Assembly (NCBI RefSeq): GCF_009931435.1
Contig: NZ_CP043414.1
Strand: one strand, 5' to 3'
DNA length: 64,000 nt
Source: Escherichia coli
GTDB lineage: Bacteria > Pseudomonadota > Gammaproteobacteria > Enterobacterales > Enterobacteriaceae
Part shown: positions 1 through 64,000 of the stretch, one piece after another
How positions within the stretch are numbered: position 1 is the stretch's first letter
How the letters are laid out: every line of letters begins with the position of its first letter
Notes under the pieces: generated by a model
The model's database searches: none
Seen by the model: only the letters and a program-made list of their open reading frames with translations
Told to the model about the DNA's origin: nothing
Program-made: the position numbers and the translations under genes

Positions 1-178
<178 letters not shown>

Positions 179-179
179 T

Positions 180-3110
<2,931 letters not shown>

Positions 3111-3635
3111 TTGTCATCCCTCCTCAGGGACGTAATAAGTTGATCCATCAATTATCAATGCATAGAAAACATATTATGTTTCGCGTTTACGATTATGCGG
3201 CGTTATAGAGGAATGGTTCAATTATTCTTTCCCCTAAGTCCGATTGCGGACATATATAAAGCACGTGAACACACATAAAGAAATAAATAACAAAAATACA
3301 TTATTTCAATAGGTTAATGAAAGCGCCAATTTTAAAACATAGACCATAAAAATATAAAACAACCAAACCAGACAAATAATGTATCAATAAGCAATGAACT
3401 TTACGCCATTCACTTTTTGAAAACGTCACCAAATCCCCAAAAACAATAATCTATAGCTATAAATAAAAATTAAAAATATTTTCAATGAATATAAATTTAT
3501 TGCTATTTCTATTACAAAGATGTCCTGACCTCTCATTCATTCTCTTCTTGTCAACATCGCGACAACTTTCGTAAAACATCCCCACCCTGCTTCAGGTATA
3601 CTATGCCCCTCGATTCCACAAACATCAGGCAGACC

Positions 3636-4610
3636 ATGACAGACCTAATCCAACGCCCTCGTCGCCTGCGCAAATCTCCTGCGCTGCGCGCTATGTTTGA
3701 AGAGACAACACTTAGCCTTAACGACCTGGTGTTGCCGATCTTTGTTGAAGAAGAAATTGACGACTACAAAGCCGTTGAAGCCATGCCAGGCGTGATGCGC
3801 ATTCCAGAGAAACATCTGGCACGCGAAATTGAACGCATCGCCAACGCCGGTATTCGTTCCGTGATGACTTTCGGCATCTCTCACCATACCGATGAAACCG
3901 GCAGCGATGCCTGGCGGGAAGATGGACTGGTGGCGCGTATGTCGCGCATCTGCAAGCAGACCGTGCCAGAAATGATCGTCATGTCAGACACTTGTTTCTG
4001 TGAATACACATCTCACGGTCACTGCGGTGTGCTGTGCGAGCATGGCGTCGACAACGACGCGACTCTGGAAAATTTAGGCAAGCAAGCCGTGGTTGCAGCT
4101 GCTGCAGGCGCAGACTTCATCGCCCCTTCCGCCGCGATGGATGGCCAGGTACAAGCAATTCGCCAGGCGCTGGACGCTGCGGGCTTTAAAGATACGGCGA
4201 TTATGTCGTATTCGACCAAGTTCGCCTCCTCCTTTTATGGCCCGTTCCGTGAAGCGGCCGGAAGCGCATTAAAAGGCGACCGCAAAAGTTATCAGATGAA
4301 CCCAATGAACCGTCGCGAGGCGATTCGTGAGTCACTGCTGGATGAAGCCCAGGGCGCAGACTGCCTGATGGTTAAACCAGCCGGAGCTTACCTCGACATC
4401 GTGCGTGAGCTGCGTGAGCGTACTGAATTGCCGATTGGTGCGTATCAGGTGAGCGGTGAGTACGCGATGATTAAGTTCGCCGCGCTGGCGGGTGCTATAG
4501 ATGAAGAGAAAGTCGTGCTCGAAAGCTTAGGTTCGATTAAGCGTGCGGGTGCGGATCTGATTTTCAGCTACTTTGCGCTGGATTTGGCTGAGAAGAAGAT
4601 TCTGCGTTAA
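3636..4610 (+). CDS. hemB: Porphobilinogen synthase (5-aminolevulinate dehydratase)
   Basis: The protein from [23 protein letters not shown]... is recognisable as E. coli HemB. The ORF-track start at 3603 gives an 11-aa extension; the ATG at 3636 matches the known N-terminus. Confidence 0.97.
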
Positions 4611-4620
4611 TGATCATTAT

Positions 4621-4640
4621 GCCGGGTTATCCAACCCGGC
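4621..4640. terminator. Hairpin between the convergent hemB and tauD genes (bidirectional terminator candidate)
   Basis: gccgggtt-atcc-aacccggc stem-loop. It is flanked by att on the left and atttcc on the right. Confidence 0.6.
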
Positions 4641-4649
4641 ATTTCCCCC

Positions 4650-5501
4650 TTACCCCGCCCGATAAAACGGAATATCCCCAAGAATCGTCGCCCGATGCAT
4701 AATCCGCCGCTGTGGCAGGTAATCCGCATTGGCATAGTGCTGAGTCACGCGGTTATCCCAAATCGCAATATCATTCGGTTGCCAGCGCCAGCGCACCTGA
4801 AACTCCGGTTTAGTGATATGGGCAAACAAAAAACCTAACAAGGCTTCGCTCTCTTTATCGCTGACATCAACAATTCGTGTGGTAAAACCTTCGTTCACAA
4901 ACAGCGCCTGTTTACCGGTCACCGGATGCGTTCGCACAACCGGATGGAGCAACGGTGGATTTTTCGCGACCGCCTCGCGCCAGCGTTGATGCTCATCCTC
5001 GGTTTTGCGGTACTTGTATTCCGGGAACGATTTACGGAAATCATGCTCCGCACGTAGCCCGCTCAATAGTTGACGGAAGGGAGCTGAGAGCGCCTCATAG
5101 GCCGCAATACCGCTGCTCCAGAGCGTATCGCCGCCAGTCGAGGGTAACTCTTTCGCCGCCAGAATCGCCCCTGCGGGTGGCGTTTCAATAAATGTCACAT
5201 CGGTGTGCCAGTTATCGTTATCCGGCGGATTATCGTTATGAGTATCCAGTACGATGATCTCCTCAACCCCTTCGGCATGAGGGTAAACAGGATGAATATG
5301 CAGTTCGCCAAAACGCTGGGCCAGCGCGCGTTGCTGCTGCGGTGTAATGGCTTGATCGCGCAGAAACACCACCTGATGGCGCAGTACCGCATGGTAAAGC
5401 TGTTCAAACTGATTATCGCTTAACGGACGCGTCAGGTCGGCACCTGAAATTTGTGCACCGATATACGGCCCCAGCGGGGTAATGCTCAGACGTTCACTCA
5501 T
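4650..5501 (-). CDS. tauD: Taurine dioxygenase, Fe(II)/2-oxoglutarate dependent
   Basis: 283-aa ORF starting [23 protein letters not shown], with a WHTDVTF iron-binding motif. Its start has a 4-bp overlap with the tauC stop. Confidence 0.97.
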
Positions 5502-6325
5502 TGTACTTCTCCATGCCAGGGCGTCAGGCGGCGCTGTAACGCGCGCAGACCCAGTTCTAAAAGAAAGGCGATAATCGCAATCACCGCGATCCCCGCCAGC
5601 ACCACGTCAGTCGCGAGAAATTCACCCGCTGACTGAACCATAAATCCTAAACCGCGCGTTGCGGCAATCAGCTCCGCCGCCACCAGCGTTGACCAGCCCA
5701 CACCCAGACCAATGCGTAATCCGGTGAGGATTTCCGGCAGCGCGCCGGGCAAAATAACAAACCACAGCACCTGCGCACGGCTGGCCCCCAGCGACTGAGC
5801 GGCACGAATGCGAACCTGCTGCGCGCTTTTCACCCCCGCCAGCGCCGACATCGCCACCGGTGCAAAAATCGCTAAATAGATCAGTAAGATCTTCGAGGTT
5901 TCGCCAATACCAAACCAGATCACCATCAGCGGCAAATAAGCCAGCGGCGGCACCGGACGATAAAGCTCGATTATCGGATCCAGAATGCCGCGCACCGTCG
6001 GGCTTAGTCCCATGGCGATCCCAACCGGAATGCCGATCAACACCGCCGCAAGTAGCGCCAGCACAATGCGCGTCAGGCTGGCTGCCAGATGTTGCCACAG
6101 GGTGGCGTCCATAAATCCTTGAGGTCCGGCAATAGTGAGCAGTTTTGCCATTACCTGTTGCGGCGGCGGCAGAAACAGCGGGCTAATCAGTTGCAGCGCC
6201 GCCACCGCCCACCATACCGTGAGTAAAACCGCTAACGTGCCAATGCTTAAGGTCACCTGACGCGAGAGCGGCCAGCGCCATTTCAGCCGATGCGAATGCA
6301 GTTTTTCATTAATGAGCACACTCAT
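5498..6325 (-). CDS. tauC: Taurine ABC transporter permease
   Basis: 275-aa multi-pass membrane ORF with a binding-protein-dependent permease signature. ATGA-type overlaps with tauB and tauD indicate translational coupling. Confidence 0.96.
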
Positions 6326-7089
6326 GAGAACGCCTCCCGTTGCTCAAATACGCGGCTTAAAACATATTCGCGCATGGCGATGAATTGTGGATCGGACTTG
6401 ATGCTGCGGCTCGGTTCCCCGGCAACAAAGCGGCGGGCGAAGTTGAGCGGCAGGCGTTCCAGCACGCGGCCTGGGCCGGGTGAAAGCAGAACCAGTTCAG
6501 TCGCCATAAACACCGCTTCTTCTATATCGTGGGTAATCAACAGCACCTGCTTGCCCGTCTCCTGCCAGAGTTTCAGCAGCAGGGTTTGCATCTGGTCGCG
6601 GGTGAAGGCGTCCAGCGCGCCAAACGGTTCGTCGAGTAATAACAGCTGGGGATTTGCCGCCAGCGCGCGGGCAATCCCTACCCGCTGACGTTGACCGCCG
6701 GAAAGCTGCCAGATATAGCGTTTTTCTGCGCCTTCCAGCCCCACTTTTTTCAGCATCTGGTGCGCGATTTCCAGGCGCTGTACTTTCTCTACACCTGCCA
6801 GTTGCAGGCCGAATGCCACGTTGTCTACCACATTACGCCACGGCAACAGCCCTTCATTCTGAAAAACCACGCCCCGCTCTGCGCCCGGTCCCTCAATGCA
6901 CTTACCCGCCAGTTGAATGCTGCCATGCTGATAAGGCACAAAACCGGCAATCAGATTCAGCAAGGTGGTTTTGCCGCAGCCAGACGGTCCCAGAACCACC
7001 AGAAGCTCGCCGCTTTCCAGCGTCAGGTTGATATCTTCCAACGCCGGTTTGCCGCCATAATCGGCGTAAAGATGAGAGATTTGCAGCAT
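6322..7089 (-). CDS. tauB: Taurine ABC transporter ATP-binding protein
   Basis: Walker [13 protein letters not shown] signature [15 protein letters not shown] and Walker B LLLLDEP. Confidence 0.97.
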
Positions 7090-7101
7090 CTGCGCCTCCT
7101 T

Positions 7102-8064
7102 TTATTGCACGAAGCGCGAGGTCACGTACTGGCTGTAATCATTCGCCACGGCAGGGACTTTGCCCTGATCTTTCAAAAACTGCGCGGTATCAATGATCGC
7201 TTTATTCACCGGTCCGGTCAGTTCTGCCGTTTGTTGCTGCGGCGTCAGATAGGTATTCCCCTTCACCAGCCCCGGAACGTCACCTTCCGGCACGGCGCTT
7301 AAACGCGCCAGCTTGCTGATGTTTTCCGGCTGTTTCAGCCACGCGTCTGGGTTAGCAATGTACGGTTGCTGAGCATCGATGGCGCTTTTAGCGAACGCTT
7401 TCACGACTTCAGGATGTTTCTCGGCAAAATCTTTGCGCACGACCCAGACGTCCAGTGTCGGCGCGCCCCACTGCCCGACCTGTTCAGAATCGGTCAGCAC
7501 CTTGCCATCTTTTTCCAGGGCGTTAACCGCCGGTGCCCAGACATAAGCACCATCAATATCTCCCCGCTGCCATGCGGCGATAATCGCGGGCGGCTGCAGG
7601 TTCACAATCTCAACTTGCCCAGGTTTAATACCCCAGTGTTTCAGCGCCGCCAGCAGGCTGTAGTGGGTGGTGGAGATAAACGGTACGGCGATGCGTTTAC
7701 CAATGAGATCTTCGGGTTTGCTGATGGTTTTCTTCACCACCAGCGCTTCGGAGTTACCCAGTTTTGACGCCAGCAAGAAGACTTCAATCGGCACCTGTTG
7801 GCTGGCTGCAACCGCTAATGGGCTGGAACCGAGGTTGCCGATTTGCACGTCGCCAGAAGCCAGTGCTCGCACGATGCTGGCTCCGCTGTCAAACTTGCGC
7901 CAGTCCACCGTCGCCCCGCTCTCTTTAGCAAAGGTGTTATCAGCCTGAGCCACTTTCGCCGGTTCAGCGGAGGTTTGATAGGCCACGGTGACGTTCACCG
8001 CCTGTGCCTGAAAAGCGATGAATGCCAGTGCGGCAAGAAGTGTGTTACGCGATGAAATTGCCAT
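7102..8064 (-). CDS. tauA: Taurine ABC transporter periplasmic binding protein
   Basis: 320-aa ORF with signal peptide MAISSRNTLLAALAFIAFQAQA. It is the first gene of the tauABCD order. Confidence 0.96.
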   Translation of the reverse strand: MAISSRNTLLAALAFIAFQAQAVNVTVAYQTSAEPAKVAQADNTFAKESGATVDWRKFDSGASIVRALASGDVQIGNLGSSPLAVAASQQVPIEVFLLASKLGNSEALVVKKTISKPEDLIGKRIAVPFISTTHYSLLAALKHWGIKPGQVEIVNLQPPAIIAAWQRGDIDGAYVWAPAVNALEKDGKVLTDSEQVGQWGAPTLDVWVVRKDFAEKHPEVVKAFAKSAIDAQQPYIANPDAWLKQPENISKLARLSAVPEGDVPGLVKGNTYLTPQQQTAELTGPVNKAIIDTAQFLKDQGKVPAVANDYSQYVTSRFVQ

Positions 8065-8294
8065 GATTGTCTGCTCCCCTGTCTTGTTATGGGAGCAGTA
8101 TTTCGTTGCGGGTCAGTTTGATAAAGGAATTAAAACGTCTTGTTAAGAACAAAGCGTTTTTAGAAAAAAACTGGCAATGGTTAGCGAATATGCGCATTTT
8201 GCTATTTTTAACAAACATCGCCTGGTGCAGCGCTCACGCCTCTTATCATGCATACAAATACTGGGGCCGGATAAATTTTATGCTCCAATGCTAT

Positions 8295-8346
8295 ATACTA
8301 TAGGGGGGTATGCATTGACATATATCATACCCCCCTATAGTATATT
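8295..8346 (+). promoter_or_regulatory. frmRAB promoter with two inverted G6/C6-tract operator half-sites (FrmR, CsoR/RcnR-family type)
   Basis: atactataggggggtat (8295-8311) and ataccccctatagtat (8327-8343) are reverse complements. They bracket a consensus -35 ttgaca (8315-8320). A -10-like tatagt/tagtat lies at 8336-8343 inside the second site. Confidence 0.75.
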
Positions 8347-8369
8347 GCGTGCAGATGATGAGGTGCGAA

Positions 8370-8645
8370 ATGCCCAGTACTCCGGAAGAGAAGAAAAAGG
8401 TCCTTACTCGAGTTCGTCGTATTCGGGGGCAAATTGATGCTCTGGAACGGTCGCTGGAGGGTGATGCCGAATGCCGTGCCATACTCCAACAGATCGCTGC
8501 CGTTCGGGGCGCGGCTAACGGGCTGATGGCAGAAGTGCTTGAAAGCCATATCCGGGAAACGTTTGACCGAAATGACTGCTACAGCCGCGAAGTCAGCCAA
8601 TCCGTTGACGACACTATTGAACTGGTTCGTGCCTATCTTAAATAG
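8370..8645 (+). CDS. frmR: Formaldehyde-responsive repressor FrmR
   Basis: The 91-aa protein [31 protein letters not shown]... is recognisable. The ATG at 8370 is preceded by gaggtg. The ORF-track start at 8349 is an upstream in-frame ATG. Confidence 0.95.
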
Positions 8646-8649
8646 CTGA

Positions 8650-9789
<1,140 letters not shown>

Positions 9790-9881
9790 TTTCCCGCTGA
9801 TTTCGCCCCGTCCAGTTCAGACGGGGTTCTCAATACCGTCCCCGGGCAGCCGTCCGGGGATTAACCATGAGATAATGACTG

Positions 9882-10715
9882 ATGGAACTCATTGAAAAAC
9901 ATGCCAGCTTTGGCGGCTGGCAAAATGTGTATCGGCATTATTCCCAATCACTGAAATGTGAAATGAATGTCGGTGTCTATCTCCCGCCAAAAGCCGGGAA
10001 TGAAAAATTGCCGGTACTGTACTGGCTTTCGGGCCTGACCTGTAACGAGCAGAATTTCATTACTAAATCGGGGATGCAACGTTACGCGGCTGAGCACAAC
10101 ATTATTGTTGTTGCGCCAGACACCAGTCCGCGAGGCAGTCATGTCGCAGATGCCGACCGTTACGATCTCGGACAAGGTGCCGGGTTTTACCTGAACGCAA
10201 CGCAAGCGCCGTGGAATGAACATTACAAAATGTATGATTATATCCACAACGAGCTGCCGGATTTAGTGATGCAACATTTTCCGGCAACGACCAGAAAGTC
10301 TATCTCAGGTCATTCTATGGGCGGGCTGGGCGCGCTGGTGCTGGCGTTACGTAACCCAGATGAATATGTCAGCGTCTCGGCGTTTTCGCCCATTGTCTCC
10401 CCATCGCAAGTACCGTGGGGACAGCAAGCCTTTGCCGCGTATCTTGGTGAAAATAAAGATGCCTGGTTGGATTACGATCCGGTGAGCCTTATTTCACAAG
10501 GTCAACGCGTTGCGGAAATCATGGTTGATCAGGGATTGAGTGATGATTTTTACGCAGAACAGCTGCGGACTCCAAATCTTGAAAAGATCTGCCAGCAGAT
10601 GAATATCAAAACGTTAATCCGTTATCACGAGGGTTATGATCACAGCTATTATTTTGTCTCCAGTTTTATTGGCGAGCATATTGCCTACCACGCCAATAAA
10701 CTGAATATGCGTTGA
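9882..10715 (+). CDS. frmB: S-formylglutathione hydrolase (esterase D family)
   Basis: 277 aa with the serine hydrolase motif GHSMGG. It is the third gene of the frm operon. Confidence 0.96.
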   Translation: MELIEKHASFGGWQNVYRHYSQSLKCEMNVGVYLPPKAGNEKLPVLYWLSGLTCNEQNFITKSGMQRYAAEHNIIVVAPDTSPRGSHVADADRYDLGQGAGFYLNATQAPWNEHYKMYDYIHNELPDLVMQHFPATTRKSISGHSMGGLGALVLALRNPDEYVSVSAFSPIVSPSQVPWGQQAFAAYLGENKDAWLDYDPVSLISQGQRVAEIMVDQGLSDDFYAEQLRTPNLEKICQQMNIKTLIRYHEGYDHSYYFVSSFIGEHIAYHANKLNMR

Positions 10716-11028
10716 GCATCCGCGCACGCCAGCCGGATGCGGCGTGAACGCCTTATCCGCCTACATTTCGCCCATAAACCGTAGGCATGATAAGACGCGC
10801 ATAGCGTCGCATCAGGCATCTGCGCACAACTGCCGGATGCGGCGTGAACGCCTTATCCGGCCTACATTTCGCCCATGAGCCGTAGGCATGATAAGACGCG
10901 CATAGCGTCGCATCAGGCATCTGCGCACAACTGCCGGATGCGGCGTGAACGCCTTATCCGGCCTACATTTCGCCCATGAGCCGTAGGTATGATAAGACGC
11001 GTCAGCGTCGCATCAGGCATCTGCGCAC
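10716..11028. repeat. REP/BIME cluster (three tandem units of about 100-110 bp)
   Basis: gccggatgcggcgtgaacgccttatccggcctaca and aggcatgataagacgcg...cgtcgcatcaggcat palindromic units recur at about 10722, 10832 and 10933. Confidence 0.9.
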
Positions 11029-11041
11029 GACTTATCTATGT

Positions 11042-11581
11042 TTACCACATCAAATCATCAGGCACTTTAAAGTCGGCATACGGATCGTCTTCATCCTGCT
11101 CTTCGGCGCTGAGCGCGCTGTGCAACACAATACTGCTGGCATCACGCTGAGCAATTTTATCGGCAACGCTGGCGGGAATAATGGCGTATTCACCTTCGCT
11201 ATTGTTATCGACCAACAAGCGGGCAATCGCCAGACGACCATTAATCAACTGCGTTTGTGTGAGCTTATCGACAAAAATCTTCTTAATCAGATTGCCATCG
11301 GTAAAGTTAAAACCGATATCGCCATTGGCAATGGTGATCCGGTTCATTTCAATAAGCTGCTTCACCTGAGCTTTATATTCTTTCGCCAGTGCCGCTTGTT
11401 TTTGCTGCTCGCTAAGCTGTTTATCACGCTCAAGCTGTGCCTTTTTATTTTCTTCTACCGCCGCCCGAGCTTCACGCGCCTGAACGCGCGATTTTTTCGC
11501 CGTTCTCTCGACCTTCGCCGCTTTTTTGCTGGTGACTAATCCTGCTTTGAGCAACTGCTCTTGTAAGGTAAGTTTTGCCAT
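11042..11581 (-). CDS. yaiL: DUF2058 family nucleoprotein/polynucleotide-associated protein
   Basis: The protein from MAKLTLQEQLLKAGLVTSKKAAKVERTAKK... (179 aa) is recognisable as YaiL. The ORF-track start at 11653 adds 24 aa that are not expected. Confidence 0.9.
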   Translation of the reverse strand: MAKLTLQEQLLKAGLVTSKKAAKVERTAKKSRVQAREARAAVEENKKAQLERDKQLSEQQKQAALAKEYKAQVKQLIEMNRITIANGDIGFNFTDGNLIKKIFVDKLTQTQLINGRLAIARLLVDNNSEGEYAIIPASVADKIAQRDASSIVLHSALSAEEQDEDDPYADFKVPDDLMW

Positions 11582-11683
11582 CTTTGTTTCCAAACCCGCT
11601 GAATAATTTTTAGCGAGTATACCTGTAAACGCCGTGGGTGTATTGGGGGGCAAGTCCCTTTCGCCCCGGCTTAATAAGGCGCG

Positions 11684-12895
11684 TCAGGCATCAGCGCACG
11701 GCTGCATTCGGGATTTTCGACTCATCAAAATAAACACCGCTAATCCAGCAACAAGAATACCCGGCGCAGATGCGGCCATTACGCCAACCGTGCCAGTGCC
11801 TAATGCCAGCATTTTCCCTGCCAGCAACGGGCCGCTCATGGCACCCAGACGCCCAATCGCCACGGCGGTTCCCACGCCGGTTGCGCGGATCTGCGAACTG
11901 TAAAACAACGGAGCCAATGCATACAAAACGCTTTGCCCACCTGTTGCAAACAACCCTGCGACGAATCCCGCCAGCAACATACCGTTAAATGATGACACCG
12001 TTCCCAGCGCTAACAGCGAAGCTAACATACCGCTATAAATCAGTAGCGACATGGTCATTGGACGCAGTTTATCCATCAAGGCGCCCAATATTAACGTCCC
12101 GCTTGCCGCCCCCATTTGTAGTGCAAACATCACCCCTGCCGCCTGCGATGGCTGGAATCCTTGTTCCACTAAAAGCAGCGGTAGCCAGTTGATCAACATG
12201 TAGACCACCAGCAAAGTGAAGAAATAACACAACCACAGCAGCAGCGTTGCGGTTGCCGTTTCTGGCGCAAATAACGCACGCAGTGGAGGCGCGGCCTGTT
12301 TTTCGCCAGCGAACACCGCCGACTCCGGCAGCCAGTGCATTAATAGCGGCACCAGAATCAGCGGCACTACACCACCGACCCAAAACACCGTTTGCCAGGC
12401 TAAGTTTGCCCCTGCAAAACCCAGTGTCGCCGCCAGCGCCGCGCCAATGGGAACCCCGCAATACATCAGGCTCACCGCCGTTCCACGAAAACGTGGCCCC
12501 GCCGCTTCAGACGTCAGGGCGATAAGATTCGGCAACGCCGCCCCCAGCCCGACACCGGTCATCAGCCGCGCAAAGACCAGTGAGGGGAAATCCCAGGCAA
12601 TAGCCGTTGCCAGCGAGAACAAACCAAACAGCGCAACTGAACCAATCAAAATGCGTTTACGACCATAACGGTCCGCCAGCATTCCGCCAACCAGCGCGCC
12701 GGGTAGCAAACCGAGTATTCCGGCACTGAATATCCAGCCCATTTGCATTTTATCGAGTGCAAAAGCCTGGGCGATGCCACCCGCCGCAATGCCAGCCGCC
12801 TGAAGATCCAGTCCTTCCATCAGAGCGACTAAAAAACAAAGCCCGATGGTCAGCATCAGGCGGGATGAAGATGATGAAGGGGTACGAGTCGACAT
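11684..12895 (-). CDS. mhpT: 3-hydroxyphenylpropionate MFS transporter
   Basis: The 403-aa form starting MSTRTPSSSSSRLMLTIGLCF is a 12-TM MFS protein. The ORF-track start at 12964 is a 23-aa upstream extension. Confidence 0.93.
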   Translation of the reverse strand: MSTRTPSSSSSRLMLTIGLCFLVALMEGLDLQAAGIAAGGIAQAFALDKMQMGWIFSAGILGLLPGALVGGMLADRYGRKRILIGSVALFGLFSLATAIAWDFPSLVFARLMTGVGLGAALPNLIALTSEAAGPRFRGTAVSLMYCGVPIGAALAATLGFAGANLAWQTVFWVGGVVPLILVPLLMHWLPESAVFAGEKQAAPPLRALFAPETATATLLLWLCYFFTLLVVYMLINWLPLLLVEQGFQPSQAAGVMFALQMGAASGTLILGALMDKLRPMTMSLLIYSGMLASLLALGTVSSFNGMLLAGFVAGLFATGGQSVLYALAPLFYSSQIRATGVGTAVAIGRLGAMSGPLLAGKMLALGTGTVGVMAASAPGILVAGLAVFILMSRKSRMQPCADA

Positions 12896-12973
12896 AAGAT
12901 GAACCTCGTTGCGAATGCAGGTGAATCGCGGCTGATACATTGCCAGCCGCGTAATCAAAACCATTTAATGACT

Positions 12974-13270
<297 letters not shown>

Positions 13271-13303
13271 GGGATGGGTATACAAAATGCACGTTGTCAG
13301 CAG

Positions 13304-14319
13304 TCAACATGATTTGTTGTTGCACAGATCCAGCGCCACGTCGACGATCATATCCTCCTGGCCGCCGACCATCCGGCGTTTACCCAGCTCAACGAGAATA
13401 TCCACCGCGCTTAAACCATAACGCGCCGCCGCCGTTTCACAGTGACGCAAAAAGCTTGAGTAAACACCAGCGTATCCCAGCGCCAGCGTTTCGCGGTCGA
13501 CACGTACCGGACGATCCTGCAACGGACGCACCAGGTCGTCAGCAGCATCCATTAACGCATAGAGATCGGTCCCATGCTGCCAGCCCAGTTTATCCGCGGC
13601 GGCAATAAACACTTCCAGCGGTGCGTTACCTGCACCCGCGCCCATCCCCGCGAGGCTAGCGTCGATGCGGTCACAGCCCTCTTCCACCGCCGCGATAGAG
13701 TTCGCCACGCCAAGACTCAGGTTATGGTGAGCATGCATGCCAGTTTGCGTTTCCGGTTTCAGCACCGCTTTCAGGGCGCGGAAACGGTCGCGGATATCGC
13801 TCATGTTCATCGCACCGCCAGAATCCACCACATAAATACAGGTCGCACCGTAGCCTTCCATCAGCTTTGCCTGCTTTGCGAGATTCTCCGGCGTGGTCAT
13901 GTGGCTCATCATCAGAAAGCCAACGGTATCCATTCCGAGTTCGCGGGCATACTGAATATGCTGAGCGGAAACATCAGCTTCGGTGCAGTGCGTAGCCACA
14001 CGAACCACCCGCGCGCCAGCCTGCCAGGCATTTTTCAAATCGTGAATAGTGCCGATTCCTGGCAGCAACAACGTCGCGATTTTGGCGTGCTTCACCACAT
14101 CCGCCGCCGCTTCAATCCATTCAAGGTCGCTATGTGCGCCGAAACCATAGTTAAAGCTGGAACCCTGCAAACCATCGCCATGGGCCACTTCAATCGAATC
14201 CACGCGGGCATCATCCAGTGCTTTGGCAATCTGGCGGACATTTTCAAGTGAATACTGATGACGAATGGCGTGCATACCGTCACGCAACGTGACGTCTGAA
14301 ATATAAAGTTTTTTACCGT

Positions 14320-14323
<4 letters not shown>
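13304..14323 (-). CDS. mhpE: 4-hydroxy-2-oxovalerate aldolase
   Basis: The sequence [25 protein letters not shown]... belongs to the DRE-TIM aldolase family. Its start overlaps the mhpF stop by 4 bp. Confidence 0.96.
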
Positions 14324-16085
<1,762 letters not shown>

Positions 16086-16952
16086 TTAAGGACGTGCGAG
16101 GAAATTCAGCACCAGTTGATTGAAAGCGTCGGCATGTTCCCACTGCGCCCAGTGACCACAGTCGCGGAAGATATGCAGCTCAGAACCGGCGATGCCAGAA
16201 AGCAGACGCAGCCCTGCGTCCATCGGCACAAAACGGTCATTACGCCCCCAGACAATCAGAGTTTGCGCTTTGATTTCCGCCAGACGTGGGCCAAAATCCG
16301 GGAACTGTTTCGGATTGGCTTCCAGGCTCTTAACGAAGTTTTCCAGGTGATCGCGGCGCGACAGCATATTATTCAGGCGCGCTTCAAACAGGGCGTCGGT
16401 CAAATCGCTGGTATCGAAAACGAAGATATCCATCATCAGCTTCAGATTTTCGATAGTCGGCTGGCGATAAAGCTGATTCAGTCGCTTAATGCCTTCAGTT
16501 GGCATCGGCGTAAACAAACTCATGCCACCTGTACCGCCGCCCATCAGCACCAGTTTGCCGACGCGCTCCGGCCAGTTAAGGGTGAACGCCACAGAACTGT
16601 GACCGCCCATCGAGTTGCCCAGCAGGTGGATTTTGGCGATATCCAGTTGATCCACCACGCTTTTCAGGATGCGCGCATTGAGATCCGATCGCGAACCACT
16701 GTTAACGATCGAATCGCTCTTTCCCCAACCAGGACAATCCAGCAGGATCACCCGATAGCCAGCTTCTACCAGCGGATCGATATTGCGGCTGAAGTTCGCC
16801 CAGCCCGTAGCCCCCGGGCCGGAGCCGTGCAGCAGGACAACGGTTTCGTCGCCTTGACCGCAGTCATTAAAATGGATGCGCAGCGTTTTACCCGCTTCTT
16901 CTACATTCAGAAAACGGCTGGTGGCGGCTTCGGTTTGTGGCTGATAACTCAT
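16086..16952 (-). CDS. mhpC: 2-hydroxy-6-ketonona-2,4-dienedioate hydrolase (C-C hydrolase)
   Basis: An alpha/beta hydrolase with GNSMGG. The start [14 protein letters not shown] at 16952 lies 17 bp after the mhpB stop. The ORF-track start at 17015 would overlap mhpB. Confidence 0.94.
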
Positions 16953-16969
16953 CATCTTCTCCTGCATAT

Positions 16970-17914
16970 TCAGTTCTCTGTTCTGGCGCTTAACGAGCCA
17001 AATCCGGCAATCCACTCCGGGATCGGGCGGTAATAACGCCCTTCGCTACGCCAGTTGCCAAACGCAGAAATAGCGGCAAAAGCAGCGACCCAGGTTTTGA
17101 TTTCATGTGTCGACTTTCCTGCAATGGCGGAAAGCTCTTCGTTACTGACGGCATCCAGTTCCTGTATGCGTCCCTGCTCCAGCAAAGACATGAACTGGTT
17201 ATCCCAAATCGGGTTGAGCGGATGCAGAGTTCTCTGATCCTCAACAAACCTCTCAGCGGCGCTAATCACCCGTTGCTGGCGCATTTCGCGCTCATTGGCG
17301 GGCAAATCTTTCCCGCTACCCAACAGACGATCGCGCATATGGGCATCCGCTTTCGCCAGTTCTGGCACTGGCGGCTGATGGGAAAGCCCACCGGAACCCA
17401 GGAACAGCACGCGCTTATTCAGCGTGCTGGTGAAACGTCCAATGGCTTCACCCAACATGCGGGTACGCTGAAAACCAGGTAGCGGCGTGGCGACACCGTT
17501 GATGAATACAGGCAGGACCGGCACCTTATCCAGCCCACCGAGCAAGAACTCCAGCGGCTGGGCGAACCCATGATCCACCTGCATACAGTAAGAAACGGCA
17601 AGATCAATCCCGCTCTTCATGACGGCATGCGCACAAGCCTCCGCCAACTCCACAGGCACGGGCAGCTCTCCTGCCGCACTGCCGAAATCACCAATTGCCG
17701 TCGCTCCAACGCCTAAACAGAACGGTGGCATCACGTCATAGAAAAAGCCGTTGTAATGATCTGGCGCAAACAGCACCACCAGTTCAGGGGAGAAGGCCGC
17801 AATACGCTCGCGGGCACTGGCAATCACGCCATTGACCTCATCAAGTATCTCTTGCGCCGGGTCGACATACCCTACCAGCGGCGAGTGGGAAAGACAGTGA
17901 AGATAAGCGTGCAT
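16970..17914 (-). CDS. mhpB: 2,3-dihydroxyphenylpropionate 1,2-dioxygenase (extradiol)
   Basis: 314-aa ORF starting [19 protein letters not shown], of the LigB-type extradiol dioxygenase family. Confidence 0.96.
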
Positions 17915-17915
17915 A

Positions 17916-19580
17916 TCAGGCTACCTTTTCGACAGAAACGTCGACATCAGGGCGGTTGAGTGTCATCACGGACGCCAGTTTATTCAGCGTATTACCCAGA
18001 GTTTGCGGAATGGCGATGGCGGCAACAAAGCGATCCGGGCGCATCACCACTAGCGAAGCATTATGTTGTGCGAACCAGCTACGCAGGCGACCTTGCGTAT
18101 CGCCCACGCGCAGCACGCCGTCGTGGTTATCCTGCGCGGTATGAATTTGCACATCCGGCACCACCTGAATGAAGCAAGTACCCAGCGCGCGCCATTGCTG
18201 GATTTGCTCATCGCTCATCCCCCACAGTGGATTGCATCCCCAGCCAATTACCGCGAAGTTCGCGCCGATCGCGTTATCGAGCAACGTCACGTCGCCGTTT
18301 TCCAGCGTAACTTTCGGCTGAATAAACATCTTGCCGACCGGAGAGTGTTTCGCTTCGCCTTCACGCACCAGCGCACCGGCGTAATATTGCGGCATCGGCT
18401 TGAAGCGCATTTCGAGAAAGTAGCGTTTTACTGGCGGCAGATAATTCAGCAGCCAGGAAACACCGTCACGTAACGTACCCTGCCAGCGTTTCGGCGGAGC
18501 CAGTACGTTGCCCGCCGTCACCGACAGATCAATCATCGCTTTGGCGTGATCGCGACGTTCTTGTTGATAGGTATCGAGCAGCGCATCGCGAGCTTTCCCC
18601 TGGATAACCAACGCCAGTTTCCAGGCGAGGTTAAAGGCGTCGCGCATACCACTGTTATAGCCCTGCCCCTGCCACACCGGCATGATATGTGCGGCATCGC
18701 CCGCCAGCAGTACGCGGTCAATACGAAAACGTTGTGCCAGTCGCGCGTTGTGGGTGTAGACACGCTGACGAATCAACTCGACGTTGTCCGGATTAGGCAG
18801 CACTTTGCTTAACAGTTTGCGCATATTTTGCGGCTCGCGGAGCTGTTCTTCGGTTTCGCCCGGCATCACCATAAATTCAAAGCGACGTACCGCATGAGGC
18901 AGAGCTGCAGAAACATACGGGCGCACCGGATCGCAACACAAATAGATATGCGGCGTACTTAACGGATCGTTGGCGATATCCACCACAATCCACTGATTTG
19001 GTGCGGTTTTACCTTCAAACGGCACATTCAGGGTGCGCCGGACAAAACTTGCTCCACCGTCACAGGCTACCAGCCACTGGGCTTTGACCGTTTCCCGCTG
19101 CCCTTCTGCCGTTTTCAGATACAAGGTCACTTCGTCATCTTGCTGGCTGAAGGCCTCCAGCTCGCGGGAAAACAGGCAGCGCACATTCGGAAACCGCGAC
19201 AACCCTTCCAGCATCACCGCATCGACCTGCGGCTGAATAAAGGCGTTACGACGCGGCCAGCCAAATTCATCGGTCATTGGCTGAATATCAGCAAAACAGC
19301 GGCCTTTTGGGGTAAGAAAACGCATCGCATGCCACGGCGTAGTGTGCGGCAGAACATTATCGACAAGGCCAACCGACTGCATGGTGCGCAGCGCCTCGTC
19401 ATCAATTCCAATCGCGCGTGGATAGTCGATCAACTTATCGAGTTTCTCCACCACCAGCACGTCAATGCCCATCTGGCCGAGATAGTTCGCCATCATCAGC
19501 CCGACCGGACCGGCACCAGCGATCGCCACCTGAACGCAATGGTTAACAGCAGGCTGGATGTCAGGGTGTTGTATTGCCAT
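17916..19580 (-). CDS. mhpA: 3-(3-hydroxyphenyl)propionate hydroxylase (FAD monooxygenase)
   Basis: 554 aa with the FAD-binding motif [17 protein letters not shown]. Confidence 0.96.
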
Positions 19581-19721
19581 TTCAGTACCTCACGACTCGG
19601 ACAAAATGCCGTTGCGCGCACAGTTCTACGCAACTTATTTTGTTAAAAACATGTAAATGATTTTTTATTGTGCGCTCAGTATAGGAAGGGTGTTTTCGGC
19701 TACAATCAAAACATGCCTGAG

Positions 19722-19738
19722 TGTGCACCAAGTGCACA
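19722..19738. promoter_or_regulatory. Perfect 7-3-7 palindrome in the mhpA-mhpR divergent region, candidate MhpR (IclR-type) operator
   Basis: tgtgcac-caa-gtgcaca lies about 140 bp upstream of the mhpA start. MhpR is known to bind a palindrome upstream of the mhpA promoter. Confidence 0.6.
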
Positions 19739-19770
19739 ACGTTGTTTTAACTATAGAAATGTCAATTAAT

Positions 19771-20604
19771 ATGCAGAAAGATGAGCAGACGGAATACAAA
19801 ACCGTGCGCGGCTTAACCCGCGGTCTAATGTTATTAAATATGTTAAATAAACTCGATGGCGGTGCCAGCGTCGGGCTGCTGGCGGAGCTCAGCGGCCTGC
19901 ATCGCACCACTGTGCGGCGACTGCTGGAAACGCTGCAGGAAGAGGGATATGTCCGGCGCAGTACCTCCGATGACAGTTTTCGTCTGACCATCAAAGTGCG
20001 GCAATTAAGCGAAGGATTTCGTGACGAACAATGGATTTCTGCACTGGCAGCCCCGCTGCTGGGCGATCTGTTGCGCGAAGTGGTATGGCCGACAGATGTG
20101 TCCACGCTGGATGTTGATGCAATGGTGGTACGCGAAACCACCCACCGTTTCAGCCGTTTATCTTTTCACCGGGCAATGGTCGGACGGCGTTTACCGCTCC
20201 TGAAAACCGCCTCGGGCCTGACCTGGCTGGCCTTTTGCCCGGAACAAGAACGCAAGGAGTTAATCGAAATGTTAGCCGCCCGTCCCGGTGATGACTATCA
20301 GCTGGCACGGGAGCCGTTAAAGCTGGAAGCCATTCTGGCGCGCGCACGCAAAGAGGGTTACGGACAGAACTACCGTGGCTGGGATCAGGAAGAGAAGATC
20401 GCCTCCATTGCCGTGCCCCTACGCAGTGAACAACGGGTGATTGGCTGTCTGAATCTGGTGTATATGGCAAGCGCAATGACCATCGAACAGGCAGCGGAAA
20501 AGCATCTTCCGGCGCTACAACGGGTAGCAAAACAGATCGAAGAAGGGGTTGAATCGCAGGCTATTCTGGTGGCCGGACGGCGAAGCGGCGTGCATTTACG
20601 CTAG
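19771..20604 (+). CDS. mhpR: IclR-family activator of the mhp operon
   Basis: The 277-aa form starting MQKDEQTEYKTVRGLTRGLMLLNML is recognisable as MhpR. The ORF-track start at 19657 adds 38 aa. Confidence 0.94.
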   Translation: MQKDEQTEYKTVRGLTRGLMLLNMLNKLDGGASVGLLAELSGLHRTTVRRLLETLQEEGYVRRSTSDDSFRLTIKVRQLSEGFRDEQWISALAAPLLGDLLREVVWPTDVSTLDVDAMVVRETTHRFSRLSFHRAMVGRRLPLLKTASGLTWLAFCPEQERKELIEMLAARPGDDYQLAREPLKLEAILARARKEGYGQNYRGWDQEEKIASIAVPLRSEQRVIGCLNLVYMASAMTIEQAAEKHLPALQRVAKQIEEGVESQAILVAGRRSGVHLR

Positions 20605-20718
20605 TTGCGCCAATGTGTAATTTGGCCCATTCTCATCGTTATTCGCCCATTTGCCCACATGCACAGTACGGGCTGCACGCTACGCTAATGCCATCAATAC
20701 TGTGATGTGGAGCAAATC

Positions 20719-21495
20719 ATGAAAATTACTCAAATTCGTAATGCCACCCAAATTATCCAATACGCTGGCAAAACATTTCTTATTGACCCGTTACTCGCGC
20801 CTAAAGGAAGTTATCCGGGTTTTGCCGGAACGGCACGCGCAGAAATCCGCAATCCAACGGTAGAATTACCGTGCGATTTAACAACGTTACTCAACGTTGA
20901 CGCCCTAATAGTGACCCATTTGCATGAAGATCACTGGGACGAAACAGCCTCCCGCGTCGTCCCCAAAGATAAACGGATTTATGTGCAAAATGAGCAAGAT
21001 GCTGAATCACTGCATAAACAAGGATTTACGCATCTTACCGTACTTGCCGACGAGACTAAATTTGGCGATATTACTCTGCATAAAACGACAGGGCAGCACG
21101 GCTCCGATCACACCTATGCAGACCCGGCTATGGCGAAGCGTTTAGGCGCAGCCTGCGGCGTTGTTTTCCAGCACCCGACAGAGAAAACGCTCTATCTGGC
21201 TGGCGATACCCTCTGGCGTGATGACGTCGAGGCTACAATGCTAACTTTCCAACCAGAAGTGGTGGTGTTGAATGCCGGATTTGCGCATGTTCTGGGGCAT
21301 GGCGCGATAATTATGGGAGCTGAAGATATTCTCAAAACACATTTTACCCTGCCAGAAGCGCAAATTGTCGCGACACATATGGAGGCCGTAAACCACTGTT
21401 TGCTGACGCGTGATGCGCTCAAGGAATACGCCAGAGATAATCAAATTATCGAATTTGTGAACGTACCAGAAGATGGTGAAACGTTGACATTCTAA
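20719..21495 (+). CDS. MBL-fold metallo-hydrolase, substrate unknown
   Basis: 258 aa with the HxHxDH motif THLHEDH. The ATG at 20719 is preceded by ggag (20709-20712). The ORF-track start at 20707 is a GTG. Confidence 0.85.
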   Translation: MKITQIRNATQIIQYAGKTFLIDPLLAPKGSYPGFAGTARAEIRNPTVELPCDLTTLLNVDALIVTHLHEDHWDETASRVVPKDKRIYVQNEQDAESLHKQGFTHLTVLADETKFGDITLHKTTGQHGSDHTYADPAMAKRLGAACGVVFQHPTEKTLYLAGDTLWRDDVEATMLTFQPEVVVLNAGFAHVLGHGAIIMGAEDILKTHFTLPEAQIVATHMEAVNHCLLTRDALKEYARDNQIIEFVNVPEDGETLTF

Positions 21496-21514
21496 TTCGG
21501 AGATAAAGAGTGTT

Positions 21515-22468
21515 ATGCGCCCGCTAACTGTTGCCATTATCGCCGTTGCCGGTTTTAGTCCTTTTCACCTTTCCGTACCGTTTATCGTGTTTAGCGAAAA
21601 AATGGCGGAGAAAAAACGCTTTCATGTAATTATCTGCGCTGAAAAGCCGGGAAACGTGGACTCTGCCGATGGGTTTTCCGTAACCGCCACCCATGACTAT
21701 ACGGCAGTCATCCAGGCGGATATTGTGATAATTCCTTACTGGGGAACAATTACACAAAAACCGCCACAAAAACTGCTGGAAGCCTTAACGACCGCACGAG
21801 ATAACGGGGCACAGATTGTCGGGCTTTGCCTGGGCACGTTTGTGCTCGGCTATGCAGGTTTACTGAACAATAAGCGTGCTGCCACGCACTGGGAGTTCGA
21901 GCGTGAATTTCAGGCACGTTTTCCACAAACACATCTGGATATTAACGCGTTGTATGTAGACGATGATGGCATTATTACCTCTGCCGGTACTGCCGCGGCG
22001 CTGGATTGCTGTTTGTATATTGTTCGGCAACATTTTGGCAGCGACTATGCTAACCATATTGCCCGACGGATGGTCGTACCGCCATATCGCACCGGCGGTC
22101 AGGCGCAGTTTATAGAGCAACCGGTGCCGAAAAATACCCATGATGAACGCATTAACCTCCTGCTGGATTACCTGCGGCAAAACATTGCGCAACAGCATGA
22201 TCTCGACTCGCTGGCTCAGCGAGTAATGATGAGTCGCCGCACACTAACCCGTCATTTTATGAAAGCGACCGGTTCGAGTATCGCCGAATGGCTCATCACT
22301 GAACGCTTACGCCGTAGCCAGGAACTGTTGGGATCCAGTCAGTTGCCCGTTGAGCGGATAGCGGCTGAGGTGGGTTTTCTCTCACCTGTGACCTGGCGTC
22401 AGCATTTTAAATCTCACTTCGGCGTCAGCCCCGCAGAATGGCGCAAAACCTTTCGTGGTATGGCATGA
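21515..22468 (+). CDS. GlxA-type transcriptional regulator (DJ-1/PfpI-like N-domain plus AraC HTH C-domain)
   Basis: 317 aa. The N-terminal part is amidotransferase-like (VAIIAVAGFSPFHLSVP...GLCLGTFVLG). The C-terminal part is an AraC-type HTH (RRTLTRHFMKATGSSIAEWLITERLRRSQELL...GFLSPVTWRQHFKSHFGVSPAEWRK). Confidence 0.88.
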   Translation: MRPLTVAIIAVAGFSPFHLSVPFIVFSEKMAEKKRFHVIICAEKPGNVDSADGFSVTATHDYTAVIQADIVIIPYWGTITQKPPQKLLEALTTARDNGAQIVGLCLGTFVLGYAGLLNNKRAATHWEFEREFQARFPQTHLDINALYVDDDGIITSAGTAAALDCCLYIVRQHFGSDYANHIARRMVVPPYRTGGQAQFIEQPVPKNTHDERINLLLDYLRQNIAQQHDLDSLAQRVMMSRRTLTRHFMKATGSSIAEWLITERLRRSQELLGSSQLPVERIAAEVGFLSPVTWRQHFKSHFGVSPAEWRKTFRGMA

Positions 22469-22469
22469 T
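22441..22469 (+). promoter_or_regulatory. lacI promoter (-35 gcgcaa, 17-bp spacer, -10 catgat)
   Basis: gcgcaaaacctttcgtggtatggcatgat matches the classical lacI promoter sequence (recalled gcgcaaaacctttcgcggtatggcatgat). It lies inside the last codons of the upstream regulator gene. Confidence 0.85.
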
Positions 22470-22504
22470 AGCGCCCGGAAGAAAGTCAATTCAGGGTGGT
22501 GAAT

Positions 22505-23587
22505 GTGAAACCAGTAACGCTATACGATGTCGCGGAGTATGCCGGTGTCTCTTATCAGACCGTTTCCCGCGTGGTGAATCAGGCCAGCCACGTTTCAGCG
22601 AAAACGCGGGAAAAAGTGGAAGCGGCGATGGCGGAGCTAAATTACATTCCCAACCGCGTAGCACAACAGTTAGCGGGCAAACAGTCGTTGCTGATTGGCG
22701 TTGCCACCTCCAGTCTGGCCCTGCACGCACCGTCGCAAATTGTCGCGGCGATTAAATCTCGCGCCGATCAACTGGGTGCCAGCGTGGTGGTGTCGATGGT
22801 AGAAAGAAGCGGTGTCGAAGCCTGTAAAGCGGCAGTACACAATCTTCTCGCGCAACGCGTAAGTGGTCTGATCATCAACTATCCGCTGGATGACCAGGAT
22901 GCCATTGCTGTGGAGGCAGCCTGCGCTAATGTTCCGGCGCTATTTCTTGATGTCTCTGACCAGACTCCCATCAACAGTATTATTTTTTCCCATGAAGACG
23001 GTACACGGCTGGGCGTAGAGCATTTGGTCGCATTGGGTCACCAGCAAATCGCGCTGTTAGCGGGCCCATTAAGTTCTGTCTCGGCGCGTCTGCGTCTGGC
23101 GGGCTGGCATAAATATCTTAAACACAATCAAATTCAACCGATAGCGGAACGGGAAGGCGACTGGAGCGCCATGTCCGGTTTTCATCAAACCATGCAGATG
23201 CTGAATGAGGGCATCATTCCTACTGCGATGCTGGTTGCCAACGATCAGATGGCGCTGGGTGCAATGCGCGCCATTACCGAGTTCGGGCTGCGCGTCGGCG
23301 CGGATATCTCGGTAGTGGGATACGACGATACCGAAGACAGCTCGTGTTATATCCCGCCATTAACGACCATCAAACAGGATTTTCGCCTGCTTGGGCAAAC
23401 CAGCGTGGACCGCTTGCTGCAACTCTCTCAGGGCCAGGCAGTGAAGGGCAATCAGCTGTTGCCCGTCTCACTGGTGAAACGAAAAACCACCCTGCCACCC
23501 AATACGCAAACCGCTTCTCCCCAGGCGTTGGCTGATTCCTTAATGCAGCTGGCGCGACAAATTTCCCGACTGGAAAGCGAGCAGTGA
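22505..23587 (+). CDS. lacI: Lactose operon repressor
   Basis: GTG start followed by KPVTLYDVAEYAGVSYQTVSRVVNQ. The 360-aa protein is recognisable as LacI. Confidence 0.98.
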   Translation: MKPVTLYDVAEYAGVSYQTVSRVVNQASHVSAKTREKVEAAMAELNYIPNRVAQQLAGKQSLLIGVATSSLALHAPSQIVAAIKSRADQLGASVVVSMVERSGVEACKAAVHNLLAQRVSGLIINYPLDDQDAIAVEAACANVPALFLDVSDQTPINSIIFSHEDGTRLGVEHLVALGHQQIALLAGPLSSVSARLRLAGWHKYLKHNQIQPIAEREGDWSAMSGFHQTMQMLNEGIIPTAMLVANDQMALGAMRAITEFGLRVGADISVVGYDDTEDSSCYIPPLTTIKQDFRLLGQTSVDRLLQLSQGQAVKGNQLLPVSLVKRKTTLPPNTQTASPQALADSLMQLARQISRLESEQ

Positions 23588-23600
23588 GCGCAACGCAATT
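23580..23600. promoter_or_regulatory. lac operator O3
   Basis: agcagtgagcgcaacgcaatt differs by one base from the recalled K-12 O3 and overlaps the lacI stop. Confidence 0.85.
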
Positions 23601-23621
23601 AATGTGAGTCAGCTCACTCAT
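23600..23621. promoter_or_regulatory. CRP (CAP) binding site of the lac promoter
   Basis: taatgtgagtcagctcactcat contains the TGTGA-N6-TCACT core. Confidence 0.92.
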
Positions 23622-23635
23622 TAGGCACCCCAGGC

Positions 23636-23665
23636 TTTACACCTGATGTGTCCGACTCGTATGTT
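23636..23665 (+). promoter_or_regulatory. lacZYA promoter (-35 tttaca, 18-bp spacer, -10 tatgtt)
   Basis: The hexamers are identical to classical lacP. The spacer sequence differs from the recalled K-12 spacer at several positions. Confidence 0.9.
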
Positions 23666-23671
23666 GTATGA

Positions 23672-26784
<3,113 letters not shown>

Positions 26785-26790
26785 TAATAA

Positions 26791-28089
<1,299 letters not shown>

Positions 28090-28098
28090 GTAATCAAT

Positions 28099-28130
28099 GT
28101 CGGATGCGGCGCGAGCGCCTTATCCGACCA
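28099..28130. repeat. Single REP element between lacY and lacA
   Basis: gtcggatgcggcgcgagcgccttatccgacca. Confidence 0.85.
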
Positions 28131-28154
28131 ACATATCAGGACGGAATGATCGCA

Positions 28155-28784
28155 ATGAACATGCCAATGACAGAAAGAATAAAAGCAGGCAAGCTATTTA
28201 CCGATATGTGCGAAGGCTTACCGGAAAAAAGACTTCGTGGGAAAACGTTAATGTATGAGTTTAATCACTCGCATCCATCAGAAGTTGAAAAAAGGGAAAG
28301 CCTGCTTAAAGAAATGTTTGCCACGGTAGGGGAAAACGCCTGGGTAGAACCACCCGTCTATTTCTCTTACGGCTCCAACATCCATATAGGCCGCAATTTT
28401 TATGCAAATTTCAATTTAACCATTGTCGATGATTACACGGTAACGATCGGTGATAACGTACTGGTTGCCCCCAACGTTACCATTTCCGTTACGGGACACC
28501 CTGTACACCATGAATTGAGAAAAAACGGCGAGATGTACTCTTTTCCGATAACGATTGGCAATAACGTCTGGATCGGAAGTCATGTGGTTATTAATCCAGG
28601 CGTCACCATCGGGGATAATTCTGTTATTGGCGCGGGTAGTGTCGTCACAAAAGACATTCCACCAAACGTCGTGGCGGCTGGCATTCCTTGTCGGGTTATT
28701 CGCGAAATAAACGACCGGGATAAGCAATATTATTTCAAAGATTTTAAAGTTGAATCGCCAGTTTTAATAAGCAAAATTGCCTGA
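28155..28784 (+). CDS. lacA: Galactoside O-acetyltransferase (hexapeptide-repeat)
   Basis: Starts MNMPMTERIKAGKLFTDMCEGLPEKRL. The ORF-track start at 28104 lies inside the REP. The C-terminus ...FKVESPVLISKIA is longer than the recalled K-12 end ...YKVESSV. Confidence 0.95.
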   Translation: MNMPMTERIKAGKLFTDMCEGLPEKRLRGKTLMYEFNHSHPSEVEKRESLLKEMFATVGENAWVEPPVYFSYGSNIHIGRNFYANFNLTIVDDYTVTIGDNVLVAPNVTISVTGHPVHHELRKNGEMYSFPITIGNNVWIGSHVVINPGVTIGDNSVIGAGSVVTKDIPPNVVAAGIPCRVIREINDRDKQYYFKDFKVESPVLISKIA

Positions 28785-28842
28785 TGCGCTCCGCTTATCA
28801 GGCCTATAAGTTCAGTGATCTACGTAGGCCGCATCCGGCGTA
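28779..28842. repeat. REP pair overlapping the lacA stop
   Basis: gcctgatgcgctccgcttatcaggcctat ... tacgtaggccgcatccggcg. Confidence 0.85.
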
Positions 28843-28868
28843 AACAAAGCGCAGGAACGAGCGTCGCA

Positions 28869-30023
28869 TCATGCCTCTTTGACCCACAGCTGCGGAAAAC
28901 GTGCTGGTGCAAAACGCAGGGTTATGATCATCAGCCCAACGACGCACAGCGCATGAAACGCCCAGTCCATCAGGTAATTGCCACTGATACTACGCAGCAC
29001 ACCAGAAAACCACGGAGCAAGCCCGGCAATGATAAAACCGATCCCCTGCATAAACGCCACCAGTTTGCCAGCAATAGCGGGTTGCGCAGAGTGATCGAGC
29101 GCCAGCAGCAAACAGAGCGGAAATGCGCCCCCCAGACCTAACCCACACACCATTGCCCACAATACCGGCAATTGCAGCGGCAGCCAGATAAAGCCGCAGA
29201 AACCCACCAGTTGTAACGCCAGTGCCAGCATTAATAGTTTGCGCCGATCCTGATGGCGAGCCATAGCAGGCATCAGCAATGCCCCTGCGGCTTGACCAAG
29301 CGTCATCAACGCCAGCAAGGAACCGCTGTACTGCGTGCTGGCACCGATCTCAATATAGAAGGCGGGTAACCAGGCAATCAGACTGGCGTAACCGCCGTTA
29401 ATCAGACCGAAGTAAATACCCAGCGTCCAGGCGCGGGGAGTGAAGACTACGCGAACCGGAGTGGTTGTTGTCTTGTGGGAAGAGACGACCTCGCGGCAGC
29501 TTTGCCACCACCAGGCAAAGAGCGCAATAATGGCAGGCAGCGCCCACCAGGCGAGAGTCTGGAACCAAATCTCGCTGTGTTGAACTAACCAGGGCGTCAG
29601 GGCGGCACCAAGTCCACCGCCGCCCATCAGAGCCGCAGACCACAGCCCCATCACCAGTGGCGTGCGCTGCTGAAACCGCCGTTTAATCACCGAAGGCATC
29701 ACCGCCTGAATGATGCCGATCCCCACTCCACCGAGCAGTGCGCTGCTAAGCAGCAGCACACTTTGAGGGTAAAGCTCTCGCATCAATGCGCCGACGGCTA
29801 TCAGCAACAAACTGATGGCGACGCTGCGACGTTCGCTGACATGCTGATGAAGCCAGCTTCCGACCAGCGCCAGCCCGCCCATGGTGACCACCGGCAGAGC
29901 CGTCAACAGGGCAGCCACGCTAAAGCTCATTCCGCTCGCCTGGCGCAATTGCGGTAGCAGTGGCCCGACGGAGGTGAGCAGTGGTCGCATATTAAGACCA
30001 ATCAGCACCAGAACCAGCAGCAT
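28869..30023 (-). CDS. cynX: Cyanate MFS transporter
   Basis: The MFS protein MLLVLVLIGLNMRPLLTSVGPLLPQLRQASG... gives a 384-aa form from the ATG at 30023, as in the K-12 annotation. An in-frame ATG at 30050 would add 9 aa. Neither start has a clear SD. Confidence 0.9.
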   Translation of the reverse strand: MLLVLVLIGLNMRPLLTSVGPLLPQLRQASGMSFSVAALLTALPVVTMGGLALVGSWLHQHVSERRSVAISLLLIAVGALMRELYPQSVLLLSSALLGGVGIGIIQAVMPSVIKRRFQQRTPLVMGLWSAALMGGGGLGAALTPWLVQHSEIWFQTLAWWALPAIIALFAWWWQSCREVVSSHKTTTTPVRVVFTPRAWTLGIYFGLINGGYASLIAWLPAFYIEIGASTQYSGSLLALMTLGQAAGALLMPAMARHQDRRKLLMLALALQLVGFCGFIWLPLQLPVLWAMVCGLGLGGAFPLCLLLALDHSAQPAIAGKLVAFMQGIGFIIAGLAPWFSGVLRSISGNYLMDWAFHALCVVGLMIITLRFAPARFPQLWVKEA

Positions 30024-30055
30024 CGTGAACGTCTTTTGATGGTCGCGCATGGCTG

Positions 30056-30544
<489 letters not shown>

Positions 30545-30556
30545 TTAAAAATAAGG

Positions 30557-31216
30557 TTACGCTGCGGTCGGCTGGCGTAGCGGTATGGCACAAACGCAAG
30601 GATTAGCTGCCAGTGGCACAAACTGGCGGGTTACGCCGTCAAAGGCTGCGATACTGCCGCTTTCAATGTCGTAGACCCAGCCGTGCAGGGCGATCCGCCC
30701 CTCTTCGAGCGCCAGGCGCACCGATGGATGAGTTTGCAAATTAGCCAACTGAGCAATGACGTTTTCACGTACCATCGCCGCAGCTTTTGACGCTAAATCG
30801 GAATGCGGGCGCGCCTCATTAACGACGCGAGCTGAATCGGCATAACGCAGCCAGTGGGAAACAGCAGGCATATGGTCCATGCACTGACAGCTGGCAATGG
30901 CAGTCATCGCGCCACAGTTGGAATGACCGCAAATCACAATGTCAGATACCCGAAGCGCAGCGACGGCATACTCCACCGAAGCAGAAACGCCACCAGGTTC
31001 CGGTCCGTAGGAAGGGACGATATTGCCTGCGTTGCGAATCACGAACAGATCGCCAGGTTCGCGTTGCGTCACCAGCTCAGGGACCAGACGGCTGTCGGAG
31101 CAGGAGATAAAAAGTGTGCGCGGGCTTTGCTTTGTCGCCAGCTGTTTAAACAAGGCTTCCCGCTCAGGAAATGCCTCGCGCTGGAATTTAAGGAATCCAT
31201 CAATAATCTCTTTCAC
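30557..31216 (-). CDS. cynT: Beta-class carbonic anhydrase
   Basis: 219 aa with the zinc ligand motifs CSDSR and HSNCGA. Confidence 0.97.
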
Positions 31217-31280
31217 CGTTAACCTCTGTCTGTCTCTGGAATGAGAGGCAGACTACTCGCCGATTGCCATAAGGTAAAAG

Positions 31281-31297
31281 ACTCATTTATGATGAGT
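31281..31297. promoter_or_regulatory. Inverted repeat in the cynT-cynR divergent region, candidate CynR (LysR-type) site
   Basis: actcat-ttatg-atgagt. This is a positional inference only. Confidence 0.35.
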
Positions 31298-31325
31298 TCT
31301 ATTGGATTTACTTATAGGTTGGCGA

Positions 31326-32225
31326 ATGCTCTCTCGACATATCAATTACTTTCTTGCCGTGGCTGAACATGGCAGCTTCACCCGTGCCGCCAGTGCGTTG
31401 CATATCTCCCAACCTGCGCTTTCCCAGCAGATTCGCCAGTTAGAAGAGAGTTTGGGCGTACCGCTGTTTGACCGTAGCGGGCGAACGATTCGTCTCACCG
31501 ATGCGGGAGAAGTCTGGCGACAGTACGCCAGCCGTGCGTTACAGGAACTGGGGGCGGGTAAACGGGCGATTCATGATGTTGCCGATTTGACGCGAGGATC
31601 GCTGCGCATCGCCGTCACCCCCACCTTCACGAGCTACTTTATCGGCCCTTTAATGGCGGATTTCTATGCGCGTTATCCCGGCATCACGCTCCAGCTACAG
31701 GAAATGTCACAGGAGAAAATCGAAGATCTGCTTTGCCGCGACGAGCTGGATGTTGGGATTGCCTTCGCGCCGGTGCATTCGCCGGAACTGGAGGCAATAC
31801 CTTTACTGACAGAAAGTTTAGCGTTAGTCGTGGCGCAACATCATCCACTGGTAGCCCATGAACAGGTGGCGTTGAGTCGCTTGCATGATGAAAAACTGGT
31901 ACTGCTCAGCGCGGAATTTGCCACCAGAGAGCAAATTGACCACTACTGCGAGAAAGCGGGGCTACATCCACAGGTGGTGATAGAGGCGAACTCAATTAGC
32001 GCAGTTCTGGCGCTGATTCGCCGCACTTCCCTTTCCACATTGTTGCCAGCAGCGATTGCCACAAAACATGACGGGCTTAAAGCTATATCCCTTGCCCCAC
32101 CGTTACTGGAGAGAACGGCGGTTTTGTTGCGGCGGAAAAATAGCTGGCAGACAGCCGCCGCAAAGGCATTTTTGCAAATGGCGTTGGATGAATGCGCGGT
32201 TGTTGGCGGGAATGAATCACGGTAG
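31326..32225 (+). CDS. cynR: LysR-family activator of the cyn operon
   Basis: The 299-aa form starts [40 protein letters not shown]. The ORF-track start at 31302 adds 8 aa. Confidence 0.95.
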
Positions 32226-32246
32226 CCGCTGACACAGGTCAGCGGC
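32225..32246 (+). terminator. Stem-loop immediately after the cynR stop
   Basis: gccgctgac-acag-gtcagcggc has a 9-bp perfect stem. The following T-run is weak (tggaatt). Confidence 0.5.
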
Positions 32247-32253
32247 TGGAATT

Positions 32254-32315
32254 GCCTGATGCGCGACGCTTATCAGGCCTACGAGTTCAGTGCAAGGCGT
32301 TCAAGCCGCATCCGG
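32254..32315. repeat. REP pair between cynR and codA
   Basis: gcctgatgcgcgacgcttatcaggcctac ... agccgcatccggcat. Confidence 0.85.
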
Positions 32316-32345
32316 CATAAACTACGCTCGCTGCAACCCAGCCGA

Positions 32346-33629
32346 TTACCGTTTGTAATCGATGGCTTCCGGCTGCTCCAGATACACGGTGGTTTGTGCC
32401 GGTTGCGTGGTGGCAATCACCTTACCACCACGTACCGAATAGCGTACCGGAACCTGACGGCGCAGCGCATCAAACCCATTTTCAGCCGGCAGGATAATCA
32501 GGTTAGCGCTGTTTCCGGCGACTATGCCGTAATCCTGCAAATTCAACGTCCTGGCGCTATGGTGGGTGATTAAATTCAGGCCGTCGTTAATCTGCCCGTA
32601 GCCCATCAGCTGGCAAACATGCAGACCCATATGCAGCACTTGCAGCATATTCGCCGTTCCCAGTGGATACCACGGATCGAAGACATCATCGTGACCAAAA
32701 CAGACGTTAATGCCGGACTCCAGCATCTCTTTAACACGCGTAATACCGCGACGTTTTGGATACGTATCGAAACGCCCTTGTAGATGAATATTGACCAGCG
32801 GGTTGGCGACAAAGTTAATACCGGACATTTTCAGCAAACGGAACAGGCGCGAGGTATACGCCCCGTTATAGGAGTGCATTGCCGTGGTGTGGCTGGCGGT
32901 GACTCGCGCGCCCATGCCTTCACGGTGCGCCAGGGCGGCAACGGTTTCGACAAAGCGCGACTGTTCGTCATCGATCTCATCACAGTGAACATCAATGAGA
33001 CGGTCGTATTTTTGCGCCAGGGCGAAGGTTTTATGCAGCGACTCCACGCCGTATTCGCGGGTAAATTCAAAATGCGGAATCGCCCCCACTACATCTGCCC
33101 CTAAGCGTAGCGCCTCTTCCAGCAACGCTTCACCGTTGGGATACGACAAAATCCCTTCCTGCGGGAAGGCGACGATTTGCAGATCAATCCACGGCGCGAC
33201 TTCCTGCTTCACTTCCAGCATCGCTTTTAGCGCAGTCAGGGTTGCATCCGAAACATCGACATGGGTACGCACATGCTGAATACCGTTGGCAATCTGCCAT
33301 TTCAGCGTTTGCCAGGCGCGTTGTTTCACATCGCCATGGGTTAATAATGCTTTGCGCTCGGCCCAGCGTTCAATGCCTTCAAACAGCGTGCCGGACTGAT
33401 TCCAGTTCGGTTGCCCGGCGGTTTGCGTGGTATCCAGGTGAATATGCGGCTCCACAAACGGCGGTAAAACTAAACCTTGCTCGGCATCCAGGCTGTTTTC
33501 TGTTACGGGCATCACGCCGGATTGCGCATCAATGGCGCTGATTTTTCCGTCCTGCAGATGAATCTGCCATAGCCCCTCTTTGCCGGGTAACCGGGCGTTA
33601 ATAATTGTCTGTAAAGCGTTATTCGACAC
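32346..33629 (-). CDS. codA: Cytosine deaminase
   Basis: GTG start at 33629 followed by [15 protein letters not shown]. 427 aa with the amidohydrolase motif HIHLD. It overlaps the codB stop. Confidence 0.97.
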
Positions 33630-34878
33630 TGTTAGCCTCCACATGCGTCATTGCAGCTGTCGTTTTGCGATTCAAAATCGGGTTAAGGATCAGATAACTC
33701 AGCGCGCCACCTAATACCGCGTTGACCGGAACAATGCCCGGTAACCAGTGGCCTGCGGCAATCCCCAGCGTGACCGCCAGAATCGCCACCCAATTGACAC
33801 TCATCATACGCGTGGTCGCAAAGTGCTCATAGCGGCGACGGTTCATCAGAAAGTCGGCGATGATCACGCCACCCACCGGAGGAATAGCAGCCGAAAGGAA
33901 AGTCAGCCAGCCGACAAAATTGTTATACAGCCATAGTGCGCAGACTGTGCCGATAATACCGTTGATTACCGAAAGGGTTTTGCTCGACATACCGGTAATG
34001 TTGGCGAAACCTAAACCTGACGCATACAGTGCGTTATCATTGGTGGTCCAGATATTCAGCCCCAGCACCACAATCGCGGGCAGCAGCAAGCCCTGAGCAA
34101 TCATCACATCAGAGATATCCGCCATCCCCAGTGCCGCAGCGCCTGCCGCACCGAAAATAAACATCAACGAGTTGCCGAGGAAAAAGGCCACCATCGCCAC
34201 CAGCACCGCCAGTTTGGCATTGCGACCAAAGCGGACAAAGTCAGCGGTGAGCGTACCCGCACTGATAAATGACCCCACAACCAGCGCCAGCGCGACATTG
34301 AAATCTAACGGTTGTGCGGGAACGACCGCTTTTAATGCGTTCAGGCCGCCCATGTCGTTAACGGCCAGCCATACGGAATAACCGCCAAGGCAGGCAATCG
34401 CCGGAACCGCAATCACCGAAAGTACCGTCAGCGCCGAAATGCCAAAGAAGACGGTGACGGTCATCAGTAAACCGGAAACGGCAATCAGCAAATTAATATC
34501 CAGCCCGGTTGCCTTGCCCACCGGAATAGCAAACATCGCCACGCCAACACCGAACCAGCCGACCTGAGTGCCGCCCAGCAGCAGTGAAGGCAGCCATGAG
34601 CCTTTAACACCAAACGAGAAGCGAGCAAGAAGATGGGTGGTCAGGCCGGTTTTTGCGCCAATGTAACCAAGAAATGAAGTGTAAATACCGAGGAGAAGAT
34701 TACCGATGAGGACTGCGAGGAAGAAATCATGATAGCTAAGACCGGTTCCGAGAGTGCCGCCGGTCCACATACTGGCGGAAAAGAAGGTTAATCCCAGCAT
34801 GACGAACGTCAATGCCAATACCCCTTTCCGCGCCGACTGCGGGACTGGCCCCTGGCTAAAGTTGTTATCTTGCGACAC
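33619..34878 (-). CDS. codB: Cytosine permease (NCS1 family)
   Basis: 419 aa starting [33 protein letters not shown]. Confidence 0.97.
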
Positions 34879-34944
34879 GAAATTCCCCCTTTTTGCTGTT
34901 TGAAACCCAAAAAATCCGCCGCATTCTATTCATCTGAAGATAAA

Positions 34945-34960
34945 AAGCAATCGTTTTCGT
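34945..34960. promoter_or_regulatory. PurR box upstream of codBA
   Basis: aagcaatcgttttcgt matches the PurR consensus ANGCAAACGTTTNCNT at 15 of 16 positions. codBA is an established PurR regulon member. Confidence 0.65.
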
Positions 34961-35032
34961 GGGGGGGGTATATTTTTTATATGGATGAATGCGGAAAAGT
35001 GGATAAAAACTTATTTGAGAAAAAATGGGTAC

Positions 35033-35392
35033 GCATGATAAGACACGCCTGCGTCGCATCAGGCATTGGTGCATGGTGTCGGATGCGGCGCGTGCGCCTT
35101 ATCCGACCTACGGTTCAGGCCTGTAGGCATGATAAGACGCGTCAGCGTCGCATCAGGCATCTGCGCACGGTGTCGGATGCGCCGCGTGCGCCTTATCCGA
35201 CCTACGGTTCAGGCCTGTAGGCATGATAAGACGCGTCAGCGTCGCATCAGGCATTGGTGCACGGTGTCGGATGCGGCGCGTGCGCCTTATCCGACCTGCG
35301 GTTCAGGCCTGTAGGCATAATAAGACGCGGTAAGCGTCGCATCAGGCATCTGCGCACGGTGTCGGACGCGCCACACAACACATCCGACAACA
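35033..35392. repeat. BIME array, four tandem units with a 94-bp period
   Basis: gcatgataagacgcg... recurs at 35033, 35127, 35221 and 35315. Each unit contains cgtcgcatcaggcat and gtcggatgcggcgcgtgcgccttatccgaccta REP palindromes. Confidence 0.92.
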
Positions 35393-35394
35393 CC

Positions 35395-37281
35395 TTACTC
35401 TTCCATCGCCTGGCGGATCTGATCCAACGACGCAGGATCATCAATAGTCGTCAGATCCCCCGGATCGCGTCCTTCACAAATCGCCTGGATCGTACGGCGC
35501 AGCATTTTTCCGGATCGCGTTTTCGGTAATTGCGAGACAAACCAGACGTGCGCCGGGCGACCAAAGTTGCCAATCTGGCTGTCCACCAGCGCCATAATCG
35601 CCTTCTCTTGCGAGTGCGCCACCTCGCGATCTTCCAGACTGTCGCTCTCTTTCGGAATGACAAACGCCACCGCCACCTGCCCTTTCAGCGCATCTTTCAC
35701 CCCAACCACCGCCACTTCAGCAACGCCCGGATGACTGGAGATACTCTCTTCAATCTCGCGTGTGCCAAGCCGATGCCCGGCAACATTAATCACATCGTCA
35801 GTGCGCCCGAGAATAAAGTGATAACCGTCAGCATCGCGGATGCCCCAGTCAAAGGTGGCGTACACCGGACGGGAAAACAGCGACCAGTACGTCTTCACAA
35901 AGCGGTCGTCGTCGCCCCAGATGGTCTGAATACACCCCGGGGGCAGCGGCCCTTCTACCACCAGCATCCCTTTCTCGTTGACGCCGCACGGTTCGCCGGT
36001 GACTTCATTGAGCAACTGCACGTTGTATCCATACATCGGCACGCCGGGGCTTCCCAGACGTGTCGGCCTGTCGTCCAGACCGCGAGCAATCGCCATAATC
36101 GGCCAGCCGGATTCGGTCTGCCAGTAGTTGTCGATGACCGGCACATCCAGCGTATTGCTCACCCAACTGGCAGTCGGCTCATCCAGCGGTTCTCCCGCCA
36201 GATAGAGCACTTCCAGCGACGAGAGATCGTGTTTGCGAATTTCAGCGGTAGGGAATTTTTTCAGCACGCGGATGGCGGTCGGCGCTGAGAACATCCGGCT
36301 AACCTGATATTTCTCGACGATTTTCCACCACACGCCGCAGTCAGGCCAGGTCGGTAATCCTTCGTAAACGATAGTCGCCATCCCCGCCAGCAGCGGCGCG
36401 TAGACGATATACGAATGCCCCACTACCCAGCCGATATCCGACGCACAGAAGAACACACCGCCCGCTTTGCCACCAAAAATGGTGTCCATTGAGGTCGCCA
36501 GCGCCACCGCATAACCGCCGACGTCACGCTGTACACCTTTTGGTTTGCCGGTCGTGCCGGAGGTGTAGAGAATGCAGGAGGTTTCGTTGGATTCCAGCCA
36601 CGCCACCGGCACCCGCGCGCCGATGTGCTGATGGCGCAATGACGCGAAATCGACATCCCGTCCGGTAACGCGCGCCATTTTCGCCAGCCCGCGATCCACC
36701 AGCAAAACGTGGCGCGGCTGATGCTGCGCCTGACTTATCGCATCGTCGAGCAATTTTTTATAAGGAATGATTTTGCCACCGCGCGCTCCGGCATCTGCCG
36801 AGACAATCAGCACCGGTTTAGCGTCATCAATCCGCGCAGCCACGCTGTGCGAGGCAAATCCACCAAACACTACCGAGTGAATAGCGCCAATGCGCGCGCA
36901 GGCCAGCAGGGTAATATGCGCTTCGGCAATCATCGGCATATACACCAGCACCCGATCGCCACGCTGCACGCCCAGTGAGCGCAGCATTGACGCCACCGCG
37001 TTCACTTCGTCATGCAACTGGCGAAAGGTAAAGGTGCGCTCTTCTTCTGTTTCCGAAGAGACGGCAATCAGCGCCAGCGCCTCTGGCTGTTTCTCCAGCC
37101 AGCGGTCGATGGCGTTGTGGCACAAATTGGTTCGGCCTTCACAAAACCAACGGGCAAACGGCGGATTGCTGTGATCGAGCGTTTGCGTAAAGGGCGTCTG
37201 CCAGTCAATACGCCGGGCCTGCTCGGCCCAGAATTGCTCCGGTTCGTTAATCGAACGCTGATAAAATTCGCTAAAAGACAT
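35395..37281 (-). CDS. prpE: Propionate-CoA ligase
   Basis: 628 aa with the AMP-binding motif YTSGTTGKPKG. Confidence 0.97.
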   Translation of the reverse strand: MSFSEFYQRSINEPEQFWAEQARRIDWQTPFTQTLDHSNPPFARWFCEGRTNLCHNAIDRWLEKQPEALALIAVSSETEEERTFTFRQLHDEVNAVASMLRSLGVQRGDRVLVYMPMIAEAHITLLACARIGAIHSVVFGGFASHSVAARIDDAKPVLIVSADAGARGGKIIPYKKLLDDAISQAQHQPRHVLLVDRGLAKMARVTGRDVDFASLRHQHIGARVPVAWLESNETSCILYTSGTTGKPKGVQRDVGGYAVALATSMDTIFGGKAGGVFFCASDIGWVVGHSYIVYAPLLAGMATIVYEGLPTWPDCGVWWKIVEKYQVSRMFSAPTAIRVLKKFPTAEIRKHDLSSLEVLYLAGEPLDEPTASWVSNTLDVPVIDNYWQTESGWPIMAIARGLDDRPTRLGSPGVPMYGYNVQLLNEVTGEPCGVNEKGMLVVEGPLPPGCIQTIWGDDDRFVKTYWSLFSRPVYATFDWGIRDADGYHFILGRTDDVINVAGHRLGTREIEESISSHPGVAEVAVVGVKDALKGQVAVAFVIPKESDSLEDREVAHSQEKAIMALVDSQIGNFGRPAHVWFVSQLPKTRSGKMLRRTIQAICEGRDPGDLTTIDDPASLDQIRQAMEE

Positions 37282-37320
37282 AATGCTCTCCTGTTGAACT
37301 TACGCCTTACCGCCGTTTAC

Positions 37321-38772
37321 TTAAATGACGTACAGGTCGAGATACTCATTGACCGGCATCTGTTCCAGGCGAGTTCTGTCGAGAGAAACCTCCAGAATGC
37401 GCTGCTGTTGGCGAGTCGGGAACTGGCGCGCGAGATTGATTTTGAATTTATCCACCAGCTTCGGAATGCCATCCTGACGGCGGCGAGCATGACCAATTGG
37501 GTACTCCACCACCACTTCTTCAAATCGCGTACCGTCGGTAAACTCAAGGGTTATGGCATTGGCGATGGCGCGTTTTTCAGGATCGTGGTAGTCAGCGGTA
37601 AATGCCGGATCTTCAAAGCAATTGATCTTCTCGCGCAGGGCGTCGATGCGTTTATCTTGCGCGACGTTGTCTTCGTAATCTGCTGCCGTTAAGCGCCCGA
37701 ACAGCAGTGGGATCGCCACCATATACTGAATGCAGTGGTCGCGGTCAGCCGGGTTATTGAGCGGCCCTTTTTTGTCGATGATGCGAATACAGGCTTCGTG
37801 GGTGCGAATGGTCACTTTTTCGATATCTGCCGCCGTTTTGCCTGCTGCCTGCATCTGTTCATAGAGCGTCATCGCCGCTTCAACTGCCGTCTGGGAGTGG
37901 AACTCAGCCGGGAAGGAGATTTTGAACAGCACATTTTCCATGACGTAAGAACCGTACGGGCGCTGGAAGCGGAACGATTCACCTTTAAAGGAGACGTCGT
38001 AGAAGCCCCATACCGGCGCGGTCAGGGCTGACGGGTAACCCATTTCGCCCGTTTTCGCCATCAGTGCCAGACGTACCGCGCGGGAAGTGGCATCGCCCGC
38101 CGCCCAGGATTTACGCGTGCCGGTGTTCGGCGCATGGCGATAGGTGCGCAGCGACTGACCGTCCACCCACGCCAGCGAAACGGCGTTGAGAATTTCCTCG
38201 CGGGTCAGGCCGAGCATTTCGGCGACCACGGCGGTGGAAGCCACTTTCACTAACAGAACGTGGTCGAGGCCAACGCGGTTAAAGGAGTTTTCCAGCGCGA
38301 TGCAGCCCTGAATTTCATGGGCTTTAATCATTCCGGTCAGCACCTGTTTCATGGTCAACGGCGCTTTGCCGCTGGCGACCGCGTTGCGCGAAAGCCAGTC
38401 CGCCGTTGCCAGAATGCCGCCGAGGTTGTCGGAAGGATGGCCCCACTCCGCCGCCAGCCAGGTATCGTTGAAATCAAGCCAGCGGATCATCGCGCCGATG
38501 TTAAATGCCGCCTGGACGGGGTCGAGCTGGAACTGAGTTCCGGGGACGCGCACGCCGTTAGGTACGACGGTGCCAGGAACAATTGGCCCCAGCAGTTTTT
38601 TACAGGCCGGGTATTCGAGAGCTTCCAGACCGCAGCCAAGGGTGTCGAGCAGGCAGTAATGGGCGGTGTCGTAGGCCACTCTGGAGCTGATTTCGTAGTT
38701 CATGACGTAATCGACGATATCAACGATTTCACGATCAAATTCCGGACGGATGTTGTTGATTTGAGCTGACAT
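37321..38772 (-). CDS. prpD: 2-methylcitrate dehydratase
   Basis: 483-aa MmgE/PrpD family protein in the expected prp operon order. Confidence 0.97.
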
Positions 38773-38805
38773 TGGGTACGTTTCCTTCTTGTTATTCGTA
38801 GAGGT

Positions 38806-39975
38806 TTACTGGCGCTTATCCAGCGCGACAAACGGGCGGTCTTCAGGGCCAACATAATTGGCGGAAGGACGGATAATTTTGTTGTCCTGACGTTGTTCGA
38901 TAATGTGCGCCGCCCAGCCGGTGACGCGGGCGATAACAAACAGTGGCGTGAACATCTCGGTGGGAACGCCCATCATGTTGTAGGAAACAGCGGAGAACCA
39001 GTCGAGATTGGGGAACATCTTTTTGCTCTCCCACATCACCGTTTCCAGACGATCGGCGATGTTGTACATCTTCAGCGAGCCGCCTTCCTGCGAGAGCTGC
39101 TTCGCCACGCGTTTGATCACCTGATGACGCGGGTCAGCGATGGTATAAACCGGATGTCCAAAACCAATCACCACTTCTTTGTTTTCCACGCGCTTGCGGA
39201 TATCGGCTTCGGCTTCGTCCGGCGTTTCGTAACGTTGCTGGATCTCCAGCGACACTTCATTCGCCCCGCCGTGTTTCGGCCCGCGCAGTGCGCCAATCGC
39301 GCCGATAATGGCTGAATACATGTCAGAGCCGGTGCCCGCAATCACCCGGCTGGTAAAGGTGGAGGCGTTAAACTCGTGTTCGGCGTACAGCACCAGCGAA
39401 ATATGCATCGCCTTTTCCCAGCTTTGCGACGGCTTTTCGCCGTGCAGCAAATGCAGGAAGTGACCGCCGATGGAATCGTCATCGGTTTCCGGCTGGATGC
39501 GTTCGCCGTTGTGGCTGTAGTGATACCAGTAGAGAAGAATCGAGCTCAGCGACGCTAATAATTTGTCGGCAATATCCCGCGCGCCAGAGACGGTATGCCC
39601 CTCTTTTTCTGGCAGCGTGCAGCCGAGCGCGGAAACGCCGGTGCGCATGACATCCATCGGATGCGACGCCGCTGGTAAGGCTTCCAGCACGGTACGCACG
39701 TTAGCCGGTAAACCGCGCAGGGCTTTCAGTTTCGTTTTGTAGGCGGCGAGTTCGTCACGGGTCGGCAGTTTGCCGTGGATCAGCAGATGCGCCACTTCTT
39801 CAAATTCGCAATGTTCCGCCAGATCAAGAATATCGTAGCCGCGGTAATGCAGGTCATTGCCACTTTTACCCACGGTGCAGAGCGCCGTATTGCCCGCCGG
39901 AACGCCAGAAAGTGCCACAGATTTTTTCGGTTTAATGACATGGGTGCTGTTTTGCAGGATCGTTGTATCGCTCAT
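38806..39975 (-). CDS. prpC: 2-methylcitrate synthase
   Basis: 389-aa citrate synthase family protein. Confidence 0.97.
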
Positions 39976-39999
39976 GTTGTCCTCGTCATTGTTATCATT

Positions 40000-40120
40000 T
40001 GTAGGGTCGAGATTGTTGTCGGATGCGACGCTATGCGTCTTATCCGACCTACAGTTCAGTTCATCCCGTAGGCCTGATAAGCCGCGTCAGCGACGCATCA
40101 GGCATCGGTTGTCGGATACA
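40000..40120. repeat. REP cluster between prpB and prpC
   Basis: gtcggatgcgacgctatgcgtcttatccgacctaca and gtaggcctgataagccgcgtcagcgacgcatcaggcat. Confidence 0.88.
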
Positions 40121-40135
40121 ACCAAAGGGCGTTTT

Positions 40136-41026
40136 TTATTTCGCCTGGTTACGGGCAAACAGGTCGTCGAGCTTCTCTTCGTACTGGTAGTAGTTGATGC
40201 TTTCATACAGCTCGTTGCGGGTCTGCATGGTGTCGATGACGCTTTTCTGCGTACCTTCCTGGCGCAGGACGTTGTAGACATGTTCAGCGGCGCGGTTCAT
40301 GGCGCGGAAAGCAGAAAGGGGATACAGCGCCATTGCGACATGGGCGCTGCGTAATTCGTCGGTGGTAAACAGCGGTGTTGCGCCAAACTCGGTAATGTTG
40401 GCAAGGATTGGCACCTGCACTGCATCGGCAAACTGGCGGTACATAGCGAGTTCGGTAATTGCTTCCGGGAACAACATCTCGGCACCCGCTTCAACATAGG
40501 CCTGCGCACGCTCGATCGCCGCATCCAGCCCTTCAACCGCCAGCGCATCGGTGCGCGCCATGATCACAAAATCAGGATCGGTTTTCGCATCCACCGCCGC
40601 GCGGATCCGATCCACCATCTCTTCTTTCGAGACGATCGCTTTGTTCGGGCGATGACCGCAGCGTTTTGCTCCAACCTGATCTTCAATATGTAAGCCCGCC
40701 GCACCGGCTTTAATCATCGATTTCACGGTGCGGGCAACGTTAAAGGCCGAAGAGCCAAAACCGATATCCGCATCCACCAGCAGCGGCAGCGAGCAGACGT
40801 CAGTGATACGACGAATATCAGTCAGCACATCATCAAGAGTAGAAATACCGAGATCCGGCAACCCCAGCGAACCTGCCGCCACGCCACCACCGGAGAGATA
40901 AATCGCCTGATATCCGGCACGCTGCGCCAGCAGCGCATGGTTGGCGTTAATGGTGCCGACAATCTGCAATGGATTTTCTTTAGACAGTGCAGCGCGAAAT
41001 GCTTTACCTGGAGAGTGTAGAGACAT
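40136..41026 (-). CDS. prpB: 2-methylisocitrate lyase
   Basis: 296 aa, PEP mutase/isocitrate lyase family, starting [24 protein letters not shown]. Confidence 0.97.
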
Positions 41027-41072
41027 AGCCCATCCTTTGTTATCAACTTGTTATTTGCGTTGATAAAGACAA

Positions 41073-41088
41073 AGCAAGGGGTATGCCA
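41073..41088 (-). promoter_or_regulatory. Sigma-54 (-24/-12) promoter of prpBCDE
   Basis: The minus strand reads tggcat-acccc-ttgct, which fits TGGCAC-N5-TTGC. It lies about 50 bp upstream of prpB. The divergent prpR encodes a sigma-54 enhancer-binding protein. Confidence 0.8.
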
Positions 41089-41197
41089 CAATTGCTTGAA
41101 TAAAATTAAATGTTTAATTTCAATTTGTTAGAGATAAAATCATGAAGTAATCCGCAAATATGCGTTTCAGTTAACGTTTCAGGCAATGTTTCTCTGC

Positions 41198-41221
41198 GTT
41201 TCATTGCAACAATTATGAAAC
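41198..41221. promoter_or_regulatory. Inverted repeat, candidate PrpR enhancer (UAS) site
   Basis: gtttcat-N10-atgaaac. Additional gtttca half-sites lie at 41164-41180. It is about 120 bp upstream of the sigma-54 promoter. Confidence 0.55.
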
Positions 41222-41264
41222 AAGACTAAACCCAATATTCGGTTTCTTAACTTTGCGGTGCGCT

Positions 41265-42851
41265 ATGGCACATCCACCACGGCTGAATGACGACAAACCG
41301 GTTATCTGGACGGTATCTGTAACGCGGCTGTTCGAGCTATTTCGCGATATCAGTCTCGAGTTTGATCACCTGGCAAACATTACCCCTATCCAGCTTGGCT
41401 TTGAAAAAGCGGTGGCCTACATCCGCAAAAAACTGGCCAGCGAACGCTGCGACGCCATCATTGCCGCTGGCTCTAACGGCGCGTACCTGAAAAGCCGCCT
41501 GTCGGTACCGGTGATTCTGATAAAACCGAGTGGCTATGATGTGTTACAGGCACTAGCAAAAGCCGGAAAACTCACCTCTTCTATCGGCGTTGTCACCTAT
41601 CAGGAAACCATTCCGGCACTGGTAGCGTTTCAAAAAACCTTTAATTTGCGCCTCGACCAACGTAGCTACATTACCGAAGAAGACGCACGTGGGCAGATTA
41701 ACGAGCTAAAAGCCAACGGCACCGAAGCGGTGGTCGGCGCGGGGCTGATTACCGATCTGGCGGAAGAAGCCGGAATGACCGGAATTTTTATCTATTCTGC
41801 CGCCACCGTGCGCCAGGCATTTAGCGATGCGCTGGATATGACGCGCATGTCGTTACGCCATAATACTCACGATGCCACCCGCAACGCCCTGCGTACTCGT
41901 TACGTGCTGGGCGATATGCTCGGTCAATCACCACAGATGGAACAGGTACGGCAGACTATTTTGCTGTATGCCCGCTCCAGTGCGGCGGTGTTGATTGAAG
42001 GGGAAACGGGGACGGGCAAAGAGCTGGCGGCCCAGGCGATTCATCGGGAATATTTTGCCCGCCACGATGCGCGACAGGGCAAAAAGTCGCATCCTTTTGT
42101 TGCCGTCAACTGCGGGGCGATTGCTGAATCTCTGCTGGAAGCGGAGCTGTTTGGCTATGAGGAAGGAGCGTTTACCGGCTCGCGACGCGGAGGCCGCGCC
42201 GGGCTGTTTGAAATCGCCCACGGTGGCACGCTGTTTCTTGACGAGATAGGCGAAATGCCGCTGCCGTTGCAGACCCGGCTGCTGCGGGTGCTGGAAGAAA
42301 AAGAGGTCACCCGCGTCGGCGGGCATCAGCCTGTTCCGGTGGATGTGCGGGTTATTAGCGCCACTCACTGCAATCTCGAAGAGGATATGCAGCAAGGGCG
42401 TTTTCGCCGTGATCTGTTTTATCGACTGAGTATTTTGCGTCTGCAATTGCCGCCGCTACGCGAGCGGGCGGCGGATATTCTGCAGCTGGCGGAAAGCTTT
42501 TTGAAAGTGTCACTGGCGGCACTTACTGCGCCGTTTTCTTCCGCGTTACGTCAGGGATTACAGGCAAGTGAAACTGTGCTGTTGCGCTACAACTGGCCGG
42601 GAAATATTCGTGAACTGCGCAATATGATGGAACGACTGGCGCTATTTTTAAGTGTGGAACCGACGCCGGATTTAACGCCGCAATTTTTGCAGTTGCTACT
42701 GCCGGAACTGGCGCGCGAGTCGGCGGAAACTCCCGGTCCATGCTTACTGACGCCACAACAGGCACTGGAGAAATTTAATGGCGATAAAACAGCCGCGGCG
42801 AATTATTTAGGTATCAGCCGAACGACATTCTGGCGGCGGCTGAAAAACTGA
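41265..42851 (+). CDS. prpR: Sigma-54-dependent activator of the propionate operon
   Basis: 528-aa form starting [19 protein letters not shown]. It has an AAA+ domain (GETGTGKE), the GAFTG loop and a C-terminal HTH. Confidence 0.96.
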
Positions 42852-42852
42852 A

Positions 42853-42886
42853 ATGCCGAATCCAGCGCGAACGCCTTATCCGGCAT
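42853..42886. repeat. Degenerate REP-like hairpin after prpR
   Basis: atgccgaatccagcgcgaacgccttatccggcat. Confidence 0.5.
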
Positions 42887-42948
42887 AAATTTCAATAGAT
42901 GATCACCGATAAACTTACGCATCGGGCATGTTTACATGGGGTGCAGAA

Positions 42949-43224
42949 TTATTTCTTCTTATAAATATTTGCCGTGCCGTGGATCTTATTGTCAGTTTGA
43001 CCAGAGGTCAGCACCAACACATCTGCCCCTTTTTCATCCGCTTTTTTGATCAGATCTTCTTTCGCATCTGCAGTCGACATTTCATTACTGGTTGAAATAT
43101 CACCTATTTTTTCATATTGCGATGCAACTTTTTCAAATTCTGCTTTGGTCATTAATTCTGCGGCATAAACGTTGGTAACGGCAAACGCTAACGCACCGAT
43201 TAACATTTTAGAGATTATTTTCAT
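42949..43224 (-). CDS. yahO: DUF1471 (YhcN family) periplasmic stress protein
   Basis: 91 aa with signal peptide [21 protein letters not shown]. It is recognisable as YahO. Confidence 0.92.
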
Positions 43225-43408
43225 ATTACGGCTCCAGAGTTGTTATCAAACTATCACCCACCCATATTATTGGGTTGATTAATAATTAGTTCAGTCAGGG
43301 CATAAACGCCAGTAACCGGAAATAAGACACTTTGTGATCTCTCTCGCATCCGATTACTTTTTGTAGAAATATGATGAAGTTACTTCACTTATTTATGGAT
43401 GAAATCAC

Positions 43409-44041
43409 ATGGATCCCTTGCACGCCGTTTACCTGACCGTAGGACTGTTCGTGATGACTTTTTTTAATCCGGGAGCCAATCTTTTTGTGGTGGTACAAAC
43501 CAGCCTGGCTTCCGGTCGACGCGCAGGAGTGCTGACCGGGTTGGGCGTGGCACTGGGCGATGCGTTTTATTCCGGGTTGGGTTTGTATGGTCTTGCGACA
43601 CTCATTACGCAGTGTGAGGAGATTTTTTCGCTTATTAGAATCGTCGGCGGCGCTTATCTCTTATGGTTTGCGTGGTGCAGCATGCGCCGCCAGTCAACAC
43701 CGCAAATAAGCACACTACAACAACCGATTAGCGCCCCCTGGTATGTCTTTTTTCGCCGTGGATTAATTACCGATCTCTCTAATCCACAGACCGTTTTATT
43801 TTTTATCAGTATTTTCTCAGTAACGTTAAATGCTGAAACACCAACTTGGGCACGTTTAATGGCCTGGGCGGGAATTGTGTTCGCATCAATTATCTGGCGA
43901 GTCTTTCTTAGTCAGGCGTTTTCTTTGCCCGCTGTGCGTCGTGCTTATGGGCGTATGCAACGCGTTGCCAGTCGGGTTATTGGTGCAATTATTGGTGTAT
44001 TCGCGCTACGCCTGATTTACGAAGGAGTAACGCAGCGGTGA
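43409..44041 (+). CDS. yahN: LysE/RhtB-family amino acid exporter
   Basis: 210-aa membrane protein starting MDPLHAVYLTVGLFVMTFFNPGANLF. See the finding on the upstream out-of-frame start. Confidence 0.88.
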   Translation: MDPLHAVYLTVGLFVMTFFNPGANLFVVVQTSLASGRRAGVLTGLGVALGDAFYSGLGLYGLATLITQCEEIFSLIRIVGGAYLLWFAWCSMRRQSTPQISTLQQPISAPWYVFFRRGLITDLSNPQTVLFFISIFSVTLNAETPTWARLMAWAGIVFASIIWRVFLSQAFSLPAVRRAYGRMQRVASRVIGAIIGVFALRLIYEGVTQR

Positions 44042-44166
44042 GCAGATAATTTACTCTCTACGTAATCAACCTGATTTGCCGAATCCCGCTCATCGGCGAT
44101 GATACCCCCCGTAATGCGTGGTCCTTATTTCCGATAAGTTTACTTGAGTCTTTAGCTTCCCATTTC

Positions 44167-44196
44167 AGCCCACTCTCCCCTGTGTGGGCTTTTTTC
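44167..44196 (+). terminator. Rho-independent terminator-like hairpin with a T-run
   Basis: agcccac (44167-44173) / loop / gtgggct (44184-44190), followed by tttttc. It lies 125 nt downstream of the yahN stop. Confidence 0.6.
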
Positions 44197-44267
44197 ATTT
44201 GTCTGCTTCAGTGAGTAGCTGGCAATGCTCCATCCACTCTGCAAGGATGATAATAAGAGGATCTGAT

Positions 44268-44450
44268 TCAGAAGAGTTTTGAAAAATTGGACCGCCATCG
44301 AGGCCTCGAACCCCGTACCATACAACAATCCTGGTTGTCGTCTGCTCTTCCTGATGAGCTAATGGCGGTTTGTGATATGAGCCTTACAGCATATTGTCTG
44401 TCAGGCTTGAGTGCGATGCGTAAGATACAGAAAAGACCCCACACAAACAT
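44268..44450 (-). CDS. Hypothetical 60-aa ORF at the position of K-12 yahM; coding status doubtful
   Basis: An ORF-track entry only, with no recognisable motif and no clear SD. It overlaps the tRNA-like sequence. A second short ORF in another frame (MAVQFFKTLLNQ..., from about 44301 downward) competes with it. Confidence 0.2.
   Translation of the reverse strand: MFVWGLFCILRIALKPDRQYAVRLISQTAISSSGRADDNQDCCMVRGSRPRWRSNFSKLF
44288..44368 (-). other. tRNA-like sequence (probable pseudo-tRNA or tRNA mimic), not a canonical tRNA
   Basis: The minus strand reads CCGCCAT TA GCTC ATCAGGAA GAGC AGACG ACAAC CAGGATT GTTGT ATGGTA CGGGG TTCGAGG CCTCG ATGGCGG T CCA. The 7-bp acceptor stem, D arm, T arm with TTCGA loop and encoded CCA all fit a cloverleaf. 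The D-to-anticodon junction (5 nt instead of 1) and the anticodon loop (A33, T37) do not. Confidence 0.5.
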
Positions 44451-44670
44451 GATGGAATTATGATTTTTTTCATATGAATGTCAACCAACACATTCATAAA
44501 ACACTCGCACAAGTTCACTTTTTAAGCAACATGACGCCGATCACAACAAAATATCGGCGAAAAAGGAGGGTAAATGCCATTTGACGTAGAGATAAGCAGA
44601 TGAAATGATTACCCGCTTTGCGATTCACTCTCTGATGGAATAAGAAATTGGAGATGGAAAAGTTTCTAAA

Positions 44671-45486
44671 CTAAAGAGTGTAGCGTATTTTAACGTGCTT
44701 ATTTACAGGATAATATTTGTCACCTAATTCCTGCACTCTATTAGATACCCATTGATTTAATCGTGCATCATCTCTGTATGTTTTTACGTTCAGAACGGAG
44801 AGCAATAACATCACTAGCGATTCAGGAAAAACAGGGTAAATATTTTTTAAGTGCAATAATAATTCATACGCAAGCGCCTGCTTAATAGGTGCGTCTGCGT
44901 CCGGAATGCGCGACATTTCGCGAAGCCATTTTTCTACATGCTCACATTCTTTCCCTTCACGGAAAAGTCTCAACAAAGGCATATGGTGCTCAAGAAGAAT
45001 GCATTTGCAATCTGTTCGTACTGAATCGATAAACTGCACTAATTTCTTAAGTCCGGTGAAGCGTCCGGCATGGATATTCTCTTTAATATCAAGAAACACG
45101 TCATCCTGATCATATACCCAAACGGTCCCTTTTTGATTTTCAAGTATCCGAAAAACAAACTTAATCGGGTAATCAGGGTAATCCACCCAGTCATAAACTC
45201 CAGGGAAATCATTAAACTGCACATTTATGGTAAGCGCATTGTCGGCTGCCCACTCGCAATCTCGTACGGCAGCCATGAGATAAATGAGTTTATCATCATC
45301 GACTAAATCATCACGACAATCATAAGGATAATCATAGTATTGTTTAATCAAAACCTTGAATATATCGACACAAGAAACCAGTGTACTTCTGATATCTTCA
45401 GGTAACTGATTGTTTTTAAACGTATTGTGTACGCTTTGTTTCGTATATAGCAACAAATTATTGTGCGGCGCTTTTAATGGTATCAT
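44671..45486 (-). CDS. yahL: Uncharacterised protein YahL (no recognisable domain)
   Basis: 271-aa ORF in a visibly AT-rich stretch. Its size and position (between yahK and yahN) match K-12 yahL. The protein sequence itself was not recalled, so the symbol is positional. Confidence 0.7.
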   Translation of the reverse strand: MIPLKAPHNNLLLYTKQSVHNTFKNNQLPEDIRSTLVSCVDIFKVLIKQYYDYPYDCRDDLVDDDKLIYLMAAVRDCEWAADNALTINVQFNDFPGVYDWVDYPDYPIKFVFRILENQKGTVWVYDQDDVFLDIKENIHAGRFTGLKKLVQFIDSVRTDCKCILLEHHMPLLRLFREGKECEHVEKWLREMSRIPDADAPIKQALAYELLLHLKNIYPVFPESLVMLLLSVLNVKTYRDDARLNQWVSNRVQELGDKYYPVNKHVKIRYTL

Positions 45487-45651
45487 TGCGATCTCTCTTA
45501 AATAAAAATAAACGTCGCAGATAATAAAGCCCTGATTAAACCAGGCACTATCAGAAATCGCTCATAACTAATATATGCAGCATTGTGTACTGGAGGGAAT
45601 TAATTTAACAATTTGAATTTACATTATAGATTTTACTGCTACTTTGATAGT

Positions 45652-45693
45652 ATTTCGCCCTTCTTAACTAAAAAGTTAAGTGGAGGGCGAAAT
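45652..45693. other. Long two-tier hairpin downstream of yahK
   Basis: atttcgccct (45652-45661) pairs with agggcgaaat (45684-45693). The inner cttaact (45663-45669) pairs with agttaag (45674-45680). No clear U-run follows on either strand. Confidence 0.4.
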
Positions 45694-45728
45694 TAATATG
45701 TTAAATCATAGAGCATTTATTAATTTTT

Positions 45729-46778
45729 TCAGTCTGTTAGTGTGCGATTATCGATAACAAAACGATATTTCACATCACCACGTAGCATTCGCTCATAGGC
45801 TTCATTAATTTGATCGGCCCGAATCATCTCTATATCAGCCACGATGCCATGTTCGGCGCAAAAATCGAGCATCTCCTGAGTTTCTGGAATGCCGCCAATC
45901 ATAGAACCGGCTATCGCACGGCGTTTCATGATCAGGTTGAAAACTTCCGGCGATTTATGCGGTGTCGCAGGCGCACCAACCAGGGTCATGGTGCCATCGC
46001 GCTTCAGCAAGGTGGTAAAATCATCGAGATTATGTGGCGCAGCTACGGTATTCAAAATGAAATCGAAACTCTTCACATGAGCCGCCATCTCATCGGCATT
46101 GCGCGAGTTAACAACTTCATCGGCCCCAAGGGCTTTTGCCGCTTCGCGTTTTGACTCAGACGTGGTAAATGCCACTACATGCGCCCCCATCGCGTGGGCC
46201 AGCTTTATCCCCATATGCCCCAGACCGCCAATGCCAACCACGCCCACTTTTTTACCCGGCCCGGCCTGCCAGTGACGCAGCGGCGAGTACGTGGTGATCC
46301 CTGCACACAATAAAGGCGCCACCGCCGCCAGTTGCGCTTGCGGGTGACGAATACGCAGAACATATCGCTCGTGAACGACAATCTGTTGTGAGTAGCCGCC
46401 CAGCGTATGGCCCGGTTCGTCCGGCGTCGGCGAGTTATAGGTGCCGGTCATGTGATCACAGTAGTTTTCCAGCCCGTCTTCACACTCTTCGCAATGTTTA
46501 CAACTGTCGACAATGCAGCCGACACCGACCAGATCGCCCGGCGCATATTTTTCTACCTGATCACCAACGGCTACCACGCGCCCTACAATTTCATGGCCCG
46601 GCACGCAGGGATAAACCGTCCCCGCCCACTCGGAACGGACCTGGTGGATATCGGAATGGCAGACGCCACAGTAAGCGATTTCAATTTTGACATCATGCGG
46701 TCCCGGTTCACGCCGGGTGATATCCATCGGTTCCAGCGGTTGTTTAGCGGAATATGCACCAACAGCTTTGATCTTCAT
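45729..46778 (-). CDS. yahK: NADPH-dependent aldehyde reductase (zinc alcohol dehydrogenase family)
   Basis: 349 aa with GHEIVGRVVAVGDQV and a structural zinc cluster CKHCEECEDGLENYC. Confidence 0.94.
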   Translation of the reverse strand: MKIKAVGAYSAKQPLEPMDITRREPGPHDVKIEIAYCGVCHSDIHQVRSEWAGTVYPCVPGHEIVGRVVAVGDQVEKYAPGDLVGVGCIVDSCKHCEECEDGLENYCDHMTGTYNSPTPDEPGHTLGGYSQQIVVHERYVLRIRHPQAQLAAVAPLLCAGITTYSPLRHWQAGPGKKVGVVGIGGLGHMGIKLAHAMGAHVVAFTTSESKREAAKALGADEVVNSRNADEMAAHVKSFDFILNTVAAPHNLDDFTTLLKRDGTMTLVGAPATPHKSPEVFNLIMKRRAIAGSMIGGIPETQEMLDFCAEHGIVADIEMIRADQINEAYERMLRGDVKYRFVIDNRTLTD

Positions 46779-46864
46779 TGTGTTTACTCCTGATTAGCTA
46801 TGTGTATTTGGCGATGCCTGAAATGCCATCGCAGCAAAACGCGTCCATTGAATATAGCCAATAT

Positions 46865-47821
46865 TTAAACCACCCGATCCAGCCCCAACATGCCGCGAGC
46901 CTGAATGAAACAGAGCAGCAACGTTCCCCATAAGGCCATCGTCAGGTAGGGGCTTATCCCGAGAATATTGAAGCCGCTTTCAATAATTTGCAGAAGAAAC
47001 AGCGCCAGCACCATACCAATTATCCGCCCGCTGCCGCCGTCCGGATTAACCCCGCCGAGTACTGCCGCGAGGATTGACACCAGCAAGTACGATTCGCCAT
47101 AAGAGGCCTTAGCCGAGTTGAGTTTCGACATCATCAAAAATGCCGCTACCGCACAAAGCAAGGCGGAAATGACATACACCCATATCAGCACCCGACGCGT
47201 GTTAATACCGGAGTAAAGTGTTGCTCGTTCGTTAGAACCAATCAGATAAATGGATTTACCGAGCGGCGTTTTCTCCAGCAATATCCACAGCCCCAGCGCC
47301 ACTGCGGTAAACAACCACATCGGTAGCGGAATACCGAACCACTGTGCATGATTCAACCACAGCACCCATGAGGGATAATTGGCAATGGCGCTACCGCCTG
47401 TCACCAGAATATTTACCCCTTTGAGCAACGTCATCATCCCAAGCGTTGCAAGAATTGGCGACACTCGAATACCGGCAATCAATACGCCATTACATAAACC
47501 AATTATCACCGCCGCACCAGCGCCCGCCAGCAGCGTAGCGACAACCGTAGTAATACCCGGCGGATACTGAGTCGCCACCCACGCCATCACCAGTGAACAG
47601 GCGTTAGCGGTAGCAATAATTGACAAGTTAATGCCGCCACAAAGCATGGTCACCGCCATAGCCAACGCCAGAATGCCCAGCACGGGCATTTGCGAAGCGA
47701 CAGACTGGAAGTTACTTATCGACCAGAAAATCTCCGGCATAGTAATGCTGAACGCGGCAACAGTTAGCACCAGCAGGCCGATCAAATAAAACTCAACGTT
47801 ATTACGCCACGATTTTTTCAT
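46865..47821 (-). CDS. Sugar-type (CUT2) ABC transporter permease 2
   Basis: Multi-pass membrane protein of the ribose/branched-chain permease family. The ATG at 47821 forms an ATGA overlap with the upstream permease stop. The ORF-track start at 47851 is an extension. Confidence 0.88.
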   Translation of the reverse strand: MKKSWRNNVEFYLIGLLVLTVAAFSITMPEIFWSISNFQSVASQMPVLGILALAMAVTMLCGGINLSIIATANACSLVMAWVATQYPPGITTVVATLLAGAGAAVIIGLCNGVLIAGIRVSPILATLGMMTLLKGVNILVTGGSAIANYPSWVLWLNHAQWFGIPLPMWLFTAVALGLWILLEKTPLGKSIYLIGSNERATLYSGINTRRVLIWVYVISALLCAVAAFLMMSKLNSAKASYGESYLLVSILAAVLGGVNPDGGSGRIIGMVLALFLLQIIESGFNILGISPYLTMALWGTLLLCFIQARGMLGLDRVV

Positions 47822-48789
47822 AGCAGACTCCGGTTCTGATGCTGACTCCACGCCGTGGCACTAATGCTGGCAACGATGATGATGCCTGTGATCAATGTTT
47901 GCCAGTAAGACGAGACTCCCAATAAATTTAGCCCGTTTTGCATCACTGCCAACAACACCACGCCGAGCAAAGTACCGGTTAACGTGCCGCGCCCGCCGAG
48001 CAAACTAGTGCCGCCAAGCACCACCGCAGCCAGTACTGTCAGCTCATAACCCAGAAGAGAATCGGGGGCGACAGTCATCACCGTCCACGACTGCACTACA
48101 CCCGCAGCACCAGACATCAATCCCATATAGCCGTAAACGAAAAGTTGCAGTTTCAGCACGCTAAAGCCGATGCGACTGGCTGATTCACGGTTCCCGCCAA
48201 GGGCATAAATTTTGCGCCCTACACTGGTGAAATTCATGATAAACGCTGTCAGCAGCACCACCGTAATCATGGCGATCAGCGGCAGACCAAGGCCATAGTC
48301 ATAGCCGTCAACATCGGTGTACTTGAACAACATTACCCCCTGCTCAAACCACGGCGGAAAGTCGTACAGCCACACACCTTTACTCAACCATAACAGCAGG
48401 CCATAGAAAATATTCAGCGTCGAAATGGTGATGATGATAGAAGGCACCCGTAGGCGATTAACCAGTAAGGCGTTTATTAAGCCAAGTAAAATGCCGATGC
48501 CGCCCGCCAGGGCAAACGCGACAGCAAAGTTGCCACCCATTTTTTGTAGCAACAGCACCATGCCGTATTGCGCAATGATGGTCATTGCTGGAAACGAAAT
48601 ATCAATTCCACCGGAAATTAACACCACAAACAAACCACAGGCGAGAATAGTCAACATGGCATAGTTATTGGCGAGATCGTACAAATTACCGAATGTCAGA
48701 AACTCGTCGCTGCGCCAGGCAAGGCCAACAAACAGCACTATAATCAGTAATGCCAGCCAGAATTCATGACGTTTTTTCAGTTCAGCCAT
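47818..48789 (-). CDS. Sugar-type (CUT2) ABC transporter permease 1
   Basis: 323-aa multi-pass membrane protein. Its start overlaps the ATPase stop by 8 bp. Confidence 0.88.
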   Translation of the reverse strand: MAELKKRHEFWLALLIIVLFVGLAWRSDEFLTFGNLYDLANNYAMLTILACGLFVVLISGGIDISFPAMTIIAQYGMVLLLQKMGGNFAVAFALAGGIGILLGLINALLVNRLRVPSIIITISTLNIFYGLLLWLSKGVWLYDFPPWFEQGVMLFKYTDVDGYDYGLGLPLIAMITVVLLTAFIMNFTSVGRKIYALGGNRESASRIGFSVLKLQLFVYGYMGLMSGAAGVVQSWTVMTVAPDSLLGYELTVLAAVVLGGTSLLGGRGTLTGTLLGVVLLAVMQNGLNLLGVSSYWQTLITGIIIVASISATAWSQHQNRSLL

Positions 48790-50266
48790 TTACCACCTCC
48801 GCAATCCTGGCCTGAGAACTGCTGTCAGGCAGGAAGCTATGGGTGATCTGACCTTTTTGCATTACCAAAATCCGGTGGCTTTGATACCACGCTTCTTCAA
48901 TTTCATCGCAGATCATCAATACCGCAATGCCATGAGCCGCCAGATCGCTGATAATGCCGTATATTCCTGCTTTGTTGGCGATATCAACACCGACAGTCGG
49001 GCTATCGAGAATCAACAGTCGTGGCCCAATCGCCAGCCATTTGGCGATCGATACTCGCTGCGCGTTACCCCCGGAAAGCGTATTCACCGGGAGATGTGGG
49101 TCAGAGACTTTGATGGTCAATGCCTTAATTAGCCTGTCCACCAGGTCACGCACTTTAGCTTCACTCAGAAAGCCGAAGCGATCTTTTACCTTGTGAAAAA
49201 CAGTGCTAATGATGTTGTCTTCAATAGATTGCGCCATCACCAAACCGCGCGACATGCGATCTTCCGAAACATAACCAATACCGTGGCGGATGGCGTCCTG
49301 GTTACTATGCAGTGTAACCGGCTGACCGTTGATGAGGATCTCACCAGCATCCGGTCGGGTCATACCAAACAGACTCAGACATAATTCCGTGCGCCCCGCA
49401 CCAAGCAGGCCAACAATCGACACCACTTCGCCCGCTTCCACCCGCAAGTTAATATTTTGATATTCCCCATGACGACTTAAATTACGCACCTCCAGCACTG
49501 GGGTGCTGGATTTTCCCTGCCACAACTCTCGCACCTGATATTCAAACTCCTGGCCGGTCATCAGGAAACCGAGTTGTTTTGTGGTCATCTCTGCAGCCGG
49601 AAAGGTCCCGACCAGCTCACCATCTTTCAACACTGAAATACGGTCGGAAACTTCCATCACCTCTTCCAGACGATGACTGACGAAGACCACGCAGATCCCG
49701 CGTTCCCGCAATTGATGCACCACCTGTAATAACCCTTGCACTTCCTGATGGGTCAGCGAAGCGGTTGGTTCATCCATCACGATCAACCGTGCGTCCTGCG
49801 CCAGTGCACGGCAAATTGCCACCAGCTGACAGCGGGCAATTGAAAGCTCAGAAACGAGCGTATCCAGTGGCAATGTGACGTTAATACTGGTCATTGCCGC
49901 CTGCGCCACCTCACGCAGACGACGTCGGTTAACAAACAGTCCGTGGTGATAGTGATTCACGGCGATATTCTCCCAGACACTCAGGTTAGGAAATAAAGAG
50001 AGGTCCTGATAAATCACCTGAATCCCCTGCGCCACCGAAGCGGCGGGTGTCAGCTTTGACCAGTTTTTCCCACCAAGCGTAATTTCCGCCCCCTCATCCG
50101 GGCGATAAACACCGGACATAATTTTAATCAACGTCGATTTACCACAGCCGTTTTGCCCGGCAAGGCAGTGCACCTCACCCGACATAAAGTCGAGAGAAAC
50201 ATCGCGCAGCGCTCGCGTGGCATGAAACGTTTTGTTGATATGACGAAGGGAAAGGAAGGTTTCCAT
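48782..50266 (-). CDS. Sugar ABC transporter ATP-binding protein (two fused ABC domains)
   Basis: Walker A GQNGCGKST and a second GLLGAGRTE; LSGGNAQRV signature. The ATG at 50266 (METFLSLRHINKTF) is preceded by agggga. The ORF-track start at 50281 is a TTG. Confidence 0.9.
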   Translation of the reverse strand: METFLSLRHINKTFHATRALRDVSLDFMSGEVHCLAGQNGCGKSTLIKIMSGVYRPDEGAEITLGGKNWSKLTPAASVAQGIQVIYQDLSLFPNLSVWENIAVNHYHHGLFVNRRRLREVAQAAMTSINVTLPLDTLVSELSIARCQLVAICRALAQDARLIVMDEPTASLTHQEVQGLLQVVHQLRERGICVVFVSHRLEEVMEVSDRISVLKDGELVGTFPAAEMTTKQLGFLMTGQEFEYQVRELWQGKSSTPVLEVRNLSRHGEYQNINLRVEAGEVVSIVGLLGAGRTELCLSLFGMTRPDAGEILINGQPVTLHSNQDAIRHGIGYVSEDRMSRGLVMAQSIEDNIISTVFHKVKDRFGFLSEAKVRDLVDRLIKALTIKVSDPHLPVNTLSGGNAQRVSIAKWLAIGPRLLILDSPTVGVDIANKAGIYGIISDLAAHGIAVLMICDEIEEAWYQSHRILVMQKGQITHSFLPDSSSQARIAEVVNG

Positions 50267-50314
50267 AGCATCCCCTGGCAATAAGAATCGGGGCTTTCGC
50301 CCCGAAGAAATGGA

Positions 50315-51301
50315 TTAATAAAGTGAGTCAATATTGTCTTTGTTGACCAGTAATACCTTATGGAAACGGATAATTCGCTTATCCATATCTACGTCGGCCT
50401 TACCGAGATTCTCCATTTCTAATCCAGGTTTGATCTCTTCACCCTTCAGCAACGTGCTGGCGACGGCCGCGAGTGCGTAACCTGCAGAGGCCGGATCGTA
50501 AGTAATCCCTTCGGTGATATCACCACTTTTAATCAGTGATGCCGCCTGTGAAGGGATCATCATGCCATAGACTGCGACTTTATTTTTCGCCCGTTTCTCT
50601 TTCACTGCACGTCCCGCGCCAATCGGACCGTTTGAACCAAAGGAGACAACCGCTTTCAAGTCAGGATAGGTTTTCATGAGGTCCAGTGTGGTACGACGTG
50701 AGTCATCCACACTCTCGGCAACCGGCATGCGGCGGGTAACTTCATGCATATCCGGGTAATGCTCTTTCTGGTATTTCACCAGCAAGTCAGCCCATAAGTT
50801 ATGCTGCGGCACGGTCAAACTACCCACGTAAATCACATAGCCGCCCTTGCCACCCATGCGTTTCGCCATATGTTCAACATATTCAGCGGCAAATTTTTCG
50901 TTATCAATGATTTCGATATCCCAGTTAGCACTTGGCTGACCGGGGGATTCGTTGGTCAGAACCACAATTCCGGCATCTCGCGCTTTTTTGAATACCGGTT
51001 CCAGCACGTTGGCATCGTTTGGCACGATAGTAATTGCGTTAACCTTACGAGCGATTAAATCCTCAATAATTTTAACCTGTTGAGGAGCATCAGTACTTGA
51101 AGGTCCCACCTGTGACGCATTAACACCAAAGGCTTTACCTGCCTCGACCACACCTTCGCCCATGCGATTAAACCACGGCATACCATCGACTTTAGAGATA
51201 TTCACCACGACTTTTTCCGCTGCCTGGAGCGGCGAGGAAATTAGCGCAGCGCCTAATAACAGCGAAGACACCATATTGATAACAAAACGTTTATTCATCA
51301 T
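50315..51301 (-). CDS. Periplasmic sugar-binding protein (LsrB/RhaS-like subfamily)
   Basis: Signal peptide MMNKRFVINMVSSLLLGAALISSPLQA. It resembles LsrB throughout and at the C-terminus (VLLVNKDNIDSLY versus the recalled LsrB VIFNKDNIDKYDF). Confidence 0.85.
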   Translation of the reverse strand: MMNKRFVINMVSSLLLGAALISSPLQAAEKVVVNISKVDGMPWFNRMGEGVVEAGKAFGVNASQVGPSSTDAPQQVKIIEDLIARKVNAITIVPNDANVLEPVFKKARDAGIVVLTNESPGQPSANWDIEIIDNEKFAAEYVEHMAKRMGGKGGYVIYVGSLTVPQHNLWADLLVKYQKEHYPDMHEVTRRMPVAESVDDSRRTTLDLMKTYPDLKAVVSFGSNGPIGAGRAVKEKRAKNKVAVYGMMIPSQAASLIKSGDITEGITYDPASAGYALAAVASTLLKGEEIKPGLEMENLGKADVDMDKRIIRFHKVLLVNKDNIDSLY

Positions 51302-51461
51302 TTCAGCCTCATTGCAGGGTAGTCAGGAAGTGTTCGCCCAAATTAGCGCGCTGGAGAGAATAAGAATTTTCGAATATTTTTATGCAGAATAAACAGCCCT
51401 ATTTCAGGCAGCTATTAAAAATTTGGTTATAAATATGGACAAAATGGGCAGCAACAATAAG

Positions 51462-51477
51462 TGTGACATTCATCACG
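51462..51477. promoter_or_regulatory. Near-consensus CRP site upstream of the ABC transporter operon
   Basis: tgtga-cattca-tcacg, compared with the consensus TGTGA-N6-TCACA. It lies about 165 bp upstream of the binding-protein start. Confidence 0.6.
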
Positions 51478-51551
51478 TAAAAAATAGTAAAACAAACACA
51501 ATTAACGATATTTTATGTTTGTGAGTTTATTTCATGCGGATAGAGAGTTAT

Positions 51552-51962
51552 CTACACAACTTCAATGAGGGCATATTCTTCAAAAATAACGTCCATTTCG
51601 GGTGAATAGCTTCCCTCTGCCTGGAAAAAACGACGGTGTTCATTGCGCCAATATTCAAGACTAAGATCACCTTCACCTTCCTTGCGGGCAATCTCTTCGG
51701 TGACATCAGAAAAGCGCAGTAAATGCAGGCCAATCACTCTGATAACACATACAGGCTCACCACGGCTATTTTCTACAATCTTATACTCGCCAATCATCGG
51801 AAATGCGTTGTCTTCAATACATCCTGCCAGCGAACCACAGGAAGCAGTTTTAACACCAGTTGCAATCAACGTTGCGAGGTAATCGGCCAACGCTGCTGAA
51901 TCGCCAAAACTACAAAAGGAAGCATGGGGATATTTTTGTGAGATTTTTTCTTTTATGGTCAT
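51552..51962 (-). CDS. ASCH-domain protein (COG4405/YhfF-like), function unknown
   Basis: Characteristic family pattern FGDS...LA..I..G.KTA...GEPVCVI....L..F..VTEE.A.KEGEGD.SLEYWR.EH..FF. The start is ambiguous (ATG at 51962, or the ORF-track start at 51992). Confidence 0.8.
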   Translation of the reverse strand: MTIKEKISQKYPHASFCSFGDSAALADYLATLIATGVKTASCGSLAGCIEDNAFPMIGEYKIVENSRGEPVCVIRVIGLHLLRFSDVTEEIARKEGEGDLSLEYWRNEHRRFFQAEGSYSPEMDVIFEEYALIEVV

Positions 51963-52260
51963 GGCAATATTTTCGCGATAACAGAACAACAAATTACATC
52001 TTAATTACTGTCGATAACTATCAGCAAGAGGATCATTGGTTTTTCTATGTTTAATCTTTTTTATCCGAAGCAGGTCACATTTATGGCTTGATAAATACCT
52101 TTGTTAAAACTCACTTTTGTGTATTTCTCTCAAATAATCCCCTGGAAATTATGCCGGGAGATTATAAAGTTCAGGATCATTCATTAACAAACCATTCCCG
52201 CCCCACTCCCTGGGGCTTAAATCTCTTACTATTCACCGTTGCAGGCGTTTCAAATTCGTA

Positions 52261-53643
52261 TCAACCTGCCACACTCCCCCACACCAGTTGCCCTTTATGG
52301 AACGTCGCCGTTCTCGGCGAGATACGCGCCACCGCCTCGGCAGAACAGGAGGCGTCCACCAGCACAAAGCTGGCGTCATCCTGCGCTTTTGGCCACACAC
52401 GCTCGCCTTTTTCATTTAGCGGCAACACATCGCCAGTGGCTAAAAACAGCGAGCGGGATAAATTCTGTTCGTTAGGACGAATATAGAGCTGCGCATACAG
52501 ATTGGCTTTTTCCAGCATGTCGCCCAGGCCGTAAGGCGACCAGTGGTCGATAACGCTGTCGGTGCCGGTCATCACTTTTACACCTTTGTCATGTAGCTGT
52601 TTGAGCGGCATATGCAACGTGCCAATCGGCACCGTCGAGGCGATAGAAATTTGCTGCGCCGCCATCCGGTGCGCCAACTCATCGACCTGTTGCTCGTTGA
52701 GCGTTGCCAGCGCAAAGGCGTGACTGATGGTCAGCTTGCCCTTCAGCTGCGGCGTTTTCTCTACCGTTTCAACCATATAATTGATGGCTGCCACGCCCGC
52801 CGGAGTGGTTTCGTGCAGATGAATATCGACGCCTTTGTCGTAGTCCAGCGCAATCTGGAACATGGTGTCGAGGGATTTTTCCATCGCGCCATCAACACTG
52901 GTCGGGTCCAGCCCGCCGACGTAATGCGCGCCTGCCTGCATTGCTTCACGCATCAAGGGTTCCGATTTCGACAGCAGCAAACCGTGCTGCGGGAAGGCGA
53001 CGATTTCACACTCGAAGCCCGCCTGACGTCGCGCCAGCACCGCCTGCAAATTTTGCAGATTTTTCAGGCCGGAAACCGGTTCGATATTGCAGTGGCTGCG
53101 GGCAATGGTGGTGCCTTTCGACTGCAATAAATCGATCAGTTTTTCTGCCCGCTCCTGAGTGTACGGTTGTAACTCCGGCAGCATTTTCTGCTCGAGTTTG
53201 ATCATGTCCTGGATGGTGGTGCCTGCCGGGCGATTGAGCGAGCGCCACGGTCCGCCGTAAAAGGTTTTGTCGAGATGAATATGCATGTCGCGAGTAGTGG
53301 GCAGCATCAGCTTACCGCCAGCGTCATATTGCGGCAGCGTGGCGTCCGGATGCTGCTTGTTCTCATGTAGCACAACAATTTTACCGTCCTGAATCTCCAC
53401 GGTCTGGCGCGCCGTGCGGGTCTGCACCGCCACACCGTTTTCGTAGTCAAAACCGGTTTCCAGCAGCACGTTATCAAGATAGTAATGCGGGTCAGTGATT
53501 TTCATGGTGTTATTCGCGTCGCAGTGGGTTGTGCCAGAGACCTCCGCATGGGCGAATGGCACAGAGGTACCAAACAGCGCGGCGGCGGTGACCATCTTAC
53601 CGCTCTGGCTCAGAAATTCACGGCGGCTATTGTTTTTTTTCAT
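52261..53643 (-). CDS. yahJ: Tat-signal amidohydrolase (cytosine deaminase-like)
   Basis: 460 aa with the twin-arginine motif SRREFLSQSGKMVTAAALFGTSVPFAHA and the metal-binding motif DMHIHLD. It is recognisable as YahJ. Confidence 0.93.
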   Translation of the reverse strand: MKKNNSRREFLSQSGKMVTAAALFGTSVPFAHAEVSGTTHCDANNTMKITDPHYYLDNVLLETGFDYENGVAVQTRTARQTVEIQDGKIVVLHENKQHPDATLPQYDAGGKLMLPTTRDMHIHLDKTFYGGPWRSLNRPAGTTIQDMIKLEQKMLPELQPYTQERAEKLIDLLQSKGTTIARSHCNIEPVSGLKNLQNLQAVLARRQAGFECEIVAFPQHGLLLSKSEPLMREAMQAGAHYVGGLDPTSVDGAMEKSLDTMFQIALDYDKGVDIHLHETTPAGVAAINYMVETVEKTPQLKGKLTISHAFALATLNEQQVDELAHRMAAQQISIASTVPIGTLHMPLKQLHDKGVKVMTGTDSVIDHWSPYGLGDMLEKANLYAQLYIRPNEQNLSRSLFLATGDVLPLNEKGERVWPKAQDDASFVLVDASCSAEAVARISPRTATFHKGQLVWGSVAG

Positions 53644-53652
53644 CTTACGTCC

Positions 53653-54603
53653 TTACGTTTTAATAATATGGGTGCCCGTTTCGCCACGCAGCGCCGCGGG
53701 CAGGCATTCCGGCGTGGTGATAATCACTTCTTTACCGCCCTGTTCCAGGAACGTCAGGCTGGCGATGATTTTTGGCAACATGCTGCCTGGCGGGAAATGC
53801 CCTTCCTGCATATAGCGGGTCATGGTGGCAATATCCACCCGATCCAGCGCCTGCTGCTGCGGTTTGCCAAAATGAATACACACTTTTTCGACGCCAGTGG
53901 TGATCACCAGAATGTCGGCGTGAATTTCACGGGCCAATAGCGCGGTAGAGAGATCTTTGTCGATAACCGCGTCCACGCTTTGGTAATCCCCCGCTTCACT
54001 GCACACCACCGGAATTCCACCGCCGCCCGCGCCAATTACCACAAAGCCTTGTTGGATCAGCGCCTTAATGGCAGGTGCTTCGACAATACGTTTCGGTTCC
54101 GGCGAGGCGACCACGCGGCGATAGCCGCGTCCGGCATCTTCAACAAAACGCCAGTCAGGGTTTGCCTTTTGTAATTCGTTACGCTGGCTTTCACTGAAGA
54201 ATGCGCCAATGGGCTTGGTGGGGTGAGCAAATCCCGGATCGTTTTTATCCACTTCCACCTGAGTCACCACGGTGACGGCTTTTTTCTCGCCGTGGCGCGC
54301 CAGCCGATTGTTCAGCGCCTGTTGGATCAAGTAGCCAATGCCGCCTTGCGTATCCGCCACACAGTTCGCCAGCGGCGTTAAGGGCAGCCCTTCGCGCTCG
54401 TGGGCAATCTCCGCACGGCGTAGATCCAGCCCAACCTGCGGCCCGTTGCCGTGGGTCAGCACAATGTCGTAATCGGAAGCCAGCATTTCCAGCACCGTAT
54501 CGGCGACGGCCTTCACCGCCTCCGCCTGATGCTCAATCGACTGGCTGGCGTTATCTTTGATAATGCTGTTGCCACCAATGGCAACGACCACAAGTTCTTT
54601 CAT
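53653..54603 (-). CDS. yahI: Carbamate kinase-like protein
   Basis: 316-aa protein of the amino-acid kinase fold, starting MKELVVVAIGGNSI. It is recognisable as YahI. Confidence 0.94.
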   Translation of the reverse strand: MKELVVVAIGGNSIIKDNASQSIEHQAEAVKAVADTVLEMLASDYDIVLTHGNGPQVGLDLRRAEIAHEREGLPLTPLANCVADTQGGIGYLIQQALNNRLARHGEKKAVTVVTQVEVDKNDPGFAHPTKPIGAFFSESQRNELQKANPDWRFVEDAGRGYRRVVASPEPKRIVEAPAIKALIQQGFVVIGAGGGGIPVVCSEAGDYQSVDAVIDKDLSTALLAREIHADILVITTGVEKVCIHFGKPQQQALDRVDIATMTRYMQEGHFPPGSMLPKIIASLTFLEQGGKEVIITTPECLPAALRGETGTHIIKT

Positions 54604-54653
54604 GTTGTTATGTCCGCTACAGAGGGTGATGGGGTTATGACCAACGCCAGACA

Positions 54654-55112
54654 GCCTGATGCGCTACGCTTATCAGGCCTACAGATTCTTGTGCCATTCG
54701 TAGGCCGGATAAGGCGTCCACGCCGCATCCGGCAATGGTGACAAATGCCTGATGCGCTACGCTTATCAGGCCTACAGATTCTCGCGCCACTCGTAGGCCG
54801 GATAAGGCGTTCACGCCACAACCGGCAATGGTGACAAATGCCTGATGCGCTACGCTTATCAGGCCTACAGATTCTTGTGCCATTCGTAGGCCGGATAAGG
54901 CGTCCACGCCGCATCCGGCAATCGTGACAAATGCCTGATGCGCTACGCTTATCAGGCCTACAGATTCTTGCGCCACTCGTAGGCCGGATAAGGCGTTCAC
55001 GCCGCATCCGGCAATGGTGACAAATGCCTGATGCGCTACGCTTATCAGGCCTACAGATTCTCGCGCCACTCGTAGGCCGGATAAGGCGTTCACGCCACAT
55101 CCGGCATGAACA
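54654..55112. repeat. BIME array, about five tandem units with an exact 93-bp period
   Basis: gcctgatgcgctacgcttatcaggcctacag recurs at 54654, 54747, 54840, 54933 and 55026. Each is followed by tcgtaggccggataaggcg...cgccgcatccggca. Confidence 0.95.
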
Positions 55113-55118
55113 TGTCAG

Positions 55119-56537
55119 TCAGACGCCGTAACGTTCGCACCAGCCAAGAATGGCTTTCTCGAAGCAGGCGAATGGTGGATGCACAATGCCCGCGCCAATC
55201 ATGCCGACGCCTGCATCTTTATGGGCAATGGCGGTGTTGATCACCGGCAGAATGCCACTGCTACCCACGCGGGTGATGTCGATTGCCGTCGGCACACCCA
55301 TAAAACCGAGCAGCGGAATGGTCACGTTGGGGTTTTCGCCGAGAGTGATTTCGCACATCTGACGGGAGAAATCGATAGCCTCTTCCACCGTACCGCCCAC
55401 CAGCGCGACGATTGCAGGCGCGGTCGCCATAGCAAATCCACCAATGCCGTAGGTTTCGGTGATGGCGCTGTCGCCAATATCCAGCCCCGAATCTTCCGGC
55501 TTATAACCGGCAAACATCGGGCCGATGACCTGTTGCGCCGGGCCGGTAAACCACTGCCCCGGCAGGCCGCTGACTCGCAGGCCGAACTCGACACCATTAC
55601 GCGCCATCGTGGTCACCACGGTGCTGTATTCGATGCCGTGCGCCGCATCCATCGCCGCTTTACACATCGCCATCCACGTCGGGCCGGAGAAGTAGTCGCT
55701 GCTGGCGACAAACTCAAACACTTCGCGCTGTTGCTCGACGGAATAACCCGCCTGAATAATCCCCGGCGTCAGCGCCTGAATCAGCAGCGTCGTCCCGGCG
55801 TTATTGCGGTTATGGCATTCATCGCCCATATGCAGCGCCTGCGCCAGCATCAAGCGCAGATCAATCTCACCGAGAATTTTCATCGCGTCACGCAGCATTG
55901 GCCCCTGCACATCGCGCATCCAGTTGAGGCGGTCAATCACGCTCTGATCGTTGGCACCCATACGCAAAATCTTCGCCATCTGCTCGCTCATATTGGTGTA
56001 AGCGATGTTGCCGAAGGTTTTGTTTTTCACGATGTGCATAAACATCGAGGCAGAGGTAACACCCGCCATCGAACCCACGCAGTCATGCTCGTGGCACGGC
56101 GAGAAAGTGATCTCCCCGGAAGCCGCCAGTTCAGCCGCCTCGTCAAGATCTTTCGCCAGCCCTTCGAACACCAGCGCCCCGGTGACCGCGCCTTTCATCG
56201 CGCCGCACATTTTTTCCCAGGTCACTGGCGGCCCGGCGTGAAGAATGGTTTTCACCGTCATGCCTGGCACCACGTTAATCGCCTGATCAAAACCAATCAG
56301 CACCGGATGCGACTGGATAATGCGTTCCAGCGCCTGCTGGTTAGCGGCGGCGATTTTGTCTGCCAGCGGCGAATCGGCAATGTTGTCCAGTGCCTGCACC
56401 ACCTGCATATTGCCCTGCCCCGGCGGCGTCCAGTCGAGTTGGGTTACTTCTACATGCTGCTTTTTCAGATCATCGCTAAACATAGCGATGCCGACATTAA
56501 TAACGTTCAACGGTTGGCTAAACAGTGACTGGCTCAT
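55119..56537 (-). CDS. yahG: DUF1116 protein (YlbE paralogue)
   Basis: The 472-aa form starts MSQSLFSQPLNVINVGIAMF. Its start overlaps the yahF stop (TGATG). Confidence 0.93.
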   Translation of the reverse strand: MSQSLFSQPLNVINVGIAMFSDDLKKQHVEVTQLDWTPPGQGNMQVVQALDNIADSPLADKIAAANQQALERIIQSHPVLIGFDQAINVVPGMTVKTILHAGPPVTWEKMCGAMKGAVTGALVFEGLAKDLDEAAELAASGEITFSPCHEHDCVGSMAGVTSASMFMHIVKNKTFGNIAYTNMSEQMAKILRMGANDQSVIDRLNWMRDVQGPMLRDAMKILGEIDLRLMLAQALHMGDECHNRNNAGTTLLIQALTPGIIQAGYSVEQQREVFEFVASSDYFSGPTWMAMCKAAMDAAHGIEYSTVVTTMARNGVEFGLRVSGLPGQWFTGPAQQVIGPMFAGYKPEDSGLDIGDSAITETYGIGGFAMATAPAIVALVGGTVEEAIDFSRQMCEITLGENPNVTIPLLGFMGVPTAIDITRVGSSGILPVINTAIAHKDAGVGMIGAGIVHPPFACFEKAILGWCERYGV

Positions 56538-58084
56538 CAGGCTTCCTCCCCTTTGCAAATAAATTCACGCGCCAGCAATCCGGTATTGGTGCTGCTGCTG
56601 GCCAGAATCACCCCGGCATCAAGCAGCATCTGGCTTTGTTGTGCTAACGATGGCGTATCGAGATCGGTACCCAGCACATAGGCGAGAATGATCAACTCGC
56701 GGCCTTCGGCGGCAGCGATCGCTTTCGCTTCTTTGATCGCCTCGATGGTGGAACCGACCGGATCTTCATGCGATCCAAATCCGAGCACAAAATCCATCAC
56801 GATCACCGCCACTTCTGGATCGCGCGCTTCTTCGATCAACCGGCTGATGCGGTTGGTGGGGTCAATCATTGGATGCGGCTTGCCGTTGGTGAAGTCGTCA
56901 TCGCCAAAGTCGAGGAAGGTGTGTTTGATGCTGCGGTTGATATCTTGCAGGCGGAATTCCGGATCGGGCTGAATGTTGCTGTAGACATCGCCATGTTTTT
57001 CCATCACCGCGAACATGGTTTCGTCACACAGCGTACCGCCGCAGAACAGTCCTCGAATGTATTTCTGCTGCGGTTGCAGGCGAGCGCGCACGTCAGCAAT
57101 CAACGGCTGGTTCAGCGTATGCAGCTCGAGATGTTCCTGTTTCACGCCGGAGAGCATCACCGCTTTCAATGCCGCCTCTTTACTGCCGCGGGCAAACTGT
57201 AGCCCCTGCTCATCCACTGGTGTTTCGCCACGGCCGAGGAAGCAGACCACCACCGGCTTGCGGCAGGCGCGTGCGCGTTCCAGCACTTTGCGGGCCACCG
57301 CAGGCGCAGGCGGTTTGGAGATAAGTACAATGATTTCAGTTTGCGGATCGTTTTCCAGCATCCCGATGGCGTCGAGCATCATCAGGCCGCCGATTTTCTC
57401 GCTCAGGTCGCGCCCGCCGGTGCCAATCAGTTGCGAAATGCCGCCACCAAATTCATGAATGCGGACGCTCAGCTCCTGGCTACCGGTGCCGGATGCGCCA
57501 ACAATACCGATGTTGCCGCGACGCACAGCGTTACCAAAGCAGAGCGCCGCGCCGTTGATAATCGCCGTGCCGCAGTCTGGCCCCATCATCAGCAGCCCTT
57601 TTTCGTGGGCCAGTTGCTTGAGCGCCAGTTCATCTTCAACTGAGACATTATCGGAAAACAGCATCACGTTAAGATCGTTTTGCAGCGCCTGACGTGCTTC
57701 GCGAGCGGCAAACAGACCGTTGACCGAAATCACTGCCAGGTTATTTTCCGGGATATGCTTTTTGGCGCTGGCAATCGTGGCATAACGCGCCTCGTGCGAG
57801 CCGCTTTGCGCTTTGCTGTTGAACAGTTCTTCAATCTCCACCAGCAACTGCTCGTTGTCTGCGCCCGCTTTGCCGTTGATGACAATCATCAGGTCGCCGT
57901 TTTTCGCCTGCTCCAGCTCCGGCGTCAGCAGCCCTAAATTCTTCAGCACGCCTTTGTTCATTTCTGTCGCCATCGCCACAAATGCCTGCTCGACGCCGTC
58001 GAGTTTATTTGCACGCGTGGAGATAGACATCAGCGAGACAGAATCAAAATAGGTATTCGGTTTAATGACTATTTTAACTGACAT
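56537..58084 (-). CDS. yahF: FdrA-family acyl-CoA synthetase-like protein (succinyl-CoA ligase alpha-like domains)
   Basis: 515 aa, recognisable as YahF, with a CoA-ligase-like GxGG region (VGASGTGSQE). Confidence 0.93.
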   Translation of the reverse strand: MSVKIVIKPNTYFDSVSLMSISTRANKLDGVEQAFVAMATEMNKGVLKNLGLLTPELEQAKNGDLMIVINGKAGADNEQLLVEIEELFNSKAQSGSHEARYATIASAKKHIPENNLAVISVNGLFAAREARQALQNDLNVMLFSDNVSVEDELALKQLAHEKGLLMMGPDCGTAIINGAALCFGNAVRRGNIGIVGASGTGSQELSVRIHEFGGGISQLIGTGGRDLSEKIGGLMMLDAIGMLENDPQTEIIVLISKPPAPAVARKVLERARACRKPVVVCFLGRGETPVDEQGLQFARGSKEAALKAVMLSGVKQEHLELHTLNQPLIADVRARLQPQQKYIRGLFCGGTLCDETMFAVMEKHGDVYSNIQPDPEFRLQDINRSIKHTFLDFGDDDFTNGKPHPMIDPTNRISRLIEEARDPEVAVIVMDFVLGFGSHEDPVGSTIEAIKEAKAIAAAEGRELIILAYVLGTDLDTPSLAQQSQMLLDAGVILASSSTNTGLLAREFICKGEEA

Positions 58085-58937
58085 AATTCCCTCCGTAGGT
58101 TTGGCTCAGCGCACAACCATCGGCCATGCCATACAGCATGTCGCAGCCGGAACTGGAGCCAATATGTTTAATTTTTTCTATTGCCTGAGTTGCGTTCCCA
58201 GGTATGTCATAAATAATGTTATGAATAAAACGATGAATATTTTCCCGGCAGCGTTGTTGTAATGCGGCTTCCAGCGTTATGGCACTTAATAACGTGGTAT
58301 TATTTCTGCCGTGTTGCAGACCGAGATAAAATTCCTCTTTGTATTTTTCCGCCGGATGCCCAGGAACAAATAAAATAAGCGCCAGACCTGTTAAATAATC
58401 GTCGGCTGATGGCGTAAGGCCAATCCCTAACCCCATCATACTGACGACCGCTGAGGCGATATTTTGTTTATCGTTTACGGCCTGAATAACTGCCCGTCGT
58501 TTAATATGTAATTCTTTATTTAACGCCTGATAAAACGGATTATCGCCGCGATAATTAAACAGGGTTTCATTTTCCCCCAGGTGCTGATGAATAATGTCGT
58601 GCCACTGTTGCCAGGCGATAAGGTGAAAATTTTCAGCGGTCATTTGCAAAGCTGGGGACAGCCAACGCTGGCAATGACTCATCTCTATATGAAGATGTTG
58701 ACCAACCGTAATACCTTGATCATCAAACTGAACCTTATCACCATGACGGAACAGACCATCAAAGTGAGTGAGTGCCAACCGACAACTGTTTGGCGCATTG
58801 TCGTACTCTTCACAAAGCAGCGTTAGCAACTGCTGGCGAACCGGGAGTGCGATATTTACCGCTCTGGCAAAGACCTGTTCAACCTGTCCTTGCCCCCGCT
58901 GTACCAGAAAATCTGCATCCGCAGTTAGCGCCCACAC
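58074..58937 (-). CDS. yahE: DUF2877 protein (YlbF paralogue)
   Basis: 287-aa ORF that overlaps the yahF start by 11 bp. Position and size match yahE. Confidence 0.85.
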   Translation of the reverse strand: MWALTADADFLVQRGQGQVEQVFARAVNIALPVRQQLLTLLCEEYDNAPNSCRLALTHFDGLFRHGDKVQFDDQGITVGQHLHIEMSHCQRWLSPALQMTAENFHLIAWQQWHDIIHQHLGENETLFNYRGDNPFYQALNKELHIKRRAVIQAVNDKQNIASAVVSMMGLGIGLTPSADDYLTGLALILFVPGHPAEKYKEEFYLGLQHGRNNTTLLSAITLEAALQQRCRENIHRFIHNIIYDIPGNATQAIEKIKHIGSSSGCDMLYGMADGCALSQTYGGNYVS

Positions 58938-58976
58938 ACACCGTCTTTCTGGTGTGTTGATAGCAAACCTCCCGGT

Positions 58977-59582
58977 TTATGCGCCTGCGGCAATCAGCAA
59001 CTGAGCAATCTCTTCAAAGCCCCGTTCCCGTGCCAGTTCCAGCGGCGTTTTACCATATTTATCCGTCATGTGCGGGCTGGCACCGTGTTCCAGCAATAAC
59101 TGGACAATCGCCTGCTGTTTTATCCCGCCATCATTAAGCACAATTGCTTCCAGTAGCGGCGTCCAGCCAACATGGTTGGTCTGGTTAACGTTAATCTCCG
59201 TATGCGCCAAAAGCTCTTTTACAATACTTAAATGGCCTTTTTCACAGGCAGGCGTCAGGCCGACACCGCCGAAACGGGTTACACAATTAAGGTCTGGTTT
59301 AGCCGGTAAAATAATCCGTAACAGGGTTAAATCGCCGGTCAGGCAGCTCATTAAAAAAGGATTTAAACAGGTCTGGTCTTGTTTATTAATATCCGCACCG
59401 GCATCAATTAACGCCTGAACGCAAGCATATTGCTGATATAAACTTGCCAGCGTAATTGCCGTTTTCCCCTGGCGATCGCAGGTATTAATATCGACACCCA
59501 GAGCAAGGCAGGCTTTTACTTTATCGATATCACCCTGTTGCGCAGCCAATAAATAGTCGGCAGGTAGATTTTTTATACTCAT
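58977..59582 (-). CDS. yahD: Ankyrin-repeat protein
   Basis: The 201-aa form starts MSIKNLPADYLLAAQQGDIDKVK. It carries repeated ankyrin motifs (G.TPL..A...G......LL..GA). Confidence 0.92.
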   Translation of the reverse strand: MSIKNLPADYLLAAQQGDIDKVKACLALGVDINTCDRQGKTAITLASLYQQYACVQALIDAGADINKQDQTCLNPFLMSCLTGDLTLLRIILPAKPDLNCVTRFGGVGLTPACEKGHLSIVKELLAHTEINVNQTNHVGWTPLLEAIVLNDGGIKQQAIVQLLLEHGASPHMTDKYGKTPLELARERGFEEIAQLLIAAGA

Positions 59583-59685
59583 TAACATTCCCCTGGTTTT
59601 TGTGGCTGTTTTCGATGAATTGAGAATAGCAACGATAATCTGATAAAAGAACCCGCTTAAATTTAATTCGCCGTATTTCGCCTTT

Positions 59686-59706
59686 TTGTTGAATGATGTT
59701 CAACAA
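59686..59706. promoter_or_regulatory. Perfect 8-5-8 inverted repeat in the yahD-yahC divergent region (candidate operator)
   Basis: ttgttgaa-tgatg-ttcaacaa. Confidence 0.35.
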
Positions 59707-59839
59707 TCTTTTCGCAGTGTGCGGTAGTGCAATATTTGTTTCTTTGACCCGATACCCTTCCACTCAATCAGGTTTTATTTCTCTATAGTCTGCACATGTA
59801 AGAGTAGCTTTCGTCCATGTCTAACCAGAGGGGAACAAG

Positions 59840-60337
59840 ATGAACGGACTCACGGCAACGGGTGTCACCGTCGGTATTTGTGCAGGGCTTTGGCAGTTAG
59901 TGTCTTCACATGTTGGGCTTTCTCAGGGATGGGAATTATTAGGAACCATTGGCTTTGTCGCCTTTTGCAGTTTTTATGCCGCAGGCGGCGGTAAATCGGG
60001 GTTTATCAGAAGCCTGGCGGTTAATTATTCCGGGATGGTGTGGGCGTTTTTCGCCGCGCTGGCTGCCGGTTGGCTGGCCTCGGTGAGTGGGATTTCCGGC
60101 TTCTGGGCGAGCGTGATTATGACTGTACCCTTCTCGGCGGTGGTGGTCTGGCAAGGACGTTTCGGTTTACTGTCTTTTATTCCCGGAGGCTTTCTCGGCA
60201 TGACGCTATTTTTTGCCAGCGGGATGAACTGGACGGTGACATTACTGGGTTTTCTGGCGGGTAACTGCGTGGGGATAATTTCAGAATATGGCGGACAAAA
60301 ATTAAGCGAAGCGACGACTAAACGCGACGGGTATTAA
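59840..60337 (+). CDS. yahC: DUF1097 inner-membrane protein
   Basis: 165-aa hydrophobic ORF in the expected position. Confidence 0.88.
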   Translation: MNGLTATGVTVGICAGLWQLVSSHVGLSQGWELLGTIGFVAFCSFYAAGGGKSGFIRSLAVNYSGMVWAFFAALAAGWLASVSGISGFWASVIMTVPFSAVVVWQGRFGLLSFIPGGFLGMTLFFASGMNWTVTLLGFLAGNCVGIISEYGGQKLSEATTKRDGY

Positions 60338-60428
60338 AAGTTATTCAAAAATGATTATCTATCTTTAACCGATACCTCTACAGTCATAGCTGGAGAAATT
60401 CATAGTAGATAATGGCGGGAATGGTTTA

Positions 60429-61361
60429 ATGAACTCAATTTTTACCGAAGAGAATCTGTTGGCATTTACTACCGCTGCGCGTTTTGGCAGCTTCAGTAAA
60501 GCCGCAGAAGAGTTGGGTTTAACCACTTCCGCCATTAGCTACACCATCAAGCGAATGGAAACAGGGCTGGATGTGGTGCTGTTCACTCGCAGTACCCGCA
60601 GCATTGAGTTAACGGAGTCCGGGCGTTATTTTTTCCGCAAAGCTACCGACCTGCTGAATGATTTTCACGCCATCAAACGCAGCATCGATACTATTTCGCA
60701 GGGCATAGAAGCGCGTGTGCGTATTTGTATTAATCAGCTGCTTTATACGCCCAAACACACCGCACGCTTATTACAGGTACTGAAAAAGCAGTTTCCAACC
60801 TGCCAGATTACCGTCACCACCGAAGTGTATAATGGCGTCTGGGATGCGATTATTAATAATCAGGCGAATATCGCTATCGGCGCACCCGACACGCTGCTGG
60901 ACGGCGGCGGCATTGATTACACGGAGATTGGCGCGATTCGCTGGGCTTTTGCTATCGCCCCGGATCACCCGTTAGCCTTTGTGCCGGAACCCATCGCCGA
61001 AAGCCAACTGCGTCTCTATCCTAATATCATGGTGGAAGACACCGCGCATACGATTAATAAAAAAGTGGGCTGGTTGCTGCATGGGCAGGAGTCGATTCTG
61101 GTGCCAGATTTCAACACCAAATGTCAGTGCCAGATTTTAGGCGAAGGAATTGGTTTTTTGCCGGATTACATGGTCCGCGAGGCGATGGCGCAAGCGCTAC
61201 TGGTTACCCGACAAATTCATAACCCGCGCCAGGATTCGCGCATGTTACTGGCAACTCAACACTCTGCCACCGGTCAAGTGACGCAGTGGATTAAAAAGCA
61301 GTTTGCGCCAAAGGGTATATTAACAGGGATCTATCAGGATTTACTGCATCGGGAGAATTGA
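60429..61361 (+). CDS. yahB: LysR-family transcriptional regulator
   Basis: 310 aa with the N-terminal HTH FTTAARFGSFSKAAEELGLTTSAISYTIKRME. Confidence 0.92.
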   Translation: MNSIFTEENLLAFTTAARFGSFSKAAEELGLTTSAISYTIKRMETGLDVVLFTRSTRSIELTESGRYFFRKATDLLNDFHAIKRSIDTISQGIEARVRICINQLLYTPKHTARLLQVLKKQFPTCQITVTTEVYNGVWDAIINNQANIAIGAPDTLLDGGGIDYTEIGAIRWAFAIAPDHPLAFVPEPIAESQLRLYPNIMVEDTAHTINKKVGWLLHGQESILVPDFNTKCQCQILGEGIGFLPDYMVREAMAQALLVTRQIHNPRQDSRMLLATQHSATGQVTQWIKKQFAPKGILTGIYQDLLHREN

Positions 61362-61402
61362 TATCTACCAACCTCCCGATGCGCTGTGAATAGCGGTTTA
61401 CA

Positions 61403-62491
61403 TCAACCACCTGCTTTCATTACCCATTCAGAGATAAATTTATTACCCGGTACTGGCGGAGAGTACAAATAGCCCTGCAAAAAGTGAACGCCTTTGCCGA
61501 TCATTAAATCCGCCTGCTCCTGGGTTTCTACCCCTTCCGCCACGATACTCAGACCAGGCTTACGCGCCAGTTCGACAATATTGTCCACAATATGACCGGA
61601 AATTTCGTCGACACTCGCCATTTGCACAAACGACTTGTCAATTTTAATAAAATCGACCGGAAACGCCTGCAGATAACGATAGGTCGCATAACCCGTACCA
61701 AAGTCATCCAGCGCAAAGGTAATGTTGTGCTGATGAAGGCTGTCAAATATCGCTCTGGCTTCTGGCGTTACCGGAATGGGGTTGCGTTCCGTTAGCTCAA
61801 GAACCAGCTTGATTTTATCGTTACCTAATTTCTTGACCAGGTTCAGACACTCTTTTTCAAATCCTGCGGCCAAAAAACATCCTGCCGAGACGTTGATTCC
61901 AATATGGAAATTATCCGGCAGCAAATGTTTTACTGGCATCAGAATATCCGCAGTCTGTTTCATCAGCTGGCGAGTCATTATGACAATAAGACCGGATGAC
62001 TCCGCCAGAGGAATAAACTGATCCGGTGGGATAATTCCCGTTTGCGGATGTTCCCAGCGAACAAGCACTTCACAGCCCGTCAGTACCCCTGTCTGCGCGC
62101 AGAAAACGGGCTGGATCCACGGTTTGAATTCGTGATTTTCCAACGCCAGACTGATGGCTTCAGGCGTGACGATATGGTGACAACGGTTATCAGGAATATA
62201 AAAATTATTTTTATTTCCCTTGCCACTGATGACTTGCGGATGATATTGAAAAAAGATATCCCGCCAGAAAGTAATATCACTCTGGATGCCTAATTTTTCA
62301 TACAACTGCTTCTTCTGATGTGAAATTGTCTTTGCGCTACGATTTCTGTATTGTGATATTTCTGTAACCGACATTCCCTCCATTAGCAGCTTGAGTAAAA
62401 GCCGTTCTTTTTCGGACACGATACCAGGCAAGGTCAAATTAACCGTTGCCCCGAACTCTTCCAAAAAAACACTCAAATCATGCGAAGCCAT
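61403..62491 (-). CDS. pdeL: c-di-GMP phosphodiesterase and LuxR-type DNA-binding regulator PdeL
   Basis: LuxR HTH (KERLLLKLLMEGMSVTEISQYRNRSAKTISHQKKQLYEKLG) plus an EAL domain (ELTER, DDFGTGYA). The ATG at 62491 (MASHDLSVFLEEF) aligns with the K-12 N-terminus. The ORF-track start at 62500 is a GTG. Confidence 0.94.
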   Translation of the reverse strand: MASHDLSVFLEEFGATVNLTLPGIVSEKERLLLKLLMEGMSVTEISQYRNRSAKTISHQKKQLYEKLGIQSDITFWRDIFFQYHPQVISGKGNKNNFYIPDNRCHHIVTPEAISLALENHEFKPWIQPVFCAQTGVLTGCEVLVRWEHPQTGIIPPDQFIPLAESSGLIVIMTRQLMKQTADILMPVKHLLPDNFHIGINVSAGCFLAAGFEKECLNLVKKLGNDKIKLVLELTERNPIPVTPEARAIFDSLHQHNITFALDDFGTGYATYRYLQAFPVDFIKIDKSFVQMASVDEISGHIVDNIVELARKPGLSIVAEGVETQEQADLMIGKGVHFLQGYLYSPPVPGNKFISEWVMKAGG

Positions 62492-62578
62492 TGAACACAC
62501 CTTGATGAAATCTTGTGCGCCAGCTAAATCTGCTTGTCTTCACTCTAACTGATAAAGCTGACTGCAAGAAAATGACAC

Positions 62579-62610
62579 AGAGAGCCGAATTATCTCCCGT
62601 TCGGCTCTCT
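62579..62610 (-). terminator. Terminator hairpin downstream of the autotransporter gene
   Basis: agagagccgaa / ttatctcccg / ttcggctctct has an 11-bp perfect stem. On the minus strand it is followed by gtgtcattttcttg. Confidence 0.65.
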
Positions 62611-62632
62611 CTCCTTTTACTCATTATTCAGA

Positions 62633-64000
62633 TCAGAATTGCCACTTAATGCCCACCATTGCAGAGGTGTCATTATATCCTCTATCGGCAACCTGAACGC
62701 CCACATTCCCCCAGACATTCAGGTTGGCATTTAGCTGTCCTTCCACCCCGGTTTTTATCTCAGCAATATTTCGGGCGCCATCCTGAGTGACGGAGACGCC
62801 ATCCATGCTGGTGCTGAAATCCTTACTGTTATGCAGCCAGTTCACTTCTACAAACGGCTGGAACTCGCGGGATTTACCCTCATCCATTTTATGGTGGCTC
62901 TTCAGCCAGGTTTTTACGCCAAGTCGGGTTTGAACATTGCCATCACCGTTGCTATGAACGAGGGTTCCGTTGCTTTCGCGGTGATTATCGGCTTTGACTC
63001 CCATCCAGGTAACCTGTGCTTGCGGCTGAACATACCATTCATTACGCGTTCCCTGGCTGCCATTAAATTCAGCTAATTTGTGTTTGTATCCAGCTTCCAG
63101 TGAAGCGGTAAATCCTTTTGATTTATAGGATTCACTTTGTAAGTCATCCCCTTTCACTGTGTTATCAAACCAACTGTACTGCGCCCAACTGTCGAGATAC
63201 GCGCCATTACGCGACTCGTCATCGGCATACCAGGTGGCATAGAGGCCTGTGCTATATCCGTTCACACTCGCTTTTGCACGATAACCAGTTCGCGAGGAAA
63301 TGGTTTTGCTGTCGCTGTTGCCATATCCCGCCATGACCCCAACATGCCAGCGATCGCTGCCGTTTTGGCTCCACTGCGCGATATCGCCTCCCAGTTGCAG
63401 AACATAGCGATTGCTTTGGGTTTTCAGCTGGCCGCTGCCATCACGCCATTTATTATGACCACCTTCATGGCGCATCCACATAGTGGTTTGTTTCTGCTCA
63501 CCCGTCACCATGTCGGTATAGTACGTATTACCCAGACGCTCATGCAGACGCGTGTTGAACATGGTATTCGCTGCTGCAAGGTTCGCAATGTAGCTACCCG
63601 CCTCCGGTCGCAGGTCATTATCCACATTCAGATCCGGACCCGGCGTAGGTGTCGGGTTAGGGTTCGGCTCTGGATTCGGGTTTGGCTCCGGATTCGGCAT
63701 CGGGTCGGGCTCCGGCTGCAGTTCAGGAGAATCACTGCCGCTGGTCAGATACCAGTTACCGCTATTTGCCCCCTGTCCACGCGCGAGAGTGTAGTCATAT
63801 GCCCCCGCAACGATACGCCCAGCCTGAACAAATTCGCCCTCAGACTTACCGTCTACATGGATAAGTTCGATACCGTTAAGGGTTTTCGCACCTGTACCGC
63901 CAGCGTTATTCACCGTAACGGCAGTCGTGCCGCTAGTATCGCCCTCGACAACCAATTTATCGGTTACTGAGTCATCGCCATTCAGTACCGTATTCATTAC
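62633..64000 (-). CDS. C-terminal part of an AIDA-I/Ag43-type autotransporter adhesin (partial; N-terminus beyond the window end); possibly EhaA-like
   Basis: It has a Pro/Asn-rich linker (PEPDPMPNPEPNPNPEPNPNPTPTPGP) followed by an autotransporter beta-domain ending MVGIKWQF. The reading frame is open to position 64000. Confidence 0.88.
   Translation of the reverse strand, partial: VMNTVLNGDDSVTDKLVVEGDTSGTTAVTVNNAGGTGAKTLNGIELIHVDGKSEGEFVQAGRIVAGAYDYTLARGQGANSGNWYLTSGSDSPELQPEPDPMPNPEPNPNPEPNPNPTPTPGPDLNVDNDLRPEAGSYIANLAAANTMFNTRLHERLGNTYYTDMVTGEQKQTTMWMRHEGGHNKWRDGSGQLKTQSNRYVLQLGGDIAQWSQNGSDRWHVGVMAGYGNSDSKTISSRTGYRAKASVNGYSTGLYATWYADDESRNGAYLDSWAQYSWFDNTVKGDDLQSESYKSKGFTASLEAGYKHKLAEFNGSQGTRNEWYVQPQAQVTWMGVKADNHRESNGTLVHSNGDGNVQTRLGVKTWLKSHHKMDEGKSREFQPFVEVNWLHNSKDFSTSMDGVSVTQDGARNIAEIKTGVEGQLNANLNVWGNVGVQVADRGYNDTSAMVGIKWQF

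Follow-up and report, generated by a model that had tools for sequence, protein, structure and literature searches.

The weak, constitutive lacI promoter of Escherichia coli K-12 appears to be the surviving 3′ end of a regulator gene, ovrA, which most E. coli have lost; the strain studied here still carries the gene intact, in what seems to be the older form of the mhpR–lacI junction. We analysed a 64-kb stretch of chromosome (hereafter the window). Between mhpR and lacI it holds a 1.9-kb segment that, judged by its genes and position, is O-island 19 (OI-19), comprising a gene for a metal-dependent hydrolase of the SaxA type followed by ovrA. We regard the account as a whole as likely, namely that OI-19 represents the older state, that the lacI promoter is the tail of ovrA, that deletions produced the junctions seen in most genomes, and that OvrA would act on the hydrolase gene as proposed below. 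The features on which it draws are these:

19771–20604, + strand: mhpR, encoding the IclR-family activator of the mhp operon; left flank (ORF; Pfam HTH_IclR and IclR_C)
20622–20661, + strand: predicted OvrA operator, TTGGCCCATTCTCATCGTTATTCGCCCATTTGCCCACATG, 40 bp (conserved block, putative binding site)
20658–20686, + strand: putative promoter of the hydrolase–regulator operon (read from the sequence)
20719–21495, + strand: saxA-like gene for an MBL-fold hydrolase of 258 aa, orthologue of z0443 / ECs_0400 (Pfam Lactamase_B_2)
21515–22468, + strand: ovrA, encoding a GlxA-type regulator of 317 aa, orthologue of z0442 / ECs_0399 (Pfam)
22370–22468, + strand: 99 bp of ovrA kept in UTI89-type (B2) genomes, there joined to the yaiL upstream region
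22436–22468, + strand: 33 bp of ovrA (last 10 codons and stop) kept by K-12-type genomes (sequence comparison)
22441–22446, + strand: lacI promoter −35, GCGCAA, in the codons tGG CGC AAa (Trp-Arg-Lys) (sequence)
22464–22469, + strand: lacI promoter −10, CATGAT, including the ovrA stop TGA (22466–22468) (sequence)
22477–22504, + strand: lacI leader, from the K-12 transcription start (GGAAGA...) to the GTG (sequence)
22505–23587, + strand: lacI, GTG start at 22505, 360 aa; right flank (ORF list, Pfam, annotation)

A preliminary description of this DNA had noted two extra co-oriented genes between mhpR and lacI, which it took to be neighbours in K-12. Both points hold: the ORF list gives mhpR, the hydrolase gene (20719–21495), the regulator gene (21515–22468) and lacI in that order 5′ to 3′, all four on the + strand, and in K-12-type genomes mhpR and lacI lie 76 bp apart. 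The mhpR stop codon, TAG, occupies 20602–20604, and the name is that annotated in NZ_AP027764, a record 100% identical to the window. The same description had left the function of the pair as unknown, a statement now superseded: the pair is OI-19, comprising OvrA, reported in the literature to activate LEE1/ler, and a close SaxA homologue.

OI-19 of EHEC O157:H7 EDL933 occupies the same mhpR–lacI locus with the same two genes (z0442, which is ovrA, and z0443), and the Sakai counterparts, ECs_0399/ECs_0400, share 97.6–97.9% nucleotide identity with those of the window (97.6% for ovrA, within the same flanking genes, and 97.9% for the hydrolase gene). The OvrA proteins of the window and of Sakai belong to the same 90% protein cluster, and in one RefSeq record the orthologue carries the label ‘ovrA: OI-19-encoded virulence regulator OvrA’. 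In contrast to EDL933, the strain studied here, 2017-02-2CC, was isolated from human faeces; the LEE is absent from the 64-kb window. OI-19 has been counted among the islands ‘unique’ to EHEC, with z0443 termed unknown (PMC10877973; PMC8565820), and the OI-19 literature examined mentions neither the SaxA homology of z0443 nor the overlap with the lacI promoter.

The lacI promoter and the 3′ end of ovrA

The last codons of ovrA (gaa tgg cgc aaa acc ttt cgt ggt atg gca tga, 22436–22468) agree with the sequence upstream of lacI in K-12 at 32 of 33 positions (C600 locus sequence, its positions 1713–1745; the MG1655 junction is the same as that of C600). The sole mismatch lies in the promoter spacer, at 22456 (T in the window, C in K-12), and the ovrA end of O157:H7 Sakai is identical to K-12 at 33 of 33. 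The near-identity asserted in the preliminary description is thus borne out, and alignment extends it past the promoter hexamers to 32 of the 33 bp; the match is real and far beyond chance.

GCGCAA, 17 bp and CATGAT follow one another at 22441–22469, and the −35 and −10 that had been placed within the ovrA end are located there, at 22441–22446 and 22464–22469. Hexamers and spacing are those of K-12 PlacI, a sigma-70 promoter. GCGCAA is the established −35 hexamer of the K-12 promoter (reportedly described by Calos in 1978), in which the lacIq change turns GCGCAA into GTGCAA, and we place the transcription start at 22477 after the K-12 literature. Promoter and leader each differ from those of K-12 by one change, that in the spacer being C to T at 22456; the main contrast is one of setting, the promoter of the window lying inside an intact, translated gene, where transcription from upstream can reach it. 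The weak lacI promoter lies within the last 28 bp of ovrA, its −35 in the Trp-Arg-Lys codons and its −10 across the stop.

The peptide E-W-R-K-T-F-R-G, encoded over the −35 and the spacer, is kept as SPxEWR[KR]xF[RG]G in ~80 homologues from gamma-, beta-, alpha- and deltaproteobacteria, most of them without lacI nearby, and a check on homologues outside the lac context found that their last codons do encode an EWRKTFRG-like sequence. Because this C-terminal peptide is conserved in proteins whose genes mostly have no lacI beside them, the promoter sequence appears to be coding in origin, in agreement with the earlier proposal that it is embedded in, or derived from, coding sequence. The −10 reads CATGAT or CATCAT upstream of lacI at every locus inspected in E. 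coli, cryptic-clade Escherichia and Citrobacter. The −35 shows less than strict conservation: cryptic-clade Escherichia and C. sedlakii have GCGAAA, which suggests weak constraint at this hexamer.

Few promoters in molecular biology are used or taught as widely as that of lacI. We found no statement in the literature that it is a gene remnant, which is weak evidence, as subscription journals lay mostly outside the search. If our account holds, this promoter is a fossil, the 3′ tail of a regulator gene, an origin that would explain why it is weak and seems arbitrary, and it offers a clean natural case of a promoter embedded in, and then outliving, a coding sequence.

Deletions and the age of the mhpR–lacI segment

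The distribution of the pair was mapped across 5426 complete E. coli genomes. A K-12-type junction occurs in 4462 (82%) and a B2-type deletion junction in 487 (9%), while 435 (8%) keep both genes; no intermediate deletion forms appeared in 60 entries sampled evenly over 922 matching genomes. K-12 retains exactly the last 33 bp of the ovrA ORF, in frame, to its stop. Most E. coli (the 82%) would then descend, at this locus, from one deletion of ~1.83 kb that left these 33 bp behind. The B2-type deletion has another left end, in yaiL, and keeps 99 bp of ovrA, a remnant that PGAP annotates as a GlxA-family pseudogene; it goes back to a separate event, found within part of phylogroup B2 and independent of the first, that removed the mhp cluster and most of OI-19.

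The K-12-type junction carries 7–9 nt of filler, of which GACACCATC is common to K-12 and ST131. A search for the source of (T)GACACCATC in window positions 19000–24000 gave no match at ≤2 mismatches, and a two-step origin via a 9-mer, ACGTTGACA, that recurs towards the end of the MBL gene yielded no coherent model. In the window an 8-bp inverted repeat, TTGCGCCA/TGGCGCAA, is placed precisely at both deletion end points; Sakai has TTACGCCA instead, and the repeat was judged to be chance.

Outside E. coli, 11 Citrobacter species representatives have the order mhpA (reversed), mhpR, MBL, GlxA, lacI (these four forward), lacZ. The compact layout of C. sedlakii is identical, its −10 likewise spanning the stop, and the mhpR–MBL–regulator–lacI order recurs in cryptic-clade Escherichia. 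Several Citrobacter species have a 0.77-kb insertion between ovrA and lacI, and in these a degenerate second ovrA 3′ end adjoins lacI (in C. murliniae a 23/27 match, z = 8.9, reached by 0/500 shuffles). Three separate rearrangements have therefore all kept the ovrA 3′ stretch, as would be expected if it were needed for LacI expression. Comparison across these lineages indicates that the OI-19-bearing layout is the older state of the mhpR–lacI junction. The preliminary description's reading of the K-12 arrangement as a deletion scar, rather than of the window strain as having an insertion, is supported by the exact 33-bp remnant, the lack of a target-site duplication, the shared gene order and the second, independent deletion.

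The received picture is of an island gained horizontally between mhpR and lacI by the EHEC lineage and a few others, the K-12 junction being original. Reviews treat O-islands as EHEC-specific (PMC10877973; PMC8565820), K-12 and 82% of genomes lack the block, its G+C (0.46–0.51, near the E. coli genome average) departs from that of the flanks (0.54–0.58), it is far less diverged than they are, as recent spread would have it, and paralogous hydrolase–regulator modules are carried on plasmids. We nevertheless consider such a gain very improbable, since it is contradicted by the ovrA remnant in K-12: an insertion cannot explain why K-12 carries, in frame, 33 bp encoding the motif of distant, lacI-free homologues. 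Those 33 bp are single-copy in island-bearing genomes, and the segment shows no target-site duplication, terminal or inverted repeat, integrase or border tRNA. Citrobacter, moreover, has the same layout with block genes about as diverged as lacI/lacZ (76–80% against 79–85% amino-acid identity), and the independent deletion keeps its own 99 bp of ovrA. OI-19 is thus recast as an older segment lost by most E. coli, rather than an island acquired by EHEC.

A subtler alternative accepts that the block is ancestral to the genus, and supposes that in the window strain (and perhaps in phylogroup E and the cryptic clade too) it is a recent re-import, through homologous recombination, from another Escherichia lineage. 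Among the window strain, Sakai and cryptic-clade Escherichia, OI-19 has diverged by 0–3% and its flanks by 3–10%, a 2–3 times lower value for the block that simple vertical inheritance together with the flanks does not predict. Vertical descent in the window strain is for this reason only one option, beside homologous re-acquisition. In all three pairwise comparisons, sliding-window identity is 97–100% over ~20550–22300 and 90–97% in mhpA, mhpR, lacI and lacZ. The K-12-type junction also sits on differing flanking haplotypes in distant phylogroups (K-12, ST131), from which it follows that the locus recombines. Against this, block-bearing haplotypes, a small minority (8%), could coalesce later than the flanks without any transfer, and the low-divergence tract has no visible extension into the flanks, unlike a simple recombination import. 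We see re-acquisition as a serious but less probable history than persistence of the ancestral block.

The hydrolase, OvrA and a predicted operator

The hydrolase matches Pfam Lactamase_B_2 (E 1.3e-10) and aligns with SaxA (PDB 6BRM; E 2.7e-87) over residues 1–258 against 1–259 at 53.9% identity, the metal motif HxHxDH occupying residues 67–72 of both (HLHEDH in the hydrolase, HTHTDH in 6BRM). SaxA converts isothiocyanates to an amine and carbonyl sulfide (PMC7303113), chemistry described further in PMC7036374, and we predict from the sequence that the E. coli enzyme is likewise an isothiocyanate hydrolase. It shares with SaxA (Pseudomonas syringae sax genes, Pectobacterium, insect-gut; 6BRM) the MBL fold, the position of HxHxDH and full-length homology, as well as an adjacent regulator gene (SaxC by the sax genes, ovrA here; PMC12903958). 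In contrast to that system, the E. coli gene is chromosomal and co-transcribed with its regulator, its activity being predicted from sequence; unlike betaproteobacterial and Marinobacter homologues in divergent layouts, the protein is without a signal peptide. In EDL933, z0443 is expressed in a 10-fold RpoS-dependent manner (PMC2907692), and its deletion gave no virulence phenotype (PMC8565820).

OvrA joins a DJ-1_PfpI domain (PF01965, residues 6–171) to a C-terminal double helix-turn-helix of AraC type (PF12833, HTH_18, residues 233–311; HTH_AraC also matched), the architecture of GlxA/FtrA/GbdR-type regulators, in which a DJ-1/PfpI or GATase1-like domain is fused to an AraC HTH. FtrA is its best NCBIfam match, but an identification as FtrA itself was rejected, the score of 324.4 bits falling below the 425-bit cut-off of the equivalog NF006902. 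Its sensor domain most resembles InhA, a Cys-dependent isonitrile hydratase, and Cys105 is invariant in 81/81 homologues. Regulator and hydrolase genes are adjacent at ~70/80 loci, and such modules also occur on plasmids. Published work, in EDL933 only, describes OvrA as an OI-19 regulator that binds the LEE1 promoter and activates ler (Liu et al., 2020, via PMC10877973 and PMC8565820).

Of 75 loci, 74 have a block resembling the predicted operator ahead of the hydrolase gene, in co-oriented and divergent layouts alike, with the family consensus TTGGCCCgAT-N5-TCGATAATTG-N8-GGcCAcT and half-sites TTGGCCC / TTGnCCn 21 bp apart. The blocks score 21–53 bits against a shuffle maximum of 1.7, and that of the window is the only match above 12 bits in the whole 64 kb. 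We infer that OvrA binds it at 20622–20661. In LEE1 the site published for OvrA (GACATTTAATGATAATG) is AT-rich, unlike this GC-rich block. As pair and operator are conserved where the LEE is mostly absent, the hydrolase promoter, and not LEE1, would be the ancestral target of OvrA. The putative operon promoter, missed by a consensus promoter scan, has a −10 of cTACGCT (20680–20686) that resembles a sigma-S −10, consistent with the RpoS dependence of z0443 in EDL933 (PMC2907692), and its −35 would fall over the operator's 3′ end.

We propose that OvrA, probably after its invariant Cys105 has reacted with an isothiocyanate or a similar electrophile, binds the 40-bp operator and activates the hydrolase–ovrA operon, and that the hydrolase would then turn isothiocyanates into amines; the gene content, homologies, junctions, distribution, synteny and operator footprint are observations, and we infer the ligand, the substrate, the operator binding and the read-through discussed below. 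A competing view, in which the enzyme acts on some other substrate, OvrA is mainly a virulence or global regulator, and the isothiocyanate link is spurious, deserves real but lesser credence. An identity of 54% does not guarantee a common substrate within the MBL superfamily, the NCBIfam match is a weak, sub-threshold one to a generic metal-dependent hydrolase, and no database source calls the protein SaxA; LEE1 is the only target of OvrA shown experimentally (PMC10877973; PMC8565820), and isothiocyanate does not induce saxC in Pseudomonas viridiflava (PMC12903958). Yet the alignment with SaxA runs from end to end without large gaps and with the metal motif in register, and pair and operator are conserved in four proteobacterial classes, most of whose members are without a LEE. 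The most likely conserved housekeeping target of a regulator studied only as a virulence activator is thus the SaxA-like hydrolase gene, and its control of the LEE would then be co-opted. It is a speculative and rather improbable extension of the proposed mechanism that isothiocyanates from plants or diet are the native signal, acting via Cys105 in OI-19-bearing Escherichia to induce the hydrolase, to change LacI dosage by read-through into lacI and, in EHEC/EPEC, to switch on the LEE via ler; if true, it would tie crucifer-derived gut compounds to both virulence and lac regulation.

Read-through of the operon into lacI is plausible since a terminator scan of 22400–22520 found none between ovrA and lacI. 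Rfam gave no match over 20300–22800 at E ≤ 1, and a generic promoter scan, which misses the known weak lacI promoter too, carries no weight here. Operon transcripts probably continue into lacI, where they could either supplement or disturb the output of the promoter inside ovrA. The start of ovrA (21519–21533) and lacI (22664–22678) form a perfect 15-nt inverted repeat, which was rejected as a feature: 16 of 300 shuffles gave one of at least that length, and it is not conserved, with 11–12 of 15 positions matching in Sakai and the cryptic clade and 6–9 of 15 in Citrobacter.

Origin of the K-12 mhpR–lacI junction

At this locus the window matches E. coli 2017-02-2CC, isolated from human faeces, at 100% identity and carries O-island 19 (OI-19, here the block) between mhpR and lacI. 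The lacI hexamers listed are placed according to the accepted assignment of the K-12 lacI promoter.

Features of the mhpR–lacI region (window positions; all four genes co-oriented)
19771-20604: mhpR
20719-21495: hydrolase ORF, 258 aa, Pfam Lactamase_B_2
21515-22468: regulator ORF (ovrA), 317 aa, Pfam DJ-1_PfpI and HTH_18/HTH_AraC
22436-22468: 3' end of ovrA, gaa tgg cgc aaa acc ttt cgt ggt atg gca tga
22441-22446: lacI -35 GCGCAA, within the Trp-Arg-Lys codons of ovrA
22464-22469: lacI -10 CATGAT, including the ovrA stop codon TGA
22505: GTG start of lacI

In K-12-type genomes mhpR and lacI lie 76 bp apart (C600, with the same junction in MG1655), and the sequence 5' of lacI (gaatggcgcaaaacctttcgcggtatggcatga... 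in C600) matches the ovrA end of the window at 32 of 33 positions and that of O157:H7 Sakai at 33/33. The preliminary description had proposed that the terminal codons of the regulator gene are nearly the K-12 sequence carrying the lacI -35 and -10, and that K-12 bears a deletion scar rather than the window strain an insertion; comparison of the K-12 mhpR–lacI region with the window confirms the first, and the second is supported. Insertion of the block into an uninterrupted K-12 junction cannot explain why K-12 retains exactly the last ten codons and stop of the ovrA ORF, and the block shows neither a target-site duplication nor terminal repeats, nor any mobility genes. An 8-bp inverted repeat at the block borders in the window, considered as an insertion signature, is not conserved in Sakai. 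The order mhpA (reversed), mhpR, hydrolase, regulator, lacI, lacZ recurs in eleven Citrobacter species representatives, including C. sedlakii with the same compact layout and CATGAT over the regulator stop codon, and mhpR–hydrolase–regulator–lacI is also present in cryptic-clade Escherichia. At the amino-acid level E. coli and Citrobacter are about as similar in the hydrolase and regulator (76–80% identity) as in LacI and LacZ (79–85%). Finally, UTI89-type genomes, from which the mhp cluster and most of the block are missing, keep a 99-bp piece of the regulator gene that is joined to the yaiL upstream region and annotated by PGAP as a GlxA-family pseudogene. These four lines of sequence evidence agree that the K-12 arrangement is the derived state.

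Among 5426 complete E. coli genomes, across which the spread of the pair was mapped, 4462 have the K-12-type junction, 435 have both genes intact (O157:H7 and O145 among them) and 487 have the UTI89-type junction (including ATCC 11775 and Nissle 1917); no intermediate deletion forms occurred among 60 evenly sampled rows. The short filler at the K-12-type junction (GACACCATC, 7–9 nt), for which no source was found in the locus, is the same in K-12 and ST131; this junction therefore arose once and now resides in distant phylogroups. Phylogroup B2 is itself split: ST131 combines the mhp cluster with the K-12-type junction, and UTI89, Nissle 1917 and ATCC 11775 have no mhp genes and the yaiL/99-bp-remnant junction.

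Comparison of the window strain, Sakai and cryptic-clade Escherichia gives 97–100% identity for the block (~20550-22300) and 90–97% for the flanks (17900-20500 and 22300-27300; mhpA, mhpR, lacI, lacZ), so the block has a younger common ancestor than its surroundings. Homologous recombination may have swapped the block between lineages at a later date than the divergence of the flanks, or, with only a minority of genomes carrying it, its copies may coalesce more recently; for the window strain, vertical inheritance is one possibility and recombination another. Derivation of the K-12 junction from block-bearing sequence is unaffected by either reading.

In the lac regulatory region (23588-23712) the window, Sakai and cryptic clade have TCAGC at the CAP-site centre (TTAGC in K-12), GTGTGAAATT at the left edge of O1 (GTATGAAATT in the window itself, GTGTGGAATT in K-12) and GGATACAGCT before lacZ (GGAAACAGCT in K-12). 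No change is seen in the lac promoter hexamers (TTTACA, TATGTT) or in the O1 core, while the promoter spacer varies. A perfect 15-nt inverted repeat between the ovrA start (21519-21533) and the inside of lacI (22664-22678) was attributed to chance, being not conserved in other lineages and equalled in length in 5% of shuffles.

The lacI promoter and the 3' end of ovrA

In 80 loci encoding regulator relatives, fetched from species-representative genomes, the C-terminal motif SPxEWR[KR]xF[RG]G is kept in Citrobacter, Kluyvera, Erwinia, Aeromonas, Vibrio, Marinobacter, many betaproteobacteria, Geomonas and one alphaproteobacterium, mostly with no lacI nearby. The codons holding the lacI -35 and spacer thus specify a family-wide motif that long predates their adjacency to lacI, and, as had been suggested earlier, the lacI promoter sequence is, on this comparative evidence, coding in origin.

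A third REARRANGEMENT, in the C. freundii complex, retains the same ovrA 3' stretch beside lacI. Here the intact regulator gene is set apart from lacI by a segment of ~770 bp, and a degenerate second copy of the regulator 3' end lies directly upstream of the lacI -10. The copy is clear in C. murliniae (23/27 matches, z = 8.9, 0/500 shuffles); others are each marginal (z ~2) and have GCCTCGCAGAA and AAAACC in common. Retention of the stretch through three independent rearrangements is what selection for LacI expression could produce. All loci compared preserve the -10. Constraint on the -35 is weak, since this hexamer varies, reading GCGAAA in C. sedlakii and the cryptic clade.

The ~770 bp segment overlaps the regulator stop codon and contains a 202-aa ORF (L008, a C. 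freundii-complex locus, 6948-7556, minus strand, opposite to the flanking genes) for a putative methyltransferase-like protein. In C. youngae ATCC 29220 the regulator–lacI gap is just 152 bp. Between mhpR and the hydrolase gene, the C. freundii complex has a further ~1.7 kb of small ORFs (112, 158 and 92 aa; L008 3552-5101) that E. coli and C. sedlakii do not have.

The gene pair and its predicted operator

The function of the pair had been called unknown, a statement that no longer holds. One RefSeq record names the regulator 'ovrA: OI-19-encoded virulence regulator OvrA'. In EDL933, OI-19 spans 1834 bp and comprises z0442 (ovrA) and z0443; OvrA, an activator of ler, binds GACATTTAATGATAATG in the LEE1 promoter; z0443 deletion gives no virulence phenotype, and reviews call z0443 unknown (PMC10877973, PMC8565820). 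The Sakai orthologues are ECs_0399 and ECs_0400. Expression of z0443 in EDL933 is ~10-fold RpoS-dependent (PMC2907692). Over its full length the hydrolase is homologous to the isothiocyanate hydrolase SaxA (PDB 6BRM; E 2.7e-87, 53.9% identity, HxHxDH in register). From isothiocyanates, SaxA enzymes yield amines and carbonyl sulfide (PMC7303113), and the SaxA authors report saxA to be widespread in Enterobacterales, with activity demonstrated for all five phylogenetic clusters (PMC7036374). No database source gives the E. coli protein the SaxA name, and neither SaxA nor OvrA appears in a 2025 review on isothiocyanates against EHEC. The regulator, of the GlxA type, scores below the FtrA equivalog cut-off; its sensor domain has as nearest solved structure the Cys-dependent isonitrile hydratase InhA, and 81/81 homologues keep Cys105, which occupies the nucleophile position.

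Both the pair and OvrA were already known, and the PGAP pseudogene annotation in B2 strains implies part of the lacI-promoter/ovrA relationship. Neither that relationship nor the SaxA identity of z0443 was found in the accessible literature, which excludes the primary OvrA and SaxA structure papers. The result is a well-supported evolutionary explanation of a famous promoter together with a testable functional prediction, not a new kind of system.

In 74 of 75 loci a 40-bp block precedes the hydrolase gene (consensus TTGGCCCgAT-N5-TCGATAATTG-N8-GGcCAcT, half-sites 21 bp apart). It scores 21–53 bits against <=1.7 bits in shuffles, optimistic values in that the matrix was trained on the same sequences, and matches the 64-kb window exactly once, at 20622-20661. 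Regulator and hydrolase genes are adjacent in ~70 of 80 loci, co-oriented or divergent, and on plasmids too. A non-coding block kept across four proteobacterial classes is strong evidence for an operator. From this conservation and adjacency we infer that OvrA would bind at 20622-20661 and activate the hydrolase–ovrA operon, probably from a sigma-S-like -10, cTACGCT (20680-20686), abutting the predicted operator. The signal may be an isothiocyanate or similar electrophile reacting with Cys105, and LEE1 activation would be a later co-opted function. The 36 bp separating ovrA from lacI showed no terminator, which makes transcriptional read-through into lacI plausible.

In the divergent layouts (betaproteobacteria, Marinobacter and related genera; L039-L083) the SaxA-like protein has an N-terminal signal-peptide-like extension; enterobacterial and Aeromonas proteins have none, and their genes are co-oriented with the regulator. 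Of the 401 plasmids with saxA-like matches, 128 come from Escherichia. A paralogous hydrolase–regulator module, 63% / 58% identical to the chromosomal pair and with a similar operator-like sequence upstream, lies on plasmid loci L085 (4001-5782; pTET-GZEC065, IncY) and L086 (3001-4759), and on the IncY plasmid an 'ester cyclase' gene comes next.

Follow-up and report, generated by a model that had tools for sequence, protein, structure and literature searches.

An invariant tRNA-like sequence in the xtpA locus of Escherichia, a chromosomal derivative of the phage cargo tRNA gene argN

The closest described system to the element studied here is xtpA (b4845) of Escherichia coli K-12, a 183-nt CDS (345252-345434) that is annotated as 'putative transcriptional regulator XtpA' and overlaps the start of yahM. 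Muto et al. (2022, J Biochem 171:459-465, PMID 35081614) described it in outline as a leaderless mRNA with a tRNA-like sequence, and its product was reported in the same source to repress the GcvB sRNA indirectly; RegulonDB v12 counts XtpA among its new small proteins, with Muto et al. as the reference. The window of our analysis, a stretch of 64,000 nt of E. coli DNA, holds the same locus. An 81-nt tRNA-like element on its minus strand (44288..44368), recognizable by its sequence, an ARAGORN call, a cloverleaf MFE fold, identity with K-12 and homology to phage argN, is 100% identical to K-12 positions 345334-345414, inside xtpA, and has the same promoter and the same position between yahL and yahN. 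The two loci differ at the level of lineages only: XtpA carries two amino-acid differences (K19Q and K27Q), the region from promoter to stop codon has 3 differing positions, a 40-nt deletion lies upstream of the promoter, and yahM is frameshifted in the window. The sequence-only reading that we followed up had described the element as hidden in the spacer between yahN and yahL; K-12 already annotates xtpA across it, after Muto et al. 2022. Published and annotated as the tRNA-like core of xtpA, the element is no new one, and the observation as handed over to us was a rediscovery.

The second described relative is argN, the tRNA-Arg(UCG) gene of the ileZ-argN-argO cluster, which in lambdoid/Stx phages is found downstream of Q and upstream of stx. 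True argN is 77 nt long, has a canonical 7-nt CUUCGAA anticodon loop and scores 53.6 bits with the Rfam tRNA model. It has both acceptor strands including the C1-G72 pair, the D arm, the T arm, U73, the CCA and an 8-nt upstream spacer in common with the element, and the centre differs. In contrast to argN, the element is 81 nt long with a replaced anticodon arm, and it is chromosomal, solitary and provided with its own promoter. Still closer, and the closest relatives found, are unannotated, degenerate variants of argN in phiP27, pHX138.261ft_1 and mEp460, which are 80-81 nt long and 80-86% identical to the element and have the GGAAGAGCAGACGACA junction and the extra nucleotides in common with it. 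Unlike the element, these variants still lie in the phage tRNA cluster, form no clean anticodon-like hairpin and receive no ARAGORN call. The xtpA sequence is reportedly conserved in E. coli strains and is said to resemble tRNA-Arg of pathogenicity islands and phages, and a deletion mutant is reportedly more sensitive to aminoglycosides.

Two further kinds of tRNA-like sequence invite comparison. Fragments of tRNA genes at the boundaries of prophages and islands, such as ptwF at CP4-6 in K-12, are partial 3' duplicates that result from integration into a host tRNA gene. Like the element they are non-functional tRNA-like DNA tied to horizontally acquired sequence, whereas the element has its full length, is transcribed separately, descends from a phage cargo tRNA and has no partner repeat. 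The tRNA-like domain of tmRNA, the 3' tRNA-like structures of plant viruses and mascRNA follow the same principle as proposed here, a mimic of the acceptor and T arm inside a larger RNA, but the element has no sequence or Rfam covariance match to them, and for it the recruitment of tRNA enzymes is putative.

The sequence and arms of the element were found exactly as the sequence-only reading had transcribed them. All arms lie on the minus strand. The acceptor stem (44368-44362 with 44298-44292, CCGCCAT/ATGGCGG) is 7/7 Watson-Crick paired, the D arm (44359-44344, GCTC/GAGC) has 4 bp and an 8-nt GG-containing loop, ATCAGGAA, and the T arm (44315-44299, CGGGG/CCTCG) has 5 bp with one G-T pair and the loop TTCGAGG. 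A variable region (44321-44316) precedes the T arm, and the discriminator T at 44291 is followed by an encoded CCA (44290-44288). Sequence and MFE fold together show canonical tRNA marks, namely the 7-bp acceptor, G18 and G19 in the D loop, the 3' CCA and a T loop that fits T54-T55-C56-R57-A58 with the G53-C61 closure. The centre of the molecule departs from this pattern, as had been pointed out before: the anticodon loop CAGGATT has A33 and T37 and follows five extra nucleotides past the D arm. The 'anticodon' arm was originally drawn with 5 bp and a 7-nt loop (44338-44322), and in the MFE structure it becomes a 7-bp stem with a 6-nt loop (44341-44322) that absorbs the five extra nucleotides. 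The 81-mer is predicted to fold into a cloverleaf both alone and in transcript context, with a z-score of -1.9 that we grade as modest.

The outcome of the tRNA searches was divided. ARAGORN calls a tRNA-Ser(gga) at 44288-44368, the very coordinates of the sequence-only reading, and does so for the element in every genome searched, K-12 included; in 60 dinucleotide shuffles of the whole 64-kb window it made a single call. The covariance part of the proposed check gave the opposite result, with no match of the Rfam tRNA and tmRNA models at E<=10 in 501 nt and 97 nt around the element. Permissive Rfam searches of the same two segments returned nothing relevant, and the whole window at gathering thresholds returned REP/naRNA4 arrays only. 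The gathering threshold of RF00005 is 29 bits, and the element stays below it; among the positive controls, ileZ and argO reached 68-72 bits, alongside the value for argN given above. The lack of a match to the tRNA and tmRNA models is due to A33, T37 and the extra nucleotides between the D and anticodon arms, in agreement with the earlier view that the element is not a canonical decoder.

The earlier statement that the element is too structured to be chance and derived from a tRNA found support from homology. A BLAST search of the 81 nt against 50,697 phage records gave full-length matches in lambdoid and Stx phages, the best one to the Stx2e phage phiP27 (84.7% identity over 81/81 nt, E = 1e-17), and because of this match to argN-type genes the structure goes beyond chance. 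The phiP27 relative is an unannotated stretch of 81 nt exactly between ileZ and argO, which is the argN slot of other Stx phages, and the same variant of the slot occurs in the IncY plasmid-prophage pHX138.261ft_1 and in mEp460-like phages. In the alignment of the element with argN, TAGCTCATCAGGA, CGGGGTTCGAG.CCTCG and TCCA are shared. The homology extends to the 8 nt directly upstream, ATCACAAA (44369..44376, minus strand), which correspond to the ileZ-argN spacer of lambdoid phages, and local alignments to the tRNA clusters of phiP27, pHX138, mEp460 and WGPS8 begin exactly at ATCACAAA. Related forms of 74-78 nt with odd anticodon arms were found on a Cedecea plasmid, an Enterobacter IncC plasmid and in Yersinia phage YeP1. 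Within this argN-type family the anticodon stem shows paired substitutions (CCAGC/GCTGG, ACAAC/GTTGT, ATAAC/GTTGT), under the assumption that the columns are homologous.

The element lacks the UCG anticodon and does not lie in an ileZ-argN-argO cluster, its promoter and leader gave no BLAST match in the 50,697 phage records, and a search of IMG/VR for an exact match to its 26-nt centre found no phage with the chromosomal version. We also considered whether the leader or the downstream region could be decayed copies of ileZ or argO and rejected this, with local alignment scores no better than those of shuffles (p = 0.26 and 0.37). Short colinear patches of ileZ and argO can be seen in the flanks and are not significant. 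As judged by sequence comparison, the element is shown to be a chromosomal derivative of the phage cargo tRNA gene argN and not a decayed host tRNA, as the sequence-only reading had proposed among other possibilities. The 5' C, which had been listed as a misfit, is inherited from argN with its C1-G72 pair. The observation itself is thus confirmed, and its interpretation is partly supported.

The element lies within the xtpA ORF (44268..44450, minus strand; 60 aa plus stop), which is identified by the ORF list, the K-12 annotation and the translations. Upstream lies a sigma-70 promoter (44457..44484, minus strand) with a -35 hexamer TTGACA (44484-44479), a 16-nt spacer and a -10 hexamer CATAAT (44462-44457), which scores 11/12 in a promoter scan and is near consensus. 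Its sequence does not differ between the window, K-12 and most Escherichia species, and E. albertii has a slightly altered version. Since the ATG, with its A at 44450, sits 7 nt past the -10 hexamer, the xtpA mRNA is predicted to be leaderless. The transcript upstream of the element measures about 82 nt, and its 5' part, corresponding to xtpA codons 1-25 (44377..44450, minus strand), varies between species and contains two predicted hairpins. According to RNAalifold these hairpins keep their pairing through one-sided changes, with changes on both sides at one pair.

Expression of the element, which had been raised as one possibility, agrees with published data. A reporter study confirmed a transcription start site in the yahM region together with an IHF site and repression by IHF, 'yahM' was found to be induced in STEC adhering to epithelial cells, and yahM-yahN is listed in MG1655 RNA-seq as a convergent excludon, i.e. 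with transcriptional overlap. We rejected direct base pairing of xtpA RNA as a sponge for GcvB, since in a crude test that ignores accessibility the duplex energies for the whole RNA and for the R1 seed were no better than those of shuffles, 69% of which were equal or better. Searches for Pfam domains in XtpA, YahM and YahL found none.

The neighbouring genes had been guessed correctly. In K-12 MG1655 and in the genome that is 100% identical to the window, the gene order is prpR-yahO-yahN-[xtpA element]-yahL-yahK, and in the window yahN lies at 43409-44041 on the plus strand and yahL at 44671-45486 on the minus strand. The yahM-frame ORF (44152..44298, minus strand) begins within the element itself, its ATG coinciding with the opening triplet of the 3' acceptor strand ATGGCGG. 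PGAP annotates yahM as a frameshifted pseudogene in the genome that matches the window at 100%, and the alignment with K-12 YahM shows indels; yahM is frameshifted in another E. coli strain too, and no conserved counterpart of YahM was found outside E. coli among the species compared. The intrinsic terminator of yahN, a hairpin GCCCAC...GTGGGC followed by TTTTTT (44168..44195, plus strand), falls inside the yahM frame; on the minus strand the A-run precedes the hairpin, and yahM reads through it. A weak Rfam match at this place is essentially the terminator hairpin. Between species the stretch from the CCA to yahN, i.e. the 'yahM' region, is non-homologous, and it shrinks to about 30 nt in E. 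ruysiae. The doubt about yahM as a gene is justified, and the cross-species data support it further.

We then compared the locus across species. In a scan with XtpA of 185,579 species, each represented by one genome, the xtpA locus was confined to Escherichia and Shigella, plus one MAG. The block of promoter, leader and element (window 44501 to 44279) is always convergent to yahN, which is conserved 3' of the element in every species examined. The DNA upstream of the promoter is of a different kind in different species: yahK-yahL in E. coli and SCPM-O-B-8794, yahK only in Escherichia sp. E1V33, yahI-yahJ in E. albertii, and a type I Zorya system (ZorC, ZorD) in E. ruysiae and E. whittamii. Specifically, yahL is missing from E. 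albertii, E1V33, E. ruysiae, E. whittamii and one E. coli strain. Arm conservation in relatives, which had been suggested as a check, turned out to be complete, the 81 nt being identical in the seven Escherichia lineages compared (window, K-12, SCPM-O-B-8794, E. albertii, E1V33, E. ruysiae and E. whittamii). Of the element 0/81 columns are variable, versus 33/83 in the adjacent leader (Fisher p = 4.5e-12), where each non-coli species is one genome and E. ruysiae and E. whittamii, 96% identical at the locus, amount to one lineage. Because the invariant element permits no covariation, support for the fold in Escherichia comes from thermodynamics and homology only.

Within E. coli the canonical 81 nt are present in 4,821 of 5,170 records. 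The commonest variant (301 records, O157:H7 and related strains) turns the G.U pair of the T stem into G-C, and the remaining variants, in about 47 records, include a change of CCA to ACA and an interruption by IS1. Some E. coli genomes showed extra 'places' of the element, for which a mobile copy was considered and rejected, the one case examined being an IS1 that splits the element. About 5% of E. coli genomes are without the xtpA locus, which makes it a dispensable one.

The XtpA reading frame behaves differently from the invariant nucleotides. Codon 4 reads TGG in E. coli, AAG in E1V33 and, as a stop, TAG in SCPM-O-B-8794, E. albertii, E. ruysiae and E. whittamii. Parsimony makes TAG the ancestral codon here, and the open frame would therefore be a derived condition in E. 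coli. A +1 frameshift before the element is also common to E. ruysiae and E. whittamii, and in E. ruysiae the xtpA ATG is changed to AGG. Codon-by-codon reading in E. albertii and SCPM-O-B-8794 found no in-frame ATG, GTG or TTG from the stop up to the element; the frameshift of E. ruysiae and E. whittamii places a TAA just upstream of the element, and no ATG, GTG or TTG start follows this TAA. Within E. coli a 1-nt deletion shortens XtpA to 21 aa in 187/5,151 records, including O26/O103/O43 STEC strains, and in the member sequence of this clade that was examined the element is intact. Disruption of the frame is thus seen in four non-coli genomes, which represent three lineages, and in one STEC clade of E. 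coli.

These data bear directly on the explanation that all function lies in the 60-aa XtpA peptide and that the tRNA-like shape is a historical relic. It agrees with the published description, at least in its outline, and with the RefSeq annotation, both of which treat xtpA as a protein gene, and with an ORF that is intact in most E. coli, Shigella and E1V33. The two element variants examined in detail, the single-base changes of O157:H7 and S. flexneri, are both synonymous in the XtpA frame, which is also what selection on the peptide would give. However, the element is invariant at the nucleotide level even where the ORF has a codon-4 stop, a lost ATG or a frameshift, a whole STEC clade carries the truncating frameshift, and the changes sampled from E. 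coli and Shigella in the N-terminal half of the frame (codons 1-27) comprise 8 non-synonymous and 1 synonymous. We therefore consider a peptide-only gene unlikely. As no frame on either strand explains zero synonymous change where the frames are broken, selection would act on the RNA or, less likely, on the DNA, and from the sequence comparisons the conserved unit appears to be the RNA and not the peptide.

Selection on the DNA itself, as a protein-binding or attachment site that is kept constant for reasons other than RNA, would be consistent with the invariance of every base, loops included, and with a hotspot of variable gene content at the 5' edge of the conserved module of promoter, leader and element. 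Yet this variable content begins upstream of the promoter and not at the element, 81 contiguous invariant bases far exceed the need of any known binding or crossover site, and the strong conserved promoter argues that transcription matters. We regard a DNA-level element as very unlikely.

Genes for tRNAs are classic integration sites, and the sequence-only reading had offered, as one possibility, a decayed chromosomal tRNA gene that served as attachment site for an AT-rich yahL islet. The low GC content of yahL (0.30-0.42) and its variable presence fit this idea. Against it, the homology is to a phage cargo tRNA and not to a host tRNA, and the islet is located beyond the promoter on the 5' side, over 200 nt away from the 5' end of the element, whereas the part of a tRNA gene that integrases use is its 3' half. 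The 64-kb window contains no further copy of this half of the element within 3 mismatches, the ORF list contains no integrase-like ORF between yahN and yahK, and YahL, as noted, is without a Pfam domain. Moreover, the 3' neighbour is the yahN conserved throughout, and the element and its promoter are present in species without yahL. An attachment site for the islet is therefore highly improbable. The weakest explanation is a functional, unusual decoding tRNA such as the tRNA-Ser(GGA) of ARAGORN, to which we give next to no credence in spite of the call in every genome, the intact acceptor, D and T arms and CCA and the tRNA-like conservation, since the element finds no Rfam tRNA match at E<=10 versus the 53.6 bits of argN, has A33, T37 and either four or five surplus nucleotides ahead of the anticodon stem or, in the MFE fold, a loop of 6 nt, sits within an ORF that is translated according to the K-12 annotation, and is without the long variable arm that SerRS requires under the identity rules of tRNA-Ser.

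The best explanation overall, to which we assign a probability of about 80%, is that the locus is xtpA with an argN-derived, non-decoding element at its core and with selection acting mainly on the RNA. In this model the strong sigma-70 promoter would start transcription on the A of the xtpA ATG or directly beside it, giving a transcript that Muto et al. call leaderless in their title. About 82 nt into this transcript comes the element, with acceptor, D arm, T arm (GTTCGA loop), discriminator and CCA kept and with a rebuilt anticodon arm that does not decode. The element comes from argN, with the degenerate 80-81-nt variants that phiP27-like phages still carry in the argN slot as its closest relatives, and synteny suggests that its fixation beside yahN predates the split of the sampled Escherichia species. 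E. coli proper has an open frame across the element, and this frame encodes the 60-aa XtpA, a peptide reported to repress GcvB indirectly. Selection would act mainly on the folded tRNA-like RNA, and the XtpA frame would be a young and dispensable overlay. The acceptor/T-arm 'elbow' together with the CCA may be recognized by RNase P, by the enzymes of 3' trimming and CCA repair and by T-arm modifiers, so that the element might function as a module for processing or stability, or mimic a tRNA. Since the elbow is intact and the CCA is encoded, such tRNA-handling enzymes are the most economical putative mechanism.

To a more specific version we would give roughly even odds. It holds that the functional product is the tRNA-like RNA, that argN was domesticated at the base of the sampled Escherichia and has since been preserved without a single nucleotide change, that the XtpA frame is a recent and repeatedly lost de novo ORF which opened with the change of TAG to TGG at codon 4, and that the published phenotypes of xtpA are perhaps, in whole or in part, effects of the RNA. 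What the cross-species comparison adds to the published element is a core that is constant like a real tRNA and a peptide frame that is broken in most non-coli lineages and in a major STEC clade, and this combination of an invariant RNA with a decaying ORF is a testable qualification of the published, peptide-centred model. If true, xtpA would be a phage cargo tRNA that was domesticated as a non-decoding structured RNA, and a protein-coding frame would have arisen on top of an RNA gene. Whether the peptide or the RNA causes the effects on GcvB and on aminoglycoside sensitivity would then need to be re-tested.

Relatives of the tRNA-like element within xtpA were found on phages and plasmids. 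Several lambdoid phages carry an unannotated, degenerate argN of 80-81 nt in the argN slot, that is, between ileZ and argO. Such copies lie at 1501-1581 of the phiP27 locus (L004), at 1501-1581 of pHX138.261ft_1 (L008) and at 1001-1080 of mEp460 (L005), and none of these three was called by ARAGORN or by Rfam. Plasmid-borne relatives with differing anticodon arms occur in Enterobacter hormaechei and Cedecea neteri. The copy on the E. hormaechei IncC plasmid (L019, 1001-1075) adjoins blaSED and was called as tRNA-Gln(UUG) by ARAGORN, with an Rfam tRNA score of only 32.9 bits, while the copy on the C. neteri plasmid (L018, 1001-1074) directly follows a tRNA-Met and has a loop of 6 nt.

Disruptions at the locus were also seen in other E. 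coli. In strain DETEC-S792 (L022) IS1 interrupts the element after element position 62, the part before the break lying at 3501-3562 and IS1 at 3618-4315. The same strain shows a precise deletion of the yahL ORF. For strain 19SZHZ886Rt (L002), the annotation lists yahN (1772-2442) as a pseudogene with a frameshift.

The 5′ part of the xtpA transcript (window 44377-44450, minus strand) contains two predicted hairpins, and one-sided changes between species leave the pairing of both intact. The TGG/TAG position of codon 4 is among these pairing-preserving changes, with G.U replaced by A-U. Elsewhere in the window, the Rfam naRNA4 matches (12 copies, 60-78 bits) correspond to four REP-type repeat arrays, at 10784-10963, 12991-13269, 35032-35296 and 54703-55051.

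The yahL islet (window 44671-45486, minus strand, with flanks up to about 45730) is AT-rich, with a GC content of 0.30-0.42, and no Pfam domain was detected within 44671-45486. It occurs only in E. coli and SCPM-O-B-8794. Between the islet and xtpA, 40 nt of K-12 upstream of the xtpA promoter are missing in the lineage of the window (44505-44545 region; columns 157-196 of alignment A1). Over 44100-44600 this lineage diverges by approximately 9% from most E. coli, and in only 17 of 5,174 records does identity over this interval reach at least 99%.

A type I Zorya defence system was identified in E. ruysiae (L016, 16-3881; ZorC, 4.5e-57; ZorD, E = 0) and in the corresponding stretch of E. whittamii (L017). 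In both species 83 nt separate the end of the system from the downstream -35 box of xtpA. Depending on the lineage, yahK-yahL, yahK alone, yahI-yahJ or Zorya is found 5′ of the xtpA promoter, and the DNA immediately 5′ of this promoter is a hotspot of variable content across Escherichia.

Follow-up and report, generated by a model that had tools for sequence, protein, structure and literature searches.

Sequence comparison shows the yah cluster, analysed within a 64-kb window (i.e., the whole stretch of DNA examined here), to be a sister version of the enzymes that harvest ATP at the final step of allantoin breakdown, and the cluster is ancient. We lean slightly toward the reading that Escherichia has here its own form of an old catabolic cluster that conserves energy from the breakdown of a nitrogen compound. 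A sequence-only reading had proposed paralogy with the allantoin genes, a Tat signal on YahJ, and an ankyrin protein as a cluster member; all three hold. It had also described the substrate and role as lacking assignment, and our literature search likewise found no published function or biochemical assignment for the yah genes; in a 2024 y-ome survey, yahC, E, G, H, I, and J were still uncharacterised (PMC11551758).

Layout and integrity of the locus

As first observed, six intact open reading frames lie on the minus strand in the order yahD-E-F-G, REP array, yahI-J (Table 1). The cluster limits given earlier were too narrow, because the functional unit also takes in yahB, yahC, and a conserved promoter. 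Position 59588, given earlier as the yahD end, corresponds to an in-frame ATG that precedes the K-12 start (59582) by two codons. The 11-nt overlap of yahE and yahF, the TGATG junction of yahF and yahG (...GCC TGA TG AGC; overlap, 1 nt), and a 9-nt gap between yahI and yahJ were read directly in the sequence. Translation of yahF and yahG is predicted to be coupled.

Table 1. Features of the yah locus (positions in the window)
Feature	Position	Strand	Description
yahD	58977-59582	-	201-aa cytoplasmic ankyrin-repeat protein; Pfam Ank_2/Ank_4
yahE	58074-58937	-	AllH-like (DUF2877) subunit or accessory factor; Pfam AllH, E 1.6e-28
yahF	56537-58084	-	AllF/FdrA-like subunit, succinyl-CoA-synthetase-alpha-like fold; NCBIfam FdrA subfamily
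yahG	55119-56537	-	AllG-like (DUF1116) subunit; Pfam AllG, E 4e-89
REP/BIME-type array	54654-55118	.	yahG-yahI spacer
yahI	53653-54603	-	Carbamate kinase family; NCBIfam PRK12352
yahJ	52261-53643	-	Tat-signal-bearing amidohydrolase, CodA/AtzC type; NCBIfam PRK06846
yahC	59840-60337	+	Small membrane protein; Pfam DUF1097
yahB	60429-61361	+	LysR-family regulator; Pfam HTH_1 + LysR_substrate
Putative promoter/operator region, 5' of yahD	59621-59707	-	Three conserved blocks

Of 5426 complete E. coli genomes, 4976 carried the stretch at a coverage of at least 80%. The best match reached only 97.2% identity, so the window derives from a divergent Escherichia lineage. Against K-12, the dN/dS ratio was 0.28 for yahE and 0.03 to 0.09 for the other five genes of yahD-J; overall, most cluster genes fell between 0.02 and 0.14. 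These low values indicate that the yah genes are under purifying selection.

A sister of the oxamic transcarbamylase

The claim that yahF-G-E-I mirror fdrA-ylbE-ylbF-ybcF was borne out by pairwise alignment, in which homology was far above chance for YahF and FdrA (AllF) (39% identity; E 2e-102), YahG and YlbE (AllG) (45%; E 1e-119), YahE and YlbF (AllH) (25%; E 6e-10), and YahI and YbcF (AllK) (38%; E 2e-57). Pfam and NCBIfam assignments were concordant (AllH, AllG, FdrA subfamily, carbamate kinase, ankyrin, and amidohydrolase PRK06846). YahF scored 490.6 bits with the NCBIfam FdrA subfamily model (cut-off, 433) and matched PDB 3dmy (FdrA) at E 1.6e-82, and YahG was ~72% identical to an uncharacterised protein, PDB 3clq. 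YahI scored 644.9 bits with the NCBIfam carbamate kinase PRK12352 (cut-off, 266) and is assigned by sequence to that family.

Oxamate carbamoyl transfer by the All set had been called proposed; the chemistry stands, but it is now biochemically shown (2022-2024). Purified AllFGH was assayed as an oxamic transcarbamylase (oxamate + carbamoyl phosphate -> oxalurate), with an oxamate KM of 36.9 mM, and the allFGH genes are required to make oxamate (PMC11326118); YbcF/AllK is a carbamate kinase (PMC9843812). YahF-YahG, plus a loosely attached YahE, is by sequence the sister paralogue of AllFGH. Deletion of allF or allG in K-12 left zero oxamate despite the presence of the yah genes (PMC11326118), which suggests that Yah is not simply redundant with All. 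Silence of yah under the conditions used could also produce this result.

The gene overlaps had been taken to imply a stoichiometric complex. An F-G unit is supported, though with the overlaps no longer as the main argument, by three other observations: natural AllF-AllG fusions (~1000 aa) carry CoA_binding, Ligase_CoA, and AllG domains; residues 8 to 52 of YahG align to positions 509 to 553 of the FdrA model (pairwise E 3e-8), so that a segment of ~45 aa sits at the C-end in FdrA and at the N-end in YahG; and AllG co-purifies with AllF (PMC11326118). F and G thus probably act as one enzyme. YahE/AllH is a loose, partly dispensable component. Twenty-six Enterobacter-type and Aeromonas loci do without yahE, which is also the fastest-evolving cluster member (dN/dS, 0.2 to 0.28).

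Conservation and companion genes

A recurring set (ankyrin, AllH/F/G-like proteins, carbamate kinase [CK], deaminase, membrane transporter, and a LysR or PucR regulator) was found in gamma-, beta-, and alphaproteobacteria and in Firmicutes. Gene orders were PucR, Ank, H, F, G, NCS1, CK, CDA-fold deaminase, X (Brevibacillus; X is described below); PucR, H, F, G, a 381-aa protein of unknown type, CK, NCS1, CDA-fold deaminase (Paenibacillus); and PucR, two YahJ-family amidohydrolases, Ank, H, F, G (Trichococcus), with related clusters in Pasteurella, Janthinobacterium, Bosea, and Aeromonas. The Brevibacillus proteins matched those of the window at 78% (YahG), 67% (YahF), 58% (YahI), and 55% (YahD) identity, and Firmicute YahG proteins ranged from 72 to 78%. 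In Brevibacillus, the NCS1 transporter resembles allantoin permease (443.8 bits, under the cut-off of 620), the regulators are PucR-type or AllS/PunR-like across the clusters, and a carbamate kinase gene lies in the cluster at nearly all FG-bearing loci. Retention from E. coli to Firmicutes points to a probable unrecognised nitrogen-compound pathway.

The ankyrin gene truly belongs to the cluster and recurs beside the HFG module, beside yahJ, or beside both. Full-length YahD orthologues also occur in Pasteurella (63% identity) and Janthinobacterium (67%), and YahD is, on sequence, a core ankyrin protein conserved across phyla.

The twin-arginine signal of YahJ was verified at the N-terminus (MKKNNSRREFLSQSGKMVTAAALFGTSVPFAHA; signal peptide, ~residues 1 to 33, nt 53545-53643), and the RR motif is conserved in orthologues. 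Among listed YahJ relatives without fusion to an upstream carbamate kinase, 113 of 115 carried a Tat signal; one exception is N-terminally truncated, and the other has RH for RR. From this signal YahJ is predicted to be periplasmic. It is already among listed E. coli Tat substrates, with its function given as "Unknown," and loss of yahJ lowered the competitive index of an ExPEC strain in mice to 0.70 (PMC7549933). Among YahJ proteins the signal was seen only in those of gammaproteobacteria; Firmicute and alphaproteobacterial relatives lack it, so that compartment separation is not essential for the chemistry.

YahJ scored 714.7 bits with NCBIfam PRK06846 (cut-off, 447), and the solved structures closest to it are those of AtzC-type enzymes (6nbo, E 4e-44; 2qt3) and of cytosine deaminase. 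Its HxH, Gln, His, Glu, His, and Asp align to CodA catalytic residues, with Ser in place of CodA Asp314; by this alignment YahJ has a complete set of catalytic residues for a mononuclear CodA/AtzC-type deaminase. The deaminase slot across clusters is filled by a PRK06846 amidohydrolase or by a CDA-fold deaminase of ~150 aa. Because these folds are unrelated and the YahJ catalytic residues are conserved, the deamination step is probably required. Reduced loci containing only yahB-yahD-yahJ (Cedecea and Pragia) or yahJ alone (Xenorhabdus and Shewanella) suggest that YahJ is able to work without the FG module.

In most genera a 515-aa transporter gene, X, lies between yahG and yahI. X was present in 53 of the 68 yahFG loci compared and yahC in exactly the 15 without X, so that every locus has one membrane protein and none has both; these 15 loci may share a single rearrangement, and the exclusivity may therefore reflect one event rather than 68. 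X is missing from Escherichia, where yahC (dN/dS, 0.07 to 0.11) is found instead, and no remnant of X was found in the 64-kb window; YahC is possibly a stand-in for it. The X-less yahC form also occurs in Kluyvera, Klebsiella, Raoultella, Pseudocitrobacter, and Citrobacter amalonaticus. Searches of X against Pfam and NCBIfam gave no match. Its model has a 7+7-TM UraA/SLC26-type fold (pLDDT, 86.5; Foldseek matches, SVCT1, UraA, AZG, and BicA), compatible with nucleobase (NCS2) and anion (SLC26) carriers alike. Source databases label X a xanthine permease.

The BIME array noted between yahG and yahI is present, its length of 459 bp being approximate (~465 bp measured). It comprises five tandem 93-bp units inside the 515-bp spacer; K-12 has four units, E. 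albertii another layout, and Kluyvera none. Its transcript folds far more stably than shuffled sequences (z = -6.96). The array is a late, Escherichia-specific filling of the spacer that houses X in most other genera.

YahB, by sequence a LysR regulator closest to AllS and PunR, matched best the NCBIfam models AllS (E 6e-80; 268.6 bits, below the cut-off of 372) and PunR (E 9e-71), and yahB adjoins yahD/yahJ in 74 of 85 related loci compared. It faces a conserved putative operator 5' of yahD, consisting of a palindrome containing T-N11-A (ATTGTTGAA-N5-TTCAACAA, 59686-59707), a box (GCGAATTAAATTTAAGCGGG, 59652-59671), and a -10-like element (GTTGCTATTCTCA, 59621-59633). Nineteen loci, spanning Escherichia to Aeromonas and including the minimal yahB-yahD-yahJ loci, keep all three blocks, and the palindrome is single-copy within the window (at most two mismatches). 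No consensus sigma-70 promoter was found in the yahD upstream region, consistent with an activator-dependent promoter. A conserved LysR-type promoter thus appears to precede yahD, with YahB as the candidate activator of the cluster.

Proposed pathway and alternatives

The pathway was assembled, at every step, from homology and gene context. Its layout resembles the arginine-deiminase and oxalurate routes, i.e., a hydrolytic deaminase, a carbamoyl-phosphate-forming enzyme, and carbamate kinase. YahJ, exported folded into the periplasm, would act on a nucleobase- or hydantoin-like heterocycle, removing its exocyclic amino or imino group or else a small amine. The product would be imported by X in most genera, possibly by YahC in Escherichia, and would be a ureido or N-acylurea compound, either as such or once its ring has been opened; no ring-opening enzyme was found among the cluster genes, which leaves a gap between the deaminated heterocycle and the acyclic ureide. 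Yah(E)FG would split this compound with phosphate to give carbamoyl phosphate, from which YahI, with ADP, would form ATP, CO2, and NH3. YahB would turn on the yahD promoter upon substrate or intermediate, and YahD may be a protein-protein adaptor with the FG enzyme or the YahJ precursor as candidate partners. This substrate class is suggested by the allantoin-permease-like NCS1, the UraA/SLC26-type X, and the PucR or AllS/PunR-like regulators; the substrate is probably not allantoin-derived oxalurate.

YahEFG could instead be a second true oxamic transcarbamylase using oxalurate from a non-allantoin source, with other regulation and another entry step, a reading we consider unlikely but arguable. 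One such source would be parabanic acid or imino-analogues, derived from oxidised purines and deaminated by YahJ. The PDB 3clq protein, which we take to be from Enterococcus faecalis, is encoded in a locus that reads PucR, AllH, AllF, AllG, the Brevibacillus cluster contains the NCS1 carrier, and the Firmicute type recovered by our searches is Yah, not All. According to references 21 to 23 of PMC11326118, classical work reported oxamic transcarbamylase activity from Streptococcus allantoicus and S. faecalis, with parabanic acid as an inducer in a Streptococcus. Against this reading, the K-12 allF/allG mutants made no oxamate from allantoin with yahEFG intact (maybe through non-expression), and YahG is 45% identical to AllG versus >70% among Yah-type G proteins across phyla, suggesting separate constrained specificities.

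We give little credence to the Escherichia cluster being a decaying remnant with an incomplete pathway, in which single genes (e.g., yahJ) still matter. The loss of X, the variable-copy REP arrays in its place, an in-frame TAG in yahF of E. albertii NBRC 107761, the ~450 of 5426 E. coli genomes without a match at a coverage of at least 80%, and the minimal loci of other genera would fit such decay, but the six frames are intact in the window and K-12 with low dN/dS for most, five other genera retain the X-less yahC form, and the promoter/operator is conserved.

An anabolic direction, with YahI making carbamoyl phosphate and YahEFG carbamoylating an acceptor (modification or detoxification) without ATP harvest, is very improbable. 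The AllFGH assay ran in the carbamoylating direction, so the reaction is reversible in vitro, but the oxamate KM of 36.9 mM speaks against it (PMC11326118). EcoCyc-style names give YahI as "carbamate kinase-like," but the companion genes are catabolic (deaminases, uptake carriers, and PucR or AllS-like regulators). To our knowledge, transcarbamylase-linked carbamate kinases run in the ATP direction in all characterised cases (arginine-deiminase, agmatine-deiminase, and allantoin).

Least probable of all is that YahF is an acyl-CoA synthetase and the cluster activates an acid with CoA instead of transferring carbamoyl, as RefSeq names ("acyl-CoA synthetase FdrA," "putative acyl-CoA synthetase YahF") and its Pfam CoA_binding and Ligase_CoA domains would imply: its match to succinyl-CoA synthetase alpha models ends at position 232 of 291, ahead of the loop that bears the phosphohistidine (His246 in E. 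coli SucD), no gene for an ATP-grasp beta subunit lies nearby, and carbamate kinase accompanies the FG genes in nearly all loci. The one family member with an established function is a subunit of a transcarbamylase (PMC11326118).

Gene content of the yah cluster and its kinship with the allantoin-region genes

The six minus-strand open reading frames (ORFs) that the sequence-only reading had assigned to the yahD-to-yahJ cluster were all present and intact, and the overlapping junctions it had reported were found as well: yahE and yahF overlap by 11 nt, and yahF and yahG share a TGATG overlap (...GCC TGA TG AGC). The gap between yahI and yahJ is 9 nt. The neighbors of the cluster are yahB, yahC, yahK, pdeL, and betT. 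Of 5426 complete E. coli genomes, 4976 contain the stretch (at least 80% coverage of the stretch). Because the closest genome match was only 97.2% identical (98.6% in the prp region), the window derives from a divergent Escherichia lineage. The genes are under purifying selection; yahE is the fastest-evolving gene of the cluster (dN/dS, 0.2-0.28; other genes, 0.02-0.14).

Features of the yah region and other loci in the window (nucleotide positions)
Feature	Position	Strand	Description
Palindrome	59686-59707		ATTnTTnAA-N5-TTCAAnAAT; T-N11-A core; unique in the window
Box	59652-59671		GAATnAnnTTTAAGCGG
-10-like element	59621-59633		GTTGCTATTCTCA
yahD	58977-59582	-	Ankyrin-repeat protein
yahE	58074-58937	-	AllH-like
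yahF	56537-58084	-	AllF/FdrA-like
yahG	55119-56537	-	AllG-like
Repeat array	54654-55118		Five tandem 93-bp REP-type units
yahI	53653-54603	-	Carbamate kinase family
yahJ	52261-53643	-	Amidohydrolase with Tat signal
ASCH-domain gene	51552-51962	-	Between yahJ and yahK
ASCH/transporter region	47000-51992		ASCH-domain gene and four-gene sugar/AI-2-like ABC transporter
codA	32346-33644		Cytosine deaminase
codA and codB	32346-34878		Cytosine deaminase and permease; ~19 kb from yahJ

Several local differences between strains were also observed. The ASCH-domain gene and the transporter genes between yahJ and yahK are absent from E. coli K-12 and present in strain 2020CK-00188. In Escherichia albertii NBRC 107761 (locus L009), yahF (~5616-7160) contains an in-frame TAG and may be a pseudogene in that strain. 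Synonymous divergence (dS) from this locus (window 52261-61361) was 0.2-0.33 for yahD, yahE, yahG, yahI, and yahJ and 0.70-0.77 for yahB and yahC, and was not computable for yahF; relative to K-12, dS was 0.066 for yahE and ~0.2 for its neighbors. These jumps between genes suggest that recombination has produced mosaics and that one boundary lies close to the yahC/yahD promoter.

The proposed paralogy with fdrA-ylbE-ylbF-ybcF (AllF, AllG, AllH, and AllK) held in pairwise comparisons with the K-12 allantoin-region proteins: YahF and FdrA/AllF were 39% identical (E, 2e-102), YahG and YlbE/AllG 45% (1e-119), YahE and YlbF/AllH 25% (6e-10), and YahI and YbcF/AllK 38% (2e-57). YahF passed the FdrA-subfamily model NF004760 of NCBIfam (490.6 bits; cut-off, 433), has the CoA_binding and Ligase_CoA domains, and matched PDB entry 3dmy (E, 1.6e-82). 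YahG carries the AllG domain (PF06545; E, 4e-89), and YahE carries the AllH domain (PF11392; E, 1.6e-28). YahI passed the NCBIfam carbamate kinase model NF009007 (644.9 bits; cut-off, 266) and fell just short of the TIGR00746 arcC cut-off (346.8 against 358.25 bits). We conclude that the yah genes encode a putative transcarbamylase of the AllFGH class and a protein of the carbamate kinase family.

The oxamate carbamoyl transfer that the earlier reading ascribed to the allantoin-region set stands, and its status as merely proposed does not: AllF-AllG-AllH was purified and assayed as an oxamic transcarbamylase, oxamate formation requires all three genes (PMC11326118), and YbcF acts as a catabolic carbamate kinase (PMC9843812). 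The yah genes appear in neither paper. The first and only characterized member of this transcarbamylase class dates from 2024. Our literature search found no functional study of yahB-yahJ, DUF1116/DUF2877, or an ankyrin protein with carbamate kinase; mentions of yahB, yahC, and yahD were lists or technical notes.

The two sets share four protein families encoded by adjacent, translationally coupled genes. The yah LysR regulator YahB most resembles AllS, and the chemistry expected from the protein families, carbamoyl phosphate from a ureide and then ATP, would be the same. They differ in gene order (E-F-G...I in yah; F-G-H-K in All) and in the position of a linker tail of ~45 aa, which is on YahG in the former and on FdrA in the latter. 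The yah set also has extra components, namely the ankyrin protein YahD, the Tat amidohydrolase YahJ, and a membrane protein, either YahC or X (the 515-aa transporter encoded between yahG and yahI in most genera). No allB, allC, allD, or allE gene was found around the yah cluster, which thus lacks the neighbors of an allantoin-regulon locus. Finally, Yah and All proteins are just 25 to 45% identical, whereas Yah-type proteins are 55 to 78% identical across phyla (apart from Brevibacillus YahE, 26%).

Cluster architecture from Enterobacterales to Firmicutes

YahG bears an N-terminal extension of ~57 aa that has a C-terminal counterpart on FdrA. Residues 8-52 of YahG match positions 509-553 of the FdrA model, and the tails align pairwise (E, 3e-8). 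A search of 1.8 billion representative proteins returned many ~1000-aa proteins with an AllG-like C-terminal half, in which Pfam places CoA_binding, Ligase_CoA, and AllG on one chain. These natural fusions, whose chain is divided at different positions in the All and Yah lineages, strongly indicate that F and G would act as a single enzyme, with which the copurification of AllG with His-tagged AllF (PMC11326118) agrees. The same search also gave unusual domain fusions in the AllG family: P0412 (551 aa) fuses a GntR DNA-binding domain to AllG, and P0387 (1095 aa) is an AllF-AllG fusion with a C-terminal ChrR-type cupin domain.

YahE appears to be a loose, dispensable member, in parallel with AllH. 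AllF and AllG were lost when AllH-His was used alone, residual activity remained in an allH deletion mutant, and 7% of the activity came back with allFG alone (PMC11326118). Among 85 compared loci around YahJ relatives, 26 of the Enterobacter type and from Aeromonas lack yahE. A single-sequence AlphaFold2 model of YahE was unusable (mean pLDDT, 39.7), and a sequence search found no solved relative. A 515-aa Aeromonas protein considered as a divergent YahE proved to be X, and a 244-aa neighbor of Shewanella yahJ was rejected as an ankyrin protein.

Genes present in the 85 loci around YahJ relatives, and gene orders in distant clusters (single letters, yahB to yahJ; Ank, ankyrin protein; CK, carbamate kinase; CDA, CDA-fold deaminase)
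Genes	No. of loci	Taxa
B-D-E-F-G-X-I-J	27	Citrobacter, Serratia, Buttiauxella, and others
B-D-F-G-X-I-J	26	Enterobacter, Lelliottia, Leclercia, Aeromonas
B-C-D-E-F-G-I-J	15	Escherichia, Kluyvera, Klebsiella, Raoultella, Pseudocitrobacter, C. amalonaticus
B-D-J	6	Cedecea, Pragia, two Enterobacter isolates
J alone	9	Xenorhabdus, Shewanella, Dryocola
Ended by contig end	2	
PucR, Ank, AllH, AllF, AllG, NCS1, CK, CDA, X		Brevibacillus
PucR, AllH, AllF, AllG, 381-aa protein, CK, NCS1, CDA		Paenibacillus
PucR, two YahJ-family amidohydrolases, Ank(-TPR), AllH, AllF, AllG		Trichococcus
PucR, X, Ank-TPR, AllF, AllG		Jeotgalibaca
PucR, X, long Ank, AllH, AllF, AllG, CK, amidohydrolase		Bosea
X; then Ank, AllH, AllF, AllG, CK, LysR, Tat-amidohydrolase		Pasteurella
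Ank, AllH, AllF, AllG, X, CK, LysR		Janthinobacterium

X is a polytopic membrane protein that is labeled xanthine permease in source databases and had no match by Pfam, NCBIfam, or PDB sequence search. In a structural model (pLDDT, 86.5) it shows the 7+7-TM fold seen in UraA, SVCT, AZG, and SLC26 transporters, a fold that does not tell NCS2 carriers from SLC26-type carriers. X and yahC never occur together, and one or the other is present in all 68 loci with yahFG. A functional replacement of X by YahC is only suggestive, because the yahC form may descend from one ancestral event.

No remnant of X was found in the window, where a 515-bp spacer between yahG and yahI holds the repeat array noted earlier. 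Its units are BIME/REP sequences (92-98% identical to the reference copy) with GCCGGATG...CCGGCCTAC and GTAGGCCTGATAAGCG...CATCAGGC elements, and its transcript is predicted by RNA folding to be strongly structured (z = -6.96). K-12 has four units, E. albertii has another layout, and Kluyvera has none; the K-12 yahH site has been described as "filled with REP23 sites" (PMC11551758). The idea that the array replaced X was rejected as stated: the X-less Kluyvera spacer holds no repeat, and in the other X-less genera the spacer has no room for such an array, so the loss of X came first and the array arrived later in Escherichia.

Following X and YahG proteins like PDB entry 3clq led to clusters in distant taxa. 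The latter, an uncharacterized protein ~72% identical to YahG, comes from a locus with PucR, AllH, AllF, and AllG. The Brevibacillus proteins were 78% (YahG), 67% (YahF), 58% (YahI), 55% (YahD), and 26% (YahE) identical to those of the window, and Janthinobacterium YahD was 67% identical. The yah-type cluster is ancient. Regulators are of the PucR type or, in Proteobacteria, a LysR protein with AllS and PunR as best models. The NCS1 carrier of Brevibacillus is allantoin-permease-like, under the model's cut-off. Two unrelated folds (amidohydrolase or CDA-fold) occupy the deaminase position, and this speaks for an obligatory deamination of a nucleobase-like amine.

The ankyrin gene was correctly recognized earlier as a cluster member and wrongly regarded as an unusual trait of the E. 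coli copy; since it recurs in distant clusters, its product is a core component. Prompted by the yahB-yahD-yahJ loci, a role for YahD as a YahJ-specific chaperone or inhibitor was considered and rejected as its sole role, because YahD accompanies AllH-AllF-AllG clusters without a YahJ-type enzyme in Janthinobacterium and Brevibacillus.

Two further features were observed in Firmicutes. A conserved protein of ~381 to 394 aa with a hydrophobic N terminus follows AllG (L092, 11198-12379; L093, 11485-12669; L094, 11528-12673); the Trichococcus copy and that of the 3clq source locus are 68% identical. It had no Pfam or NCBIfam match and no counterpart in the E. coli yah cluster. Immediately downstream of the Brevibacillus cluster (L088, 13025-13729) are genes for an Asp/Glu/hydantoin-racemase family protein and an ABM monooxygenase; these neighbors may point to substrates of the hydantoin type.

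YahJ and the yahD promoter region

YahJ passed the NCBIfam amidohydrolase model PRK06846. Its closest solved structures were the AtzC-type 6nbo (E, 4e-44) and 2qt3 (2e-30) and cytosine deaminase (3e-20); AtzC (N-isopropylammelide isopropylaminohydrolase) and CodA (cytosine deaminase) are both mononuclear amidohydrolases. In an alignment with CodA of the window, DMHIHLD, FPQ, HLHE, SH, and TDS of YahJ match EPHIHLD, FPQ, HCDE, SH, and HDD, so that YahJ retains HxH, Gln, His, Glu, His, and Asp, which in CodA serve metal binding and catalysis. The substrate-binding Asp314 of CodA aligns with Ser in YahJ. Scores against the NCBIfam cytosine deaminase models were far below the cut-offs (102.7, 81.7, and 69.9 bits; cut-offs, 438, 483, and 403). 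YahJ is therefore probably not a cytosine deaminase and would instead be a deaminase or dealkylaminase of the AtzC/CodA mechanistic type.

The twin-arginine signal earlier assigned to YahJ (MKKNNSRREFL...TAAALFG...AHA) has the S/T-R-R-x-F-L motif, a hydrophobic stretch, and an AxA site, whereas the start of E. coli CodA has no such signal in the alignment. As codA and codB share the window with yahJ, one genome encodes both cytoplasmic CodA and a CodA-like protein with a Tat signal. Among the relatives listed that are at least 70% identical to YahJ and not fused to an upstream carbamate kinase (Enterobacterales, Aeromonas, and Shewanella), 113 of 115 have the RR motif. The signal is also present in the Pasteurella homologue (48% identity); neither the Trichococcus homologue (36%; a member of the NCBIfam family of YahJ) nor that of Bosea (30%) carries it. 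PMC7549933 includes YahJ among predicted Tat substrates and gives its function as unknown. In some assemblies, single ORFs of 677 to 780 aa join carbamate kinase (YahI) to YahJ (P0001, P0002, P0004, and P0008, from metagenomes and NCBI); they may be real fusions or may reflect read-through of the 9-nt spacer in sequencing or annotation.

Upstream of yahD, three blocks (palindrome, box, and -10-like element) are common to 19 loci from Escherichia to Aeromonas. A consensus -35 element was not found there, and promoter and terminator scans inside the cluster gave nothing above shuffled expectation. The layout looks as expected for a LysR-activated promoter, for which YahB is the obvious candidate activator.

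A candidate pathway and its alternatives

In the arginine and agmatine deiminase routes, hydrolytic removal of NH3 produces a ureido group, phosphorolysis yields carbamoyl phosphate, and carbamate kinase makes ATP. By analogy with these routes and with the oxalurate route, we lean toward reading the yah cluster in the same three-step logic, as a deaminase, a carbamoyl-phosphate-forming enzyme, and a carbamate kinase. YahJ, predicted to be periplasmic in gammaproteobacteria, would deaminate an amino- or imino-heterocycle; X or YahC would import the product; Yah(E)FG would phosphorolyse the resulting ureide or N-acylurea; and YahI would make ATP. YahB would sense the compound, and YahD may be an adaptor subunit. 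The main gap is that the cluster contains no ring-opening enzyme. The yah system differs from the deiminase pathways in its transcarbamylase, of the unrelated AllFGH class rather than the ATCase/OTCase fold, in its deaminase, a metallo-amidohydrolase or CDA-fold protein rather than a guanidino-group-modifying enzyme, and in the predicted periplasmic location of its first step in gammaproteobacteria. YgeW-YqeA of the E. coli anaerobic purine/urate island is likewise an orphan transcarbamylase and carbamate-kinase pair linked to N-heterocycle catabolism (PMC4016543, PMC12623156); however, YgeW has the classical ATCase/OTCase fold and has no protein family in common with YahEFG.

The main alternative, in which Yah would be another oxamic transcarbamylase that receives its oxalurate from a different source, seems unlikely to us. 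Classical reports of oxamic transcarbamylase activity in streptococci and enterococci, with induction by parabanic acid, are consistent with it (as referenced in PMC11326118). K-12 allF and allG deletion mutants with intact yah genes made no oxamate (PMC11326118), so the yah copy did not substitute for AllFGH under those conditions.

Within the three-step reading, a more specific proposal is tentative, and we hold it to be possible rather than probable: Yah-type clusters could constitute an undescribed cross-phylum, ATP-yielding catabolic pathway for an N-heterocycle unrecognized as a nutrient. Carbamoyl phosphate would be formed by a complex of the AllFG class that has an ankyrin subunit of its own, and the deaminating first step would have moved to the periplasm via Tat in gammaproteobacteria. 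Candidate substrates would include imino-hydantoin/parabanate-type purine-oxidation products, creatinine-like 2-amino-imidazolones, an amino-pyrimidine, or a triazine.

Databases and papers already contain the yah genes, their family names, and the Tat signal, so the observation itself is not new. This analysis contributes a cluster that recurs across phyla, deaminases that are interchangeable, the exchange between X and yahC, evidence that YahE is dispensable, support from fusions and tails for a single F-G enzyme, and a conserved operator upstream of yahD. The cluster is a well-defined y-ome target rather than a surprise. In K-12, six adjacent genes that most E. coli genomes carry represent a functional gap, and their products are the first divergent relative of the new transcarbamylase class. 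Their substrate, once found, would show how far the specificity of that class extends and could add a new ATP-yielding nitrogen-compound pathway in bacteria of the gut and the environment, ranging from Firmicutes to Proteobacteria. The handles offered are the candidate YahB operator, the short list of substrate classes, and testable roles for YahD and YahC/X. The mild attenuation of an extraintestinal pathogenic E. coli (ExPEC) yahJ deletion mutant (competitive index, 0.70; PMC7549933) hints that the cluster is relevant during infection.
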